Under the pieces are notes generated by a model. That model searched no databases. It worked only from the letters and a program-made list of their open reading frames with translations, and was not told where the DNA came from. From positions 608,001-672,000 of the forward strand of contig CP147779.1 in NCBI GenBank assembly GCA_037308085.1: a DNA stretch of 64,000 nucleotides. The letters are read 5' to 3'. Positions 1-64,000 of this stretch are shown piece by piece. The stretch is from Promethearchaeati archaeon SRVP18_Atabeyarchaeia-1 (GTDB lineage Archaea; Asgardarchaeota; Atabeyarchaeia; Atabeyarchaeales; Atabeyarchaeaceae). The position numbers and the translations under genes were made by a program. How positions within the stretch are numbered: the first letter of the stretch is position 1; each line of letters opens with the position of its first letter.

Positions 1-2496
1 TGGTCTTTGTGTCGAGACAATTACTCCTTGTCCAGTGGATCTTAGCAGCAGGACCATTTGTTCGGTTATTGTGGTCTCGGCAGTCGTTTTTCTGGCCAGT
101 ATCTCTGGGACTATGTCGAGGGCATCATCGATCACTAGTATGTGCTTTAGCTCTTGCTGGACCCCTCTTTGCTGAGCCGCCGTGGCCACATACTTGGTGA
201 TGATATTCGAGATTAGCCGCAAGTCTTCGGCAGTTCCTTTAGCCTTGACTTCGCTGAGATCTATAATTGCCCTCCGTTTGACCAGATCGCCGAAATTCAC
301 GTTGCTCACGTCATTATCGAAGACGTCGCTTAGGGGAGTTCTAGTAAAAGAGTTCAGGCGATTGAGCAGTGCCTGGATGGTGGAGTTGATCTGGGGCATA
401 GAACCTATACCGAGTTTCTCTGCATATGTTTTCAGCCAAGCATTGAATCCTTCCCAGCCTCGGGGATGGATGCCAACCTCAGCGACTCTCTCCCTGCCGT
501 GCCCCCCCTTTTGATCCTGCGCCACATTCGTCCTAGCGTCTTCTGCCTCTGACTTGACGTATGTTACCAGTGCCTCATAGAAGACGCGCTCCATTTGAGC
601 GCTTAGATCCCTGCTCTGGTCCATGAAGAGAGTTGAGAAGGTTTCCTTCAATATGGTGAAGATCTTCTTTGCGTGTGTCTCGGGATTCTCCATCTGAGGG
701 TCAAATAGGCATATCCTAAGCGGAGCCATTTCCGATGCCGGTTTGAGGTAGACCACGTTGCTCAGGATCTTAACCAGCGGCTTGTATTCGCCCTTCATTT
801 CTATTATCGTCCATGCGACGTCGCTGTGCGACACGGACTCAAGCAGCTTCATGATTAACCTGGTTTTTCCGAATCCGGTTTCCCCGAATATCACTGTATG
901 AAGCATCAAGTCATCCAGTCTCATTCTCATGGGGCAGATTTCATTATCACTCGACATAACCGTGCCAAGCGTGATGTCCCCTTCCTCCAGCTCTTCTCTT
1001 GGAGGGACTTCAAAGTTGGATGCCGTGGTTCTTGGTATTCCAGGCATGCAATCCTCTGGAAGGCTCAACAGCGTCGCCGCCAGTTTCGACGACACCTCCA
1101 TCATGGAAACTCCTGCCCCGCGCCTGAAGAGGATGTTATCAAGCTGCGACTCGATTTTTCTACCTTTGAGTTTCAGGCATTTCACTCTACTTCCCGCACT
1201 CGAGTAGATAGCCTCAATACATGCATCTCCCTTCTCCTGGAAGAGCTTCACATCCTCAGCGCTTCTGCCTCGGTACGCTGCGAAGGCCGAAACCTTCCAG
1301 AATCCGGACAGTTGGGCGCGCCTCTCCTCGTGTGCCTCTGACTTCCTCTCATTAAGTTCAAGCATGACCTTCATGTCAGGTTCGTTTCTTGCCTTCTCAA
1401 TGAGTTTTGCCTCAGGCGTTATGGATGGAGGGTTCGTCGTTTCCAAGCGAATCACTATTGACGCTGTAAGATGCTCCTTCGCGGAAGCCGCTATGAACTG
1501 CTGCGACGGCGCTTGCACCATGTCAGTAGCACCGGGCGATTCAACTTCCCCTTTGAGCGCGCTGACAGCGACATAATGCTCTTCAGAGCCGTCAGTACCA
1601 TCAATTCTCAGGCAACCCTCAGCCCTTTCGTGGGCGCAGCATGGATCTGCCCCCAAGATTGATCCATACCCGAGCCACATCGCATCGCCCTGAAGGAATT
1701 CAATCTTACAGTGAAATCTCGCTTGAAGCACAGTCTTCAGTACCTCGGCCTTCCGCTCAGCTGATCTTGCTGCGCAGTCAGCGTCGGAATCAGAGGCCGA
1801 TGTGAAGAACTTGATGGACGTTAGACCGTTTTCAACCATGAACTCAGCGCCGAAATCCGGAACATTGCTCCACAACGAAACTAGATAAGAGTATTGCGTA
1901 AATCCCTCAAGTGACGCCCCAGGGTCTTCGACTTGGTCGCGAAGGACTTTACCCCGTCCCATTGTTGTTGAGGAAGGGGGTGACTGGCTAGTAACCTTGA
2001 GAATGCAGAGGGCCACTTTCCTGTGGCTCCTGACGAAGAGAAGGCTTCTCCCACGATAGGACTTCGCGCTGTTCGCTGCGGCTACATAGCTGTGGCTGCT
2101 TGACATCCGGCGCAGGATGAATACACCTGCTAAAGCAGATGACGTGAGTAATCCAAATGAGAGGAGACCCATAGTGAAAATACTGGATCCCGCGCGCAGA
2201 CCTATCACCGGGGAGAATAGGTAAGCGGAAAGCAAGCTTGATGCCGTAGAACTTAGCGCAGTAATCTCCACATAACGTATCTTGCTCCTTGCAGACCGTC
2301 TGCCGAAAAACTCGTACGCAGCCCACCACAGAGCCACAAAGACTGGAATAGTGACAAGCATCCCCGGCAAGTCGCCATAAACTGATGTGGATGCGAAGCC
2401 TTGATCGAGTTGAGCAAGAAGCCTCAAGACAAGTAGGAGAAGCATGTCAGAGGAAACAAGAAGCGCCATAACATTTCTAACGCTAATCGCTGGCAC
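1..2496 (-). CDS. Membrane-anchored HerA/VirB4-like (DUF87) P-loop ATPase, 3' end outside window
   Basis: Not in the ORF track because the frame runs off the window edge. Manual translation from GTG 2496 (or ATG 2469): about 4 hydrophobic N-terminal segments, Walker A HTVIFGETGFGKT (~860-900), Walker B ILVIDDA (~121-141), LRSTGQGVIVSTQRP at the edge. Frame spot-checked, not every codon. Confidence 0.8.
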   Translation of the reverse strand, partial: MPAISVRNVMALLVSSDMLLLLVLRLLAQLDQGFASTSVYGDLPGMLVTIPVFVALWWAAYEFFGRRSARSKIRYVEITALSSTASSLLSAYLFSPVIGLRAGSSIFTMGLLSFGLLTSSALAGVFILRRMSSSHSYVAAANSAKSYRGRSLLFVRSHRKVALCILKVTSQSPPSSTTMGRGKVLRDQVEDPGASLEGFTQYSYLVSLWSNVPDFGAEFMVENGLTSIKFFTSASDSDADCAARSAERKAEVLKTVLQARFHCKIEFLQGDAMWLGYGSILGADPCCAHERAEGCLRIDGTDGSEEHYVAVSALKGEVESPGATDMVQAPSQQFIAASAKEHLTASIVIRLETTNPPSITPEAKLIEKARNEPDMKVMLELNERKSEAHEERRAQLSGFWKVSAFAAYRGRSAEDVKLFQEKGDACIEAIYSSAGSRVKCLKLKGRKIESQLDNILFRRGAGVSMMEVSSKLAATLLSLPEDCMPGIPRTTASNFEVPPREELEEGDITLGTVMSSDNEICPMRMRLDDLMLHTVIFGETGFGKTRLIMKLLESVSHSDVAWTIIEMKGEYKPLVKILSNVVYLKPASEMAPLRICLFDPQMENPETHAKKIFTILKETFSTLFMDQSRDLSAQMERVFYEALVTYVKSEAEDARTNVAQDQKGGHGRERVAEVGIHPRGWEGFNAWLKTYAEKLGIGSMPQINSTIQALLNRLNSFTRTPLSDVFDNDVSNVNFGDLVKRRAIIDLSEVKAKGTAEDLRLISNIITKYVATAAQQRGVQQELKHILVIDDALDIVPEILARKTTAETTITEQMVLLLRSTGQGVIVSTQRP

Positions 2497-2620
2497 CCGT
2501 CATTGCAGTATTCAGGCATACTATTAGAACCCCCCCCCTTGAATGGCAAATCTGCAAGAAAAAGAGGTTGACAGAAAAGAGAAAGGGGTATCCGCGAGCG
2601 TCTGAACTCGAAAGAGACTT

Positions 2621-5600
2621 CTATTTTGAAGCAGCTGCACTCTGCGGTGCCTGGCTAACTAGCGACTCGAACTGGCTATCTATCCTCTTTTCTACATCGT
2701 CGAAGACTTCTTTTATCTTGGACTGTTCAACAATCTTAAGCCGAGCCACTTCATCATACACGCTAAGCTTCAGAACCTCGCGTATGGGAACTCCAAGGCT
2801 CACTGCCTTCTTCATGTTTTCGTAGAACTTGACTATTACCCTAAGCAGCCTGTACGACTTCGTTGGATCGCAGTAGGAGTCCACGGGGTGCAGTGCGGAC
2901 TGCATCAAGTAGTCCTCTCTAATCATCCGTGCCGCCTCCAAAACCACCTTCTCAGACTCAGGAAGGGCGTCGGGTCCTACTAGCTGGACGATTTCCTTGA
3001 GTTCCTCTTCCCTCTGCAGCAAAGTCATTGCGCTCTCTCTCAGGTAGATCCACTCAGGGCTAACCTTGGTCTTGAACCACTCCTTCAAGTTATCCAGGTA
3101 CAAACTGTAGCTTTGAAGCCAGTTGATAGCTGGAAAGTGTCTCCTTGAGGCCAAATCCTTGTCGAGCGCCCAAAACACCTTCACTATTCTCAGAGTGTTC
3201 ACGGTAACCGGCTCAGAGAAATCACCGCCAGGTGGACTAACTGCCCCCGTCACGCTGATACTGGCAATTCGCTCTTCTGGGCCAAGGGTTACAACCCTCC
3301 CAGCCCGCTCGTAGAACTCCGACAACCGGCTCGCAAGATAAGCAGGGTAACCCTCTTCTCCAGGCATCTCCTCAAGGCGACCTGATATCTCCCTCAGCGC
3401 CTCAGCCCACCTTGACGTACTATCAGCCATCAGCGCCACATCATAACCCATATCCCTGAAGTACTCAGCCATGGTAATCCCAGTGTAGATGCTCGCCTCC
3501 CTAGCCGCCACCGGCATGTTACTGGTATTCGCTATCAGCACAGTACGATTCATCAGCGGCTCCCCCGACCTCGGATCCTTCAACTTCGGAAACTCCTCAA
3601 GGACCTCAGTCATCTCATTCCCCCTCTCACCACAGCCCACATAAACTATTATCTTGGCGTCAGCCCACTTAGCAAGCTGGTGCAACATCACAGTGTTGTG
3701 AAAAGTAGATGGAACGATGCCGCCGACAAAGTTGTGAGTTCCTTCAACCGTGATATCAAAGACCGGGCTGCTAGCCTCTCTGACGACGATCTTGCGAACA
3801 CGATCGAAGTAGATTTCTTCGGAGGCTTTCAAAACATTCATTATCTTTTCTGCCTCCGTCTGGCGGCCTGCCTCTTTGTTAGCCTCGATTATTTCTCCAA
3901 CACTTCTGAGTGTGTTCAAGGATGGAGTCTCATCCAGCGCCGTGTAGTTTCTAAGCCTAATGCCCTTGGCGCGAAAAACGTCGTAGCCACTCTGATCATT
4001 GCAATCAACAATGACCCTTGACAACAACTGCTTTCCAATAGGCACGACGTCGAGACCTGTGAAGTGTCTGACCTGCCTGCTGGCGTATTCAGAGAGTGGG
4101 CCCAGCTTGGAGTAACTGTATACCCTATTCTCAGTTAGGACTCGATGGAGATGCTCAGCAGACTCTCCGTCTACGTCGACGAGATAATACCCATTCTTGG
4201 TTCGTGAGTGGAACAGCACTCCGAGGCGTGCTAGAAGATAGCTCAGATCGCTGTAAAGTCCCTTGCTCGCCGTACTAAAAGATACAGAATAGCGGTAGAA
4301 TCCTCCGTCTCCAGCAAAATAGCCAGCCAAGAAGTGTGTCAGGTATTCCTCTGGAGCTACTCGAATACAGTAAGGTATTCTCACAGAACATGTTTTATCC
4401 TCTTTCGGAATACCAAGATAATGTAGGAATTTCCGAAGAGGCGTATTGCGGATATATGCGTATGGCGTACGATCGATCGCGTCTTGACCGAACCTGGCTT
4501 TGAAGCCGAAGATACTGAGTGTCAGCTCTCCGAATCGGTTCAAGATCTCTTCAGAAGTATTGTACAGGTACGTTCCTTGGTGGGTTCCTTTTAGGTGGCC
4601 CTCGGCTACGAAAAGACCTAGCCACTCCGCGAGCTCCTTGGTTAGGCACTTGGGAACCCTGAAGGACTTTGATATGGTCTGAGCCTTAACAATTTCGACA
4701 GGGATTCTGGGCACGCCAGCGAATTCGGCCAGTCTGCGTAGGAAGAGTAGGGTCGGCTTGTTCTTGCCTGTCCAGTAGCCAATGAGAACGTCGTAAGAGA
4801 CGCCCAGCTTCTCAGCTATCGTTTTCAGTGGCATACGATCCTTCAGAGCTTGTAGGATGCCCAACATCTCGTCTAGTGCTCTTGCATCAACGGCCCGTAG
4901 ACTTGGAGAGATGTCATAAGGGTCGAAAGTCATGATTCGCCCAGGTATTCGCAGTTTTCTTGGTACTGCAAGATAGTCACCCACTTTGAGGTTCCGAGCT
5001 TCTGTCTCCTCAATAATCTCCCCGTTGAATCTGAACAGTCTATGGACTGGGGTGACCTTCAACTTCCTTCCTGTCCGCGTTGTCACCTCAACGATTGTCT
5101 TGGTCGTTCCCTTGTAGATGTGAGTTGCTTCGGCTGGTCTGTACCTGTCTTCATCGAGGGAAAGAACGCTGATTGGATATCTAAGTTTGACAAGAGACTC
5201 TGTTTCTGAGTCCTCAAGAAGCAAATTGTCCTCCTCAAGTGACTTCTCATATAGTTCCTGGATTCGGATAGTGTCTCCATCTGCCATTAGCACTGGTGTC
5301 TCTCCAGTCACACACTTGCCAGTCCCGAAGCCTCCGGGTATGGCGGCGGTTCCGCCTTTGGCTGTGGGGAAGAAGGTGTCTATGATTCGTTGGCCGGTTA
5401 CGAGGGGGGTGTCGGTGGCGAGTTTGAACTTTATGGGCCTGGCTTTTCGGACGGGCCAGGTTTGTAGGAGAGTTAGATCTTTCTCTTCGCCGTATGCGGT
5501 GCGTATTTTTGCTACGCTGTCTGTAAGCTTGTACTCGTCCTCGGTGGCCACTTCGGTGAGCTCTCCGGATAGGCCATAAGGGACGACTATTCTGTGCTTG

Positions 5601-6040
5601 ACGAGGGTTGTCTCAGGGATTTCTCCAATTATGGAGCCAGGCTCAACTTTACTCCCTTTCTTCAGTAGCGGAGTGAATTTCCACCCAATGTTCTTTGGAA
5701 GTGAGTCTGCGACAACTCCCCTCTTAATGAAATCGCCCACTGCTTCCTTGATTCTAGGCAGTGGTCGTTGAATTCCATCGAAGATCTGGCCTATGAGACC
5801 GGGACCCAGTTCAACTGATAGTGGGCGGCCAGTTGCGACCACGGGTTCTCCTGGCCTGATGCCAGCGGTTTCCTCGTAAACCTGAATCGTGCAGACGTCT
5901 CCCACGATTCTGTTAACCTCTCCAATTAGGCCTTCGTTCCCTACTCTACAGACTTCATACATCTTGACTCCGCGAAGGCCTTCACCATCAACAACGGGTC
6001 CTGACACCCTGACTATCTTGCCTGTGACCTCGGACACCAT
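2621..6040 (-). CDS. atpA: A/V-type ATP synthase subunit A, intein-containing
   Basis: [22 protein letters not shown]-loop, [28 protein letters not shown] 6040 follows GAGGTG; the ORF track start at 6079 is probably too early. Confidence 0.97.
3695..5314 (-). mobile_element. Intein (540 aa) with LAGLIDADG homing endonuclease in AtpA
   Basis: Inserted in Walker A GTGK|CVTGETPV...PSTFHN|TV. Block B TPVHRL; LAGLIDADG motifs [11 protein letters not shown] and [12 protein letters not shown]. Confidence 0.95.
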
Positions 6041-6358
6041 GTTCACCTCTGGAACGAGTACACTCCGCCAACGAGCCATTGGTGAGGAGATTGGACTACT
6101 CTTAAAACAGTTACGGCAGGTCCGACTTATTTAAGGATTATGAAAAAAGGTTCTGTTACCTCTGCGGTTGATCTGACCGTTTTGTGTGGCTGTTACTTTT
6201 CGGTTGATGGCTTGCGTTCTATTAACTTGCGCTGGAATGGGGTCAGCGGTTAATCGTTGTAGGATGGCTAACATAAATCGGTTGATAAACAGTGACCATT
6301 GACCTCTTAGCGCCAATCTCGGAAGTTTTAAGAAGTAAGTCGATCGAACCTCTATTTT

Positions 6359-7177
6359 ATGAAGATTACGAATCAATACCGAATGATAAGTAGAATAACC
6401 GAGCTTATCGGAAATCTAAAAGAGGTTAATGAAGCCTCAACACATGGTAATAGTGTTGTGCAACTCTCCAGAGTTGAATGGGTTTGTCCCATATCATTTC
6501 TTCCGATTGTGGCTTACGCAAACCATATGAATATCTCAGTTGACTATTCGGGTCATAGCGAAGACATATCTACCTACCTTAATGCAATTGGCTTTCCTAA
6601 CGGTGTAACTGAGTTCACCAGAATGAGGAAGAATCTTCTTCCGATAACACGTGTGCGATGCTCCGATCGTAACGACATCCTGACTTTGTATGAAGACAGA
6701 ATATTGAGCCAGCTTCCACAAGCGCAAAGGCGAGAGGCATTAGGCGGTCTGAAATATCTGACTAGCGAACTAGAAGCGAACGTGCGAGAGCATGCCCACG
6801 TTGACGGTTACTGGGTTTTTGCTCAGTATTGGCGACGCTCAGGGATGTGCGAGATAGGTATTTGTGATACAGGAATCGGATACAAGCAATCGTATGTCGG
6901 AACACCATATGAAGTGACAAGACATATTGATGCAATCGAAAATGCGCTGGGAGGTAAGTCTTCCAAGTTGCCTCGGGAGAGAGGGGCAGGTATCCCGACT
7001 ATTGCTCGTATATTAGCTGAGGGTTATAGAGGTGAGCTAATCATAATGTCAGGAGATTCTCTTTTGCTTTCAGAACGAGGAAGAAGGTCTGGATACAGAT
7101 TTGGCGTCAGTTTGCCAGGCTCATTTGTCGGACTTAGGTTTCGTTTGAGTGGAATTAATATATATAATTTTATATAG
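6359..7177 (+). CDS. Histidine-kinase-like (HATPase_c / anti-sigma-type) ATP-binding protein
   Basis: SELEANVREHA (N box), IGICDTGIGY (G1), RGAGI (G2); AT-richer than the host genes. Confidence 0.75.
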   Translation: MKITNQYRMISRITELIGNLKEVNEASTHGNSVVQLSRVEWVCPISFLPIVAYANHMNISVDYSGHSEDISTYLNAIGFPNGVTEFTRMRKNLLPITRVRCSDRNDILTLYEDRILSQLPQAQRREALGGLKYLTSELEANVREHAHVDGYWVFAQYWRRSGMCEIGICDTGIGYKQSYVGTPYEVTRHIDAIENALGGKSSKLPRERGAGIPTIARILAEGYRGELIIMSGDSLLLSERGRRSGYRFGVSLPGSFVGLRFRLSGINIYNFI

Positions 7178-7198
7178 AGATAATCAGGAAAGGGTACC

Positions 7199-7519
7199 AT
7201 GGATAATGTGAGAGAGAGGAATATGGAGATAAAGTTGCGCGATATGCTGGGTACGGGCACGTTAAGGGATAGAGAAACAGCTCTCTTCGTACTGAAAGAG
7301 ATTTCGCAAATTCCCGAGACATGCCCAGTTGAAATTGATTTTGCTAGTATTGATTTTGCTTCTAGGTCATTCCTTCATGAATTACTCATAGGCTTGAAAT
7401 GCAGAAGGAATGTTAGCTTTCAGAATCTGAACAATGAAGTCAAGAATATGATGAATGTCTCGCTAAGAAAACCAAATGTTGCACCGAGCAGCCCCACAAA
7501 GATTACGGTGATTGGTTAG
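7199..7519 (+). CDS. STAS-like (DUF4325-type) small protein
   Basis: VEIDFASIDFASRSFLHEL resembles the STAS phospho-acceptor motif; directly downstream of the kinase-like gene. Confidence 0.7.
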   Translation: MDNVRERNMEIKLRDMLGTGTLRDRETALFVLKEISQIPETCPVEIDFASIDFASRSFLHELLIGLKCRRNVSFQNLNNEVKNMMNVSLRKPNVAPSSPTKITVIG

Positions 7520-8258
7520 CGCGCGTATTGAGATGGCTTGCGTTCTGAATCAGGGTTATCCACTTGTTGTGTCCTTTAACACTTATCCCACAGGCGTCTG
7601 CGGGAGTCTTGCCGTCTAGCGCTATGCGTGGTCTAACGTGGTTGTGGAAGATCTGGTAGCCTTTTAGAATAGGTGTGTCCTTTTTCTTTAGCCCACGCAT
7701 GACTTTCTCTCTGTCTCTGACTTCCCCATTCATTCTCTCCATCTTGTTATTGTTGCGGTCTCCCCTAATGGTGATGTGCTGGATGTGCTCTGTTCTCGGA
7801 CCCTTGGAAGTCCAAAACTCTTCCTTGTATGCAATGTGGTAAGCTTGAAGACCATCCGTTATCAGGGTTAGAGGCTTCTTCCCCATGAGTTCCTTACCCT
7901 TATGGAAGAGGTTCCCCGCATCATGCCTGTACTTGGTTTCGGCCACCTCTTGCGCAATCCAAAACCGTGTCTCATCATCCATCAACGCGAAGACGTATTT
8001 CATGTCACCCTTAATCTTGACGTAGAGTTCATCGGCTCTCCAGGTATCAGAGACATTAGGTTTCAGTTTCTCTACATAATCCTGCATCAATGTGATGTAC
8101 TTCCTAATCCATAGATAGACCGTCTTATGTGAGACTTCGACTCCTAGTGGTTTGAGAGACTTCTGAGTGTTCCTCAGTGATTCACCGCTAAAGTAGAGTT
8201 GCATGGCCGAGGTGACAGCTTGGGGGTTGTGCTTCATCTTCTCGAAGCCTATGTTCAC
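7503..8258 (-). CDS. IS6-family DDE transposase, N-terminal Zn-finger part truncated
   Basis: WRADELYVKIKG, LITDGLQAY, NNKMERMNGEVRDR, TPADACGI, WITLIQNAS. Remnant CGRTFS upstream is preceded by a stop. Confidence 0.88.
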   Translation of the reverse strand: MNIGFEKMKHNPQAVTSAMQLYFSGESLRNTQKSLKPLGVEVSHKTVYLWIRKYITLMQDYVEKLKPNVSDTWRADELYVKIKGDMKYVFALMDDETRFWIAQEVAETKYRHDAGNLFHKGKELMGKKPLTLITDGLQAYHIAYKEEFWTSKGPRTEHIQHITIRGDRNNNKMERMNGEVRDREKVMRGLKKKDTPILKGYQIFHNHVRPRIALDGKTPADACGISVKGHNKWITLIQNASHLNTRANQSP

Positions 8259-8297
8259 GCTGAAAGTCCTCCCACATTGTCCTCATAGTGCTTCCTC

Positions 8298-8600
8298 TTA
8301 CTTTGACTTGGCGCTTAAACAGGTAGTACTTCGCAAGCTCATTAAACGCATTTGCGTCTGTTTTGGATCCATCTGCCTCAACTGCTCTACGAACTGCCTT
8401 GGCGATTCCTCGGGGTCTTTACAGACTTTGTAGATGCACGATGTGTATGCCCCAATTGTCCCTTCGCTCATGCACCGTAACCTCATGTACCCAACGAGGT
8501 TGAGTATCGCCGGGTCATTTGTTGACCAACCTGGGATCTTCGCTTTTGCTAGACTTCTAAGCCCGCCCGTTCCATTGAAAGCAGATTCTGTGACCCACAT
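8298..8600 (-). pseudogene. Possible tyrosine-integrase N-terminal fragment
   Basis: YMRLRCMSEGTIGAYTSCI resembles integrase N-terminal SAM-like helices; no catalytic domain follows. Confidence 0.35.
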
Positions 8601-8751
8601 CTTGCCTTGTAAGCGACTTTGATTGGTCTAGCATCGTTCGCACTAATAATCTTGCAGAACAGTTACATGGTTTGACGGGCGTCACTAAAGTGGCTGCAAA
8701 CCCACGGCCTGAAACTAGAAAGACACAGCAAAAAAAAGGGAGATGCTTTTT

Positions 8752-9171
8752 TCAAGATTCCAAGAATGCATCGCCATTCTGAAAATCCAAGTTCAATCTC
8801 TTGAATCTGCTGAGTATGTCCATTCCCATCAGGCTAAAATGAGGTCTGGGGCTGGTTTCTGTTTGCTCGAAGACATTCACATGTTCTAGGTTGACGACGC
8901 GCAGTGCTTGCTCAGTGTCGAGAAAGAAGAATGCAGCATCTAGCAACTCTCTGACGTACGCCACAGATCCGACGATAAGGACATTGCTCCTCCGGAGCCT
9001 TTTGCAATCCAAACCCAGTCTTTCGCAGTCGCCATCCAAGATAGTTGAAGTTGTTGATCCAGTATCAAGCATTAGCAGAATTGGCGAAGGCTTGTCCAAT
9101 TGGTCACATGCAAAGAATGACCGGAAGAAATAATGACCTCTACGTGCGTCGAATGTTCCTCTAATCCTCAG
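8752..9171 (-). CDS. Retropepsin-like (clan AA) aspartyl protease
   Basis: LMLDTGSTTS catalytic motif and LMGMDIL. Frame is open upstream of 9099 to CTG 9171, which follows GAGGGGG. Confidence 0.78.
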   Translation of the reverse strand: MRIRGTFDARRGHYFFRSFFACDQLDKPSPILLMLDTGSTTSTILDGDCERLGLDCKRLRRSNVLIVGSVAYVRELLDAAFFFLDTEQALRVVNLEHVNVFEQTETSPRPHFSLMGMDILSRFKRLNLDFQNGDAFLES

Positions 9172-9200
9172 GTCACTGCCCCCTCGTCAGAGTGATTTCT

Positions 9201-9491
9201 TTACAACAGGAATATTATGGGTTTTTCCGTCATGTATTGGATTACGAAATCGTCTAGGTCGTCATACTTCTTCTTCAGTTTACCGATCAGGTGTATTATG
9301 TTTTTGTCACTGTCAACAACGCTTCTATTCTTTACCGCGATGTATTTATCAGCGTACTGCTTTGCCAGACCACCAAAATTACTTGCTATCCACTCAGCAT
9401 TGTCCTCTTGTACAGCAAGCAGATCAACGAGCCTCTTTGATTCAGTCTTTGAACTCAACGTACGGTTGACTATTTGTGCTGTCGTTGTCAT
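9201..9491 (-). CDS. DUF5678-like small protein
   Basis: W..NF..L.KQYADKYIAVKNRSVVDSDKN pattern; upstream of and co-oriented with the aspartyl protease. Confidence 0.7.
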   Translation of the reverse strand: MTTTAQIVNRTLSSKTESKRLVDLLAVQEDNAEWIASNFGGLAKQYADKYIAVKNRSVVDSDKNIIHLIGKLKKKYDDLDDFVIQYMTEKPIIFLL

Positions 9492-9550
9492 ATCTATCCC
9501 CCACCTGCGAAGATGAGTGGTTATTCATAAGTTCTGCCTCCAATTTAAGC

Positions 9551-9928
9551 TTATCGCGAGACGTTGTCGGACTCATTCCCATGCTGAAGTAAGAGATACT
9601 CGATCTCCTTCTCTTTTTCCCTCTGCTTCCTCACCAGATCGTCAAGTTCCAGTTTCAGCTCTTGGTACCTGTCAATTATGGACTCAAATTGCTTAAGCGT
9701 CTTTTTTCCTTGATCAGTGAGCTCGTATTTTATCGTCGGCTTCTTCCTTCCGCGGGGGTCAAGTTTCTCTTTCACCATGCCGCGTTGCTGTGCTTCCCTT
9801 ATCCTCTTCAAGAGGGTGCTAGGGCTCAAGTTAAGCTTCTTCAATTCACTGAAAGATTTCGCTCCATCACCGAGCATCGCCAGCAGGTCGACCATCCCTT
9901 TCTGTATCCGACTCATCTCGTCCACCAA
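9551..9928 (-). CDS. Winged-helix (HxlR/MarR-like) regulator with C-terminal coiled coil
   Basis: KSFSELKKLNLSPSTLLKRIRE...GMV...YELTDQGK. Confidence 0.75.
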   Translation of the reverse strand: MVDEMSRIQKGMVDLLAMLGDGAKSFSELKKLNLSPSTLLKRIREAQQRGMVKEKLDPRGRKKPTIKYELTDQGKKTLKQFESIIDRYQELKLELDDLVRKQREKEKEIEYLLLQHGNESDNVSR

Positions 9929-10136
9929 TACTTAGTATTGGCGTACTTATATATATCTGTATTTACGTTTTCCTATCATTACTCAATGATGTTGCTAACA
10001 TCGCAATAGCAGCCTAGATGAAGACAGCCTCTATAGATCCTATATCAGAGAGAACCTTGTGCCCAGAAAGATCACCATGTGAAAACAGTTGAAGTCTAAG
10101 GTTATTACTCAAGCGTATGCTTAATATTCATTAAAC

Positions 10137-10352
10137 TTGAAGAAATGTAACAGAGGTAGACGTATGCAAAAGCCTAGGCTATATTATTTCCCAGAGACCA
10201 GCGGTAGAAAAGCAATCTTAATTTTCGATTCAGGTTACAGTTTTCCTGACGGTAAGAGAATAGGCAACATTCACATTTACGAATTCAAAGAAACTCTTCC
10301 AGCAAGTCAGGTAGATGAGCAACTCAGAAAATACGGACATTACATTGATTGA
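10137..10352 (+). CDS. Small hypothetical protein (transposon cargo)
   Basis: Short ORF with protein-like composition after an AT-rich promoter-like stretch; no recognised motif. Confidence 0.4.
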   Translation: MKKCNRGRRMQKPRLYYFPETSGRKAILIFDSGYSFPDGKRIGNIHIYEFKETLPASQVDEQLRKYGHYID

Positions 10353-10657
10353 TACCTATCAAGTGACGATCCTAGCGAGATTAGACGTAAAGCAATTGAA
10401 GAAACGCGGAGAAATCCTCTACTACTGCGTGAATAGGTACTTCTGGAAGTTATCTCGCGACAGTTAACAGCAATACAGACCACCCTAAGACCTAACGGAA
10501 CCGAGCCGTCAACCGAAAAGTAACGACCTCAACAATCACCCGGATCAACCGCAGAGGTAACAGAACCTGAAAAACGTCAAGAGCAGAACCGAAAGGTTGG
10601 GGTTGCGGGGGCTTCTAATAGCGGCGCCCCCACACTTTTCTTGGAAGGAGGATTGGC

Positions 10658-11002
10658 ATGCATCTTTCTCTCGAGAGACTCATGAGTACGGTCGCTCTTC
10701 TCAGTCTCATCTTGGTGGTATTGCCACAAGTTGCGATTACCGGCACTTCTGCCCAATCAGGCTATGACCCGCTACAGGAGCTGTCAGGTGTGTTGCTGAA
10801 CATGTGGATTATCGACATGATCGCGATCTCGGTTTCAGTTGACCATATAGCTTTGGTTGTGAGCATAATCCCATTCCTCTTCATTTTTCCGACAGCGCTG
10901 GTGATTTCGATGCTAGACACAGAAATCTTCGTGAGAATCCTGATGTTGGGCATACTGACCGTCGGCTTTGCTGTAGCCCGGTACATCGCTAATTCAATAT
11001 AG
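10658..11002 (+). CDS. Hypothetical membrane protein
   Basis: ATG after GGAGG; 3-4 hydrophobic segments. Confidence 0.55.
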   Translation: MHLSLERLMSTVALLSLILVVLPQVAITGTSAQSGYDPLQELSGVLLNMWIIDMIAISVSVDHIALVVSIIPFLFIFPTALVISMLDTEIFVRILMLGILTVGFAVARYIANSI

Positions 11003-11104
11003 TGACTATGCGACGCATACTGCGAATTGGGGGTCAGCGCGCTTTCAGTCAGCGGCTCGTTTCCTTTCGTCGGCAGTCATGCCCACACAGGTAAGCGCGA
11101 GAGG

Positions 11105-11482
11105 TTCACAATTCCGTCGTAGGGAAGCCCACGCTCCTTAGGGGTGGGAGGAGCTGCGGTAGCGGCGACCAGATGGTCTGTTTAAATGCCTTTGCCGCGT
11201 ATGTTTCCTTGGACCTTGGGGCGAGACCGCGGGGGTGGCGCCCCCAATGCAAAGAGCCTGAGTCTCTGTTTCCCAGGGCGGATGGTGGTCTCGCAGCACC
11301 GAGACGCGAAGCGTAACCCACCACGCCTGGCGAGGTGAGCGGGCTGGAAAAGCGCGGCGCGCGAAGGCCCGGAAGTCGCAACTTCCACAATAGGCTTTCC
11401 GGAACCACCGACCCGGCGACGGGCGGAGGCAGGGCAAACGAAACGGAAAGCCCACCGGCTCAAAGCCATGGGAAGAGGTTAC
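11105..11482 (+). mobile_element. Non-autonomous IS200/IS605-type element with internal structured RNA, copy 1
   Basis: Near-identical to 32565-32946. Subterminal hairpins GAAGCCCAC..GTGGG and AAGCCCAC..ATGGG; starts TTCAC, ends GTTAC; no TIR, TSD or credible ORF. Confidence 0.72.
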
Positions 11483-11662
11483 TTATACCACACTCCCCCC
11501 CAGTATTTAGGGTAATGATTCCGATCATTATGGCGTGGCGAGGTCTTCAAATCTCCAATAAACCGAAAAAGAGAGAAACAGAATACTTTACCGCTTAGAC
11601 GCTAGATTGGGGCGACATGAGATCTGAGAAGGAGGATCTATCCTAACTTAGAAGAGATACTC

Positions 11663-11935
11663 GTGTCCAGAAGCAGGATCAAGATCCTGAAGGCGCTATC
11701 TGTCAAAGGACCGCTAAACATCTCTGGCATAAAAAGATGCACGGGCCTCAACTACAAATCGATAATAAAAGCCTTGGAGATTCTCAAATATATGAGGGTT
11801 GTCGACGAGGTTCATCTCGAAAGGACCCGCAACTTTCGCATAAGGGTGGAAAATGAAGAGGCTTCCGCTGTAGATAGGCTAATCAAGAGCCTAGTTGGAC
11901 TCGACAGAAACTCCAGTCAGAGGAAAGAGGGGTAG
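11663..11935 (+). CDS. ArsR-like winged-helix protein
   Basis: SRSRIKILKAL...LNISGIKRCTGLNYKSI. The frame extends upstream (LEEIL), so the true start may be CTG 11624. Confidence 0.7.
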   Translation: MSRSRIKILKALSVKGPLNISGIKRCTGLNYKSIIKALEILKYMRVVDEVHLERTRNFRIRVENEEASAVDRLIKSLVGLDRNSSQRKEG

Positions 11936-11990
11936 ACACCCTAGACCGAAGAGAACGCCACGCGCATCACAACAAGATATAAGGAATTAG

Positions 11991-13031
11991 TTGCACAATC
12001 ATTACTCTCAGAGTAAACTCATAGGATTCTCACCAAGAATGATCGGAGGGATAACTATTCCAGAAGACGAGATTGTAGAGGAAAATGAGGCCGGCGCAAA
12101 GGTTCTAACTGATCTTCCAGGGATCGGCCCTGCCATCGCCAAGAAACTATCCGAGGCGGGCTACAGACGGATCGAGTCTATAGCAGTTGCAGCAGTTCAG
12201 GAGCTATCAAAAATCGCGGACATAGGTGCAAGCACCGCGCAGAAGATCATAGAAGAAGCGCGCAAAGCTCTCGACATCGGCTTTGAGACTGCAGACGAGA
12301 TTTTCAAGAGAAGGCAAAACGTCGGGCGCATCACCACAAGTTCAAAGAACCTTGATGCCTTGCTGGGAGGAGGAGCAGAGACGCAGTCAATAACAGAAGC
12401 ATACGGCGAATACCGAACGGGAAAAACGCAGATAGGTCACCAGCTATCCGTTAACGTCCAGCTTCCGCCTGAGAAAGGGGGGCTCGAGGGTCAAGCACTC
12501 TACGTCGACTGCGAAGGAACGTTCAGACCTGAACGCATTTGCCAGATGGCCATCGGGCAGAACATTGATCCGAATAAGGCGCTCAAGAACATAGTCGTCG
12601 CTAGAGCATACAACTCTGACCATCAAATCCTGCTGGTCCAGCAAGCCGAGGAATTCATTGAAGAGAAGAAAATCAAGTTAGTAGTAGTCGACTCAATAGC
12701 TGGCCACTTCCGCGCGGAGTATATTGGCCGTGAAAGACTGGCGGAGCGCCAACAAAAACTGAATAAGCATCTTCACAATCTACAGCGGCTTGCAGACATA
12801 CATAGCGTCGCCGTCTTCGTCACAAACCAAGTTATGTCCAAGCCAGATGTATTCTTCGGAGACCCAACCCAGCCCATCGGTGGCCACGTGCTCGCACACG
12901 TGCCCCAAACAAGGCTATACTTGAGAAGATCCAAAGGCAACATAAGAATATGCAGATTGGTGGACAGCTCATACCTGCCTGAGGGCGAGGCCGTCTTCCT
13001 AATCACAGAAGAGGGAATAAAAGATCAGTAG
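11991..13031 (+). CDS. radA: DNA repair and recombination protein RadA
   Basis: HhH DLPGIGP, Walker [34 protein letters not shown]. Start uncertain (GGAGGG at 12045-12050). Confidence 0.96.
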
Positions 13032-13220
13032 CTCCCCCGATAGCAGAACCTTCCAGGAACCAACCCCGAGCTTCCGGCTTCTTCCCCAAATTGAGTTCGC
13101 CTACCATGCGTGCCACCATAGCCTCCCGGCGGGGCAAAAATTGAAGGCTGGCTTTGCGCACGACGTCAGCCATATACCACCGCAGTCATGCGATCAACCC
13201 TCCAGGTTTGCTGCTAGAGA

Positions 13221-13326
13221 TGGCGGGCCCGGAGGGATTTGAACCCACGACCACCGGCTTTCTGCACCCAGTCTCGGGAAAAGCGCTTCGCAGGCCGGCG
13301 CCCTATCCTGACTAGGCCACGGGCCC
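13221..13326 (-). tRNA. tRNA-Arg(GCG) with 28-nt intron at 37/38 (13260-13287); CCA encoded
   Basis: Acceptor GGGCCCG/CGGGCCC, anticodon arm CCGGC-CT GCG A[intron]A-GCCGG, GGTTCAAATCC T-arm. Confidence 0.93.
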
Positions 13327-13530
13327 CGTAGTATTCACCAGACCAATAAGTAGAACAACTGAAGTTTAATACTTTTTCTTTCCTGCTCGTCACGGATTGT
13401 GTTCCTCCAAGCTACCCTCGTAATTGGATTCAGGGAACCGATACTATTAACATAGAGATCGACCCCATGAGTCACTGATGCAAAAGCCAAGAAGACGTTC
13501 TGATCCTAGGTGAAAGGAGGGTAGCCTAGA

Positions 13531-14289
13531 ATGGAGACAGAAACGCCAGCTAGCACCTCTCACTTGAAGGATATAATGTCAAGAATCAGGGTGGTCGAGA
13601 CCCTTAGGCTCCTAAAGAAGACGCATACGTACGCCGAGTTGTCTGCCGCTTCCAGTTTGCCGGTAACAGTGCTCAATCGATATGTAAAGGGCAGAGTCTT
13701 GCCAAGTCGAGACAGATCCGAGCTTCTTTTCAAGACATTCCAAGACATGTTTAATCTCTCTCAAGAAGTGAGGAAACGGATTGTCTTTGACAAAAACGGG
13801 TATTTCGACAACACGCCTCTTCTCAGCGATACTCTTCTCTCACGCGAAATCGCGAGAGAAGTAGCCAGAAGATTCGCCAACAGGAAGGTGAATAAAGTAA
13901 TCTCGCCTGCCGTTGATGGCATACCAATTGCCGTGCACGTCGCGAATGAGCTTGGCGTTGACCTGGTTATTGCCAAGAAGGCTAAGGAGGTCGGCATTGA
14001 GAGCTTTATAGAGGAGAGCTATGTCCCTAGCTACTCTGGCGTAATGATGACGCTTTACCTTCCAAGAAAGGCCGTCTCTACCAAGGACAAAGTGATCATA
14101 GTCGACGATGTGATCAGGTCTGGCGAGACCCAGAGGGCGCTCATAGACGTGACGAATAAGCTCGGCGCCACAATTGTCGGCATATTCATTCTAGTTGCCA
14201 TCGGCAATCTCTGGGAGAAGGAATTGAAGCTACCCCCCAGTTGCCAGATGGAGCTGCTTGTTAAGCTGCCTCCGCCTCCTCGTCCCTAG
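13531..14289 (+). CDS. HTH plus type I phosphoribosyltransferase (PurR/Apt-like)
   Basis: N-terminal HTH (TYAELSAASSLPVTVLNRYVKG); PRPP motif VIIVDDVIRSGET. Confidence 0.85.
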   Translation: METETPASTSHLKDIMSRIRVVETLRLLKKTHTYAELSAASSLPVTVLNRYVKGRVLPSRDRSELLFKTFQDMFNLSQEVRKRIVFDKNGYFDNTPLLSDTLLSREIAREVARRFANRKVNKVISPAVDGIPIAVHVANELGVDLVIAKKAKEVGIESFIEESYVPSYSGVMMTLYLPRKAVSTKDKVIIVDDVIRSGETQRALIDVTNKLGATIVGIFILVAIGNLWEKELKLPPSCQMELLVKLPPPPRP

Positions 14290-14761
14290 ACTTCTGCGCG
14301 AAAAGGCTAGACAGTATTCTCTCCAGCAAATCCAGACTCTCCTTGACTGGCTTAGAAATCCCCTCCCCGGGTCCAACTCTGAGAGGCTGGATTCCCACCA
14401 CTAGAATCCCTACCCCAAGCTCCTTTTCCAAGTACTCAATCAAGAATGACAAAGGAAGGCCATGAGTGGAAATGGGAAGCCCAGCGATCTCGCCCCTATC
14501 CACAATTCTGATCGAACCGGGAGGTAGCCCCATGTCCGCGGCGTCGATTACCAGGATCTGAGAAGGATTAAACCTGCGAATAGCTGAGATGAAGTTCTCG
14601 GGAGCCATGCCGGCCTCAATAGCACGCACTCTCCGTGATAAGCGCCGTTCCCTGCTTAGGCGCCTTGCCAACTCAAGACCGGCTTCATCATCGCCCTGAA
14701 GTACACTGCCAATCCCGAGCACCGCCAGACGCTTGGCATCCTTCAATCTCATTCTGAGCAA
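14261..14761 (-). CDS. hycI: Hydrogenase maturation protease (HycI type)
   Basis: VLGIGS.LQGDD, APENF, IDAAD, STHGLPL, GIQP. Confidence 0.88.
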   Translation of the reverse strand: MLRMRLKDAKRLAVLGIGSVLQGDDEAGLELARRLSRERRLSRRVRAIEAGMAPENFISAIRRFNPSQILVIDAADMGLPPGSIRIVDRGEIAGLPISTHGLPLSFLIEYLEKELGVGILVVGIQPLRVGPGEGISKPVKESLDLLERILSSLFAQKSRDEEAEAA

Positions 14762-14881
14762 CTCTTCCAGCGCCCAACCCCCCTGACAGCATACTTGAAC
14801 TTGGCTGATGGGATCTATCGGTCTGGAATCGCGACCACAGCAGAACGATATGGATTCTCTCGTACTCCAGGACCGGTGCTT

Positions 14882-15679
14882 CTATTTACGCTTCTTCTTG
14901 GTGATGTAGAACCCTCTCTTCTCAAGCTGCTCAAGCAGCTCACTTGGATCTCTGTACCATTGACCCCACTTTCTGCTGATGTGTTCCGTCCAGCTGTAGT
15001 TGTCATAGGAGAACGTTTCTTTACGATCACCCGCCAGAGGAATCTTATGCTTCCCCTTGCGGTAGTAGTCCTGCGCTAGATACCCGCTGTCCATCAACTT
15101 CATAGCCTCCGAGATGACCTCACCGCCCAACTCTGGATATTTGTTCTTGAAAAGAGTGAATCTGAGTGGGTATCTGGGTCTTGGCGGTGGATCTTCGGCT
15201 GGATACCCCATCGCCAGCTGCACTAGCGGAAAAACCCTGCTTGGCAGGCGGTATTCCTTCGCGATCGTGTCGGCCCTGTACGGCGCGCTACCGAGAAAAC
15301 AGCTTCCAAGTCCTAGACTCCGCCCCGCAACAACCATGTTCCCAGCCATTAGAGACGCATCCTGAATACCGAAGAACAGCAGCGAGAGATCATTGGCGAC
15401 CATCTTCCATTCTCTCGCAGCCATTATTTTTTCGAATTTGTGGGAGTCGACGCAAACTGTGAAGAGAAGCGGAGCTTTCCACGGGTTCCGACCCCTGTTC
15501 TGCGAAAGCATGATGCTGTATAATTGAGAAGCAAAAGGCGCTCGCTGACCGGCCCTCACAACCGTTTCTATGACCTCCTCTGAAGGCTCCTCGTCCGTGT
15601 ATTTTCGGATCGACCTGTGATCAAGCATAATCTCTATTACGGGACTTGACTTAATGACGTGTCCCCCCGTGCGATACAC
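14882..15679 (-). CDS. Nitroreductase-family flavoprotein
   Basis: HRSIRKY, AGQRAP, SLGLGSCFLG, LAMGYP. Confidence 0.88.
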   Translation of the reverse strand: MYRTGGHVIKSSPVIEIMLDHRSIRKYTDEEPSEEVIETVVRAGQRAPFASQLYSIMLSQNRGRNPWKAPLLFTVCVDSHKFEKIMAAREWKMVANDLSLLFFGIQDASLMAGNMVVAGRSLGLGSCFLGSAPYRADTIAKEYRLPSRVFPLVQLAMGYPAEDPPPRPRYPLRFTLFKNKYPELGGEVISEAMKLMDSGYLAQDYYRKGKHKIPLAGDRKETFSYDNYSWTEHISRKWGQWYRDPSELLEQLEKRGFYITKKKRK

Positions 15680-15840
15680 ATGCCAAACACTTGCTCAGTC
15701 AATATCTTAATATTTTGGGTTCGCCCGACCTAAGCGGCCGAATCGCCATGAACTCCCGATTAAGTTAAAAGGATGCCAAGGCTGTGTTAATGGTCAAACT
15801 GTGGTGCTCAGACATCAACCTCTCGAACGAGGAATGACGC

Positions 15841-16566
15841 ATGGCAGAAGAAAAAGGCGAGATGCGAGCAGAAGAGACGTGGATAGGAGGAGAAGTGGAG
15901 AAACCAGTACCACAGGAGCCAGAAGCATTCATCACAGGCTCATCCGTAGTGGAAGCAAAGGAGATGCCGGTACCACAGAAGCCAAAGGCATTCTTCACAG
16001 GCTCATCGGTAGTGGTCAGGAACGAGGTAGAGGTCGTTCACAACAGGGTATCCTACGGAACTGAGCAACTTGACGGAACCCTCAGCCTTTCCCCACTTGA
16101 AACGATATTTCTCTTAGAGAGGGGCAGAATTGAACTATTCGATGAACAGACTGGAGAACAGAAGACCAACGAAGAGAAACCCGGAGAGGAGAAGGCAAAA
16201 GAGGAAAAGTTAGATCTGTACCAGTATCTGCAGAAGGTATCCAGCTCTCAACCAGAATTGTGGACGCGCTACCTAGTGTATAGAGACCTCCGAAGCAGGG
16301 GTTACATTGTTAAGGAAGGGCTTAGCGAGGACATAATTTTCAGGGTATATCCAAGGGGCGCCGAAATAAACAAGAAAACCTCCACTTGGGAGATCTACAT
16401 AGTCAAGGAAGGAGTACCGATCGATTTAAACAAGCTGGTTACCGCAACGAAGACAACAAAAAGAGTTGGCAAGAGACTCGTACTAGCAGTCCTGAATAGG
16501 CAGGGGGAAGCTACATACTACCAGGTTTCCGAAGAAAGTATTGGCCATGCAAGCGCTGCTACTTAG
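15841..16566 (+). CDS. endA: tRNA-splicing endonuclease subunit, probably the structural (non-catalytic) type
   Basis: LSLSPLETIFLLERG, YLVYRDLRSRGYIVKEG, FRVYPRG, KRLVLAV, TYY. The KYG motif and catalytic His are not evident. Confidence 0.82.
   Translation: MAEEKGEMRAEETWIGGEVEKPVPQEPEAFITGSSVVEAKEMPVPQKPKAFFTGSSVVVRNEVEVVHNRVSYGTEQLDGTLSLSPLETIFLLERGRIELFDEQTGEQKTNEEKPGEEKAKEEKLDLYQYLQKVSSSQPELWTRYLVYRDLRSRGYIVKEGLSEDIIFRVYPRGAEINKKTSTWEIYIVKEGVPIDLNKLVTATKTTKRVGKRLVLAVLNRQGEATYYQVSEESIGHASAAT
15904..16015 (+). repeat. Intragenic 63-bp tandem duplication
   Basis: PVPQEPEAFITGSSVV / PVPQKPKAFFTGSSVV. Confidence 0.85.
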
Positions 16567-17707
16567 CCTTCTTTGGTATGAAGGAGCTGGGCATCTTGAC
16601 GACCTCTGCTTTCACTAGCCGTCCCCTGATTTTGACCCCAAGGATCATGCCTTTCTTTGCGTACTTGCGTTCCACGTAGCCAATGCCAATGCCTCGGTCG
16701 AGGACAGGCGAAAATGAACCACTTGATATTTTGCCGACAGTGCTTAACCCTCGAAGGATCTCGTAGCCAGTTCTGGGAATTCCCTTATCGAGGAGCGCTA
16801 AGCCAATCCGCGAGCGCTTGACGCCTCTTCTTCTCTGCGCCAAAAGAGCCTTCTTTCCAATAAACGACTTCTTCCTAAACTTGATGAAGGGCCTCAGCTC
16901 GGCTTCGAGCGGCGTGGTCTGCTCGTCGAGATCCTCTCCATACAGGGGCATTCCCGCTTCAAGCCTGAGGGTATCCCTGCACCCGAGTCCACATGGCAAT
17001 ATGCCAAACTCCTTTCCTGCATCCAAGATCGCCTCGAACAGCTCCACCGCCTTTCCAGAATCCTGTTCGGGAACATCAAATTGGCAGATCTCAAAGCCAT
17101 CCTCTCCGGTGTACCCTGTCCTTGATATCAGAACCCTGGAGCCGTGAAGCTCGACTATCTCAACGCCGAACCGCGGAACATCACTGAGATTGCTGTCGGC
17201 GAGTTTCTGCAAGGTAGACACGGCGTTGCGTCCCTGCACGGCGAACATTGGAGTGTAATCCGAGATGTTCTCGAGGCTGGTATCGTATTTCTTGACATGT
17301 GCGGCAAACCAGGTGAAATCCTTCTCCCTGTTTGACGCGTTGACTACAACGTAGAAATCATGATTCTCCAATCGGTATACGAAGAGATCATCAAGGATAC
17401 CGCCATCCCGTCTACACAGCAAGGCGTATTCCGACGATCCTACATGCACGCGAGTTAGATCGTTGGTGACAAGGTGGTTGAGGAAACGGCGAGACCCTGA
17501 ACCCTCTACGTGAAATCGACCCATGTGCGTTATGTCAAAAATGCCAACGGAATTTCTTACCGCGTTGTGCTCGGCTATGATTCCCGTCTTCTCATACCAA
17601 AGAGGCATATCAAAACCGGCAAATACGCTCATGTGTCCTCCATGCGAGACATGCCAATCGTGAAGGTGCGTCCTCCGAGGTTGCTCGCCAGCCAAGTCGA
17701 TCACCAA
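16559..17707 (-). CDS. gcvT: Glycine cleavage system T protein
   Basis: EHNAVR..VGIFDITHMG, SRTGYTGEDGFEI, GLGCRDTLRLEAG. Confidence 0.95.
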   Translation of the reverse strand: MVIDLAGEQPRRTHLHDWHVSHGGHMSVFAGFDMPLWYEKTGIIAEHNAVRNSVGIFDITHMGRFHVEGSGSRRFLNHLVTNDLTRVHVGSSEYALLCRRDGGILDDLFVYRLENHDFYVVVNASNREKDFTWFAAHVKKYDTSLENISDYTPMFAVQGRNAVSTLQKLADSNLSDVPRFGVEIVELHGSRVLISRTGYTGEDGFEICQFDVPEQDSGKAVELFEAILDAGKEFGILPCGLGCRDTLRLEAGMPLYGEDLDEQTTPLEAELRPFIKFRKKSFIGKKALLAQRRRGVKRSRIGLALLDKGIPRTGYEILRGLSTVGKISSGSFSPVLDRGIGIGYVERKYAKKGMILGVKIRGRLVKAEVVKMPSSFIPKKAK

Positions 17708-17886
17708 TTGATAGCTAATAGAATCTGTTATTAACGCTTTCCTACAATCCGATCACTTGAATTGGCTGTACCTATCTTCTGAAGACCAACGGGAACCAAT
17801 AACCCAATCATCTACTCTCGCAACACATGTGACCGACGCAGTCTCTCATGAAACAGGGAGGCAATCTAGCCATGGAGGGATGAAAT

Positions 17887-18693
17887 TTGGAGCTACATCC
17901 GATACATACTGGAATGATTAAAACAAATGACAACGTGACGGATACGATTCTCGAAGCACTGAGCAGAGATGGATTCAAGATCGAGGTCAAAGATATTATT
18001 GCGGTCACTTCAAAGGTGGTTTCGGTGTCGGAGGGTCGGGTAGTTGAGTTGAAGAGTATCACCCCCTCAAGTAGAGCCTATGCACTATCCAAGAGGTTCA
18101 ATGTCTTGCCAGAACTGACTGAACTAATAATAAGGGAGGCTGACACCATAATCGGGGGAATGGATGGCGTCATCCTTACTCTCAAGGACAACGCGCTCAT
18201 CGCAAATGCGGGGATCGATAAGAAGAACGCCGGGCCGGGCAGGGTGGTCCTCCATCCAAGAGACTCTTCCAAGACAGCCGAGAAAATAAGGAAGGAGATT
18301 CTTCAAAGAACGGGAAAGAAGGTGGGCGTCATCGTAACGGATACGCGTACTCAACCTCTTAGGATAGGGACGATAGGGATAGCTCTATCGGCAAGCGGGT
18401 TCGAACCCATAGTGGATGAGAGAGGCAAGCCAGACTTGTTCTGCAGACCGTTGCGGGTCACGAGGAGAGCATTGGCAGACCAGCTGGCAACGGCAGCGGA
18501 AATCCTGATGGGCGAAACCAACGAATGCATACCCGCGGTAGTCATCAGAGACGCTCCCGTAACTCTCAACGACAAAACGCCTAGTCCCTCTGCACTCTAC
18601 GTTTCTCCAGACGAGTGCTTCTACACGAAGATCCTTGCGGGCTACAAAAAAGGACATCCAAAGACGCCGGCAAGAGAGAAGCAACGCAAGTAA
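17887..18693 (+). CDS. cofE: Coenzyme F420-0:L-glutamate ligase
   Basis: VTSKVVSVSEGR, ANAGIDKKN, VIVTDT, ADQLATAA..LMGE. Confidence 0.9.
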   Translation: MELHPIHTGMIKTNDNVTDTILEALSRDGFKIEVKDIIAVTSKVVSVSEGRVVELKSITPSSRAYALSKRFNVLPELTELIIREADTIIGGMDGVILTLKDNALIANAGIDKKNAGPGRVVLHPRDSSKTAEKIRKEILQRTGKKVGVIVTDTRTQPLRIGTIGIALSASGFEPIVDERGKPDLFCRPLRVTRRALADQLATAAEILMGETNECIPAVVIRDAPVTLNDKTPSPSALYVSPDECFYTKILAGYKKGHPKTPAREKQRK

Positions 18694-18747
18694 GTCGTTG
18701 AGTGACCTTGATTCGGGAGCCGCCAAGCGCAATAGGCAGGATGGCAG

Positions 18748-20868
18748 ATGGTCAGGCGATGCGGTGAAATGGCAATGGATAACAAGTTCACATTGATTCT
18801 TGCAGAGAAACCAGATGCCGCTAAGCGAATAGCTACCGCCTTAGCACAGAAGATCATAAGTAGTCCTGGGAGAGGAGAGCTACCGTTTTACGAAATCCTA
18901 AGAAACGGTGAAAGAATAAGAGTCATGGCCGCAGTTGGGCATCTATACACGTTGAAGCAGTCTGGCAAGGGCTGGGATTATCCAGTTCTCAGCATGGAGT
19001 GGGTTCCCAGGTATGAGGTTGACAAGACCGCCAGCAACACTAGACGATTCGTGCAGAAGTTCCGTGAACTCTCGGTTGATACGGGATCCTTCATGGTTGC
19101 CACCGACTATGATATTGAGGGCGAGACAATTGCTTACTGCATACTAAAGTATGCGTGCGGAGAGAATGCCTTCAGACAGGCAAAAAGATTGAGGTTCTCC
19201 TCTCTAACAGATAGGGAATTGGTCGAGGCCTACGAACACCCATTGGCTCACATAGATCTCAGAATGGCTGAGGCGGGTGAAACGAGGCATAAAGTCGATT
19301 GGCTCTTTGGCATAAACATTTCAAGAGCGCTTATACTTGCAGTGAAACACGCAACGGGCAGATATTGGACTCTCAGCACTGGACGTGTCCAAGGACCGAC
19401 CTTGACATTCGTAGCCAACCGAGAATCCGCAATTAGAAGCTTCGTGCCAACACCATACTGGATCATCAATGCAAGTGCCGAGATGGAAGGCCAATTCTAT
19501 CATCTAGGGTACTCCAAAGATAAGATCAAAACGCTGGATGAGGCCAAGCGAATCGTCGACGCATGTCTCAGGAAGAAAGGCATTATTGAAGAAATCGAAA
19601 AGAAGCAAAACAAGACGCCGCCTCCGCATCCATTTGACTTGGGTTCGCTTCAATCAGAGGCATACAAGTTGTTTGGCTATACCCCAAGCAGAACTTCGTC
19701 GATTGCAGAAAGACTTTATCTGGCAGCATTGATCTCATACCCGAGAACAGGTAGCCAAAAGATACCTGCTTCGCTCGACCCAAGAAGTATACTGAAGCCA
19801 TTGACTCGAATCAAGAAGTACGAGCCTCTTGTGACCGAGCTTCTGAGAAAGGAGAAGCTAGTTCCATCCCAGGGAAGGAAAGAGGATCCGGCACACCCGC
19901 CCATAACTCCCACAGGTGTGGTGCCTTCCGAGAATGCTCTCTCAGAACCTGAAAACAGGATCTTCGATTTGATTGTCAGGAGATTCATGGCCATCTACGG
20001 CGACCCGGCAGTAAGTGAGACCGTCAGTGCGACCGTAAATGTCAATGGCGAGACCTTCTACCTTAGGGGAAGAAAGCTGATTGAAAAGGGCTGGCGCAAG
20101 TTCTATGAGCCCTACATCAAAGAAGGAGACGTATTGCTTCCCGAAATAAGAGTGGGACAGATCATTGAGAATATCGAAGCAAGCAAGGTGGACAAGTTCA
20201 CAGGTCCTCCCCCCAGGTACAACCCGGGCACACTACTGAGACTGATGGAGGAGCAGGAAATCGGCACGAAGGCGACGCGAGCAGAGATAATCGATACACT
20301 GAATCGACGGGGATACGTCACAGGCGAACAAGTTGTTATCACAGATCTTGGTTTTGCGATCGTGGATGTATTGCGGAAGTACTCCCCGGAGATCCTATCG
20401 GTAGACACGACCCGCCAGTTGGAGAGAGATATAGAGAGAATTCAGTTCGGGGAGATCAAAGGACCGGAAGTGATTTCAAGAACCATATCCTTCCTCGAAC
20501 CAGTTCTCCAAGAATTCAAAGCAAGGGAGACAGTAATAGGAACTGCCCTCAATGAAGCGCTCCGTGAGTCGCTAAGAAAATCATCGACAATAGGCCCTTG
20601 CCCAGCCTGCAAGGCGGGCGAACTAATGGTGATAAGATCAAGGAAAACTGGAAAAAGATTCGTAGGTTGCACCAACTACCAGAATGGTGGATGCAGGTTT
20701 ACTGCACCCCTTCCCCAATCCGGAGTTGTCCAGCCGACCTTCAAGAAATGCCCAAGTTGCCAGTTCCCCATCGTCATTGTGAAACTGAAGGGCAGAAAAC
20801 CATGGCAGCTGTGCATCAACCCAGAGTGCGAAACGAAGACGAGAACCAGAGCGAAGCGGAGTACTTAA
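18748..20868 (+). CDS. topA: DNA topoisomerase I (type IA)
   Basis: LAEKPDAAKRIA, ATDYDIEGE, STGRVQGPTL, LISYPRT, C-terminal Zn ribbons. Confidence 0.95.
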   Translation: MVRRCGEMAMDNKFTLILAEKPDAAKRIATALAQKIISSPGRGELPFYEILRNGERIRVMAAVGHLYTLKQSGKGWDYPVLSMEWVPRYEVDKTASNTRRFVQKFRELSVDTGSFMVATDYDIEGETIAYCILKYACGENAFRQAKRLRFSSLTDRELVEAYEHPLAHIDLRMAEAGETRHKVDWLFGINISRALILAVKHATGRYWTLSTGRVQGPTLTFVANRESAIRSFVPTPYWIINASAEMEGQFYHLGYSKDKIKTLDEAKRIVDACLRKKGIIEEIEKKQNKTPPPHPFDLGSLQSEAYKLFGYTPSRTSSIAERLYLAALISYPRTGSQKIPASLDPRSILKPLTRIKKYEPLVTELLRKEKLVPSQGRKEDPAHPPITPTGVVPSENALSEPENRIFDLIVRRFMAIYGDPAVSETVSATVNVNGETFYLRGRKLIEKGWRKFYEPYIKEGDVLLPEIRVGQIIENIEASKVDKFTGPPPRYNPGTLLRLMEEQEIGTKATRAEIIDTLNRRGYVTGEQVVITDLGFAIVDVLRKYSPEILSVDTTRQLERDIERIQFGEIKGPEVISRTISFLEPVLQEFKARETVIGTALNEALRESLRKSSTIGPCPACKAGELMVIRSRKTGKRFVGCTNYQNGGCRFTAPLPQSGVVQPTFKKCPSCQFPIVIVKLKGRKPWQLCINPECETKTRTRAKRST

Positions 20869-20902
20869 GGGAAGTTATCCAACACTTGGGTTGCTCTCCA
20901 TC

Positions 20903-21163
20903 TCAAAGCTCCATCAAATATCCTCTCTCCAGCAAATAGTTTGCCATCTCCACAACCCATTCGCCTGAATTGGGGTTCTTGATGAGAAGGTTTAGGTACT
21001 GCTCTCTCGTGACTGATCCATAGGCATTTGCCCATACGCGGAACCCCTTCCGAATATTGTCTAGTGCCAACTGATGAGAGGAACAGAAGAGAGCACCATT
21101 GTGTAGCATTCTGGCTCGACAGATGGGGCAGGATTTACGGTTATCCTCATTTGTATTACTCAC
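20903..21163 (-). CDS. Small Cys/His-containing hypothetical protein
   Basis: CPIC...CSSH motif; fills the gap after topA. Confidence 0.65.
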   Translation of the reverse strand: MSNTNEDNRKSCPICRARMLHNGALFCSSHQLALDNIRKGFRVWANAYGSVTREQYLNLLIKNPNSGEWVVEMANYLLERGYLMEL

Positions 21164-21294
21164 AGGGGATCGCCTACGAAGTCCTTGGACTCACCGTTAT
21201 GATAAGAGAAAAACGCTAATGCTGCAACACATTTATAAACTTGGTCAAGCAATAATTTCAAACTGACTCATGCCGAAGGAGCGCGTGACACCAG

Positions 21295-21726
21295 ATGGTT
21301 CGAACCCCATGGCCTAGATTCCTGAGGAAGCCGAAGCTGAGGCTTGGCAAGCCGAGCCTGAGGATGCCACAGAAGCCATCCAGTTCCACAGTCTTTGGTC
21401 TCACGCTAGTGTTCCTCCTATTCGTATTTGGCGGAGGAGTGTGGGATATCGTCTTCAGAAGCCAACTGCTACCTTACGGCACACCTTCAAGCACATCAGT
21501 GGTCTATATCTATCCAAGTCTTGACGCCCAGTTTATTCTCGAAGGTCTAGTTGCCAGTGCCTTTATTTTCATCGGGTTTATGGGCGTCGTTATAATGTAC
21601 CAGAGTACGCGCCACGTGTATAGACCGAACTACGCAAGGCTACTGCTAATCTCAGGCATGGTCCTCGTCTTAATCGCCTACATCGTGGCGATAATAATGT
21701 TAGGCGCGAAGTTCACGACGAGCTAG
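21295..21726 (+). CDS. OSTC/DC2- or OST3/OST6-like oligosaccharyltransferase subunit
   Basis: Three TM helices with QFILEGLVASAFIFIGFMG, similar to the QY/FxxEG motif of this family. Confidence 0.65.
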   Translation: MVRTPWPRFLRKPKLRLGKPSLRMPQKPSSSTVFGLTLVFLLFVFGGGVWDIVFRSQLLPYGTPSSTSVVYIYPSLDAQFILEGLVASAFIFIGFMGVVIMYQSTRHVYRPNYARLLLISGMVLVLIAYIVAIIMLGAKFTTS

Positions 21727-21760
21727 CAGGAGAGGCATGCGCGTGCCACCCTAGGACCAC

Positions 21761-22315
21761 TTACCAGGGAACTCTTTTGAGACCTAGCAGGTAGCTGAGA
21801 CCATTAGTCAACAGATGAATCAAGGGCGTAGCAACAACTAGAATGATCACGTATTCCCAGGGAACAGGAAAAACGAAGGAAACCAGTGCAAATGCCACAA
21901 CCAGAAAGGTTAGTTGGTCAAGAACCGGCGCAGGTGCTCCTCTCCTGAATCCCATTCTTCTTTTGATGAACGAGCCTAGCAGATCACCCGTGAGCGCTCC
22001 CAACGATAGCAAAAGTGCTCGCGAGAGCGTGCACTGAAGGGTCTCAATCGAGATTGATGACAGTATCGTCAGTTTGCCAAGCTCGAAGATAACTCTGCTT
22101 GAGACAAAAGATTCAAATATGCCTACCAGGAGCCCTCCAATGATTCCTCCCGCAAAACCCCTTATCGTTTTTCCGTCCCCGAAAACTCTCCGTCCATCGA
22201 AGAAGTCTCTCCCAAAATCCATTGGCTTGCCTCCACCTACCAGTACCGGTACCGCATTAGCCGCGTAGGCAGGAAAGACAAACCAGAAAGACAGAGCCAC
22301 AGTCCAGATATCCAT
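21761..22315 (-). CDS. carS: CDP-archaeol synthase
   Basis: PAYAANAVPV, DGRRVFGDGKT, GDLLGSFIKRR, LDQL, KRVPW; ATG 22315 after GGAGGT. Confidence 0.92.
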   Translation of the reverse strand: MDIWTVALSFWFVFPAYAANAVPVLVGGGKPMDFGRDFFDGRRVFGDGKTIRGFAGGIIGGLLVGIFESFVSSRVIFELGKLTILSSISIETLQCTLSRALLLSLGALTGDLLGSFIKRRMGFRRGAPAPVLDQLTFLVVAFALVSFVFPVPWEYVIILVVATPLIHLLTNGLSYLLGLKRVPW

Positions 22316-22367
22316 ATCCGCTTGACCTCCAGCATTTGTCTGATTTGCACCCGAAGGTTGTCCCGCA

Positions 22368-23051
22368 CTAGGAGGCGCCCAGCGCACTCGGGGAAAAGGT
22401 AGCAGAGCCCCCCACAGCGTGGCGGTGATGTTTCTCTAGGATGGCCTTTCTACAACCTGGACCACCCGCTATCTCAAGCCTCAATGACACGTTGCACCAA
22501 GGGCCGACGACTTGACTCCCAACTGGAGCGAAGCCTGCCTCGGCATCTTTGCGAGGACCCCCCCTAGCTTGATTCAATATCATGACAGCCACATCGGAGC
22601 GCTCCGCAACGTGCAGTAACATGGCCATTTGCCTGCACAGCTCCATGCTGAAGTAAACGTTCTCTTCTCGATCAAGGCTCATCGCGTATCTGTAAAGGGA
22701 ACCAACTGAATCAAAAACGATCAACTGAACACCCTCCTTGACCAGCATCTCGATTGAATCAATTATGTTTGACTGTTCCGAGAACGAGCGAGGCGACAAG
22801 AGGAGGAACTTACACAAATCAAGACCGCCAAAGCGGCGCGAAATCTGAAGGAACCGCTTCCTTGGGAATGAGGAATCTGCAACAACATAAACAACCTTCC
22901 CGCCTTTGGACACGCAGCCCAGTGCACACTGGAGCGCTATGGACGTCTTACCAGAACCTGCAGCACCGTAGATCTGTGTAAGAATTCCACTTTCGATACC
23001 ACCACCCAGCAGGTCGTCTATGGGTTTACACAAGGTCGGAATAATCTTCAA
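22368..23051 (-). CDS. radB: RadB recombinase paralog
   Basis: IDDLLGGGIE, GAAGSGKTS, IVFDS, ILNQ, LEKH; TTG 23051 after GGAGGAG. Confidence 0.8.
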   Translation of the reverse strand: MKIIPTLCKPIDDLLGGGIESGILTQIYGAAGSGKTSIALQCALGCVSKGGKVVYVVADSSFPRKRFLQISRRFGGLDLCKFLLLSPRSFSEQSNIIDSIEMLVKEGVQLIVFDSVGSLYRYAMSLDREENVYFSMELCRQMAMLLHVAERSDVAVMILNQARGGPRKDAEAGFAPVGSQVVGPWCNVSLRLEIAGGPGCRKAILEKHHRHAVGGSATFSPSALGAS

Positions 23052-23157
23052 GCGATTTCTCCTCCAAGCTTTGCGAAAACAAGGCGTCTGGCAATCCGTG
23101 GGAACATGAACATCTTGCGTATCAACCCTAGTCACACTTAGTTTGAGACAAGCTTCT

Positions 23158-25128
23158 TTAAGTTATTGAAGGCCCAACCGAGCCATAGAATTCTCGAAGT
23201 TCACGGAAGATCCTTCCATCCTCGTCTGGAAGGACTTTACAGGATTCGCGGATCCAGGAGGGTAGGAGCCTGAGGCACGGAGACCCCGCGAACCTGTAAT
23301 CCAAGAACACGACGGCGCCTCTGTCATCACCCGATCTGAACGCCCTCCCAGCAGCCTGTGAGGCCTTTCTCACCGCAGGCACATTATATCCATATTCTTT
23401 GCCCTTCTTGGGAAACTTGGATTCGTAGTAGTCGATTGAAGCCTTTACCCGAGCTGTTGGTTTCGCGTAGGGAACTCCTACTACAATGACAGTATCCAAT
23501 AGGTTCCCCGGCAGATCTAGTCCTTCAGAATTCCTCCCCCCTTGTACCCCTAGTAGGACGCCGCCCCCAGATGAGGCGCTCTCGCGGAAGCGTTCAATCA
23601 GCTCGTCGTTTCTCGTTGAAGTGGAGCCAGATGTCTCGACAAACAGGGGCTTACGCAACAGAGCCTCCAGGCCAGCCTCCATCAGCCCGTGAAGAACCTC
23701 ATACGAGGCCGCAAAAATGCCTGAATTAAGAGGGGTCGAGTTCACAGCTTCGGCAGTGCGCGCTGAGAGCTTCTCGTACGTCTTCATCGATCTCGCGGTT
23801 AATGACGTGGTTACGCCTCTGCAGATTACGATCTTTATGTTCTCTTTCGGAAAAGGCGAACCAAAGACGTATCCCTTGGTTTCTTTTGGCAGCCCTACGA
23901 CGTCGATGTAGCAGTCAAGCGGCTCAAGTGTTCCTGACATGCTGATGCTCGAGTGGAAATCTGGTAGCACATGCGCCAATACCTCCGCTGGATCAAGACA
24001 TAAAACCTCCAAGTACGTAGTGAAGTCGGCGCCTGAACCCCCGTTGCCTCTTTTGCCTATAAGGTGCAAGTAGTTCTTCTTGGCGCAGGTATCGAGCCAT
24101 TTTAGTAGAAATGCCGCTACACGATGAATATTAGATCTAGGTGGCTTTCCTCTGTCCAGAAGGGCCCGCTTGACCGATTCCCCTTGGCCATGCAGGGACT
24201 CAAGCATCCCGTCGATCCTGTCCGACTTATCACCACATTCACTTAGTATTCTGTTTATCAGAACCGAAGCGGGGAGAGCCGTCTCAGCCAGTGCACTGTA
24301 CTCCTGTAAGCTGTCAACTGCCCGCGCAACATTCGCAAGGAATCTATGAGATTCTGGTAGACCAAAACTTCTCGCCTCAATCTCCGCTCTCTTTAGGGTG
24401 AAGTCACCCAGTCTGTCACTCGCCGTATTGATGGCCGCGTCCGGAAGATTGTGAGCCTCATCCATGACCAAGATATATGAGGACAGTGGATGCTCGAAGT
24501 TCTTCAATAGGGACTGCCTAATCTCATCGTGCAGAAGGTAGTTGTAGCTCATCGCGGCTACGTCGACCTTGCCGACAACGAGCTTTGCTAATTCATATGG
24601 GCATACGCCAAGTCTCTTACAGGTTTCGACAACTTCGGTGAAGAGTGAGGGCTGGACAGTGATTCTCCGCAATTCCTCTTCAAAGCTTCTGCCACGATTT
24701 CTGAGCCTCTCGAAAAAGCGACAAGAATGGCGCTTCTTGAGTTCGCCACATATCTCCATCGCAGTGGTTGCATCGATAGCGTACCGAGAGATAAGCTTGT
24801 TGAAGCAGGCCTCAGATCTACCGCGAATTGATATTCCACTCGCCTGAACAGAGGATCTGTTAATGACTTTCAGTTCCTCAATTGCTCTGTCACACTCTTT
24901 GTGGGTCCGCGCAACATAGAGGATCCTCAAACCGTTCTCTTTCGCAAAGGGTAGAGTTGCAGCGAGCACGCCAATTGTCTTACCGAGGCCGCTTGCCGCA
25001 GCGACTGCTATGTGTTCTCCCTGCCTAACTGCATCATAAATGACGTTAATGAATTCATCTTGATACCGCCTGACTGTCGGATAAGGAAAGCAATTTAGGC
25101 GAGGAGACGACAAGAAAGACACCAACAC
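23158..25128 (-). CDS. XPD/Rad3-family Fe-S DNA helicase
   Basis: FPY, ASGLGKT, Fe-S cysteines, CPYE, DEAHNL, SGTLEP, QAAGR, LDYRF. Confidence 0.92.
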   Translation of the reverse strand: MLVSFLSSPRLNCFPYPTVRRYQDEFINVIYDAVRQGEHIAVAAASGLGKTIGVLAATLPFAKENGLRILYVARTHKECDRAIEELKVINRSSVQASGISIRGRSEACFNKLISRYAIDATTAMEICGELKKRHSCRFFERLRNRGRSFEEELRRITVQPSLFTEVVETCKRLGVCPYELAKLVVGKVDVAAMSYNYLLHDEIRQSLLKNFEHPLSSYILVMDEAHNLPDAAINTASDRLGDFTLKRAEIEARSFGLPESHRFLANVARAVDSLQEYSALAETALPASVLINRILSECGDKSDRIDGMLESLHGQGESVKRALLDRGKPPRSNIHRVAAFLLKWLDTCAKKNYLHLIGKRGNGGSGADFTTYLEVLCLDPAEVLAHVLPDFHSSISMSGTLEPLDCYIDVVGLPKETKGYVFGSPFPKENIKIVICRGVTTSLTARSMKTYEKLSARTAEAVNSTPLNSGIFAASYEVLHGLMEAGLEALLRKPLFVETSGSTSTRNDELIERFRESASSGGGVLLGVQGGRNSEGLDLPGNLLDTVIVVGVPYAKPTARVKASIDYYESKFPKKGKEYGYNVPAVRKASQAAGRAFRSGDDRGAVVFLDYRFAGSPCLRLLPSWIRESCKVLPDEDGRIFRELREFYGSVGPSIT

Positions 25129-25346
25129 CTCCTAGTTATATTCCTTGTTAATAATAGTTCCATCTATTGGAGAGGCAACCTGTCTTAAGTCTCATTGGTC
25201 TGCCTGAAGCATTGAACGCAGGCTGGATCTGCGACACAATTAGGCTGTCTCCTGAGCCAGAATCCACCACCTTTTATAGGAGGGCACCAAATGATTGATC
25301 AGGGCGCCTAATCTCCTTCAGTTACCCGGACAGTGTCTGACGGAAC

Positions 25347-25718
25347 GTGGGATATGGAATGACTATAAGACTCGTCGAAGAGTCATGTGAACTCACGGGT
25401 GCGAAGCTTTCAGTGTCCATACTTAGCCTTGAAAACGCCACACTTGTGCTGGTAACGGACAAGAGAAATCAGTACAGGATTGGAACCGTCGCGCTCGCAA
25501 TGCCGATAACGGGGAGAACAGGAGAGGCACCACCATCTATCCTCACGCTATTCGGCTCGGGAGGAGGACTTCTTGCGAAGGCTCTTGCGGGGAGGATATC
25601 AAATAGGACAGGCAAGACAGTGCTTTCAATAGTGGGTTTAATGGACGATGACCTGGGAACAGTTTCATCAATACTTAGAGTATCGGAGAGAATCCTAGAG
25701 AAGATGTCATCCACTTAG
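25347..25718 (+). CDS. Hypothetical protein, possibly proteasome assembly chaperone 4-like
   Basis: LAKALAGRISNRTGKTV resembles the PAC4 C-terminal helix-strand; recalled similarity only. Confidence 0.45.
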   Translation: MGYGMTIRLVEESCELTGAKLSVSILSLENATLVLVTDKRNQYRIGTVALAMPITGRTGEAPPSILTLFGSGGGLLAKALAGRISNRTGKTVLSIVGLMDDDLGTVSSILRVSERILEKMSST

Positions 25719-25787
25719 CTATGATATTGCGTCAAACGATGAAAGCCATAGGAGCACAGACCATAAGTAGTTCGAGAAGATAACAGA

Positions 25788-27089
25788 GTGCAAGTGTATT
25801 GTGAGATGAAAGGTAAAATGTCGAAAGCTTGGGGTTTCATTAAGTGCCCTCTTTACAACTACATACACATAAGCCGCTTTGAAAAGGATCTCATAGACAC
25901 CTATCCATTTCAGAGGCTAAGGAGGCTTAGACAGCTCGTTGGGGCAGAGTACGTTTACCCTGGTGCATGCCATACTCGACTCGAGCATTCTCTGGGAGTA
26001 ATGCACTTGGCTGGAGAGCTGTCGACTAATCTGGAAAAGAGCGGGCAGCTCAAAAAAACAGAAGTGCAGGAGATCAAGATCTCAGCACTCCTCCACGATA
26101 TTGGGCATGGTCCCTTCTCGCACGTCTTTGAGCCATTGTTGATTCAGGATCTGAAAAAGACGCATGAGGATATGAGTACTTGGATCATTAGGAAGACCGA
26201 AGTCGCTGATATCATGAATAACGAAGGAGTAGATCCTGCCAGGGTCAGCGAACTAGCAGTAGGCAGACTCAAAGACGCCAAGAAGTTCATGAACCAAATC
26301 ATATCGAGTGCCGTGGACGTTGACAAGATGGATTTTGTCGGAAGAGATACTTATCACACTGGAGCGGAGTACGGGCATGTTGACATCTTCCGACTTATAT
26401 ACACCATGGACACATTGGATGACTGCATAGCAGTTGACTTGACTGCACTGACTACTCTTGAAACCTTCATTCTCGCTAGGATTGAATCCTTCAGAGCCAT
26501 CTACTTCCATCGTGTCTCCAGGGCAGCTCAGATAATGCTTGAGAAGGCCTTGTACTACGCCAGAGACGAGCTGGGCATCACGAAGTTTGACAGCGTCGAC
26601 GACTACTTGAAGTTGGATGACTACACGATGTGGACTTATTTGAAGCAAGCAAAGGAGTCGGGAAAGATAATCGATAGACTCGAGCGACGAGATCTGCTGA
26701 AACAGGCTTATGAGAAGACGTTTCTAGCCAAGGACGAGATGCTTACCAGTGTTCTGACAAACGAGAAGATCCGATCAGAGCTTGAGAACCAATTATCCAA
26801 AACTGCAAACCTGCCCCCTGAGCAGGTGATAATAGATGTCCCCTCCTTGCCATCAGTGGCTACATCCCATGCGATGTCTCCGGAGCACATGGAGATTCCT
26901 ATGTTCTACAAGGATCATAATGGCAGGAAGAACCCACGCAGGTTGAGCGATGCATCAAAAATAATAGATCTACTTAGAGGATACATGAACATAGTGAGAG
27001 TTTACACGACTCGAGAGAACAGAGAAGCCGTCAGCAGAGCCTCGGAAAAGCTTCTCGGAAGACCGCAGTCACTAGAGATATCATATTGA
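25788..27089 (+). CDS. HD-domain phosphohydrolase (SAMHD1/dNTPase-like)
   Basis: FQRLRRLRQL, HTRLEHSLG, LLHDIGHGPFSH, DVDKMD. Confidence 0.92.
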   Translation: MQVYCEMKGKMSKAWGFIKCPLYNYIHISRFEKDLIDTYPFQRLRRLRQLVGAEYVYPGACHTRLEHSLGVMHLAGELSTNLEKSGQLKKTEVQEIKISALLHDIGHGPFSHVFEPLLIQDLKKTHEDMSTWIIRKTEVADIMNNEGVDPARVSELAVGRLKDAKKFMNQIISSAVDVDKMDFVGRDTYHTGAEYGHVDIFRLIYTMDTLDDCIAVDLTALTTLETFILARIESFRAIYFHRVSRAAQIMLEKALYYARDELGITKFDSVDDYLKLDDYTMWTYLKQAKESGKIIDRLERRDLLKQAYEKTFLAKDEMLTSVLTNEKIRSELENQLSKTANLPPEQVIIDVPSLPSVATSHAMSPEHMEIPMFYKDHNGRKNPRRLSDASKIIDLLRGYMNIVRVYTTRENREAVSRASEKLLGRPQSLEISY

Positions 27090-27127
27090 GTTGCATTAAC
27101 CACTGCGATCTTGATCTTAATGGGAAC

Positions 27128-27466
27128 CTACTTTCCGACAACGTAGGAGCGGATCTCTTCCCAGAGCTCCTTGCGAAGCCTAGCGATATCGTTCAATTCA
27201 ACGACCTCTGCGTCTTTGACGGCATTCTGAAGCTGGATTACGTTACCTACCGCACTAACATTTTTGACATCGACGGGGAATTCAACGTCGAGGCCTTTCA
27301 CAATCAGCTCAACACGAGGGCCTGGAAGAGCGATCCTTATGCTTCTTACTATGCCAACGATTCTTGCGGCTCCGTCTATCACGGCTCTCCCAACAAGTCG
27401 CCCAGGCATCATGAGCTCATAAAGTTCGGCTTCTGTTACGGATCGTATATCCTCAGGGGGTACCAA
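27128..27466 (-). CDS. PRC-barrel domain protein
   Basis: LVGRAVID..ARIVGIV...VSAVGNVIQL pattern. Confidence 0.65.
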   Translation of the reverse strand: MVPPEDIRSVTEAELYELMMPGRLVGRAVIDGAARIVGIVRSIRIALPGPRVELIVKGLDVEFPVDVKNVSAVGNVIQLQNAVKDAEVVELNDIARLRKELWEEIRSYVVGK

Positions 27467-27527
27467 GCTAATACCTCCAGTTGCACTCTCATTAATGTGA
27501 CTATACAGTATATGCTGAACTATCTTT

Positions 27528-28067
27528 TCAGTTTATCTGAAGTTCCTGAAGGTCCTCGATGGTAATAATGTCTCCGTCGAAACCGTCCAACCGTCCTTCA
27601 CGGTTGATCGATTCCGCGATTGTGGCAACGAGGATCTCTGGCTCTGTTCTTCTCATGCCACTTAGCTGAAACACTCTTATTGAAGAGGGTGACATAGAAA
27701 AGCGGACAATGTATCGGTCCGGAACCAGATTCACGGTCCTGGCATTTTTCACGTAACGATAGTTTATGTAGACTATGAAGTCTAGAGACAGTGGCGCAGC
27801 CGATAATCTGGACACCCGACCCGCTTGGTCTTCATCGAGGTAATTGAAACACAACCCTTCAGCCACCCCGACTTCAAAGGATCTTGTTACCGAGAAGGAT
27901 CCATCGTGACCTGCGATGGATGTATCGACCTTGTCTTCGATCTTGTTCAGTTTCTGCATGCCGCGTGCTATGGCGGCGACCAGATCTATGCCCGATTTAC
28001 TCAGCGAGAGCTTAACGTCTAGGTGCACGATCAATGGAAAACCCGTGTAGACGCCAAGGTCGCCCAT
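27528..28067 (-). CDS. Hypothetical protein
   Basis: 179-aa ORF tightly co-oriented with its neighbours. Confidence 0.65.
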   Translation of the reverse strand: MGDLGVYTGFPLIVHLDVKLSLSKSGIDLVAAIARGMQKLNKIEDKVDTSIAGHDGSFSVTRSFEVGVAEGLCFNYLDEDQAGRVSRLSAAPLSLDFIVYINYRYVKNARTVNLVPDRYIVRFSMSPSSIRVFQLSGMRRTEPEILVATIAESINREGRLDGFDGDIITIEDLQELQIN

Positions 28068-28074
28068 CGTCCAG

Positions 28075-28428
28075 TCAATCCTTTTTCCTTTTGTGTTCCC
28101 TTAAGCTGTCTAGGAGCCTGAGAACCTCGAGGAACTTCAGCGTAATTTCGGCAAGCTGAGCCAGCTTGTTGAGATCGGTGGTTTTGCCGATTTCAACTTC
28201 AAGTTCGTGGATTTTCCTCAATACAGTGGAATTCGCTGCAGACAAGTTCTCCATCACATTATCAGGTTCGGATGTCGCTTTGGCGCTGTCCGTGGAATAG
28301 CCACAGTTGGCGCAGAACACCTTTCCCTTTTGCTTGAATAATGGTGAATTGCAGATGGGACAAGCATCTTGAAGCATCGTGGCTCCTGATCTAAGGAGCT
28401 CTGCCATCTTCTTAATTTGCTCATTCAT
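28075..28428 (-). CDS. UPF0148 / Sjogren autoantigen p27 Zn-ribbon protein
   Basis: [12 protein letters not shown]...CPIC.SPLF...GKVFCANC. Confidence 0.85.
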
Positions 28429-28525
28429 ATACTAGGTTCAGCTCTATGGAAAAGTATTTCTATCAACTATGACCTCTGACACACAGTAAGGTTAGTATAG
28501 CCTGTTATATACTTCACTGGCGAGG

Positions 28526-28831
28526 ATGCGTTCCAACCGAGGGATAAGCAATATGAGTAAAAGAGCGACCCAGAAACACCAGCCGACTGTCGACGAAGCC
28601 GTTCAGATTCTGAATGGAATAATGAAGCCTGAAGCGCAGATACCACGTAACATAAAAAGAGCGGCCAACAACGCTATTAGTGAACTGCAATCTGGAAGAG
28701 GTAGTTATGGCCTAAGAGCCTCAAACGCCATATCGGTCCTCGAAGAGGTTTCCCAAGATCCAAACTGCCCTCCTTATGCGCGGACGATGATTCTTCAAGT
28801 ACTCGCCAAATTGGAGACCATACGAGACTGA
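28526..28831 (+). CDS. UPF0147 family protein
   Basis: PRNIKRAA, RASNAISVLEEVSQDPN.P.YART. Confidence 0.88.
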   Translation: MRSNRGISNMSKRATQKHQPTVDEAVQILNGIMKPEAQIPRNIKRAANNAISELQSGRGSYGLRASNAISVLEEVSQDPNCPPYARTMILQVLAKLETIRD

Positions 28832-28888
28832 CCAACGTCGCGCAAAGACCTAGAGGCTTTATCTAGAGCAGAACCCAGTACTCCAAAT

Positions 28889-29033
28889 GCGGGGGTGCCC
28901 GAGCCTGGTCAAAGGGGGTAGACACGCTCAAAGCGTGACCTGTGCTCAGGACCTATCGGCGTAGTGGCATGGAATGCTCATCTCGAGCAGCCGACGCAAG
29001 CCTGCGAGGGTTCGAAGCCCTCCCCCCGCACCA
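28889..29033 (+). tRNA. tRNA-Leu(CAG) with two non-canonical introns (~28922-28943 anticodon stem; ~28965-28999 variable arm)
   Basis: GCGGGGG/CCCCCGC-ACCA. Removing 22 and 35 nt gives GTAGG-CTCAGGA-CCTAT and CGGCGTAGGCCTG, an 88-nt type II tRNA. Confidence 0.88.
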
Positions 29034-29148
29034 CCGCCGACATACTAGTCTTCGTCTTGAGTTTTGCTCTTGCCTGTCAAAGAGCGCGTGCCCAGAGTCA
29101 GACTAGGATTCCTTCTCTTCCTCCATTCCGCCTTATCTACGAAAAAGA

Positions 29149-29349
29149 TGGCGCCGTGGACCGGATTTTCCCAGCTGAATCATAATGCCATCACGCATCA
29201 GCTGATTTGAACCGGTGCTCCCCCGAAGGGGAACGGGATCTCGAGTCGAGGTGCGCCATCGCGGCACACTGTCCCGCGCCTTAACCGGACATCGCTGGTT
29301 GGTCGATCTTCAAGATTTAGACGACAAGTCAACCTTTGGCTACCACGGC
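29149..29349 (-). tRNA. tRNA-Ser(CGA) with three introns (D-loop ~45 nt, anticodon loop ~26 nt, T-loop ~40 nt)
   Basis: GCCGTGG/CCACGGC-GCCA; CGGGA-CT CGA GA-TCCCG, long variable arm and ACCGG-TTCAAAT-CCGGT are restored after removing three hairpin inserts. Confidence 0.85.
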
Positions 29350-29625
29350 ACCACGTCTAAGGTCTGACCCTCAAGAATAAACTGTCAACCGTAGTATTAA
29401 AACGCTTTCTAAGCAGCGTGACTCTTTCCATTGGACTGATCCACCGGGGATGGCTGCGCATACACACTGAAAGCTGCATTCAACAGTTTCGAACTTCATA
29501 GGCTTAAGTAAGCGTAAGTGGGTGTAGCGGTGCGTAGGATGAGACCCAATTAGGACAAACATAATTAAAGGATCTCAACATTAGCTGTCAGATAGCGAGA
29601 CAATCTCACGCGGGGAGAGCTGCGG

Positions 29626-31188
29626 TTGGGCGAGAGCCAAAGAGCACAAGATGCTGTTCGAACTTTGCTAAGAGCGGGAATTCAGGTAAGCCCCGACGCG
29701 CTGAGCTACCTGGCCGTTCAACCTGATCCTATACAGCTCGCCTCCAAGACACTGGAGGAACTGAACAAGAGGAGTGAAAAGCCGCTTGTCATCACGAGGA
29801 GCATCCTCGAAGGAATTCCCCAGCTGGGTCATGCGAGGCTTATCAGGATAATCGGCTCAAAGGATCTGGAGATTCTCTCTGCTGACAAGCTGGTGGTGGA
29901 AGCGGCACCTTCGATTGAGATTCTGTCACCCCTTTACGAGACATCATCTTCTGAGGGAAAACTCGAGGACTTCATAGCCTATTTCAGGGACAGATACCAG
30001 AAGCTCATGAAGCTATTCAGGGCGAGGAAAGACACCCAAGAAGCCGTCACGGTAAGCATGGCACTGAAACAAGACCATGGCAACGGCGCTGAGAAGCAGA
30101 CACCAGAGAGCAACACTAAGGTGATCGGGCTAGCGACTTCTAAGAAAGTGACCAACAAGGGCTCGATAATCGTGCAACTAGAGGATCCAACTGGGATCAT
30201 ATCTGGCGTGATCTCCTCCAAGAGTGAAAAGCTAGTCGCAAAAGGCTCCAGGATTCTCCTTGATCAAGTTTTCTGCATGGAAGGGGTCTTAAGGGCAGAC
30301 AAATCGATCTCTGTAAGAGACATAACTTGGGCCGACGTACCGTATGATTACAAACCAAGTAAGGCTAAGGACCCGGTATACGCTGTATTAGTATCAGACA
30401 TACACTACGGCAGCACCAAATTCTTGAGAGGGGAATTTGAAGCTTTCATACTCTGGCTCAGAGGAGAAGGAGCTACCGATGAGTCCGCCAGGATAGCCAA
30501 AGGAGTCAGATACTTGGTTATCGCGGGAGACCTAGTCGACGGGCTTGGCGTTTATCCCAACCAAGAAGACGAGCTTGAAGTAAAGGACATTTACGAACAG
30601 TACAGCAAGCTCTCGGAGTATCTGAGAAAGATTCCATCAACTATCGAGATAATCGCTATTCCAGGAAATCATGATGCAACGCGTTTGTCTCTTCCTCAGC
30701 CTCCTATCTCGGAGAAGTACATAGAGCCGATCACGAAGACTTGTAGCACATTCCATATGCTCGGAAACCCAGCCTTCGTCAAGATCCATAATGTGGGCAC
30801 ACTGATCTACCATGGCAAGATAATCGACAATATCCTTTCGACACTTCCAGAGATAAGTAGCAAGACCGTAACTCAAGCGCTTCACGAGCTAATGCGGTGC
30901 AGGCATTTGGCGCCCACCTGGGATCCCGATAATCCAATGACACCAGCAAACGAGGACTTGCTCGTCATGGAGAGAATACCGGATATCTTCCACACCGGTC
31001 ACATACACATTAACGCGGTATCACAGTACAGGGGCGTTCTTGCGGTCAACTCTGGAACCTTCCAGTCCCAAACTTCCTACCAGAAATCGATGGGCGTGAA
31101 GCCTACTCCCGGGCGGGTCGACGTTGTAAATCTGATGACCCTAAAACCCTCTCAGATTCAATTCGCCGGCGAGGCTAGTAATGGCTGA
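29626..31188 (+). CDS. polB: DNA polymerase D small subunit DP1
   Basis: SDIHYGS, AGDLVDG, PGNHD, YHG, RHLAP, HTGHIH, NSGTFQ.QT. Confidence 0.95.
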   Translation: MGESQRAQDAVRTLLRAGIQVSPDALSYLAVQPDPIQLASKTLEELNKRSEKPLVITRSILEGIPQLGHARLIRIIGSKDLEILSADKLVVEAAPSIEILSPLYETSSSEGKLEDFIAYFRDRYQKLMKLFRARKDTQEAVTVSMALKQDHGNGAEKQTPESNTKVIGLATSKKVTNKGSIIVQLEDPTGIISGVISSKSEKLVAKGSRILLDQVFCMEGVLRADKSISVRDITWADVPYDYKPSKAKDPVYAVLVSDIHYGSTKFLRGEFEAFILWLRGEGATDESARIAKGVRYLVIAGDLVDGLGVYPNQEDELEVKDIYEQYSKLSEYLRKIPSTIEIIAIPGNHDATRLSLPQPPISEKYIEPITKTCSTFHMLGNPAFVKIHNVGTLIYHGKIIDNILSTLPEISSKTVTQALHELMRCRHLAPTWDPDNPMTPANEDLLVMERIPDIFHTGHIHINAVSQYRGVLAVNSGTFQSQTSYQKSMGVKPTPGRVDVVNLMTLKPSQIQFAGEASNG

Positions 31189-31197
31189 TTCCACATC

Positions 31198-32457
31198 TCA
31201 GCTTCCCTGGGGCGAGAGCTTGGGAAGATATCTTGAGATGTTCTTTATCGTATCGTCCTCCTCGAGGACTTCCTTAACCTGACTATTCGGCACAGAGAGC
31301 TTTATCATCTTCGTTCTCCCGTAGCGACCTTTACTCTCGACCTTCGCATTAATTATTCCCAGCATATCCAGCTCATTTACTAGATCTCCAACACGCCTCT
31401 GCGTCAGCAAATCCAGTCCCAGATCGCCGCATAGAGTGGCATAGACGTCAAAAACACTGCCAGTGATCACCTCATTCTCGCCACGTTGCTCCAAAACGTA
31501 TATACTGTAAAGAACAAGCTTGGATTGAAGTGGCAGGGTCTTCAGCGTTTCCGTCACTTTGTCGTACTCGATGCAACCTTGGGCTGCACGGACATGCTTC
31601 TCGGTCGTCTGCTGTTCTCCACCCCGCTCGCACAGCTCTCCGGCAACTCTAAGAAGGTCTAAGGCTCTGCGCGCGTCTCCATGCTCTCGCGCAGCTAGGG
31701 CAGCACAAAGGTTTATCACACCATCGTCTAGGACGCCTTCGCGGAAGCCAATCGTAGTTCGCTGTCTGAGAATATCCTGAAGCTCTGTGGCCGTGTACGG
31801 AGGAAAGACGAGCTCCTCCTCACTCAAGCTACTCACAACGCGCGGATCGAGAAGGTCCTTGAACTTCAGATCATTAGATATCCCGACGAGACTTACTCTG
31901 CCCTGCTTCAAGGAAGTATTGACTCTCGTCAAATCATAGAGCACATCGTCTCCGTCCTTCTTTACAAGCATGTCAACTTCATCGAGAACAATAATAATCA
32001 GGACTTTCCGGCCACTGATTCCCTCCACAAACCGGCGGTAAACCTCGTCGGTCGGGAGCCCGGTGAATGGAACATCAAGCCCGATCTCGTTGCAAAGGTT
32101 CGCCAGGACGCGATAGTTCGTGTCCACGACTCTGCAATTCACGTAGGCTGTCCTCAGCTCAGGGATATCCAATTTGGATTCCTTCGTCTTCGCCGACAAG
32201 TGCTTCAGGACATACTTGGCGACGGCCGTCTTACCCGTGCCGGTTTTCCCATAGATGAAGACGTTCGAGGGCGCAGCTCCTCTCAGGGCAGAACTCAATA
32301 TCATCCCCAGGCGTGTGATGTGTTCCTCCCTGTGGGGAAGCTCCTCAGGGACGTAAGTTGACCTTAACACGTCTCTATTCCTGAAGATCGTTGGAGATCT
32401 CAGAAAATTGTCGAAGATAGCATCAAGTGAACCTTTCTCGCCAGCCAAAAGTTCCAA
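31198..32457 (-). CDS. cdc6: Orc1/Cdc6 replication initiator
   Basis: YVPEELPHRE, GKTGTGKT, VLDEVD, GDARRALDLLR, SKGRYGRT. Confidence 0.96.
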   Translation of the reverse strand: MELLAGEKGSLDAIFDNFLRSPTIFRNRDVLRSTYVPEELPHREEHITRLGMILSSALRGAAPSNVFIYGKTGTGKTAVAKYVLKHLSAKTKESKLDIPELRTAYVNCRVVDTNYRVLANLCNEIGLDVPFTGLPTDEVYRRFVEGISGRKVLIIIVLDEVDMLVKKDGDDVLYDLTRVNTSLKQGRVSLVGISNDLKFKDLLDPRVVSSLSEEELVFPPYTATELQDILRQRTTIGFREGVLDDGVINLCAALAAREHGDARRALDLLRVAGELCERGGEQQTTEKHVRAAQGCIEYDKVTETLKTLPLQSKLVLYSIYVLEQRGENEVITGSVFDVYATLCGDLGLDLLTQRRVGDLVNELDMLGIINAKVESKGRYGRTKMIKLSVPNSQVKEVLEEDDTIKNISRYLPKLSPQGS

Positions 32458-32564
32458 GCCCTCTCTTGAACATCTGCTTAAAGTGAGGAGAACATGAGAG
32501 CACGACTAATTATAGTTTTTGGATTACGAAATATGATAATGCAGTAAATTGCCTCCAAACATGT

Positions 32565-32946
32565 TTCACAATTCTGTCGCAGGGAAACCCACACCCTTTA
32601 GGGGTGGGAGCAACTGCGGCGTTGGCGGCGGTCAGATGGCCTGTTTAAGTACTTCCGCCATGAATAGTTCTTTGGGCCCTGGGGCGAGACCGCGCGGGGT
32701 GGCGCCCCCGATGCAAAGAGCCTGAGTCTCTGTTTCCCAGGGTGGATCGTGGTCTCCGAGCTCGGAGACGCGAAGCGTAACCCACCACGCCTGGCGAGGT
32801 GAGCGGGCTGGAAAAGCGCGGCGCGCGAAGGCCCAGGAGTCGCAACTTCCGTAACTGGCTTTCCGGAACCACCGACCCGGCGACGGGCGGACGCAGGGCA
32901 AACGAAACGGAAAGCCCACCGGCTCAAAGCCGTGGGAAGAGGTTAC
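32565..32946 (+). mobile_element. Non-autonomous IS200/IS605-type element with internal structured RNA, copy 2
   Basis: Aligns end to end with 11105-11482; identity stops at TTCAC and GTTAC. Confidence 0.72.
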
Positions 32947-33548
32947 ATCAACGCTATGTAACGGCGTGAATATGTTCAAGGGCTCTCATCGCGGAATCCC
33001 CGAACAGAAGACGCCAACTACGAGGCATGGCCACCTGAGGCAACCTGAATTACCATTGGTGTTTCCACGCGTCCTCCAGCCCCTCGAAGCCAGCTTCGTT
33101 GCAGGGACTCTAGGAGGCTACACCAAGAAGACCGCCCAAATCACAACTGGTTTTCGCGAACGGAGGAGAACATGAGCCAAGTTGGAAACCCCCTGAAGCG
33201 CCCGTTCAGGCCTTCCCCGGATACAGGCAGATCTAAAGGGATTCCACTTGGTACCCTCTATCAGCGGACGACTGCGCGCGGCTTTCGCGCGCCTTTCCAG
33301 CCTTGCGGGTCTTGAACAAGATTCGGGATTTCAGCGCAGAGGAAACATGCCTTGGGACCACTTCGGTCGTTGAATCAGAGGAATGCCCGCAACTGGTGAG
33401 GAGGTTCTCCGACCGATGACTGCGCCAAGGACCTAAGATGAGTTGAAGGAAGACGGCTCCAAGCAGGTAAGGGCACGCGCAGAAGCAAGCGCCCGCATGG
33501 ACGAGGGCGCTGGTGGGAGAAATATAAGGGTACAATAAAACAAGAGCA

Positions 33549-33912
33549 TTCTCCAGTGGAAACGGGGGGGTTAAACGGCTCCGCTTCCCATAAGAAGAAC
33601 GCTAAATCCTCCTCCAAATTCTGCCGGGTGCGCCCCCCAGCAATGCGTTTTGGGAACGGCATTGACAATGTTGGAGAGGTGCTTACAGGGAGCCCTTCGC
33701 TTAGAGGGGACGCCTAGATTTCCACTGGAAAGGCTTCTTTTTCAACGCTTCATCGCGTAGCTAACTTCAAGTATTTAGTTAATCTTATCACACATTATTG
33801 ATAAGTATAGATAAAAGTGCATGTTTTGTACCTTAAGTGGGCTCTCTCGCGAACGGGAGTAGACTCCACCTCCCCACTATCCCTTGCGAACCTCCAGTGG
33901 AAATCACCGGGT
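33549..33912. promoter_or_regulatory. Probable replication origin: ORB boxes flanking an AT-rich unwinding element
   Basis: CTCCAGTGGAAACGGGGGGG (33551-33570), inverted TTTCCACTGGAAA (~33719-33731), CTCCAGTGGAAATC (33892-33905). AT-rich tract ~33765-33835; upstream of cdc6. Confidence 0.85.
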
Positions 33913-33984
33913 CGGGAGATGCACTGGATGCAGCCCTGTAGAATTGCCTTTTTTTGAAGCGCAGGCCGTCCTCAGCCTTTCCAT

Positions 33985-34348
33985 TTTTCTTATGTAACAT
34001 AGTCATAGGTAACCAAGGCGCGTGTCCAGGTCCGGAGAGCGCGTTTTTGCAGTTTACCACCTCCTTCCTTCCTGGTAGGTCCCGGGGATGTTCCCCCTTC
34101 CGGGAGTTGCTGCCGGTCTGGGCCTGCGCTGTTCAGGAGGTAGAGGAGGGTTCGAACTCATTCATCATGACTCCTAGGGGTCGGCGTTACCCCATAGCCC
34201 TTGAACCAGGATTCGAGGCCAAGCGCATTCGGCTCACAAGCCTTCGTCCTGCCAAGACGTAAGGGACTGTACAGGGTCCACTACCGTCCGGACGGCGCAA
34301 GACAGATATAGGTGTCTGGCGTTACCTAAGCCATGTTACATAAGAAAA
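33985..34348. repeat. Pair of ~29-bp inverted repeats with a 16-bp perfect core
   Basis: TTTTCTTATGTAACAT at 33985-34000 and its reverse complement at 34333-34348; each has an adjacent GTTACCTA unit. Confidence 0.7.
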
Positions 34349-34362
34349 GAGGTGTTTAGGGC

Positions 34363-34716
34363 GTGGTGCAACTCGCGGAGATAGTTGGTTTGCTTGCGGA
34401 TAGGAGAAAGCAGATTGCTGAAGAGATGGCTTCTCTCGCGTTGACTGCCGGCATTAATGAAGGCGGGAGCAGGTCTGCTGGTTGTCTACGATTGGAGGAG
34501 GTCTACTGCCTCAAGCATGGCAGAAAATATGGTCCCTACGGTCCATACTATTATCTCTACTTCCACAGAACAAGCGGAATGGAGAAGCTATACCTTGGTA
34601 AGAGCGCGGATCAGTTCGTGGTTCGAAGGGAGGCGTTAGGGCGTTTCGCCGAGCTTGAGGAAGAGTACAAGCACATACTGGGGCTGGAAAGGATCATGTT
34701 AAAAGGTGGCCGGTGA
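34363..34716 (+). CDS. Small DUF6788-like putative DNA-binding protein
   Basis: YGPYYYLYF...KLYLGK motif plus terminal helices. Confidence 0.5.
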   Translation: MVQLAEIVGLLADRRKQIAEEMASLALTAGINEGGSRSAGCLRLEEVYCLKHGRKYGPYGPYYYLYFHRTSGMEKLYLGKSADQFVVRREALGRFAELEEEYKHILGLERIMLKGGR

Positions 34717-34901
34717 GCACGGGATTGGGGAAGATGTTCTTGGGAAGAGATTTGCGAGAATGGTCACGGAGTCGTATACCAACCCTGAACCTGGTGGTGT
34801 GGTGCAAGTCGGACCCTTGAAAAAGTATTTTTATGGGTTTACTCATCGTCTTTACGTGATTCTAATTGTGCTAAGGTCGCGGTGTGGTTAGATTGGTCGG
34901 G

Positions 34902-35666
34902 ATGAAGATTGTGGCTTTGTGCAATCAGAAGGGGGGCGTCGGCAAGACCACTAGTGCCGTTAACCTTAGTGTGGCTGTTGGCATGCTCGGCAGCAAGGTC
35001 TTATTGATCGACTTGGATCCGCAAGCGAATTCATCCGTCATATTCTTTGGTTTTGATGTCTTCAACGCGCAACTCTCGATGTACAATGTTCTCGTTGATG
35101 AGAACGTAGGTGTTCGCGAGGTCCTTAGGCATAGTGAGGAGGGCATTGATGTTCTTCCATCGAACCTGAACCTTGCTGGGGCCGAGCTTGAGCTCACAGG
35201 CTCTATTGCTGGCGAGACCGCCCTTAGGGACAAGCTTGCTGCGGTCCAAGGTGATTATGACTTCGTCTTTATTGACTGCCCTCCTGCCCTGAATATTTTC
35301 ACAGTTAATGCTCTGGTTTCTGCAACCGACGTTTTTGTGTGTGTCCAGCCATCGTTCTTGCCTATGGTTGGGACCGAGCAATTGACGAAAACTATTAAGA
35401 TCGTCAAGGACAGACTTAACAAGCAGCTTAGGATCTCCGGCGTAATTCTTACGATGTGTGATGAGCGTAAGATAATCTCTAGGGAATCAATCAATGAGAT
35501 CAATCGGTATTTTAGTGATGTCGTCTTCGACTCTCGTATTCGTATCGACGTTAAACTTGAGGAGGCACCATCGCATACGAAGTCTATCTTCAAGTACGAT
35601 CCTGGGTCGCGAGGTGCTGAGGACTACATGAGCTTGGCCAAGGAAGTGATTAGACGTGTCCAGTAA
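34902..35666 (+). CDS. parA: ParA/Soj ATPase
   Basis: NQKGGVGKTT, IDLDPQAN, IDCPP, EAPSH. Confidence 0.93.
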   Translation: MKIVALCNQKGGVGKTTSAVNLSVAVGMLGSKVLLIDLDPQANSSVIFFGFDVFNAQLSMYNVLVDENVGVREVLRHSEEGIDVLPSNLNLAGAELELTGSIAGETALRDKLAAVQGDYDFVFIDCPPALNIFTVNALVSATDVFVCVQPSFLPMVGTEQLTKTIKIVKDRLNKQLRISGVILTMCDERKIISRESINEINRYFSDVVFDSRIRIDVKLEEAPSHTKSIFKYDPGSRGAEDYMSLAKEVIRRVQ

Positions 35667-36477
35667 TGACAAGCGCAGGCGATTGGGAAGTAGTGTTCTA
35701 GGGGAATTAGGGAGGTTAGCGCGGAGTTATGGCGTTCAGAAGATCCCAATTAACGAGATCGATCTTGGTGACTCCAAGTTCCGAACGCGTTATGATCTTG
35801 GGGAGAAGCAAATTGCAGAGTTGTCAGAATCGATAAGAAGTGAGGGTCTAATCAATCCCGTCGTTGTTCGACGCAGGGGTGACTCACGATATCAATTGAT
35901 CTCCGGGTTTAGGCGGGTTGAGGCAGTTCGCAAGTTGGGAGAGGAGGCTATCGATGCAATAGTTGTCAGCGTTGACGACGATAAGGCATTTAGGATGGCG
36001 GTTTCTGAGAATCTGAAGAGAAAGAGCCTGACGCCTATCGAGTTGGGCTTGATGTGCGATCGGCTCGTGAAAGAGGGAAGATCGTACGATGAAGTCGGTC
36101 GTCTGATGGGGCTGTCGGCCAAGCAGATCCAGCGTTATCTGCGAACTCTTAAGCTGAGCGAAGACGTAAAGCGCTCCTTGGCCAAAGGTGAGATCAACTT
36201 CTTCACCGCCCTTGAGATTGGAAAACTGGACGACGCTGTCCAGTCAGGCTTGCTGAAAAGAGTCTTGAAGGAAGCCCTGTCCACGAGGGAAGTTGCCCAA
36301 TTGGTCCGAGATATGAGGAAAAGCGAGGGAAAAAGCGACGCGATCGAGGGTCTTCCCAACGTCAGATTCAAGAAGGGACTAGTGATAATCAAGTCAACCG
36401 GCGACGACCTGACAAAAACTCTGAGGATCCTTCTCAACGAAGCAGAGAAAGGCACCATCCAAGAAATCATCGCCTAA
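35656..36477 (+). CDS. parB: ParB/Spo0J partition protein
   Basis: LSESIRSEGLINPVVV, YQLISGFRR, ENLKRKSL, central HTH; overlaps parA. Confidence 0.9.
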   Translation: MSSNDKRRRLGSSVLGELGRLARSYGVQKIPINEIDLGDSKFRTRYDLGEKQIAELSESIRSEGLINPVVVRRRGDSRYQLISGFRRVEAVRKLGEEAIDAIVVSVDDDKAFRMAVSENLKRKSLTPIELGLMCDRLVKEGRSYDEVGRLMGLSAKQIQRYLRTLKLSEDVKRSLAKGEINFFTALEIGKLDDAVQSGLLKRVLKEALSTREVAQLVRDMRKSEGKSDAIEGLPNVRFKKGLVIIKSTGDDLTKTLRILLNEAEKGTIQEIIA

Positions 36478-36509
36478 AGCTCCAGCGCCAGAGGGTATCT
36501 ATCACCGCG

Positions 36510-37801
36510 CGTTCTGTTACCTCTGCGGTTGGCGAGTTTAAATAAGATTCCTTACTTGTCTAGTTCTATGCAGGCAGTTAAGGTGGTTCAAATACCATAC
36601 GAGCCTAGAGGCGGCGTACTTAGTCTACTCGAAGCTTTCAGGAGCATGGTCAACTGCTGCATCTGCGTCGGTCTGGAAAAGAGTGTGACATCGAGGTTCA
36701 GCCTCCAAAGCGAGGTCTACCACCAGCTAAGCGGCTTCGGTCTCCACACCTGGTACAGCCTCTCAGCCATCGAGGCTGCCACCGCCATTTTGAAGAACTA
36801 CCGGAAAGCAAAAAGAAGGCACGAGAATATTCGAGTGCCGAGAGCCACGAAGCTTATGGCTAAACTGGGAAACCAAGCCTACAGAGTCGTAGACGGCAAG
36901 CTGAGAATACCAATTAAGCCGAGAGAGTATTTCTACGTCCCCTCCACAAGAGGGCGGCGCAGTTCCTATCGAACGCCAAGCTCAAGCTAGGCTCAATAAC
37001 CTTGACCGCTTGCACGGTATCAGTGGTCTTCTCAAAGACCGCTAAGATTACTGAACCAGGGAGCTATGTAGCGTATGACACGAATGAACGCTCAATAGAT
37101 GGAGCCTACGTAAGAGAAGGTGGAGAACTGACCGTTGAAAGCCACGACTTGTCAATGGTTTCAGAGGTCAGACACGGCTACTTTGAACGTGTGCGACGGA
37201 TCCAAGCTAAGTACGCGAAGGATAGGCGGGTGGCGAAGAAGATTCAGGGAAGATGGTTCGCTAACCAGAACAACAAGGTTAACACGATCCTGCACCAGGT
37301 GAGTTCAGCGATAGTTACGCAAGCGAAAACCAGAGGGGACGGTATCATCCTCGAAGAACTGAAACATGTACGCAGGACAAATAAACAGGAAAGCCCTAGG
37401 CTTCAACAGTTTCAATGGGAAGATTCAGATGATCAGCACGCACTCTAAGAGGTTGAGGCGGAGGCTCAACTCGTGGGGCTTCAGAAAGCTGCAAGGCTTC
37501 ATCGAGTATAAGGCTCTCTGGGGAGGAGTCAAAGTTGTCAAAGTAAACCCTCGGAACACTTCTAGGGTGTGCGCGGTGTGTGGGTGCGTCATGCAAGACC
37601 CGAAAGCAAGAACCCTAGAATGCTGCGGGATAGGTCGCCACGTGAATGCTTGCCTGAATATGCTTAGAATCCAGGATGAAAGCCTGTGGTTCAGGCTGGA
37701 TCGCTCCGCACGTGTAGCCGTGATTAGTCCCCTAAGAAGGGCTATGAGCCAAAGCGGAGAAGCCAACCCAAACGGTTATTAACCGCAGAGGTAACGGAAC
37801 C
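36510..37801 (+). mobile_element. tnpB-only element with IS6-type TIRs and 8-bp TSD
   Basis: Ends CGTTCTGTTACCTCTGCGGTT and AACCGCAGAGGTAACGGAACC; flanks TCACCGCG (36502-36509) and TCAGCGCG (37802-37809). Confidence 0.88.
36568..37782 (+). pseudogene. tnpB: TnpB RNA-guided nuclease, frameshifted near 36940 and 37375
   Basis: Three ORF pieces align in order with the intact copy at 47239-48465. Confidence 0.9.
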
Positions 37802-37818
37802 TCAGCGCGTATACTGTT

Positions 37819-38391
37819 TTGTATACGGGTGAAGATACCTTGAACGATGAGATTTCTGAGTCTGAATCAGCCGCAGAATCCTTCAGGAAGCTCTTCTACG
37901 ACCCTATTGTGAGGAAACTTCTGAAGAATTCTGATCTTACGAGAATTCAATTTGAGACGATTTTGATCAATTTTGTCTACGATGAGACCGTCGGCAAGGA
38001 CGGAGGGATGTATGACGAGAAGGGGCACGCTAGGACCTTGAAGAAAAGCTCTAAGGCTTGGGGAGCCAGTTCCTACTCGAAGGGTGTCTCCAGAGGCGCA
38101 TTTCGCCGAGTTCTATTTCAAGCGTGTAGAAACGTTATGCGTTCCATATACACTCTCTTTCTCCTCGGATACGTTGGAATTCTGGATACACCCGGGTTGC
38201 ATGCTTATATTGAGTTGTCGGAGATGGTGACACAGTATAAGAAGAAGAATGAGGAAGCCCAGGTAGATGGTTCGGCGACAAACAGTCCCAAGGGCGCGCC
38301 CATGAGGCTCTTGGAGAAAAGCTTGCTCAAAATGATCGATCAATATGCCTCCCCATTCAATGTCTTAGGCAAGACAAGAAGCGGAGACTAA
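37819..38391 (+). CDS. Hypothetical protein, probably helical/DNA-binding
   Basis: 190-aa ORF; VSRGAFRRVL..A..NV.RSIYTLFLLGYVG looks like a conserved archaeal family. Confidence 0.65.
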   Translation: MYTGEDTLNDEISESESAAESFRKLFYDPIVRKLLKNSDLTRIQFETILINFVYDETVGKDGGMYDEKGHARTLKKSSKAWGASSYSKGVSRGAFRRVLFQACRNVMRSIYTLFLLGYVGILDTPGLHAYIELSEMVTQYKKKNEEAQVDGSATNSPKGAPMRLLEKSLLKMIDQYASPFNVLGKTRSGD

Positions 38392-38513
38392 GAATCAATT
38401 GCAGTGGTTAGATCAACAGCGAACGCGTCGAGCGAAGAATGCTCGCAAGCCCAAATTCACTCTCAGTATCAAGACAATTGCGGCACCTCTTTTGGCAGGA
38501 GTGTGAACAATGA

Positions 38514-39083
38514 ATGTTCCAGTTGCCCCGACCGGAAGATATCAGAAGAATGAGGAAGGAAGCAAGGCTAACTCAGGTTGGGCTTGCAAAGCTTGCGAGG
38601 GTTAGCCAATCACTTATCGCCAGGATAGAATCAGGGACTGTTGATCCTAGGATATCCACACTCAGGAGGGTTCTCGAAGTTATCAACCAGAGCAATATTG
38701 GCAAGGCACCAAGGTCTACTGTTTCTCAAGTGATGTGTTCCCCAGTGATTTCTGTTCAAGCTGCAGACTCGGTGCGCTCTGCCATCGAAGTCATGGAGAA
38801 AGACGGTGTTTCCCAGCTACCTGTCATCAAGGACGGCGCCATAGTAGGCACAGTTAGCGAGGCCACAATAGTTCGTCACTTTGGCGAGAATGTGTACAAC
38901 TCTACCGTAAATGAAATCATGGACGAGAGCATGGCTGTCGTGCCACCCTCAACGGGTGTTGACGAAGCCTACGAACTAATGTCCAGAGGATACCCTGCTG
39001 TCCTAGTCGTGGACAAGGGAAAAATCGTTGGCATAGTCACGAAAATCGACCTCATAGCCCACCAGTCACGTCGCAGAGAGTAG
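38514..39083 (+). CDS. XRE-HTH plus tandem CBS transcriptional regulator
   Basis: LTQVGLAKLARVSQSLIARIESG.VDPRIST followed by two CBS repeats. Confidence 0.9.
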   Translation: MFQLPRPEDIRRMRKEARLTQVGLAKLARVSQSLIARIESGTVDPRISTLRRVLEVINQSNIGKAPRSTVSQVMCSPVISVQAADSVRSAIEVMEKDGVSQLPVIKDGAIVGTVSEATIVRHFGENVYNSTVNEIMDESMAVVPPSTGVDEAYELMSRGYPAVLVVDKGKIVGIVTKIDLIAHQSRRRE

Positions 39084-39116
39084 CTTAGCACAATCCATCA
39101 GCCACCAGAGAGTTCT

Positions 39117-39998
39117 TCATCGGAGTCTAAGGACTTTGTCCCATTGGTGGCTAACCCACTTCTTCAACTCATCTATGCCTTCCTTCGCGATGCCCTCGAA
39201 TCTCCCTTGGGGCTTGAGGTACTCTTCGATGGGGATTCTCTTCTCAGAATCGACCAAGTTCTTGCTGGCACCAGTCAGTGTGAGCTTCCCATTCTGGATC
39301 TCGAAGAGTATCCATACTCCTGACATCACTGCCAACCGTCCTATTTCCACTGTGTCGCTTGCCTCGTACAGCCACCCAGTGGGGCATGGGGCCATTATGT
39401 GAATGTACTTGGTTCCTTTGATGCCCTTAGCCTTTGCTACCTTATCGTACAGATCCTTGGGGTAGGATGAACATGCAGTTGCCACGTACTCGATTTCATG
39501 GGCTGCCATAATCATTGGGAGGTCCTTCTTGTTTTCGCGCTTTCCCGAGGGTGTCGTAGTGGTTTTCATTCCATAGGGTGTTGCGCCCGACCTCTGTATA
39601 CCCGTGTTCATGTATGCCTCGTTATCGTAACATATGTACAAGAAGTTCGTGCCCCGCTCAGCGGCTCCAGATAGCGCCTGTATCCCGATGTCTGCCGTCC
39701 CACCGTCGCCAGCCCAAGAAAGGACCGTGATGTCTTGGATGTCCTGTACCTCTAGGGCCGCCTCTACTCCAGATGCCGCCGCTGCGGCAGAAGCGAAGGC
39801 TATGTTAAGGGTAGGTATGTCAAGCGCAGACCTCGGGTATAAACCTTGGATCACGCTTGTGCAGCACGCCGGAACCACAATTATCGTTCTTCTTCCTAAT
39901 GCCTTTAGAGTGTACCTAAGCGCCAAGGTGCCGCCGCATCCTGCGCATGAGCTGTTTCCCGGCAGAAGTGTCTCCTCTTCAGGAAATCCCAGTATCAT
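39117..39998 (-). CDS. porB: Pyruvate/2-oxoacid:ferredoxin oxidoreductase beta subunit
   Basis: CAGCG, GDGGTADIG, YDNEAYMNTGIQRS, PCPTGW. Confidence 0.93.
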   Translation of the reverse strand: MILGFPEEETLLPGNSSCAGCGGTLALRYTLKALGRRTIIVVPACCTSVIQGLYPRSALDIPTLNIAFASAAAAASGVEAALEVQDIQDITVLSWAGDGGTADIGIQALSGAAERGTNFLYICYDNEAYMNTGIQRSGATPYGMKTTTTPSGKRENKKDLPMIMAAHEIEYVATACSSYPKDLYDKVAKAKGIKGTKYIHIMAPCPTGWLYEASDTVEIGRLAVMSGVWILFEIQNGKLTLTGASKNLVDSEKRIPIEEYLKPQGRFEGIAKEGIDELKKWVSHQWDKVLRLR

Positions 39999-40002
39999 CT
40001 TG

Positions 40003-41205
40003 TTATTGCACTCCCCTTTTCAAGTTGAACCACTTTTCTTCCCTTTCTGTTTCTCCCTTTTCCAAGGCCTTTGCAGCTTCTTCAAACATTGCCTTTTGAT
40101 GATCGGGCGTTATGTCTCGTCCACCAAGTCCTGCCACGTATCCAAGCACAAGTGGTTGCCTCCCCATTCCGTAGAGCGCGGACCTTGCTTCGGTAAACAC
40201 AGCTCCGCCTGATCCATAAGAGATGTTCCTGTCCAGAATAACAAACGCCTTCACTCTTTCGGCGAGGTCTCTCAGTTCCACCGATGGGAAGGGCCTGAAT
40301 ACCCTGAGTTTGGCCGCGCCTACTTTATGTCCATCTTCTCTCATCTCATCTACGACTGCTCTTGCCTGTGCGGCCAGCGTTCCCATACTCACCATTACGA
40401 TTTCGGCGTCGCTGCAGCGGTACTCTTCGATCAGCCCACCGTGGCTTCGTCCGAATTTCCGCTTGAATTCACCATCAACCCGGCTCAGTGCCTCTCTCAC
40501 AGAATTCATTGATTTGTGGGCGAGATATCTGTTCTCCATGTAGCTCGGGGTCCCTTCGTCCCCAGGCTCATCCATGTTGAGGCTCCCCAATGTCATTGGG
40601 TTGTCGATGTCGAGCAGCAGGTGTTTTTTTGAGTCGTGGGGTATGAACTCATCGACATCTGCCTGGGCTGGAAGCTCAAGCGGTTGAGCTGTATGTGAAA
40701 GAATGAATCCGTCCAAGCAGATCATGGAGGGAAGAAGCGTCTCCTCAGAGATTCTGTAAGATTGAATGACAGTATCGAATATTTCCTGGTTGTCTTCGAC
40801 GTAGAACTGGATCCATCCGGTGTCCCTCTGAGATATGGAGTCGTTATGGTCGACATGAATGTTCCATGGTCCCAGCGCTCTGTTCACCACACACATTACA
40901 ACCGGTAGCCGCATAATGCTTGTCCAGTGCAACATTTCGTGCATGTATAGAAGTCCGTGGGATGACGTCGCTGTGAAGACTCTTGCTCCCGCTGCGCACG
41001 CACCTATGCAAGCGGCCATAGCTGAGTGTTCTGACTCTACTCTGACATATTTCGCCTTCAGCTGGCCATCCTCAATTATCTTGGCCAGCCTTTCGACAAT
41101 CGTTGTCTGAGGCGTAATGGGATACGCAGCAACGACCTGTACCCGCGCGAATCTTGCCGCTTCCGCAGCGGAGTAGTTTCCAGTAGTTATTGTTACCTGA
41201 CCCAT
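40003..41205 (-). CDS. porA: Pyruvate/2-oxoacid:ferredoxin oxidoreductase alpha subunit
   Basis: AAYPITPQT, VESEHSAM, FTATSSHGL, GLGGRD. Confidence 0.93.
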   Translation of the reverse strand: MGQVTITTGNYSAAEAARFARVQVVAAYPITPQTTIVERLAKIIEDGQLKAKYVRVESEHSAMAACIGACAAGARVFTATSSHGLLYMHEMLHWTSIMRLPVVMCVVNRALGPWNIHVDHNDSISQRDTGWIQFYVEDNQEIFDTVIQSYRISEETLLPSMICLDGFILSHTAQPLELPAQADVDEFIPHDSKKHLLLDIDNPMTLGSLNMDEPGDEGTPSYMENRYLAHKSMNSVREALSRVDGEFKRKFGRSHGGLIEEYRCSDAEIVMVSMGTLAAQARAVVDEMREDGHKVGAAKLRVFRPFPSVELRDLAERVKAFVILDRNISYGSGGAVFTEARSALYGMGRQPLVLGYVAGLGGRDITPDHQKAMFEEAAKALEKGETEREEKWFNLKRGVQ

Positions 41206-41208
41206 GCT

Positions 41209-41490
41209 CTATTCACTCTCTCGAGACATCTCTATAGCCTTAAATTTGCACTCACGGGCGCAAATTCCACAACCCTTGCAGTAAGTATAATCAATCTTGG
41301 GGAAGCCGTCCTCTCCCTTTGATATGGCTCCCTCAGGGCAGAACTGCCAGCAGAGCATGCACTTCTTGCATTTCGCAGGGATTATTGAGGGTTTGAATGT
41401 TCTCCAAAGACCAGTTTTGCCGCCAGCGCCTTTGGTGGGTTTAGAATATTCTGTAATAGGTCTGGGTGTTTCTTCGCTTGTTTTTGACAT
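41209..41490 (-). CDS. porD: 2-oxoacid:ferredoxin oxidoreductase delta subunit
   Basis: TGLWR..KP; two CxxCxxCxxxC motifs. Confidence 0.92.
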   Translation of the reverse strand: MSKTSEETPRPITEYSKPTKGAGGKTGLWRTFKPSIIPAKCKKCMLCWQFCPEGAISKGEDGFPKIDYTYCKGCGICARECKFKAIEMSRESE

Positions 41491-41520
41491 AAAGATCCAC
41501 TTTCTCCAATTCCGCGAGTT

Positions 41521-42096
41521 TTACTGATCTACCTGATGGACTTCTTGATAAGCTTCCTCTGCCCCTTTCAGGTTCCGCTTCCCCACTTCGCCCTTCCAGC
41601 CTTCAAGAATTGCCCTTCCCACGTTCTTCATGTCCACAAGTTTTGTTGCCTTAGAAAACGCTCCAAGAATTGGGGTGTTCACCACAGGTTGCCCCGCGAC
41701 CACGAGGCCCAGCTTGAGCGCTATCGCGGTTGCATCCACAGCGAAAATCTGGAGCTTCTGTCGAGTATCCGCCTCAACGCGCTCTTTCGTCGTGTTCACC
41801 ACTAGAAAAGCGTTCTCTCTAACCCCTTCCAGTACGTTGGTGATTCTTAACAAAGTCGAATCTAGGACCACCAAGACATCAGGGTTGTATATCTGACTGT
41901 GAACAAGTATCGGGTTCCTTGATATTCTAGTGAAGGCCCGGATTGGAGCCCCTCTCCTTTCAGCTCCGAAGAAAGGAAAGGCTTGCGTGCCTTTGAAACC
42001 GGCATACATTGCAGCCTTAGCCAGCAAAGTAGCTGCAGTCACCGCGCCCTGACCACCGCGGCCGTGCCACCTTATTTCCCAGATTTTCTCGGGCAT
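41521..42096 (-). CDS. porG: 2-oxoacid:ferredoxin oxidoreductase gamma subunit
   Basis: EIRWHGRGGQGAVTA, FGAERRGAP. Confidence 0.93.
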   Translation of the reverse strand: MPEKIWEIRWHGRGGQGAVTAATLLAKAAMYAGFKGTQAFPFFGAERRGAPIRAFTRISRNPILVHSQIYNPDVLVVLDSTLLRITNVLEGVRENAFLVVNTTKERVEADTRQKLQIFAVDATAIALKLGLVVAGQPVVNTPILGAFSKATKLVDMKNVGRAILEGWKGEVGKRNLKGAEEAYQEVHQVDQ

Positions 42097-42284
42097 GAAA
42101 ATTGACTCCCTAGAAACGCTTTAGACTCATCGGCGAAGTGCCTGTCATCCAAGCGCCGCCGAAGTTTGCCCCTCTTGGCGAGGAGTAGATCTCACAGTGA
42201 TATCAAAGGTTAAACTCTCTCGCCGACACTCATTAGAAAGCGCTACTACAAAATAAATTAGTCTATGTTTGTTCGGTTTATTCG

Positions 42285-42568
42285 AATGGACGGAAACTCA
42301 CGGAAATGCAGAGGAGAAACCCCAAATCCTCCAGGTACGAGAAGAATCTTCTGCATGGAATACGCATATCGGACTAACGAAACCGTAGGTGTTGGCTTTC
42401 TGCATATCACCAAGTGTCATTCGAGACTTGGTGACGTAGCAGCCGCTTGCCCACCTGTCCTGCCAGGCGCCGGCTCAACTCCATTGCCGGCAGCAGTCGG
42501 ATTCCCACCTGGAGGAACTATGCCAAAGTTGAACCCAAAAAAGAGGTTTGGTGGGTTTTGTAACGTCA
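42285..42568 (-). ncRNA. Candidate structured non-coding RNA of unknown class
   Basis: Long closing stem, nested hairpins and a possible 7-bp pseudoknot; G-U pairs favour the minus strand; TATA-like TTTATAAA at ~42590-42597. Confidence 0.5.
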
Positions 42569-42716
42569 CAGAGTTGTTGAAAGTAACTTTTTATAAATAA
42601 GGCAAATTAATAGTAAGGCTGACTTGCGCCGTCACGCTTTGACAAAATCATGCTAATAAGGATTCGTCATAGCGACCAGCGACGGGTGAACTGAGTTTCT
42701 TTGAGGGAGAGAGTAG

Positions 42717-44549
42717 TTGTCGAAAGAGGAAACGGTTTCGAGAATGTACAGCAGGCTTTTCAAATTGCCTCGGCTTTCTGGGATACTTGTGCTTGGGATC
42801 GGTTTCAGTGCCCTGCTGGATATTCTTGTCGTGAACGCATTCCTTCCTCTCCTGGCAGAAGCCATCTTCCAGCTTACACTCTTTGCCGTGCTGCTCATTG
42901 GGTTTGCCTTCTTGCTGAGCTCCTTTCTGCTTTCTTCGTTTCTATCCAGCCGGGTCTTCTTGCACAGAGTTTCGGGGGTCATGAACTTAAGGAGGAGCCT
43001 TGGTGTCTCGCTATTCTCGCTGATTTCGACGAGCGGCATATTTCTCGTGGGCTGGATCCTCCTTGTGCTGTCGCCTCTGTCCCTGTTGAGGGAATTTGCT
43101 GTTTTTGGACTGGCGATTGGTTTCGTTATTAGATTACTTGTGGATTCAGTCATGCTACAGGGCCACCTCGGCCGCACCCTAGCAGATTCCCTGAGTCAGC
43201 CTATACTCTGCTCCATATGGTTTCTCTGGCTTCTCGGGCTTTCTTGGTATATAGATTTCATCCTCCGTTTTATTGGTGTGACAGTTCTTTTCGCTGTCTC
43301 GACTTTGCTGTATGTCAAGGCCATAGGTTCGCAGCTGAAGAAATTCACGGGCATTGACGGTCGATCTTTCTTCAGTTCCTTCCTGAGCGAGTGGGGGGCT
43401 GGCCTCGGAGAAGAGCTTGAGAAGATCATAGACAAGAATTCGGTGAAGAGGGATCTGAAGGTGGCGATACTTTCATTCATAGATATGAAAGGGAAAACGA
43501 GGTCAGTCCTCATTGTTCCCACAATTCATCCAGGTCCCTTCAGGGGGGTCGGTTCGAGTGATCTTCCAGCCTACCTGATGCGCAGCCTGGGAGACAAGCT
43601 AGGATGCCCGGTAGTGTGCGCTCATGGTCCCAGTACGCACGGGGAAAACTTGGTTAGATCCAACCAGCGCGAAGAGGTCTATAGGCAGCTAGCGAAACTC
43701 CTTGGAGAGTCCCCCACGTATGATCGTTCAAGCCCACTGGCTAAGGCAACTAGCGCTGGCGTTTCTGTTGGATGCCAAATATTCGGGGACTTTGCCCTTT
43801 TGACAGGGGGTTCCTCGTCCTCGGTTCCGATAGATGACGTCAGCCTTGATGTGGGTGAGGCTGCAGTAGGTGCAGCTAGGAAATACGCTAAGGAAGCATT
43901 TTTCATCGATTCTCATAGTTGCATAGACGCCTCAAGCGATTATGTCTGGTCAGGGTCGAAGATCAGTGAAGCCTTTGTTAAGGCGTCTGAGAAGGCTACT
44001 GAACGCGCTTCTGGTCTAGCGAAATCGGCCTTCAGAGTTGGGGCGGCCAAAACAAGATCTACGGGTATCTCCCTTAACGAGGGAATGGGAGAAGAGGGTG
44101 CGTCAGCGCTGGTTATGAAGATCGCCGACCAGAAGATTGCATACGTCTTCTTCGATTCAAATAACCTTGTATCTAACATAAGTGAACAGATCGCGACGGA
44201 GTTAAAGAAGAGGGGCTTCAGTGAAGTCGAGGTCCTTACTAGTGACACACACACCACCAGCGCTTTAACTCCTGGGAAGATGGGGTATAACCCGCTGGGT
44301 TACTCCACTCCTTACGCCAAGCTGCTTGAGATTGTCTTATCTACCGTAACTACAGCCGAGCAGAACATGGAGGACGCAGTTGTATGTGCAGGGGTTCATA
44401 CACTCAAAGACGTGAAGGTCGCTGGTGAAGAGAATATGCAGAATATTCTAAAGGGGACAAGGGGTTCCCTACGTGCTGCGAAGAATCTCGCTCCTTTGGC
44501 TTTTGGTCTACCCACGCTATTAAGTATTATCATGCTTCTCTTAGTGTAG
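42717..44549 (+). CDS. DUF2070-family membrane protein
   Basis: Multi-TM N-terminus; IHPGPF, HG.STH, IDSH, DSNN, TSDTH. Confidence 0.85.
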   Translation: MSKEETVSRMYSRLFKLPRLSGILVLGIGFSALLDILVVNAFLPLLAEAIFQLTLFAVLLIGFAFLLSSFLLSSFLSSRVFLHRVSGVMNLRRSLGVSLFSLISTSGIFLVGWILLVLSPLSLLREFAVFGLAIGFVIRLLVDSVMLQGHLGRTLADSLSQPILCSIWFLWLLGLSWYIDFILRFIGVTVLFAVSTLLYVKAIGSQLKKFTGIDGRSFFSSFLSEWGAGLGEELEKIIDKNSVKRDLKVAILSFIDMKGKTRSVLIVPTIHPGPFRGVGSSDLPAYLMRSLGDKLGCPVVCAHGPSTHGENLVRSNQREEVYRQLAKLLGESPTYDRSSPLAKATSAGVSVGCQIFGDFALLTGGSSSSVPIDDVSLDVGEAAVGAARKYAKEAFFIDSHSCIDASSDYVWSGSKISEAFVKASEKATERASGLAKSAFRVGAAKTRSTGISLNEGMGEEGASALVMKIADQKIAYVFFDSNNLVSNISEQIATELKKRGFSEVEVLTSDTHTTSALTPGKMGYNPLGYSTPYAKLLEIVLSTVTTAEQNMEDAVVCAGVHTLKDVKVAGEENMQNILKGTRGSLRAAKNLAPLAFGLPTLLSIIMLLLV

Positions 44550-44585
44550 CAGATCCTGCCTATATTAGTAAAGGGTGTCTGAGGC

Positions 44586-45083
44586 TTGCCCAAGAAGTCT
44601 GGTACCTGCCCGTATTGCATGTCTCGCTCGTTTGAGTTACGAGAGGCTGAAACCGTGCTACCCCATTTTGGCAGGGTCCTGATCATGACTTCTCTTTGCA
44701 GGACTTGCGGGTATAGACACAGCGATGTGACCTCTCTAGAGGATCATGGACCCAAGAGGTACGAGGTCAAAATATCGAGGCGAGAAGACCTTAGGATCAA
44801 GATTGCAAGAGCAGGCTCTGCCTCGGTAGAGATCCCGGAATTTGGGCTACGGTTAGATCCAGGTGACGATAGCCAATCGTTCATAACGAACATCGAGGGT
44901 ATACTGCAGAGATTCGAGGAGGCAATACTGCGACTCAAAACCTTGGATTCCAGCAAGACAGCTGAGCTTGACAATGAATTGCATAGAATTGCGGTTGCTA
45001 AGGAAGGGAAGATCCCCTTTACGGTAATAGTTGAGGACCCTCTGGGGAATACCACGGTAATTGATGACTACTTAGTCTCGTAG
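44586..45083 (+). CDS. ZPR1 zinc-finger protein
   Basis: CPYC, PHFG, C..CGYR.SD, FITNIEGIL, FTVIVEDPLGN. Confidence 0.9.
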   Translation: MPKKSGTCPYCMSRSFELREAETVLPHFGRVLIMTSLCRTCGYRHSDVTSLEDHGPKRYEVKISRREDLRIKIARAGSASVEIPEFGLRLDPGDDSQSFITNIEGILQRFEEAILRLKTLDSSKTAELDNELHRIAVAKEGKIPFTVIVEDPLGNTTVIDDYLVS

Positions 45084-45153
45084 TGCCAGGTTGCGACCGT
45101 TCTTGGAGAGCGTCTTCAGGCGAAGGCAACGGAGATAAATTTATCTGTTTGCG

Positions 45154-45453
45154 TTGGGGTACGTGACTCGGGTCTTGAGATTGGAGGAGGCAAAGCCAAG
45201 GTTATCGGCCATAGGCGTCCTTAGCGAATGCGTGGGCAGAAGGATCAGGGTTATTGTACAGGACAGCTTTGGCTATGAAGGGACTCTTTCTGCGGTGTCT
45301 CAGTCCCCTCCATGTCTATTTCTCTCTGACGCCGAGGCTATCGTAATCAGGACAACCATAGCTGATCCAGTGCCGAGAATCGTCAGCAAGGAAAGAAGAA
45401 GCTCGATATTCGTAAACCTGGATTCCATCCTAAGAATTGAGATACCGGACTGA
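45154..45453 (+). CDS. Small Sm/Lsm-fold-like protein
   Basis: L...VGRRIRV......YEGTL.....LFLSDAE and IFV..DSI..IE resemble the Sm1/Sm2 motifs. Confidence 0.5.
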   Translation: MGYVTRVLRLEEAKPRLSAIGVLSECVGRRIRVIVQDSFGYEGTLSAVSQSPPCLFLSDAEAIVIRTTIADPVPRIVSKERRSSIFVNLDSILRIEIPD

Positions 45454-45496
45454 CGATATTTAACTAAGAATGCAGTTGCGCCCAGCCCTTCACTCT

Positions 45497-45670
45497 CTAC
45501 AAAATTCCCAGATGCGCCAGAACCACGAGCACAATCAGGCCGACGGACATCATGGTGACCACTACGGGGCTGAACTTGACACCCTTCATCTCATCCTGAA
45601 AGAATCTCATCAAGCCGGCACCAGTGGCTGGCATGACTCCCTCTTCCCGTCTTCTTGCCCTTTTCGACAT
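45497..45670 (-). CDS. secG: Preprotein translocase Sec61beta/SecG (57 aa, missing from ORF track)
   Basis: MSKRARRREEGVMPATGAGLMRFFQDEMKGVKFSPVVVTMMSVGLIVLVVLAHLGIL; AGL.RFF motif plus one TM helix. Confidence 0.9.
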   Translation of the reverse strand: MSKRARRREEGVMPATGAGLMRFFQDEMKGVKFSPVVVTMMSVGLIVLVVLAHLGIL

Positions 45671-45838
45671 TCCGCAGCTCCTCCAGAGCTTCTTTCACTA
45701 GTGCATATTGAATCAATGGAATGGTTATTAAGGTTATTGTTCAAGAGGTGCGCTAGTTTCAGCGAAGAAAGATTAAATTATGTATTTGAAATCTATCTCA
45801 TGTAGGCTAGAAAAAGAATTCCCGGAGGATGCGAAAGT

Positions 45839-47205
45839 TTGGAAATTGATTCTGCCAAGCGAACGTATACGAAGATTAGGGATTTGTTGCGTGAACACCA
45901 TGAATGGTTTGATGCTAGTATACCTTTGATAGCTAGCGAGAATGTTCCGAGTCCTGCAGTTCGTGCAGCGGTCGCTTCAGATTTTGGCAACCGGTATGCG
46001 GAAGGCTGGCCTGGAGAGTAAGTGCTCGGCTCCAACTCTGAGCATTTTCCAGAAAGCGGGTCTATGCCGGTTGCAAATATATCGATCAGGTTGAGCTGAT
46101 TTGTAGCGACTTAGCTAGGAAGCTCTTCAAAGCCGAGTTTGCCGATGTTAGGCCCATCTCTGGTGTTGTAGCCAATCTGGCTGTTTACACAGCCTTCTCC
46201 GAGCCGGGAGACCGAATGATGGCGTTACCGATCCCCGACGGCGGACACATAAGCCACGCAAAGAGGTCTTTAGGCGGGACGGCGGGATCCGTTCACGGGC
46301 TTAGAGTCAGGTACTTCGAGTATGACGAGAACGAGCTCAACATCGATGTTGACAGAAGCATAAAGCGGATAAAGAAGACGATAAGCAAGGGCAAAGCCAT
46401 CACTCTGTTCATGTTTGGTGCTAGCGTCTTTCCCTTTCCGCACCCTGTCAAAGAGTTCCGGGAGATCGCTGATGAGATGGGCTCATTCATAGCATACGAC
46501 GGGGCCCATGTGTCAGGGTTAATTGCCGGTGGGTGCTTCCAAGATCCCCTGAGAGAAGGGGCTGACGTATTCTCCATGAGTACACACAAGACTATGCCTG
46601 GTCCGCAGGGAGGCCTCGTAGTTTCTTGGGAGAAGTACGCTGAGCGAATAAAGAAAGCTACATTTCCTGGCCTCACGAGCAACCATCATCTCAACACGGT
46701 TGCTGGAAAAGCGATAGCATTTGCCGAGATGATGGCATTCGGCAAGGAGTACGCTAGGCAGATTATTGCAAATGCCAAAGCTCTCGCTCAGGCCCTACAC
46801 GAGGAAGGCTTCAACGTGCTGGCAGAGCGTAAGGGGTTCACCGAATCCCACACTATATTGGTTGACATAACGGGCACTCCCCTCAAAGATGGTCGTGCCT
46901 GCGAGCAGGCCCTGGAATCATCAAACATAATCATCAACAGAAATCTCCTGCCTTGGGACATTCGGAAAGGTCGCAACTACCTTGCACCTGGGGGCATACG
47001 CTTGGGGACGAGCGAGGTAACAAAGTTAGGCATGAGAGAATCCGAGATGAGAGAAATAGCATCCCTCATTAGGCGCGTCATCATCGATCGCAAGAATCCC
47101 AATGACATGAGCCGGGTCGTAAAGGAATTTAGGCAGCCATTCAAGAAGGTCAAGTTCTGCTTTGAATCACAGGCTGACGCCTACGAGTACTTCGACATAA
47201 AATAG
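45839..47205 (+). CDS. glyA: Serine hydroxymethyltransferase, split by a 38-nt putative intron: join(45839..46016,46055..47205)
   Basis: LIASEN, RYAEGWPG|ERVYAGCKYID, GGHISH, YDGAH, STHKT (PLP Lys), GIRLGT. Confidence 0.92.
46017..46054 (+). other. Putative bulge-helix-bulge mRNA intron
   Basis: Central helix CUGG(46011-14)/CCAG(46049-52), bulges AGA and AAA, inner stem AAGUGCUC/GAGCAUUU; contains the in-frame TAA. Confidence 0.8.
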
Positions 47206-47231
47206 CACTATGCGATTGGCACTGTAGCTTT

Positions 47232-48523
47232 GGTTCTGTCAAGTCCTCGGTTGATGACCGTTTGAGCTGACTTCTCCGCTTTGGCTCACCGCCTTGTTTA
47301 AGGGTCGGATCACTGCTACACGTGCGGAGCGATCTAGGGTGAACCGCACCCTTTCATCTTGGATTTTGAGCATGTTCAAGCAGGCATTCACGTGGCGGTT
47401 TGTTCCGCAGCATTCTAGAGTTTTCGCTTTCGGGTCTTGCATCACGCACCCACACACCGCGCATACCCTAGAAGTGTTCCTCGGGTTTACCTTGATGGTT
47501 TGGACTCCTTCCCAGAGAGCTTTGTACTCGATGAAGCCTTGCAGCTTGCGGAAGCTCCACGAGTTCAGCCTCCGCTTCAGCCTCTTGGAGTGTATGCTAA
47601 TCCTTTGAATTCTCCCATTGAAGTTGTTGGCGCTTAAGACCTTGCGGTTGACTGCCTTGCGGATGTATGTGAGGTCTTCGAGGATAATGCCTTGCTCTCT
47701 ATTTTTCGCTTGCCTAACTATGGCTGAACTCACTTGATGCAGAACCGTGTTGACCTTGTTGTCCTGATTGGTGTACCAGTTTCTCTGAATCCTCTTCGCC
47801 ACCCGCCTGTCCTTAGCGTACTTGGCTTGAGCCCTTCGAACACGTTCGAAGTACCCGTGCCTAACCTCTGAAACCGCCGATAAATCATGGCTCTCGATAG
47901 TCAGTTCTCCACTTTCTTCTAGGCTAGCTCCATCAATTGAGCGCTCGTTCGTGTCGTACGCAACGTAGCTCTTGGGCTCGGTAACCTCAGCGATCTTCGA
48001 GAAAACCACTGTAACCGTGCAAGCAGTCAATGTGACCGAGCCTAACTTCAGCGAGGCGTCCGACAGGAACTGTACCGCCCTCTTATGAAAGGGGATGTAG
48101 AAGTACTCTCGCGGCTTGGTGGGTATCCTCAGCCTGCCGTCAACAACCCTATAACCCTGATTCCCAAGTTTAGCCGTGAGTTTCGTGGCCCTCGGCACTC
48201 GAATGCTCTGTCGCCTTCTCTTCGCTTTCCGGTGATTCTTCAGGATGGCAGTGGCAGCCTCGATGGCTGAGAGGCTGTACCAAGTGTGGAGACCGAAATC
48301 GCCTAGCCGGCGGTACACCTCGCTCTGCAGGCTGAACCTTGAACTAATGTTCTTCTCCAGACCTACACGGATGCAATAGTTAACCATGCTCTTGAAGGTC
48401 TCAAGGAGACCAAGGACACTGCTCGTAGGCTCGTATGGCATCTGCACCGCTTTGATTGCCTGCATAAAGTCATGTAAGCTAAACCACTCATTTAAACCCA
48501 CTAACCGAAGACTTGACAAAACG
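47232..48523 (-). mobile_element. tnpB-only element with IS6-type TIRs and a perfect 8-bp TSD
   Basis: Ends GGTTCTGTCAAGTCCTCGGTT and AACCGAAGACTTGACAAAACG; GTAGCTTT at 47224-47231 and 48524-48531. Confidence 0.9.
47239..48465 (-). CDS. tnpB: TnpB (Cas12f-like) RNA-guided nuclease, intact frame
   Basis: RuvC-I VAYDTN, RuvC-II IILEDL, NPRNTS, CAVC..ECC Zn finger, RuvC-III RHVNA. TTTAAA upstream inside the element; stop codon lies in the TIR. Confidence 0.92.
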
Positions 48524-48630
48524 GTAGCTTTTAAGTAGTTTCAGACTTTATGTATAGTACCAGACATGGTTCTTTTCGGCTTCGGAGCGGGAGACTGCCT
48601 GGAAGTGTGCTGAGCTAACTACTGGGAGGT

Positions 48631-49476
48631 TTGCCAATGACCAAGATTCAGGAAGTAATGTCGACAAATAACCTTGCGGTCGAGATACCGGGAAGAAGAA
48701 AGGACGCAATGGATATCATGGTCAAGAACGGCTTGACTTGGCTACCAGTCGTGAAGAAAGGTACCAATACTCTAGTGGGCGCAGTATCCCGTTATGACCT
48801 AATGAGCAAGCCTGAGGAAGACCAGCTGGCGCTTCTCATGAGAAGGGACCCAATCACCGTGTCAGCAAATGATGACGTCAAAGATGCGGTTAAGCTTATG
48901 CTTGGTGCCAATATTGCTAGGCTTCCAGTCGTTTCCTCCAAAATGGAGCTGATTGGGGCGCTCACAGTCACCGATGTTGTCCAGAAAGTCGTCGTTGAAG
49001 TCGACAAATCGAAGATCGTCAAGTCCTACGTCGAGCGAGATATCACATGTATCTGGGAAGGTACGCCACTCCCTGTTGCACATCGCATAATGAGACTTTC
49101 GAATGAACAGGCTTTACCCGTGCTAAACGATGATGGCGAATTGGTGGGAATAATAGGTGAGCCCGATTTCCTCTCGGTGAGTGAAGAAGTCGATGAGGAG
49201 AAAGCTGCAAAGACCACTGCTGATAGCGAGGGTACGGATTGGGATTGGGATACGTCAAATAGGATCATTATCGCCAAGAGAAAACTGCGAATACCAAACA
49301 AGCCGGTAAAGGACGTCATGATCAGAAACGTCGAGACAACCGTGGAACAAGCAAGTGTGGCAGAATGCGCAATGATGATGAAGAAATATGGGATAGACCA
49401 ACTGCCGGTTCTTAACGCCAAGGGCTCGTTAAGTGGCGTCGTCAGAGATACAGACTTGCTGAGGGCGCTGATATAG
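48631..49476 (+). CDS. CBS-domain protein (four CBS repeats)
   Basis: Four LPVV/LPVL...LVG-type repeats. Confidence 0.9.
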   Translation: MPMTKIQEVMSTNNLAVEIPGRRKDAMDIMVKNGLTWLPVVKKGTNTLVGAVSRYDLMSKPEEDQLALLMRRDPITVSANDDVKDAVKLMLGANIARLPVVSSKMELIGALTVTDVVQKVVVEVDKSKIVKSYVERDITCIWEGTPLPVAHRIMRLSNEQALPVLNDDGELVGIIGEPDFLSVSEEVDEEKAAKTTADSEGTDWDWDTSNRIIIAKRKLRIPNKPVKDVMIRNVETTVEQASVAECAMMMKKYGIDQLPVLNAKGSLSGVVRDTDLLRALI

Positions 49477-49492
49477 TGCTTCTGGACCTTGC

Positions 49493-52400
49493 TTAGCTTG
49501 GCCCGTCAAAGTCCGTAAGCCTCTTCTGAATGGGAGTCTTGCCTTCAAAGACGGAAGCCAAGTTCTGCTCTATCATCTCCATTCTCTCTTCAAAGACCTT
49601 TCCGACATCATAGTCTTTGATTAATCCCTTCGCAAGATTGAAGTATTTCGTAACAGTGTTCTTTGATACGGTTGTCAGGATCTTTCCTCCACAATTCAGG
49701 CAGTGCCCAATGAGAGGAACTCTTCTGTACTTTGCATTGCAGTCTACGCATCTGAACTTCTGTGAAGTGAATGCCCTTAAGCAGCCGAGTAGGTCGGGTA
49801 TTAGGTGAGTCTGCAGAATCCTTCTTGCAACATCTGAAGGGTCGACAGCCCTGATCTTCTCCGCCAGTCCAAGTTGCGCCTTAATCTTCGCCTGCGTAGT
49901 TTTCTGTAACACGTAGGCGCTTCTCCTCGGTCCACTTGCTATTCCCCCAGTAGGATGTGAGAAGTAGAACCCCTCGTACTGTTCAGGCTTTCCAAGCCTC
50001 TTCGACACCACCTCGATCAGATCCTCCAACTGCTTTGGATCAGCGCCTTCAAGCGTCTTCTTATAGAAGGCCAGAGGATAACTCTTCATAAGATCAAAGT
50101 TGTGCGCCTCGTCGTCCACCTCCTCCGGGTCTATCGTCGTGGTGACAACGAGAGGAGCATCCATCATTCCCCCCCTGCTGCCAGGCAAAAAGGACTTCGA
50201 GAAATTGACCACCGCGTCCAACGCCAGCATGATCGAATCCTCGTCTCCGTCACAGTCGTACGTGGCAAGAGATCCAAATCCTGCCACAAAGGTCTTATTC
50301 TCCCCGTCTAACACCAAATCATAGACATAGCGTTCGTTATGCTTCGTTAATCGCTGAAGCTCACCTATCTTGACAATACTGAAATCACCGAAGTTTGATT
50401 GCTGCTCTCCCCTCATTGCACGTGACTCAACTGCAAGTGACAGTTTGTGTTTCTTGTTACCGAAAAGCAGGTCTACCATGTTACGCAGATCGGTCGAATA
50501 GTAGCGCATAGAATAGAATGTTGTCGGCTTCTTCGAGAAGTTGGTCGTCTTTGTCTCGGTTCCGAAGTGAGGGAAAAGCCCCAGATTCAAAGAAATCAGC
50601 GCCAGATGGTTTAGGAGTGGCTTGTTGACAGATGTTATTGTGAGCGATTTATCCACGTTGCCGTCTCCGGCAACCATGCCGGCTAGCAGTCCCTTCTGGA
50701 ATTCCTTTGAGAAGGTCAGGCTCTTGTCTGCGCGTTTCCCATGTGACTTCGCGCTCAACCCGAGTATCTGTCTAAATAACTCGTAATAGATCCTCCCGCT
50801 TAGTGTGGCTACGTATAACCCTCGTTCTCTCTTTGAGACTGAGGGAGTTCTACCAAAGAGAAGTCTACAGTAGCTCATGATGCGCCTTAGCACTATCCTC
50901 TCTTTGGCTGGCCATGAGACTTGGTAAACATACTTAGTGCTATCACGCTCCCAGCTAGTGCGGCTGTGACCGTCTGAAAGATACAACCCCGACAGCTCCC
51001 CCAATTCTCTAGACAGAGGGAGCGAGGCTGGAAGGCGGGCACCGTTTTTCTGATAGGAAAGTGTCAGAGACGTGCGTTTGATGTCGAGTTCCAGTTCCTT
51101 GGCTACAAAAATGTAGAGATCTAACGGGATGGAATCTTTATCTACATATCCCCAGAGTGATTTCCGCGAGATTTGCGGCTTCTTCTGCCTGACAAAGGAC
51201 GCGTAACCACCCGATCTGGTTATGGCTGCTACGATGGCTCCTTTTGCACCGTGCACTCTGATCCTCGGCTTGTCAGGGTGAGAGCTGAAGTACTGTATCA
51301 GGTCTAACTCATCTAGGTGAGCGTGCGGTGGCATTCGCGAAAGGGTAAGGAGCCTGTCGTCGGCCCTCAAGTTTCTTGCTTCGACATATCTTACTCCGTC
51401 TTGGTTTTGCACCACCATCCTGTGATCTGGTGTTACGACGATCTCCCTGCCTGTGCTTGTCAGGATTCTATACAGTTCCTTTGGTGCATCTAGTTTGATG
51501 ACTTCACGAATCCCCTTCCGAATCAAGGTACCATGTGCATCAACGGAAAGCACATGGAACTGCGTCAGATCCTCCTTCTCAAGGTCAGCGATCCTACGAA
51601 CAACAAGCTGGTTGTGTGTGTCTATTAGGAGAACCTCCTCGTTTCCTATGACACAATTTCTTCTCTTGGCTGCATGCCAATATGGGTGCGCGAAGCAGAC
51701 TGAGGTTCTTGTGAATCCGACGATTCTCCCTATTATCCCAACCGAGGTGTGTGGCGCGAGTCCTATTACAAGATGCCCTACTAGGTCTTCCTTGGAATTA
51801 GCTTGGTAGAATGGGTCTAGACTATAGACTCTTTCCAAGAGTTGATCGAGGAACCTTGATGCCCTCAGCAGATAGTCTGCGCAGTCTTCTGGTATGACTA
51901 CATCCTGAACTTTCAGTTCGAGTATCTGGTCTTCTCTCTCGAGCTTGTTGCCAAGGTAGTCTATCTCGTATCCGAGTCTAATTAGCCGATCGACGCTCAC
52001 GTTTACTTCTTTAGAGGTAAAGTGCGTGAGCGGTGCGTCGGTTGCATCATACCTTGTGGTTCCATCTTTGTATACGTAAAGGGAGTACTTCGCTCTAAGT
52101 ATTGCCTTTTCAAGAAGTTCGGGCTCCTTCCTTCTACTTGTGAGTCCCCGTACACCTTTCACTTCCTTTTGGCCCGCACCCATCCTATTTATCGCGTCTG
52201 CAAATAACTTGTGAATTTCTATCTCTCTTCTATAGTATGAACTTGTAGCTCCACCACACCTGGGGCAGACATCGCCCTCTGTCATCATGTTGCAGCGGGT
52301 GCAAGTTTTCACGATGATGGTGTTCTTACCACAGCTCTGGCATCTCTGGTAGAGCGACTCCTCACCGCAATTGAGGCACTTTCTTCTGGAGACCTCGACC

Positions 52401-54346
52401 GTGATAGATCTCTTCTCCGCCGCCTTGTTTATGCTTCTCGTTTTTCCTCCTTCTACACCAACCGGAAATAAGCCATGAACTGGTGGTTTCATTTTTCTCT
52501 CCATTGCCTTCTCAGGTCGGCCCATCCTTGCTCCTATGTAGGTCGGCGCCTTCTTTCTAAGGTTTAATCCCGAGAGTTCTCGAATCGCCTCAAGCGCGTC
52601 ACCGCTCTGGGCGCATTTTCTGCTCTCATCTAATGAAGATGTGGTTTCTAGCAGGATTAGAAAGTCTTCTGATAACTCTATTCGGTCAGGATGGCAGCGG
52701 AAAGGCACGCCGAGTGTCTCTAGTAGTAGAAGTGTCTTTTCGTCCCTCGGCAAGTGGAGAGTTTGTTCATGTTCTTCGGCACAAAGCTTCCCGCCAATGA
52801 GCAACTCTCTGAGAAACATAAGGTCACTCGTTCTTATCTCATGCCAGAAGTACGTGAATTTGGGGTGGATAGGGACTCCGAGCACCCTGGAGAGTCTTAT
52901 AGCCTCGTAGGCTCCTGGCTTTGTTATTAGAGGTTCAGTGAGGAGTCTTCTAAATCTGTGCTCCTGTATTCCGGTGAGTTCGCTGACTCTGGTCACGTCG
53001 TCCGAGAAGTTTGCCTTAATTGATTCGATTACTTCCTGGATCCACCATTCCTCGCAGTAGCCCGACTGCATTAGTGGGTGGTTATTCTCCAGGAACTCGC
53101 CGAAAGCTACTAACATATCTCCAAGAGAGATTATTTTGGCTACTTTTCCCGCGCATTCCATAGCGTCGTTTCGGGTGTTTACCGCCCTTACGCTACCATC
53201 GATTAGCTTGACGATTGGTCCTTCGATGCTATCGACGGGAAGTGCTATTGCTCCTTTGCCTGGACGTTCGACGGCAAGTTGCGTACCGGGTGCGATGAAA
53301 CCGTCCAGCAAAATCATCGTGGCGGGGTTCAGTCCAACCGCTGCGAGTCCTGTGTTCCTTGATCTGCCATACCTGAGCCTGAACCCACCAACCCTAGAAG
53401 GATATGAGAAGACTGGTCTTCCTGCGATGACCTCAGACAGATACTTTGGGTTTGGGCTGATGCTTTCCGTGTTGTCACCTTTTGTTCCTTTGTTTTTTGC
53501 TCTCAGGCTATCCAGCCACTCCCATCCTTCTTGGCCGATCTTGTCGATTATTTTTTTCAGCTTTGGCGCTTTCGAGATTATTCCATCGTTAAGTACGAGT
53601 ATGGCTCCGCCCCGGAGCCTGTTCGTTTCTATCCGGGGTAGGTTTCGATGCCCGGTAACTTCGAGGTCCTCTGTAGGCTCCCCTGCTACCTCGATCGGCA
53701 GGTTTCTTGCGGCCTTCCTTATTTCGTCGGTAGTTGAGGGATACTGGAGGTGAGTAACTTGTCTTCTATACAACTCGATTTCTTCAACAAACCTCTCGAC
53801 CTCATCTTCAGACGGTCTATACCTGTCGAGGTGGAGTAGCCTTCTTATGAAGTCTCCAACCAGCACTGTTTGGGCAGCTTCTGTTCCTCCTGCAGCCCGA
53901 ATTGGGCTTGCGAAATAGATGGCCAAGTAGTTACCGCCATCAGGGTTTGTTTTGATCTTTACATCTGCGATTCCCTCGATTGGGCTTGTCGTGACCCCTT
54001 CGTTGAGAATAGCAAGAGCTGTTCTCACCGCTTGTTCGGCAGCTTCCTCGTCGTCACCGAACTTGCGGAACTTGCCATATACGATCTCTTCAGAGATCTT
54101 GAAGGCGACTTCCTCTCTCGAGAGTCTTGTGTTCAACTCCCTAATTCTCTGGGCAACAGACTCAGGCCCAACTAAGCTCTCGACACGTGAAGCCAGATCA
54201 TGTGCCCTTGTTATTTCTGGCTTGTCACAAGGGTCCAGTCCAAGGGCGCGGGCTTTTCCGGCGATCTCATACGTCTTCTCTATCTGCTGATCCAGCAACT
54301 GGAAATACGCTTTCATTATCGAACTCGCTTGGGTCATCTTGAGCAC
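49493..54346 (-). CDS. polC: DNA polymerase D large subunit DP2, intein-containing
   Basis: PIRAAGGTE, GFRLRYGRSRNTG, GARMGRPEKA, KDGT.RYD, LAPHTS, HAAKRRN|..|CDGDED. Confidence 0.97.
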   Translation of the reverse strand: MLKMTQASSIMKAYFQLLDQQIEKTYEIAGKARALGLDPCDKPEITRAHDLASRVESLVGPESVAQRIRELNTRLSREEVAFKISEEIVYGKFRKFGDDEEAAEQAVRTALAILNEGVTTSPIEGIADVKIKTNPDGGNYLAIYFASPIRAAGGTEAAQTVLVGDFIRRLLHLDRYRPSEDEVERFVEEIELYRRQVTHLQYPSTTDEIRKAARNLPIEVAGEPTEDLEVTGHRNLPRIETNRLRGGAILVLNDGIISKAPKLKKIIDKIGQEGWEWLDSLRAKNKGTKGDNTESISPNPKYLSEVIAGRPVFSYPSRVGGFRLRYGRSRNTGLAAVGLNPATMILLDGFIAPGTQLAVERPGKGAIALPVDSIEGPIVKLIDGSVRAVNTRNDAMECAGKVAKIISLGDMLVAFGEFLENNHPLMQSGYCEEWWIQEVIESIKANFSDDVTRVSELTGIQEHRFRRLLTEPLITKPGAYEAIRLSRVLGVPIHPKFTYFWHEIRTSDLMFLRELLIGGKLCAEEHEQTLHLPRDEKTLLLLETLGVPFRCHPDRIELSEDFLILLETTSSLDESRKCAQSGDALEAIRELSGLNLRKKAPTYIGARMGRPEKAMERKMKPPVHGLFPVGVEGGKTRSINKAAEKRSITVEVSRRKCLNCGEESLYQRCQSCGKNTIIVKTCTRCNMMTEGDVCPRCGGATSSYYRREIEIHKLFADAINRMGAGQKEVKGVRGLTSRRKEPELLEKAILRAKYSLYVYKDGTTRYDATDAPLTHFTSKEVNVSVDRLIRLGYEIDYLGNKLEREDQILELKVQDVVIPEDCADYLLRASRFLDQLLERVYSLDPFYQANSKEDLVGHLVIGLAPHTSVGIIGRIVGFTRTSVCFAHPYWHAAKRRNCVIGNEEVLLIDTHNQLVVRRIADLEKEDLTQFHVLSVDAHGTLIRKGIREVIKLDAPKELYRILTSTGREIVVTPDHRMVVQNQDGVRYVEARNLRADDRLLTLSRMPPHAHLDELDLIQYFSSHPDKPRIRVHGAKGAIVAAITRSGGYASFVRQKKPQISRKSLWGYVDKDSIPLDLYIFVAKELELDIKRTSLTLSYQKNGARLPASLPLSRELGELSGLYLSDGHSRTSWERDSTKYVYQVSWPAKERIVLRRIMSYCRLLFGRTPSVSKRERGLYVATLSGRIYYELFRQILGLSAKSHGKRADKSLTFSKEFQKGLLAGMVAGDGNVDKSLTITSVNKPLLNHLALISLNLGLFPHFGTETKTTNFSKKPTTFYSMRYYSTDLRNMVDLLFGNKKHKLSLAVESRAMRGEQQSNFGDFSIVKIGELQRLTKHNERYVYDLVLDGENKTFVAGFGSLATYDCDGDEDSIMLALDAVVNFSKSFLPGSRGGMMDAPLVVTTTIDPEEVDDEAHNFDLMKSYPLAFYKKTLEGADPKQLEDLIEVVSKRLGKPEQYEGFYFSHPTGGIASGPRRSAYVLQKTTQAKIKAQLGLAEKIRAVDPSDVARRILQTHLIPDLLGCLRAFTSQKFRCVDCNAKYRRVPLIGHCLNCGGKILTTVSKNTVTKYFNLAKGLIKDYDVGKVFEERMEMIEQNLASVFEGKTPIQKRLTDFDGPS
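50255..51655 (-). mobile_element. Intein (467 aa) with LAGLIDADG endonuclease in DP2, ending in Tyr-Asp
   Basis: RRN|CVIGNEEV...TPDHRM...LSGLYLSDG...LLAGMVAGDG...YVYDL...LATYD|CDGDED. Confidence 0.93.
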
Positions 54347-54512
54347 CTGGAATAAAACGAAAGATGAGATCGCCTGACTTCTTGGGGCAGTTATCTTATT
54401 CGATCATGTTTGTTCTCAATACTGTCGTATAAGGATCACGTTGGGTATTTGTGGGGCACGAACGGTTTCTGAAAAGGAGAAGGAGGCTCGAGGATGACGA
54501 TCCTGCTGGCGG

Positions 54513-56738
54513 CTAGAGCGGCAATAGGTTGCTTCCTGCAGTGACATGCTTTCTTGATACGTCGTCAAATACTCGAGTAGTCGAATTGATGTCAACTTCG
54601 TTATTTTGCATTAGTTCCTGCAACAGTGACTTGTAGTAAGCTATCTCTTCCTCGAAGACAGACTTGGAAATAGCTTCGTACTCGATTATAGCCTTTAGTG
54701 TAGGCGTCTCATAGAGATCAATTTTCTGCCCAAGGAGGTCGGAGGTGGGATCCCACTTGAAGACATCCACTAGTTGCACGGAGCTGGATGAGAAATCCAA
54801 GCCTTCGCTTGGGGGTTCGCAACTTCCTTTAACTTCGCATATCCTTACAACTCTGCGTCTCTGGATTCCTTGGGGGCTCGTACCTACCTTCTTCACGTGA
54901 ACGATTATACCGATCTGGCGGAGGCAAATTGGCGGTATGTTGTGGTGGACGACCCATCTCACCATGGCCTGTTCTGGCGAGTCGGCGTGGCATGTCTGCA
55001 AACCTGTTAGCCCCGCTGACAGGGCGTGAAACATAGCCTTGCTGTGCGAGGCCGTCTGGATCTCCCCCAAGTAAATGACATCAGGTGTCCGGTGAAGTAA
55101 TGAGACTATCTCCCTTCCCTTGCTGAGAAATCTCTTCTTCTCTTCTACGGGCTCTACTTTGAGTCGGACCTGATGTTTTCCCAGATCCCGTTGGGGGATA
55201 CTTTCGATTGCATCTTCTATTGCGATTTTTCTCCAGTGTGGCGGTGTCAGAAGATCAAGAGCATTTATCAGCGTTGTCTTGCCTGAGCCGGGTTCTCCTA
55301 TTGCTACTATGTTTCTTCTTCTTAGTACGGAGAAATACAGGTAAGCCGCTGCCTCTAAGGACAGTGTACCGTTCTTTACCAGGGCGACAAGCGAGAAACG
55401 ATTCCTCTCGAGTCTTCTTATGTCAAGGTGGAATCCATCCGCGGCTAGTGGCGATACATCTAGGGAAGCTCTGACCATGAATTCCCGGGTTGCAATTTCT
55501 GTTTTCAAAGATGGGTTTAGACGGTCGAGGCGAAACCCGCTCTCTGCTCTCAGCCTTGTCTCGATCCTCTTAAGTTCAGAGGGGGAGGGGCACACGTTGG
55601 TCCTACACCTCCCCCACTTACTGTGATCCAGATATACGGCGGCGCCAGGCTGGTCAATGAAGAACTCCTCGATGTTCTCATCGATCAGAAAGGGTGCGAT
55701 TGACCCGATCCCTGTTGACTCGTAGCAACTAAGCCTGGCTACTGACGACGCGACATCTTGTGGGATCTCCGGAAATCTCTCTTTAATTAATCTTAGAGCT
55801 TCTCTTTCTCTTGTTTCCAGTAGTTGGTCTAGGCTAAGTAGCCCCACGTGCTTGGAGGTGGCATGGGGGATCGTTCTTATGTAGGCGGTGACTTCCGCTA
55901 CTATTCTGCTCAGAGTGCTGTCATTGTCGCTCAGGGAGGAGACGGAATAGAAATTCTCCCCTTGATCAAGGTTGGTCAACACCATTACCGTGTACGGACC
56001 AACCTGGAATTCTTCGGTTTTGCGAGGCTCGATAATCGACTTGTCGGTGGGTGGAGTCAACCTGGGGATTACGGTTGGCAGAAAGAAGTAGTTGTAGGCA
56101 GCTTCGCGATCATTCTCGTCGTAGTCCAGCCTTTGTTCCAGAAACTTGGAGATCAATGTCGCCCTTAGAAGTTCTTGCTTCAAGGTCTCCAAGAAACTTA
56201 TGCAGTTCTTCCCGCATTTAATGCATTTCTTCGTTCTTCTGTTCCAGCACCGTCTTTCAGCTAGTATACTTATGTAAGCTCTTATGGGGTCGCTCCCCAA
56301 GAGCTCTCCGCCGACGGTTTTTTGAACGAATTCTCTCCAACTCTTTAGGCATGCCTCGTAATCCCTGCATCTTGTGCGGAACTCCTTTCCCTTCAGCCTA
56401 TTGGCCTCCGTCCGGAATCTGCAGGCGATCTGTGATATCTCTTTGAGCATCGCGGACTGAGCTGCGGTGTAAACTCTTATAGAGGAGGGTGAAGCAACAC
56501 GGATCTCGTCGATAGCCTGATCGGCGGTCCTCTCACTGAGATACTCTACGATTCGAGACATGCAAGCTGGGTTGGCTGAGAGATCCGGAACCGCTGAATA
56601 GCCATCGCAGATTTCGCGTTCGGGTTTCTTGCATGACAATAGTATCCTACTTTTCTCCAGCGGGACGGCCTTTCCCCCTTGCGTTGAGGTTCCTGAAGAG
56701 ATCTTGCATAGTCTCGTTTGGCTTGTCAAGTTATCCAT
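54513..56738 (-). CDS. Type II/IV secretion (VirB11/TadA/FlaI-like) ATPase with long N-terminal extension
   Basis: GEPGSGKTT, IEDAIE, PDVIYLGEI, QTCHA, RRRVVRICE. Confidence 0.85.
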   Translation of the reverse strand: MDNLTSQTRLCKISSGTSTQGGKAVPLEKSRILLSCKKPEREICDGYSAVPDLSANPACMSRIVEYLSERTADQAIDEIRVASPSSIRVYTAAQSAMLKEISQIACRFRTEANRLKGKEFRTRCRDYEACLKSWREFVQKTVGGELLGSDPIRAYISILAERRCWNRRTKKCIKCGKNCISFLETLKQELLRATLISKFLEQRLDYDENDREAAYNYFFLPTVIPRLTPPTDKSIIEPRKTEEFQVGPYTVMVLTNLDQGENFYSVSSLSDNDSTLSRIVAEVTAYIRTIPHATSKHVGLLSLDQLLETREREALRLIKERFPEIPQDVASSVARLSCYESTGIGSIAPFLIDENIEEFFIDQPGAAVYLDHSKWGRCRTNVCPSPSELKRIETRLRAESGFRLDRLNPSLKTEIATREFMVRASLDVSPLAADGFHLDIRRLERNRFSLVALVKNGTLSLEAAAYLYFSVLRRRNIVAIGEPGSGKTTLINALDLLTPPHWRKIAIEDAIESIPQRDLGKHQVRLKVEPVEEKKRFLSKGREIVSLLHRTPDVIYLGEIQTASHSKAMFHALSAGLTGLQTCHADSPEQAMVRWVVHHNIPPICLRQIGIIVHVKKVGTSPQGIQRRRVVRICEVKGSCEPPSEGLDFSSSSVQLVDVFKWDPTSDLLGQKIDLYETPTLKAIIEYEAISKSVFEEEIAYYKSLLQELMQNNEVDINSTTRVFDDVSRKHVTAGSNLLPL

Positions 56739-56773
56739 ATCTCCATGCTTTGATGAGGGATTTGGCTAGTAAC

Positions 56774-57799
56774 TCACTTCTTGGACGCAAAGTCACAATG
56801 CTCCTTCAAAACAGAGCAAAAGTGATCTCTGAGACTGTACTCAGCGGTTCCAGTTGCCTTGGCAAGAATTCTCTGGGTCAGGGTTGGCTTGATTTTTTTG
56901 GCTTCAGATTGTTTTCTATCTGCAGCATATACCGCCGAGACTGCCAGAATGAACGGGTTGCGACCTCCTCTTGCTGAAAGGTCTAATCCCCTCAGGATAG
57001 AGAGCGCGGTAGATACGGTGTTGAACCTGTATTCCTCGGAATCTATGTTGGAGTTTTTCAACTTCGATTGGACTTCGGGCTGGGCGACGACGGAGGACAC
57101 TATTCTATTGAGATACTCTTCGCTTCTTCGTATGTGCACGTTTAAGCCTAGCTTGCCCTGAAGTGTCGGCAGTTCTCTTACTATGCTTCTTACGCTGACT
57201 CTGTGTCCGAGGCTCTTGAAAATATCAGCGAGTTCTTGAATTGTGATCGGAGCGCAGTCTTTGAATTCTCTAATTGCCATGAAAAGACACGTTGCGATGG
57301 CAATGAGTTTGTTGCTTATATCCCCGCAAAGCTTTGAGGATGTTATCTTTCTGTAATAATACGCTGCTCGGTTTCTTACATTTTCGGACAATCTTAGAAA
57401 GACAGAGACCCGATTCAAAACGCGCAGTGCATTGTAATCGGTCTCCCGTCTCTCCGTTCGCGATTTCAGGTCATAGCGATACTTCAGCCTGCGAAACAAG
57501 GCTTGCTTGTCTGACGATAGAGGCTCACCCTGGGAATCATAGAAATAGCCTTTGCTGTGATAGTCAATGTAACTACCAAGACCGTCTACAATGTGCAGTC
57601 GCTTTCCCACTGAGAAATGCGCGTTCTCACCATTATTGAGATTGTCGACCCAGCACGCGTTTGCAGGGTAATCGGATTGAGCGCGGTTCTCGGAGACCAC
57701 CAAACCGCATCTGCTACACACGTATTCACCGTTCTCTGAGACGATCTCGCCGTCACACTCAATACATCTGCCGTTGTGCTCTGACGTTTCATCCATCAA
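56774..57799 (-). CDS. Divergent TFIIB/TFB-like protein
   Basis: Zn ribbon CIEC...GEYVCSRCGLV, GLGS, two cyclin-like repeats, GRNP, LTQ..LA. Confidence 0.78.
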   Translation of the reverse strand: MMDETSEHNGRCIECDGEIVSENGEYVCSRCGLVVSENRAQSDYPANACWVDNLNNGENAHFSVGKRLHIVDGLGSYIDYHSKGYFYDSQGEPLSSDKQALFRRLKYRYDLKSRTERRETDYNALRVLNRVSVFLRLSENVRNRAAYYYRKITSSKLCGDISNKLIAIATCLFMAIREFKDCAPITIQELADIFKSLGHRVSVRSIVRELPTLQGKLGLNVHIRRSEEYLNRIVSSVVAQPEVQSKLKNSNIDSEEYRFNTVSTALSILRGLDLSARGGRNPFILAVSAVYAADRKQSEAKKIKPTLTQRILAKATGTAEYSLRDHFCSVLKEHCDFASKK

Positions 57800-58178
57800 C
57801 TTGCTTCTTCACCGATCAGATATTCTCCAATCCACGCTGCTAATCTCTATCGGGGAAACAGAGTAAGATAGAAGTTACAGCTGATCACTTTTGAAGACTC
57901 ATGTCTCTTCATTCCGGTTTCACTCCAGACAGGGTTTCACACCATTTCTCTGTTGCCCAGAGGCAGGTGTTAGAACAAGGCAAGGTAGAGAGCCAGGTGA
58001 TTCGAATCCCAAGCCGAAGAGTACGTTCATGACAAGAAATGGGTTGGCGGCCAGAGGAACAGGCAGGGAGTAAGGATGTCGCCCTGAGGTAGAAGCATGG
58101 TGTTCCGCTGATCTCCACATTTCCAGAAACGGATAGCTTTATAGATGAGGATGGTCTCTCATACTCGAAGGAGGTATC

Positions 58179-58613
58179 TTGATGCCTGAGGATCTAGCAG
58201 GTAGAAACTTCTTCAAGGAGTTAGCCTCGCTCGTAGGTTCAGTAGTTGCCGTCACGACGACAGAAGGCAAGACTTACACAGGAGAACTGAAGGGGTACGA
58301 TCCGAGTTCGCTGAGCGTTTGCTTGGCAAGCGCCAAGGATGGCGAAGGTAGGAGCTTCCATAGATTGGTTCTCAATGGCTCAATAGTAAGGCACATAGCA
58401 AAAACCGAGGAGCCCTTCGACTTGAAAACCCTCGCTAATGAGATTCAGAGGATATTTCCACCTGGGGAAGTAAAATACATAGAAGAAGCACGCGTCATAC
58501 AGGTTCTTGACAAGATCAAAGTCACAGAGTCTGGCGTTGAAGGCTCAGGACCCCTTACGGAGAGAGTAAAGACAATCTATGAGAAGTTTGTTGAACAAAG
58601 AGGCAAGAAATAG
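58179..58613 (+). CDS. Lsm/SmAP3-type RNA-binding protein
   Basis: Sm1 motif GKTYTGELKGYD plus C-terminal domain (FDL..LA..I...FP, IKVTESGVEG). Confidence 0.85.
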   Translation: MMPEDLAGRNFFKELASLVGSVVAVTTTEGKTYTGELKGYDPSSLSVCLASAKDGEGRSFHRLVLNGSIVRHIAKTEEPFDLKTLANEIQRIFPPGEVKYIEEARVIQVLDKIKVTESGVEGSGPLTERVKTIYEKFVEQRGKK

Positions 58614-58665
58614 GCGTGGCATGCCTATTCGTTGCCCATAGGACGGAATGGGGCTGTTTCGTTTT

Positions 58666-59409
58666 CTATAATGTCTTCTGGGTTCTCGAACGTCTACCCC
58701 TTCCAGACTGTCTGGCGGCAATTAACCCAACCTTCGCGCCAGGTGGAGCATTTCTTGAGACAGTGGTTGGCGCGCCTTCATGTTGGTGTTGCCCACCGCC
58801 GTGAGGATGAGACGTAATGTTCATAGCCACGCCTCTTACAACAGGCCATTTGAACGGTTTGGCAAGCATTTGGTGATACTTCTTACCAGCTTTGACAAAA
58901 GGTTTTTCAGTTCTTCCGCCGCCCGCGACGATCCCTATAGTTGCTCTACACGAAGGACCAAAGACCTTCATAGCCCCGGACGGAAGTTGCACGAGAGCCC
59001 CTGCAGCGGTATGTGTAACCACAGTTCCATAAGTACCGCCGGACTTGATGAATTTGCCCCCGTCGCCAGCCTCTCCTTCAACGTTAAAGATCGGGGTTCC
59101 CTCCGGTATGGCTGATAGTGGCAGGATATTCCCCTCGGAGAGGGAAGATTTTCCAGCTACTATGACCTGATTCAGTCGCAGACCTTCGCCTGCAGGAAGC
59201 AGTACTTGGGATCCATCCTCGAACCTTATCTCAGCAACAGGGGCACCTCTCCCAGGGTCATGAAGGATCTGGTTCACGCGTCCCCTAAGATCCGATCCAC
59301 CTTTGGGAGGTAGAGGAGGGTACTTGGTTTCGCCGACATGTTTTCTACTCGGTGCCCGGAATGTTGAGGTTCCCCTGCCTTTTCGTTGAACGAGAATCCT
59401 CTTGCCCAT
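58666..59409 (-). CDS. rpl2: 50S ribosomal protein L2
   Basis: MGKRILVQRKGRG, HDPGRGAP, VRGVAMN, HPHGGG. Confidence 0.97.
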   Translation of the reverse strand: MGKRILVQRKGRGTSTFRAPSRKHVGETKYPPLPPKGGSDLRGRVNQILHDPGRGAPVAEIRFEDGSQVLLPAGEGLRLNQVIVAGKSSLSEGNILPLSAIPEGTPIFNVEGEAGDGGKFIKSGGTYGTVVTHTAAGALVQLPSGAMKVFGPSCRATIGIVAGGGRTEKPFVKAGKKYHQMLAKPFKWPVVRGVAMNITSHPHGGGQHQHEGAPTTVSRNAPPGAKVGLIAARQSGRGRRSRTQKTL

Positions 59410-59444
59410 ATAGACACACCTTCAAACTGGGTTGCGTTTGAGTT

Positions 59445-59708
59445 TCAGAACACACCAAGCTTCGTAGCTATATCACTGGCTTTGAACTCCGGTTTCAAGG
59501 CAATGTATGCCTTTTTCTCTCCGGTAGGAAGGATGGTTGTGTTTACCTTCATTACTTTGACTTCATAGAGCTTTTCAATCGCCCTTTTGATCATGTGTTT
59601 GTTAGCTTTCCGTGAAACGATAAATACCAGTTTGTTCTCCCGCTCGATAACCTCGAGCGCCGCTTCCGTGATCACTGGTCTTACGACGACAAAGCCTTCT
59701 TTGGTCAT
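59445..59708 (-). CDS. rpl23: 50S ribosomal protein L23
   Basis: ENKLVFIV, KVNT, GEKKAYI. Confidence 0.96.
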   Translation of the reverse strand: MTKEGFVVVRPVITEAALEVIERENKLVFIVSRKANKHMIKRAIEKLYEVKVMKVNTTILPTGEKKAYIALKPEFKASDIATKLGVF

Positions 59709-60511
59709 TGCGTTTCACCACTACTCAACCAGCTAAGAGTCTTGAGCTTGTTCAACGCTGATTCGGACCAAATGGTGAGTCGACCAGGATTTCCGCCGGG
59801 TGCAAGGTCCTCTACGCCCAAGTTTGACACCGAGACAACATTGACGCCAAGATTTCTCGTAGCCTTCATTACGGGTTCCGTCTTGTCCACAACAATCAAC
59901 GGGCCGCGGGGGGTCTTGTACTTTCTCCCTCTTTTCTTCCCAGCGCCACTCCTAACTCTCCTACCGTTCAGTACACGGGCAACGTCAGGCCACACACCAA
60001 TATGCGTTAACGCCACCCTCGCCTCAGCGGAGGATGTTACCTTCTCGATTTCGTTCACGCAGACTATGGGCAAGGTCTTAACCTTGTCTTCGAACAAGTG
60101 CCCACGTTTCTTTACTGAGTCTATCTCACTTGTCAGGGCAATTGCCGACTTCAATGCGAGGCGGCGTTCCTTCTTGTTTATGAGTTCGCGAACGCGTTTT
60201 TCTACCCTCGGCGGGTGAGTTATTCTACCACCAACTGTCATAGGGGCAAATCCGCCAGCGTTTGCTTCAGGACTCCCGCTACCCCTCTTTCTCGGCACCC
60301 TAGCTAAGTGCATGCCCGGGCCACGTGAGTATGCAGTGGTCCGCTTTCCCGCCATCGGATCGACTGAATGGTGGTGGTATCTAGCGGAAATTGAGGCCAA
60401 GACTGCTCTATTTATCACGTCGGGTCTCGGAGGTGTCTCGAAGACTTCTGGGAGCGTCAATTTCTTGACTGTATTTCCCTCGAGGTCGACGACTTGCACT
60501 GCTTTTGCCAT
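59705..60511 (-). CDS. rpl4: 50S ribosomal protein L4
   Basis: LPEVF, INKKERRLA, LAPGG.PGRLTIW. Confidence 0.96.
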   Translation of the reverse strand: MAKAVQVVDLEGNTVKKLTLPEVFETPPRPDVINRAVLASISARYHHHSVDPMAGKRTTAYSRGPGMHLARVPRKRGSGSPEANAGGFAPMTVGGRITHPPRVEKRVRELINKKERRLALKSAIALTSEIDSVKKRGHLFEDKVKTLPIVCVNEIEKVTSSAEARVALTHIGVWPDVARVLNGRRVRSGAGKKRGRKYKTPRGPLIVVDKTEPVMKATRNLGVNVVSVSNLGVEDLAPGGNPGRLTIWSESALNKLKTLSWLSSGETQ

Positions 60512-60531
60512 AAGTCATCACCAATCGGTTT

Positions 60532-61536
60532 CTACTTCTTGGGTGTATTGTGAATATGTAGGATCTGTGCTGGTGCCTCAGGCGTCTTCTGATTTAGTCT
60601 TATCGGAAGTCTCAACTTTAGGAGTCGCTTCGCGTCACCTGGGACAGAGCCTTCAAGTAACAGAAAATCGCCTCTGACAATGCCGTACCTATTGATCCCG
60701 CCTTTAGCTGTGATCTCTTCTCCTCTGTCCCCCAGCTTCAAGATGCGCTTGTTGAATTCAACACGATGGTGGTATCCCAGTTGCCCCGATCGCGGGATCG
60801 TGTACATAACGCTGTGAGGGCTAATCGGGCCTAGGGTACCAACACCGCGAACAGTCTTTCTTGATTTCTTCTGAAGAACCTTAACATGATACCTTTTAAC
60901 AACCCCTTGGTACCCTTTTCCTTTTGAGACGCCAATCACATCCAGGAAACCGCCTTCCCTGAATACGTCTCGGATTCTGATCTCCTTCCCAAGAAGGTTC
61001 TTAGCATATTTGAATTGATCCTGTATTGGGCCGCCTCCGACTTCGATCTCCGCGACCACCGGCTTTTTTGACGAGACAGCCGCCAATCTAGGCTGGGTAT
61101 GAACCAGAAGCCTGATCCTGCTTATACTCTTCAGTTCTGCCTCTAGCTTGCCGAGCTTCTCGTCAGTCTTAGGGTCGGAGGGCAGCGGGAAACTGCGTGA
61201 GAGATCTTTGCTGAGATTCTTTGACCAAGTTTCGTGGCTACACCTTAGACCGTAAGGAGTCTGAGCATATGCCCTCAACCCGCAAACAGCTAGTGGGGGG
61301 CAGTCGATTATTGTAGCTGATACCTCCACTTCGCGCCCTCTGAGGGGGCTATGGGGAGCATTGTCTAATAATATGGCATGGGTCATACCGGCCTTGTAGC
61401 CAGCAAAACCTAAGGCTATAGGTTCACCGGTGCGCGAAGGCCAAGACCTTACACGCCCCCAAGGTCTAGACGATCTTTTCCGTGGCAGGTATGAAAGCGA
61501 GCCATGATGCGGCGCATGCTGTTTCCTGTGTCCCAA
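60532..61536 (-). CDS. rpl3: 50S ribosomal protein L3
   Basis: GFAGYKAGMTH, KGKGYQGVVKR, GQLGYH. Confidence 0.97.
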   Translation of the reverse strand: MGHRKQHAPHHGSLSYLPRKRSSRPWGRVRSWPSRTGEPIALGFAGYKAGMTHAILLDNAPHSPLRGREVEVSATIIDCPPLAVCGLRAYAQTPYGLRCSHETWSKNLSKDLSRSFPLPSDPKTDEKLGKLEAELKSISRIRLLVHTQPRLAAVSSKKPVVAEIEVGGGPIQDQFKYAKNLLGKEIRIRDVFREGGFLDVIGVSKGKGYQGVVKRYHVKVLQKKSRKTVRGVGTLGPISPHSVMYTIPRSGQLGYHHRVEFNKRILKLGDRGEEITAKGGINRYGIVRGDFLLLEGSVPGDAKRLLKLRLPIRLNQKTPEAPAQILHIHNTPKK

Positions 61537-61684
61537 AGCGAGTTCCTCCTGTGATATCGATGATTCTTAAAACGCAGATATGAAGTCACATTCAAGTCTT
61601 TGCCAATGGTTCACGTAACGGCATTCGTGCCTAGATGAGCCTAATGTATTTCTTGAATTGTGGTATGATCATTACTCGCAGGTC

Positions 61685-62548
61685 TTATGAATCTTGTGCC
61701 AATTTCCTTATCAGCACGTTGATGATAGCAAGAGTACCCTGAACTGCTTCTTCCGTTCTCACGCTTAGCGTACCTTGTCCCGGAATTGTGTTTAAATTGA
61801 GATCGGCCACTTTCTCATTCAGTCCTTCTCTTGCCAGTATTTCTCTCAGTCCCTCTCTTGGTGAGCCGAAAGCTATTAGAATCTTTCTTGATCTCCGGAT
61901 TCCTTCCTCAAGATTCTTGAAGGAGGCGACTATCTGCGAGCCCAACCTCGACGTGAGTACGTAGAGGTCAAAGGTCTTCCTACTCATGAATACCCCAAGA
62001 GGTTCTCCAAGCTCAACTGTTCTATAACCCCAGTATTCAGGGATAGAAGAAGCATCTGTGGGCTCAAGCAGCACCTCCTTATCCTTCCTAGTTATCCTGA
62101 AGGTTCTCCTCTCTCCTGTTGGTATCCTTACATTGGTTCTCAGTGGTCTTTCTACTCCGACGTCGACGAGCGATTCGCCCCCATGATTCTTGATGACGAC
62201 TCCCTCGCGGTATTCGCCATTCTTCAGTGACACTAGACGATTCTCTGTTGGGTGATGTGGCGTATTGAGAGGAGGGAGCATGCCCGCGAATCTCAGAGTG
62301 GGAGATAATGGAAAGAGACGTTTTCTGAGGTACTGCGGAGTCTCCATATATCGGAGGATTTCACAAATCAGTTGTGAGTCGCTCTTCTGCTCACTGTAAA
62401 TGCGGTCTACATAAACGAGGATCTGATCAACGCAATATATCGCTGATGCACGGGCGATCTGACCTATCTTGTATGTCTTCAACTGAAGGCTGGGTACATC
62501 GGCAACAATCGATGCAGGAACTGCTATGGAGACGCTGGGTTCTTTCAT
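61685..62548 (-). CDS. SPOUT RNA methyltransferase (DUF171 type)
   Basis: KIGQIARA, ETPQYLRK, AGMLPPL..PHH, PGQGT.SVRTEEA; upstream of rpl3. Confidence 0.88.
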   Translation of the reverse strand: MKEPSVSIAVPASIVADVPSLQLKTYKIGQIARASAIYCVDQILVYVDRIYSEQKSDSQLICEILRYMETPQYLRKRLFPLSPTLRFAGMLPPLNTPHHPTENRLVSLKNGEYREGVVIKNHGGESLVDVGVERPLRTNVRIPTGERRTFRITRKDKEVLLEPTDASSIPEYWGYRTVELGEPLGVFMSRKTFDLYVLTSRLGSQIVASFKNLEEGIRRSRKILIAFGSPREGLREILAREGLNEKVADLNLNTIPGQGTLSVRTEEAVQGTLAIINVLIRKLAQDS

Positions 62549-62629
62549 TGCTTGTACCCAACCGTTGCGGGTGCAATCATCGTAGACGTGATCCGTCTGC
62601 TGGCGGAGTGCAAATCATCACGCTCCCTT

Positions 62630-63634
62630 TCAAGCGACAGATGCACGCTTCCTGTAAGTTCGATAGACTACCGCCCCGATAACTATCATCGCGGACGAGA
62701 CCAAAGCCATGTATAGAAACACATTTGGGGGCTGCATCTGGAAGTTCTGAACTAGCCACAAAACAAGGTTTCTTAGAAGCGCCTGATTGCCTTCAACACT
62801 GAGATATGTATCGTTGAACATGGACGCTGAGCCACACAACGCGCTTCGATGAGTCCCATCATCAATCAGCAGAAGCCAATTTGGCAACCCAGAATCGGAC
62901 TGAGCAGACGCCCTCGCGACAAATGTCGGATCAATGAAAGAAGTGATGTTTAGGCTGCATGACAATGTCACTACGCCTGTCAGTCCGCCTATGATGGTCT
63001 GTGGCGAGAGCAAGTGTCCGTGCGGATTGCCGGAAAATTCGAACATTGTGCTATTGACTTTTACGGCGAGAGTGTTGTTGCGGTAGACTCTTGTCTGCCA
63101 GTTGGGCGAGCTGTTGCTGATAAATATTGCGTCAGATCCGAATGCCACCTGTACGATACTAGTCTTCCCCAGAATACTATTGAGGGCTGCAGAGAAATTC
63201 ATCAAGCCGCCACCGTAGTAGTCAGACAGCAAGAAAAGTGAACCGCCGGAGTCGAGGAAATGCTTAATCACTGTCGAGTTGGGAATCGTGGTAGCATTAG
63301 GCATGCTGATGATTAGGAGTCTCGCGTTACCCAGATCTGCCTCATGCAGAATCTGGCTTCTGACCGTAAGATTCAGCCCCAGCCCACTCTCGGGGCTTAT
63401 GCCAGCCACCATGAGGTTAAAGCCGCCGAACACCTCTCTTCCACCTGTGGGTTTATCGTTTCCCGAGACGAGGACCACGCCAATCGAGCTACGATCACTG
63501 TGGACATCTTGGGCCGACACGGCTGCAGTGGAGGATGCAAAGGATACTACTAGGGCTATCAAGATAATCGCTAAACAGCAGCTCGTTCGGCGCATCGGAT
63601 CGCCTGCCTCCCTTCTGTGGTGCGGCTTCTTCAT
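62630..63634 (-). CDS. Secreted, C-terminally membrane-anchored hypothetical protein (GATase-like/DUF4350-like)
   Basis: Signal peptide, FLDSGGSLFLL, N.ALL.NLV.WL, C-terminal TM with basic tail. Confidence 0.6.
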   Translation of the reverse strand: MKKPHHRREAGDPMRRTSCCLAIILIALVVSFASSTAAVSAQDVHSDRSSIGVVLVSGNDKPTGGREVFGGFNLMVAGISPESGLGLNLTVRSQILHEADLGNARLLIISMPNATTIPNSTVIKHFLDSGGSLFLLSDYYGGGLMNFSAALNSILGKTSIVQVAFGSDAIFISNSSPNWQTRVYRNNTLAVKVNSTMFEFSGNPHGHLLSPQTIIGGLTGVVTLSCSLNITSFIDPTFVARASAQSDSGLPNWLLLIDDGTHRSALCGSASMFNDTYLSVEGNQALLRNLVLWLVQNFQMQPPNVFLYMALVSSAMIVIGAVVYRTYRKRASVA

Positions 63635-64000
63635 TCTATTGTAGCGTGCCGTGCCTTTAGGTCTTCCTCTTTCTGACCGAGCCTATGCATTAGTTCAGCA
63701 ATAATCCCGTCCAGGAATATCATGGCCGCCACTTCAAATTGAGTGCCCAGAGGAGCCAGAGGTTCGTGTTCTCCAACTATCTGCCTCGAGATATAGGAAT
63801 CCTCTCGTCTAGCCATCTTTGTCCTGCCCACCACGACCGCAACTTGGTCGGCTAGTTGCCCAAGCGGCGAGTCTGGGTAGGATGTTATTGCCACGATCTT
63901 TGCCCCTCTTTCCTCTTTGGCGATCTTGGACAGAATTACTACTAGGCGGGTTGTGCCTGACCCAGATATGGCAACTACAACATCTCCTGGTTCAAGGATC
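63631..64000 (-). CDS. hxlB: 6-phospho-3-hexuloisomerase (SIS domain), 5' end outside window
   Basis: VAISGSGTT, ITSYPDSPLG, LAPLGTQFE, RHATIE. Confidence 0.88.
   Translation of the reverse strand, partial: ILEPGDVVVAISGSGTTRLVVILSKIAKEERGAKIVAITSYPDSPLGQLADQVAVVVGRTKMARREDSYISRQIVGEHEPLAPLGTQFEVAAMIFLDGIIAELMHRLGQKEEDLKARHATIE

Follow-up and report, generated by a model that had tools for sequence, protein, structure and literature searches.

A TnpB element with IS6-like ends and 8-bp target duplications in an Atabeyarchaeia genome, probably mobilised in trans and carrying a predicted guide RNA

Introduction

TnpB is known to cut the empty donor site of IS605 and thereby restore the copy that was excised, a role tied to excision that leaves no duplication. 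In IS1341-type elements (tnpB-only members of IS200/IS605) and in the IS605 TnpB homing model (Meers et al. 2023; Zedaveinyte et al. 2023; 10.1101/2023.03.14.532601, 10.1101/2023.11.20.567912), a single tnpB is accompanied by an RNA scaffold that runs over its 3′ end into the flank, and a motif in the upstream flank makes the empty site the target. The element reported here, at positions 36510-37801 of the window (the whole 64-kb stretch that was analysed, bases 608001-672000 of a single 2.81-Mb contig of an Asgard archaeon), resembles these systems in its single tnpB, in the position of its scaffold and, if the motif beside it is used in the same way, in its target. IS200/IS605 elements, however, have asymmetric hairpin ends and make no duplication, whereas we found 21-bp inverted repeats and 8-bp duplications. 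The duplicated 8-mer, moreover, separates the motif from the element, which is not so in IS605, and would itself become part of the guide.

Altae-Tran et al. (2023, PNAS; PMC10691335) described six DDE-associated TnpB branches (DDE-1 to DDE-6) with inverted terminal repeats, as well as solo TnpBs that share those ends and were suggested to be mobilised in trans; IS630 is the only partner named in the main text. The element reported here is alike in that inverted repeats like those of a DDE transposon enclose TnpB, whose 3′ end is near the transposon end (<250 bp), and in the occurrence of solo TnpBs. It differs in having an IS6-like partner where that main text names IS630, and in that TnpB and transposase were never in one element among the best 80 of 374 transposase loci. 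The original prediction allowed that a trans-mobilised TnpB family of this kind might be undescribed; in that respect it was anticipated, the pairing of TnpB with DDE transposons having been published in 2023, and the details of the IS6-like partner add to it. Judging the DDE branches from the main text of PMC10691335, a literature search found no published IS6-TnpB pairing. That main text has no 8-mer as guide start, one-sided motif, RNA hairpin built from the repeat, RNA-only mini-elements or left-tip decay. New here are the three-helix RNA running into the right end, the RNA-only elements of 257-381 bp, the one-sided YTTR motif whose last base tracks the clade, and the decay of the left tip.

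Bacterial IS6/IS26 and archaeal IS6-like elements (Harmer and Hall 2019, PMC6807381) share with this family the GGTTCTGT ends and the 8-bp duplication, and the putative partner transposase matches the IS240/IS6 profile. The family ends, GGTTCTGTT, match the first 9 bases of the bacterial IS6/IS26 consensus GGTTCTGTTGCAAA, with CG at the left tip of the reported copy. The repeat is longer than 18 bp, as in the archaeal IS6-like group, and it has been questioned whether that group is part of the IS6/IS26 family proper (PMC6807381). Unlike IS6/IS26 elements, the reported element has no internal transposase, and its passenger is TnpB with its RNA. By description only, it also resembles Fanzor elements (Bao and Jurka 2013, PMC3627910), in which a TnpB homologue is a passenger with inverted repeats and target duplications; those elements, however, have eukaryotes and giant viruses as hosts and different transposase superfamilies.

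Results

The element is 1292 bp long and ends in a 20-nt inverted repeat (36511-36530 and 37781-37800, 95% complementary), which forms most of the 21-bp IS6-like left terminal repeat CGTTCTGTTACCTCTGCGGTT (36510-36530, plus strand) and of the right one, GGTTCCGTTACCTCTGCGGTT (37781-37801, minus strand, read inwards). It is flanked by the 8-mers TCACCGCG on the left (36502-36509) and TCAGCGCG on the right (37802-37809), which agree in 7 of 8 bases. The only gene is tnpB (36569-37782, plus strand; group 1, see below), identified by Pfam PF07282 at 3.6e-14, above the cut-off; the NCBIfam guided_TnpB score, 89 bits, was under its cut-off of 100. Two frameshifts make the gene a pseudogene: a base has been lost after 36938 (-1) and there is one extra base at 37379 (+1). 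Its stop lies 19 bp from the element end. Upstream of the ATG at 36569, inside the left end, is a candidate archaeal TATA box, TTTAAATA (36537-36544, plus strand), which is conserved in the left ends of other copies. The 3′ part holds a putative guide-RNA (omega RNA) scaffold (37659-37801, plus strand; genome 645659-645801; 109.7 bits with our covariance model R1) of three covarying helices, the last partly made of the inner right repeat. The element is real but in decay: its gene has two frameshifts and its duplication one mismatch. A ParB-like open reading frame (35656-36477, plus strand) stops about 25 bp before the element. ParB-like genes are reported from the mobile elements of Atabeyarchaeia (PMC11529989), and the element may therefore lie within or next to a further integrated element.

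To locate further ends we used as a pattern the 20-mer GTTCTGTTACCTCTGCGGTT, taken from the left arm of the element. With up to 3 mismatches it occurred at four sites in the 64-kb window, namely both ends of 36510-37801 and both ends of an IS6-like transposon at 6149-10567 (19-20 of 20 bases matching), and it was absent from 100 of 100 shuffles of the window. The identity of the two sets of ends, claimed in the original prediction, is thus borne out. A second copy, at 47232-48523 on the minus strand, carries an open, intact tnpB (47239-48465; intact family genes encode 408 aa), a scaffold at 47232-47374 and a perfect duplication, GTAGCTTT, at 47224-47231 and 48524-48531. Its type B ends are indeed the predicted variant, altered alike on both sides (GGTTCTGTCAAGTCCTCGGTT / CGTTTTGTCAAGTCTTCGGTT). 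Both copies therefore fit the predicted description of tnpB-only elements with terminal repeats of about 21 bp and 8-bp duplications (7/8 and 8/8, respectively); tnpB is the sole gene as claimed, but intact only in the second.

Genome-wide, the family comprises 9 full-length copies, 77-86% identical, 2 internally deleted copies and a number of solo ends. The tnpB frame is open in five of the nine, and dN/dS among intact copies (0.13-0.23) indicates purifying selection. The copies are old (dS 0.5-0.9), which we counted against the model of trans-mobilisation and homing set out below. Duplications of the full-length copies were 8/8 in three, 7/8 in five and 6/8 in one; neither internally deleted copy had one. 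A second TnpB group, 37-39% identical to the first, is bounded by related ends (GGTTCTGTTAACTCTTCGGGT) and 8-bp duplications, both in this genome, where it has four full-length insertions, and in two relatives, one of the same genus (G001) and one of the same family (G002). The genome also contains about 40 TnpB-type genes in total, three Y1 transposase genes that adjoin other tnpB genes, and two IS6-type DDE genes.

The orthologous sites in these two relatives are empty. Alignment showed the flanks of both window copies to be contiguous there, with one 8-mer each: ATTTA-TCAGTGCG-TATAC (G001) and GTTTA-TCAATCCG-TATAC (G002) at the site of the reported copy and, in tnpB direction, CTATTTA-AAAGCTAT (G001) and GTATTTA-AGAACTAT (G002) at that of the sister. 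The single 8-mer that the original prediction expected is therefore present at each. It is preceded by TTTA at both sites in both genomes; the occupied reported site reads TCTA at these positions (36498-36501, plus strand, directly 5′ of the left 8-mer).

We also mapped contigs from three further wetland DNA runs and an RNA run to 35500-49500. Contigs spanned both junctions of both window elements and none joined across either element, giving no sign of presence/absence polymorphism in assemblies that drop rare variants. An RNA contig on tnpB (47450-47590) was rejected as evidence of expression: it has 13 differences, as expected of a related copy, and does not cover the scaffold. Many unrelated metagenomic contigs piled up on a short stretch, 39590-39630, inside an open reading frame at 39117-39998 (minus strand); this stretch seems to be an enzyme motif of wide conservation, not a repeat.

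Beyond this genome, a metagenome scan gave 80 TnpB relatives (33-77% identity), and GGTTCTGT-type end pairs surrounded 40 of the 80. Perfect 8-bp duplications were found at 13 of these loci (12 distinct), 7/8 duplications at three more and a 9-bp one at another. Counting 8 of the 9 full-length copies (8/8 or 7/8), the perfect duplications in the relatives and the 16 metagenomic loci with at least 7/8, the duplications foreseen for homologous loci recur. IS6-like ends were absent around distant TnpB relatives (29-36% identity) in four genomes (G009, G018, G019, G037). Members of the family are numerous among Asgard archaea, Bathyarchaeia and Nitrososphaeria.

The IS6-like transposon at 6149-10567 is 4419 bp long, has perfect ends, the same as those of the reported element, and is flanked by TGAAAAAA/TGAAAAAC. 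It contains a 251-aa DDE transposase (7503-8258, minus strand) and cargo genes; profile and covariance model searches found neither TnpB nor the guide-RNA scaffold in it. The transposase appears to be of the IS6 type (PF13610, 2.5e-17, above the cut-off; NCBIfam IS6 score 116 bits, below its cut-off of 125), and it lacks about 130 N-terminal residues, a SWIM finger and a zinc ribbon, that are found in a 387-aa copy elsewhere in the genome and in most relatives. The enzyme that shares the exact ends of the reported copy is thus the truncated one, which we counted against mobilisation in trans. The full 387-aa enzyme (genome 549899-551059), with SWIM finger and zinc ribbon, belongs to a 6554-bp IS6-like transposon (genome 549276-555829). 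A perfect 8-bp duplication, TGGAGAAC, flanks that transposon, and its ends closely resemble those of TnpB group 2. The cargo of that transposon includes a 997-aa open reading frame, and a TnpB-type gene lies just past its end (about 556653-556793). The cargo of 6149-10567 (6359-7519 and 8298-9928) comprises a 272-aa protein without a Pfam match beside a weak DUF4325 (STAS-like) protein, a weak aspartyl-protease-like frame, a DUF5678 protein and an HxlR-type winged-helix regulator. At 2621-6079 (minus strand) the window also holds a 1152-aa A-type ATP synthase subunit whose translation reads as if it held a large insert with intein-like boundaries.

One-per-species genomes contained 374 relatives of the transposase. 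The best 80 of the 374 (62-80% identical over the best segment) belong mostly to Bathyarchaeia, Nitrososphaeria and Asgard archaea. Ends of this kind, each with an inner repeat of the end core, bounded elements of 2-8 kb at 43 of these 80 loci, and in 35 of the 43 the duplications agreed in 7 or 8 of 8 bases. By tblastn, TnpB was in none of the best 80 (one fragment adjoins an element, at locus L134), and the RNA model gave only 20-28 bits, at repeats, so that no guide RNA was found in any of them either. Hence no element was found with both TnpB and an IS6-like transposase.

The RNA was delineated from the last 150 nt of 52 elements, anchored on the right tip and folded with RNAalifold. The consensus has a hairpin with an invariant GGTTC loop, a long-range helix and a terminal hairpin in which the inner part of the right repeat forms the 3′ arm, so that AGAACC stays unpaired before the flank. 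Pairing held in 95.1% of cells, against 30-39% with slid partners; the covariation score was 0.63 against 0.08-0.13 in slid controls, and was reached by 0 of 500 shuffles; double changes occurred in 15 of the 18 base pairs. The scaffold overlaps the last 120-odd bases of tnpB. Stems lie within the coding sequence, amino acids changing in step with them, and in 14 of 15 pairs synonymous divergence is lower across the final 53 codons. The upstream arm of the 47232 copy carries a change that compensates for the variant repeat. We conclude that a structured RNA, predicted to be a guide RNA, overlaps the 3′ end of tnpB and ends at the transposon end. A sliding conservation profile of the nine copies, tried as an RNA finder, was flat (0.72-0.90); it was covariation across distant relatives that revealed the RNA. 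Rfam gave no match at E up to 1 in 47100-48650.

With the covariance model, the right ends of all TnpB elements scored more than 90 bits, and the IS6-like transposon 6149-10567 gave no match. Five short elements with IS6-like ends, a full scaffold and no tnpB scored equally high (genome 868840-869096, 1526452-1526708, 537694-537951, 2198749-2199010 and 763237-763617), as did three solo ends with a full scaffold and no tnpB (genome 1260433, 2205851 and 673143). Since they score as high as TnpB elements, the 257-381-bp elements are RNA-only derivatives.

The two tips of the TnpB elements have fared differently. Across 53 elements, mutations are frequent in the outermost four bases of the repeat upstream of tnpB, and the downstream tip hardly varies (GGTT in 22 of 53 on the left against 51 of 53 on the right, p = 4e-10), while both tips are canonical in transposase-bearing elements. 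The right tip is probably held by the RNA. The CG upstream and GG downstream tips noted in the original prediction are one case of this family-wide asymmetry.

When 32 independent insertions were oriented by tnpB, the four bases before the left 8-mer read YTTR, with Y in 26, T in 25, T in 30 and R in 29; a recount on 33 insertions gave T at -2 in 31 and R at -1 in 29. The sister copy reads CTTA (reverse complement of 48532-48535). The trinucleotide TTR was on the tnpB-upstream side in 21 of 33 and mirrored on the other side in 4, three of which have it on both sides. The last base was A in nine and G in none of the group 1 insertions, against 4 A and 16 G in the others (Fisher 7e-5), and it follows the RNA/TnpB clade, not the end subtype. 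The RNA-only elements, whose RNAs are group-2-like, have TTG on the side predicted by the RNA direction (two of four need a one-base end shift), yet they share their end subtype with the group 1 copy at 47232, which has TTA. Transposase-bearing elements, which lack the RNA, also have TTR (-3 to -1) on exactly one side in 24 of 35, and never on both. In these 24 it was upstream of the transposase in 13 and downstream in 11, and moving the position by 1-4 bases reduced the count to 0-1. Before the motif, 6-12 bases further out, comes a TTATAA-like hexamer; a weaker AT-rich signal is upstream of TnpB elements. The motif may therefore originate as a landing preference of the transposase or for promoter-like DNA, and the features peculiar to RNA-bearing elements are a constant side and a last base that depends on the clade.

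The TnpB family profile matches solved TnpB and Cas12f chains at 1e-11 to 1e-14. Group 1 proteins keep the RuvC-I Asp and the RuvC-II Glu but have His at the position of the RuvC-III Asp, so that the D-E-D triad is incomplete; all six aligned proteins read DRH/NRH-V-N there, which makes cleavage by group 1 TnpB uncertain. Group 2 TnpBs, in elements of the same architecture, have the full canonical triad, and the solved TnpB/Cas12f chains likewise carry the catalytic Asp at the RuvC-III position.

Discussion

The element thus consists of a left 21-bp repeat, a TATA-like promoter, tnpB, the scaffold and a right repeat that closes the scaffold, together about 1292 bp of what would be a non-autonomous transposon. 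Its anatomy argues that an archaeal IS6-like DDE transposase acting in trans very probably moves it and makes the 8-bp duplication. The original prediction of mobilisation by IS6 transposases is therefore supported in general, but the enzyme it named, at 7503-8258, is the N-terminally truncated one; that copy and the full 387-aa one are both candidate sources. Transcription through the right end would then yield a guide made of the duplicated 8-mer and the adjoining flank, and TnpB with this RNA would recognise the unoccupied allele, YTTR followed by the 8-mer and flank. The occupied site would escape recognition because the repeat tip GAACC stands in the place of the motif. Cutting or binding of the empty site would let recombination copy the element back, as shown for IS605 TnpB, while the 257-381-bp RNA-only elements would borrow both proteins. 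The scheme would amount to the IS605 homing logic adapted to a target-duplicating transposon. We consider this combination, a trans-moved IS6-ended TnpB element with a guide to its empty site, the likely account as a whole. Its parts differ in strength: that the guide is the 8-mer plus flank and that TnpB targets the empty site is, from the layout of the sequence, slightly favoured, and we lean to about the same degree towards YTTR being the TnpB recognition motif.

Several other explanations were weighed against this scheme. That the element is an ordinary tnpB-only member of the IS200/IS605 or IS607 type, moved by a Y1 or serine enzyme and bounded by inverted ends and 8-mers through chance, might be entertained in a genome with three Y1 genes and some 40 TnpB-type genes. 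It is contradicted by the absence of the 20-mer end from all shuffles, by duplications at dozens of independent sites, by the single 8-mer at empty sites and by the same ends flanking DDE-transposase transposons, and we regard it as extremely improbable. No Y1- or serine-type end architecture, which would have told against the original prediction, is needed to account for the element; Y1 elements coexist elsewhere in the genome. A more serious contender takes YTTR and the outer AT-rich, TTATAA-like stretch as a target preference of the IS6-like transposase, or as promoter DNA bound by transcription factors, that TnpB does not use, the fixed orientation of TnpB elements then reflecting selection for read-in transcription or another polarity. 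The one-sided TTR of 24 of 35 transposase elements that have neither TnpB nor RNA (13 upstream, 11 downstream), together with the hexamer before it and its weaker counterpart upstream of TnpB elements, is what this explanation would lead one to expect. It does not, however, account for the fixed side in RNA-bearing elements (21 against 4, three of the latter on both sides), nor for RNA-only elements in which the motif is on the side predicted from the RNA direction, nor for a last base that varies with TnpB/RNA clade within the same host family and not with end subtype; the elements also have a TATA-like box of their own. We think it rather unlikely.

The remaining doubt concerns what TnpB does at its target. 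Group 1 TnpB could bind DNA under RNA guidance as a repressor or targeting factor, and not act as a nuclease, in which case any benefit to the element would be other than cut-and-repair homing. The His that replaces the RuvC-III Asp in six of six proteins, the purifying selection that acts on the protein despite it, and the existence of nuclease-dead TnpB derivatives (reported in PMC10705468) are in keeping with such a role. The retention of the RuvC-I Asp and RuvC-II Glu, the argument of Altae-Tran et al. that conserved Asp-to-His TnpB branches probably retain activity (made in the text of PMC10691335), and the canonical site of group 2 within the same architecture speak for a nuclease, and we hold a mere binder to be doubtful. 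More tentatively, at somewhat below even probability, the landing and recognition preferences may have converged: if the one-sided landing motif of the transposase came to match the recognition motif of TnpB, insertions in the right orientation would guide against their own empty site, RNA-only elements would parasitise both proteins, and copies without a left tip would persist by homing alone.

If the homing scheme is true, RNA-guided homing extends to a DDE transposon that makes duplications and is probably replicative. TnpB here rides a target-duplicating, probably non-excising transposon, and the anatomy offers a testable answer to how guide and motif could work in that setting, with the motif outside the duplicated 8-mer and the 8-mer starting the guide. 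In addition, the family is a source of compact archaeal TnpB/RNA pairs, for which TTA and TTG motifs are predicted, and of a natural variant of the active site, Asp to His, that is under purifying selection.

Cointegrate formation is a hallmark of IS26 (PMC6807381). At eight loci (L139, L144, L148, L164, L170, L179, L191 and L212) transposase elements abut another IS6-like tip at a distance of exactly 8 bp. These head-to-tail or nested arrays with 8-bp spacing are reminiscent of IS26 arrays and, suggestively only, bear on cointegrates.

What the first reader, a model, noticed from the sequence alone, without database searches (positions are those of the whole stretch)
46004..46062. Bulge-helix-bulge intron in the protein-coding gene glyA
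Seen: SHMT is broken by a TAA and a frameshift inside the YAEG.PG.R.Y motif. The RNA folds as outer helix (GC/GC, extendable), bulge AAA (46053-55), helix CUGG/CCAG, bulge AGA (46015-17) and an 8-bp inner stem. Cutting after the second base of each bulge, the EndA rule, removes 46017-46054 (38 nt) and gives GGA GAG CGG = PGERVY. The rest of the gene is intact. Known: the best-established archaeal mRNA intron is in crenarchaeal cbf5. Inference: tRNA-splicing machinery is required to express a core one-carbon enzyme, and other apparent pseudogenes in this genome may hide such introns.
Basis: partly seen in the sequence, partly recalled or inferred. Interest (0 to 1): 0.9.

Follow-up and report, generated by a model that had tools for sequence, protein, structure and literature searches.

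The report
tRNA-type intron splitting Asgard glyA
The serine hydroxymethyltransferase gene of this Asgard archaeon is interrupted by a conserved 38-base hairpin shaped exactly like a tRNA intron, so the enzyme can very probably be made only after the messenger RNA is cut and rejoined by the tRNA-splicing enzymes, something published for only one other archaeal coding gene (cbf5).

Summary
glyA (window 45839-47205, +) is broken after GAG 46016-18 by TAA and a frameshift. Removing 46017-46054 joins SHMT profile positions 6-55 and 56-399 and gives YAEGWPGE|RVYAGC, the sequence that 79 of 80 environmental relatives encode without interruption.

The break folds as a bulge-helix-bulge motif: outer GC/GC, central CUGG/CCAG, bulges AGA and AAA, and a 10-bp inner stem.

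- **Conservation:** twelve independent versions carry inserts of 38, 39, 40 or 41 nt at this site. Their loops are unrelated. 96.5% of structure cells pair, and four stem pairs show compensatory double changes.
- **Selection:** the spliced frame is under strong purifying selection (pN 0.10, pS 0.76, no indels), so this is not a decaying pseudogene.
- **Machinery:** two EndA subunits (catalytic and structural) and RtcB are present.
- **Genome context:** I confirmed BHB introns in ahcY, pcm and gatE of the same genome.

Splicing itself is inferred, because no junction read was obtainable.

The genome is very probably Atabeyarchaeia-1 (2.81 Mb). This scan has already reported the same intron on a sister genome's DNA, and other glyA introns in other archaea. 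I found no published report.

Verdict: a real EndA-type mRNA intron (about 0.88), and a new member of a known kind.

The parts
45839..46016 (+). glyA exon 1 (TTG start as listed; ends with the first base of the Glu codon in ...YAEGWPG-E)
   Evidence: the 60-aa product matches SHMT PF00464 positions 6-55. The start aligns with the Met of full-length relatives.
46003..46010 (+). 5' strand of the outer (exon-exon) helix h. G46009 and C46010 pair with G46056 and C46057. 46003-07 pairs with 46059-63 after a G.G mismatch.
   Evidence: helix 1 has 97.4% of cells paired. The pair at alignment columns 10/65 is lost in 2 of 11 distinct sequences.
46011..46014 (+). Central 4-bp helix H, 5' strand CUGG (exonic; pairs with 46049-52)
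   Evidence: invariant and 100% paired in the 11 distinct sequences (12 versions).
46015..46017 (+). 5' bulge AGA; predicted EndA cut between 46016 and 46017
   Evidence: AGA in 11 of 12 versions, AGU in one.
46017..46054 (+). 38-nt BHB intron, containing the in-frame TAA at 46019-21
   Evidence: homologous inserts of 38-41 nt occur in 11 other assemblies.
46020..46047 (+). Intron hairpin h': stem 46020-29 with 46038-47, loop 46030-37. G46018 can pair with U46048, leaving U46019 bulged.
   Evidence: 94.5% of cells paired, and 4 of 10 pairs show changes on both sides. The loops are unrelated between lineages.
46049..46052 (+). Central helix H, 3' strand CCAG (intronic)
46053..46055 (+). 3' bulge AAA; predicted EndA cut between 46054 and 46055
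   Evidence: AAA, AUA or AGA in the 12 versions.
46055..47205 (+). glyA exon 2, including the stop at 47203-05
   Evidence: the 382-aa product matches SHMT positions 56-399 and carries the PLP-lysine motif STHKT.
15841..16566 (+). EndA paralog lacking the catalytic His, taken to be the structural beta-type subunit of the splicing endonuclease
   Evidence: PF01974 and PF02778. The catalytic alpha-type paralog lies outside the window at G000:C1:202592-203221 (-).

Best explanation
glyA is transcribed as a pre-mRNA carrying a 38-nt archaeal bulge-helix-bulge intron. Exon and intron bases pair to form the motif. The motif has an outer exon-exon helix, a 4-bp central helix (exonic CUGG with intronic CCAG), two 3-nt bulges on opposite strands, and a stable intron hairpin. 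The heteromeric splicing endonuclease EndA (one catalytic and one structural subunit) cuts after the second base of each bulge. RtcB then joins the exons, and probably circularises the intron. The result is an mRNA that reads ...YAEGWPGERVYAGC... and encodes a full-length 442-aa SHMT. Without splicing, translation stops at TAA after 60 residues.

Shown: the motif, its conservation and covariation, purifying selection on the spliced frame, the presence of the enzymes, and the presence of the intron in DNA from an independent study.

Inferred: cleavage and ligation in vivo, and the dependence of SHMT production on them.
For: 1. The geometry and cut rule fit exactly, and the join is seamless in the SHMT profile: positions 6-55 plus 56-399. 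An intron-bearing tRNA in the same window (13224-13326, -) shows the same architecture: anticodon stem, 4-bp helix CUGC/GCAG, bulges GAA and AAA.

2. Twelve independent versions carry inserts of 38, 39, 40 or 41 nt at the same site. They come from three genomes of the class plus nine contigs from ENA, JGI and Logan assemblies. The lengths cover every residue class mod 3, and each insert has an in-frame stop. Only precise excision gives one common product.

3. On alignment A1, 96.5% of cells pair, against 22-46% when the partners are slid. Four inner-stem pairs change on both sides (A-U to G-C, C-G to U-A, U-A to C-G, G-C to U-A). The loops are unalignable.

4. The spliced genes of G000, G001 and G002 each have 441 codons with no indel. 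pS is 0.76 (saturated) and pN is 0.10.

5. Of 80 metagenomic relatives, 79 encode YAEGW[PT]GER[VLI]YAGC without interruption.

6. Three intronless sequences nest inside the intron-bearing clade (clade support 100/100). The AU test of intron-bearer monophyly gives p = 0.03. This fits a precise intron loss at the predicted junction.

7. The machinery is present: an EndA paralog with the Tyr/His/Lys catalytic residues, a second paralog without the His, and an intact RtcB. The literature assigns Asgard archaea the broad-specificity (alpha-beta)2 EndA (PMC5829648).

8. A contig from an independent wetland study bridges 45925-46550 with no differences, so the insert is in the DNA.

9. The same genome has frame-restoring BHB introns in gatE (41 nt), ahcY (34 nt) and pcm (28 nt).
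Against: No read or contig showing the spliced junction or a circular intron was obtained, so splicing is inferred. The inner helix is not flush with the 5' bulge: there is one G.U or G-C pair, then a 1-nt bulge, then the stem. The motif is therefore slightly relaxed, and two versions lack even that first pair. The single-sequence MFE fold is unexceptional (z = -1.6) and prefers to pair the 5' bulge bases. The extended outer helix is not fully maintained: the pair at alignment columns 10/65 is lost in 2 of 11 distinct sequences. The central helix never varies, so it gives no covariation evidence. The 12 versions are related, so their counts are not independent. A divergent SHMT-like paralog exists (39% identity), so the cell might not depend on this copy alone.
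Confidence: 0.88

Rival explanations
1. glyA is a decaying pseudogene. The 38 nt are a junk insertion that killed the gene, and the SHMT-like paralog at G000:C1:84156-85220 does the work.
For: There is an in-frame TAA and a frameshift. A second, intact SHMT-family gene exists in the genome.
Against: Both exons are under strong purifying selection across lineages whose synonymous sites are saturated, with no other lesion in 441 codons. The insert persists in 12 diverged versions with compensatory stem changes. The paralog is only 39% identical, lacks the YAEGxPGxR motif and a 17-residue segment, and coexists with the interrupted copy in all three genomes of the class.
Confidence: 0.03
2. The ribosome bypasses the insert (translational hopping, as in phage T4 gene 60) or recodes it, so there is no RNA splicing.
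For: In G000, a stop codon directly follows the last sense codon and a stable hairpin follows that, which superficially resembles the gene 60 layout.
Against: There are no matched take-off and landing codons: GAG before the insert, but AAG, TAG or GAG before CGN after it. The stop is not adjacent to GAG in L119, L122, L123 and L126. Gap lengths vary from 38 to 41 nt. The conserved features are exactly those of a BHB motif, including an intronic strand that pairs with exon bases and two 3-nt bulges. The genome is full of EndA substrates.
Confidence: 0.03
3. The gene is genuinely split into two polypeptides, a 60-aa N-terminal piece and a C-terminal piece, which assemble after translation.
For: Gene callers annotate two ORFs at these loci, for example 67-87 aa plus 329-364 aa.
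Against: The first start codon in the exon-2 frame of G000 is ATG 46216, 53 codons downstream of the junction. Starting there would delete the conserved RVYAGCKYIDQVE block. Called downstream lengths differ between lineages (328-364 aa), as expected for caller artefacts. This reading gives no explanation for the conserved BHB pairing between exon and insert.
Confidence: 0.02
4. The insertion is an assembly or sequencing artefact.
For: None found.
Against: A contig from an independent study carries the insert with no differences. Homologous inserts are present in 11 other assemblies from different projects and assemblers.
Confidence: 0.005

Closest known systems
cbf5 pre-mRNA intron of Crenarchaeota (Aeropyrum, Sulfolobales, Desulfurococcales; Watanabe 2002, Yoshinari 2006, Yokobori 2009 = PMC2738675)
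   Same: Both are short BHB-type introns inside a protein-coding sequence, in hosts with a hetero-oligomeric splicing endonuclease of relaxed specificity and many tRNA introns. Both show lineage-specific gain and probable precise loss.
   Different: The gene differs (glyA, a core one-carbon enzyme, not an RNA-modification enzyme), and so does the phylum (Asgard, class Atabeyarchaeia). cbf5 in this genome is uninterrupted. The cbf5 intron has RT-PCR and in vitro cleavage evidence, and this one has none yet. Here the intron is one of several in protein-coding genes of the same genome.
Archaeal tRNA introns with the hBHBh' motif (Marck & Grosjean 2003), including the 92-95% intron-bearing tRNA genes reported for Atabeyarchaeia and Freyarchaeia (PMC11291895; bioRxiv 10.64898/2026.10.13.758758)
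   Same: The motif architecture, cut rule, size range and presumed enzymes (EndA, RtcB) are identical. The in-window tRNA at 13224-13326 shows the same layout.
   Different: The host RNA is an mRNA. The outer helix is made of coding sequence, so exon codons are constrained both by protein and by pairing. Neither paper, in its main text, mentions introns in protein-coding genes.
BHB intron in the 5' UTR of Haloferax volcanii HVO_1309 (PMC7714728)
   Same: It is an EndA substrate within an mRNA, of similar size (46 nt).
   Different: That intron lies in the untranslated leader and does not interrupt the reading frame. It was shown by circRNA-seq and in vitro cleavage.

Membership tests
Archaeal bulge-helix-bulge (EndA-dependent) intron | Two 3-nt bulges on opposite strands separated by a 4-bp helix | tested here: met
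   CUGG 46011-14 pairs with CCAG 46049-52, with bulges at 46015-17 and 46053-55. The feature is present in all 12 versions, and the helix is 100% paired.
Archaeal bulge-helix-bulge (EndA-dependent) intron | Flanking helices h (exon-exon) and h' (intron) | tested here: met
   Outer helix: 2 invariant G-C pairs plus a 5-bp extension. Inner helix: an 8-10 bp stem with compensatory changes. h' is offset by a 1-nt bulge, so this is a mildly relaxed form.
Archaeal bulge-helix-bulge (EndA-dependent) intron | Cutting after the second bulge base on each side gives a functional joined RNA | tested here: met
   The join in silico gives YAEGWPGE|RVYAGC, contiguous in PF00464 (55|56) and identical to intronless relatives.
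Archaeal bulge-helix-bulge (EndA-dependent) intron | The host encodes a splicing endonuclease and an RNA ligase | tested here: met
   Two PF01974 and PF02778 proteins, one with and one without the catalytic His, plus an intact RtcB. The specificity loop L1 was not examined.
Archaeal bulge-helix-bulge (EndA-dependent) intron | Excision and exon ligation observed in RNA | not testable with these tools
   Only one small metatranscriptome, held as contigs, touched the gene, and no contig spans the junction.
cbf5 intron lineage | Located in the cbf5 (TruB-family) gene | tested here: not met
   The intron is in glyA. The TruB_N hits in this genome lie in one open 291-aa frame with no stops.
Programmed translational bypass (T4 gene 60 type) | Matched take-off and landing codons, with a stop codon directly after take-off | tested here: not met
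   The codons before and after the gap do not match in most versions, and the stop is displaced in four versions.
Serine hydroxymethyltransferase (PF00464) | Full-length match including the PLP-lysine region | tested here: met
   Exon 1 covers profile positions 6-55 (31 bits) and exon 2 covers 56-399 (224 bits). STHKT is present.

The most novel reading that the evidence does not exclude
glyA is one visible case of a genome-wide layer of EndA/RtcB-dependent mRNA splicing in Atabeyarchaeia, and apparently in other Asgard classes. Dozens of protein-coding genes, including core metabolic and translation genes, would carry tRNA-type introns. These introns are gained at new sites and lost precisely, presumably through reverse-transcribed spliced mRNA. 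That would mean that close prokaryotic relatives of eukaryotes already express many genes through obligatory, protein-catalysed mRNA splicing.
Probability: 0.6. Interest if true: 0.9.

Novelty: new member of a known kind. Interest (0 to 1): 0.75.

Why it matters
Published work knows one archaeal coding sequence with a BHB intron (cbf5) and one 5'-UTR case. PMC7714728 says so explicitly.

A well-supported BHB intron in a core one-carbon enzyme of an Asgard archaeon shows that tRNA-splicing enzymes can be needed for ordinary protein expression there. This genome also has at least three more protein-coding genes with such introns, and nearly all of its tRNA genes are interrupted.

Practical consequences:
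- Gene callers truncate these genes (329-364 aa SHMT fragments are in public databases).
- Metabolic reconstructions of Asgard genomes may therefore wrongly score the pathways as broken.

Evolutionary consequence: it gives a tractable system for studying intron gain and precise loss, and the double constraint on exon sequence from protein and RNA pairing, in the archaeal lineage closest to eukaryotes.

Tried and rejected
**RNA evidence.** The only RNA run that touched the gene (X7) is a tiny metatranscriptome held as contigs.
- It has two 183-nt contigs, at 45767-45949 and 46055-46237. The second begins exactly at the predicted first base of exon 2.
- Contig ends cannot show RNA ends, only one study is involved, and nothing covers the junction or the intron.
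- I do not count this as evidence for or against splicing.

**Genome-wide BHB scan.**
- A loose motif plus an ORF-merging test gave equal counts with the true cut rule and with cut sites shifted by 1-2 nt (about 1,700 each). Adjacent same-strand genes pass the test too.
- An excess at the true rule appeared only after restricting to A-rich or purine bulges (15 against 3-4; 58 against 31-38).
- glyA itself failed my coding-score threshold for exon 1 (0.6 against 3.9).
- The scan is too crude to count introns and is used only for the motif density.

**Other checks.**
- ARAGORN found no tRNA in the window, although Rfam finds one.
- Rfam found nothing at the glyA site.
- BLAST of the intron against the genome found no second copy, so it is not a repeat family.
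- The MFE fold alone does not single out the BHB conformer.
- G032's apparent split at profile position 55 is a divergent copy cut by a contig end, and is uninformative.
- Literature searches found no report of protein-gene BHB introns in Asgard archaea. This covers only the held library.

Full report
**What is in the sequence**

The + strand carries a serine hydroxymethyltransferase gene flanked upstream by Sec61-beta on the minus strand.
- From TTG 45839 the frame reads 60 residues ending ...NRYAEGWPGE, then meets TAA at 46019-21.
- A different frame, starting at CGG 46057, reads RVYAGCKYIDQVE... for 382 residues to the stop at 47203-05.
- Pfam places the first piece on SHMT profile positions 6-55 and the second on 56-399, so nothing is missing or duplicated.
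- Removing 46017-46054 (38 nt) joins them. Removing 46018-55 or 46019-56 gives the same product, because AG is repeated at both borders.

**The fold**

- outer pairs G46009-C46057 and C46010-G46056, extendable by 46003-07 with 46059-63
- central helix 46011-14 with 46049-52
- bulges 46015-17 and 46053-55
- intron hairpin 46020-29 with 46038-47

I checked the handedness of the motif against a tRNA gene in the same window (13224-13326, minus strand).
- There the anticodon stem is followed by a 4-bp helix CUGC/GCAG.
- The 5' bulge lies 3' of the exonic strand, and the 3' bulge lies 3' of the intronic strand.
- This is the layout seen in glyA, and the rule of cutting after the second bulge base places that tRNA's intron at the canonical 37/38 site.

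There are two caveats.
- The inner helix of the glyA motif is offset by one bulged U.
- The MFE fold of the isolated region is unexceptional (z = -1.6) and pairs the 5' bulge bases instead.

**Chance**

A looser definition of the motif occurs 163,996 times over both strands and 137 intron lengths. That is about 2e-4 for any given site and length. Here the motif's cut sites coincide with the only borders that restore the conserved protein motif.

**Whose genome this is**

- The window is G000:C1:608001-672000 of a single-contig genome of 2,808,651 bp.
- Only 15 Rfam tRNA hits and 22 ARAGORN tRNAs are found, most with introns.
- Only two other species share its family, and all further relatives are labelled 'same phylum'.
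- DNA holders are wetland and freshwater-sediment metagenomes.
- PMC11291895 describes the complete genome 'Atabeyarchaeia-1' as 2.81 Mbp, from wetland soil, with 92-95% of tRNA genes carrying introns.

I infer that this is that genome or a near-identical one. In the main text searched, that paper and the 2026 tRNA-intron census preprint do not mention introns in protein-coding genes, nor glyA.

**Comparative evidence**

Both other genomes of the family have the same break at the same profile position. Their inserts are 41 nt, with unrelated loops and preserved stems.

Truncated SHMT gene calls of 328-364 aa in public protein collections led to nine more contigs. The twelve versions have inserts of 38, 39, 40 and 41 nt, each with an in-frame stop. 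No reading-frame trick can serve them all, but precise excision gives the same product in every case.

On the alignment:
- The proposed structure pairs 96.5% of cells, against 22-46% for slid controls.
- Four inner-stem pairs change on both sides.
- Intermediates are visible: a C.A mismatch in two versions, and the compensated U-A in a third.
- The central helix and the two core outer pairs are invariant.

**Selection**

The spliced genes of the three genomes each have 441 codons without indels. Proportional synonymous difference is 0.76 (saturated) and non-synonymous difference is 0.10. The gene has therefore been kept functional, with the insert in place, over a long divergence.

**Relatives without the intron**

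Of 80 metagenomic relatives (58-80% identity), 79 read straight through with YAEGW[PT]GER[VLI]YAGC.

Three intronless sequences fall inside the fully supported clade (100/100) that holds all intron bearers. One of them is labelled Candidatus Njordarchaeum guaymaensis in nr. Forcing the intron bearers together costs 8.6 log-likelihood units (AU p = 0.03; the group was defined after seeing the tree). This favours a precise loss at the predicted junction, but only tentatively.

**Machinery**

- The genome encodes a 209-aa EndA paralog with the Tyr/His/Lys catalytic residues.
- It also encodes a 241-aa paralog without the His, inside this window at 15841-16566.
- RtcB is intact.
- PMC5829648 assigns Asgard archaea the (alpha-beta)2 EndA with the L1 loop that confers broad specificity. 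I did not test the loop here.

**Not an artefact, not a repeat**

A contig from an independent wetland study bridges 45925-46550 with no differences. The intron has no second copy in the genome.

**The paralog**

A second SHMT-family gene (396 aa, G000:C1:84156-85220) is intact. It is only 39% identical, and it lacks the YAEGxPGxR block and a 17-residue segment. It coexists with the interrupted gene in all three genomes. It does not rescue the pseudogene reading, because the interrupted copy is clearly under selection.

**Wider pattern**

In the same genome I confirmed frame-restoring strict BHB motifs in three more genes:
- gatE: 41 nt, joining ...TCLLEA|DEEPPH
- ahcY: 34 nt, restoring GHPSEVMDMSF
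- pcm: 28 nt, restoring TISAPHMV

valS is also split, but only a relaxed motif fits the expected join. cbf5 is not interrupted here.

glyA itself carries other BHB-type introns elsewhere:
- a 26-nt intron four codons upstream in metagenome locus L098
- three introns in two genomes of another Asgard family, G019 and G029

This scan had already reported the same Atabeyarchaeia intron on a sister genome's DNA, and glyA introns in Bathyarchaeia, Conexivisphaera and a Baldrarchaeia-like Asgard. I treat those notes as leads, not support.

**Mechanism and confidence**

The best reading is an EndA/RtcB-spliced mRNA intron, with confidence of about 0.88. The missing step is direct RNA evidence. The only RNA data reachable were contigs of one tiny metatranscriptome with nothing across the junction, so I do not count them either way. 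The rivals each explain less and are contradicted by specific results given in their entries: pseudogene, translational bypass, a true split gene, and assembly artefact.

**Comparison with known systems**

The closest known case is the crenarchaeal cbf5 intron (PMC2738675). It is the same kind of element in the same kind of host, with a similar history of gain and loss. PMC7714728 (2020) states that cbf5 was the only BHB intron reported in an archaeal mRNA besides its own 5'-UTR case. This is therefore a new member of a known kind, in a new gene and a new phylum. It is notable mainly because it is part of a multi-gene pattern in Asgard archaea.

Noticed in passing
window 13224-13326 (-): An intron-bearing tRNA gene missed by the default ARAGORN run. 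With introns allowed, ARAGORN calls it Cys(GCA). The BHB cut rule (CUGC-GA|A ... GCAG-AA|A) instead gives anticodon loop CUGCGAA, i.e. Arg(GCG), an isoacceptor otherwise missing from the ARAGORN list.
   Followed up: partly
window 47239-48519 (-): A 426-aa TnpB/Cas12f-like ORF (PF07282 TNB domain) lies directly downstream of glyA. In nine related loci the gene after glyA is a CBS-domain protein, so this looks like a lineage-specific IS200/IS605-type insertion.
   Followed up: partly
L116 (G019:C24) about 470-1330 and L117 (G029:C6, minus strand) about 463-1323: glyA of another Asgard family is interrupted three times by BHB-like inserts: about 28 nt inside ASEN, 26 nt between YAE and GWPGER, and about 29 nt between VAG and KA. 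The stems show compensatory differences between the two genomes. The second insert leaves a 63-nt micro-exon.
   Followed up: partly
L098 about 1455-1480 (Ga0114947_10003550): A 58%-identical glyA carries a 26-nt near-canonical BHB insert between YAE and GWPGER, four codons upstream of the Atabeyarchaeia site. This is an independent intron position in the same conserved block.
   Followed up: partly
G000:C1:84156-85220 (L002 1477-2667, +): An intact, divergent SHMT-family paralog (396 aa, 39% identity) lacks the YAEGxPGxR motif. It is conserved in all three genomes of the family, and its function is unknown.
   Followed up: partly
L129, L035 and protein P0012: Intronless glyA sequences (nr label for P0012: Candidatus Njordarchaeum guaymaensis) nest within the intron-bearing clade and share its Sec61beta-glyA-CBS synteny. 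This suggests precise intron loss (AU p = 0.03).
   Followed up: partly
G000:C1:443738-445442 (+): valS is split near profile position 75 with a TAA. The join expected from homology (GIDRNG|IPIEVQ, 31 nt) fits only a relaxed BHB, while a strict motif nearby would remove 34 nt and drop one residue.
   Followed up: partly
whole genome G000: The complete 2.8-Mb genome gives only 15 Rfam tRNA matches and 22 ARAGORN tRNAs, so most tRNA genes are too interrupted for standard tools. This agrees with the published 92-95% figure.
   Followed up: no
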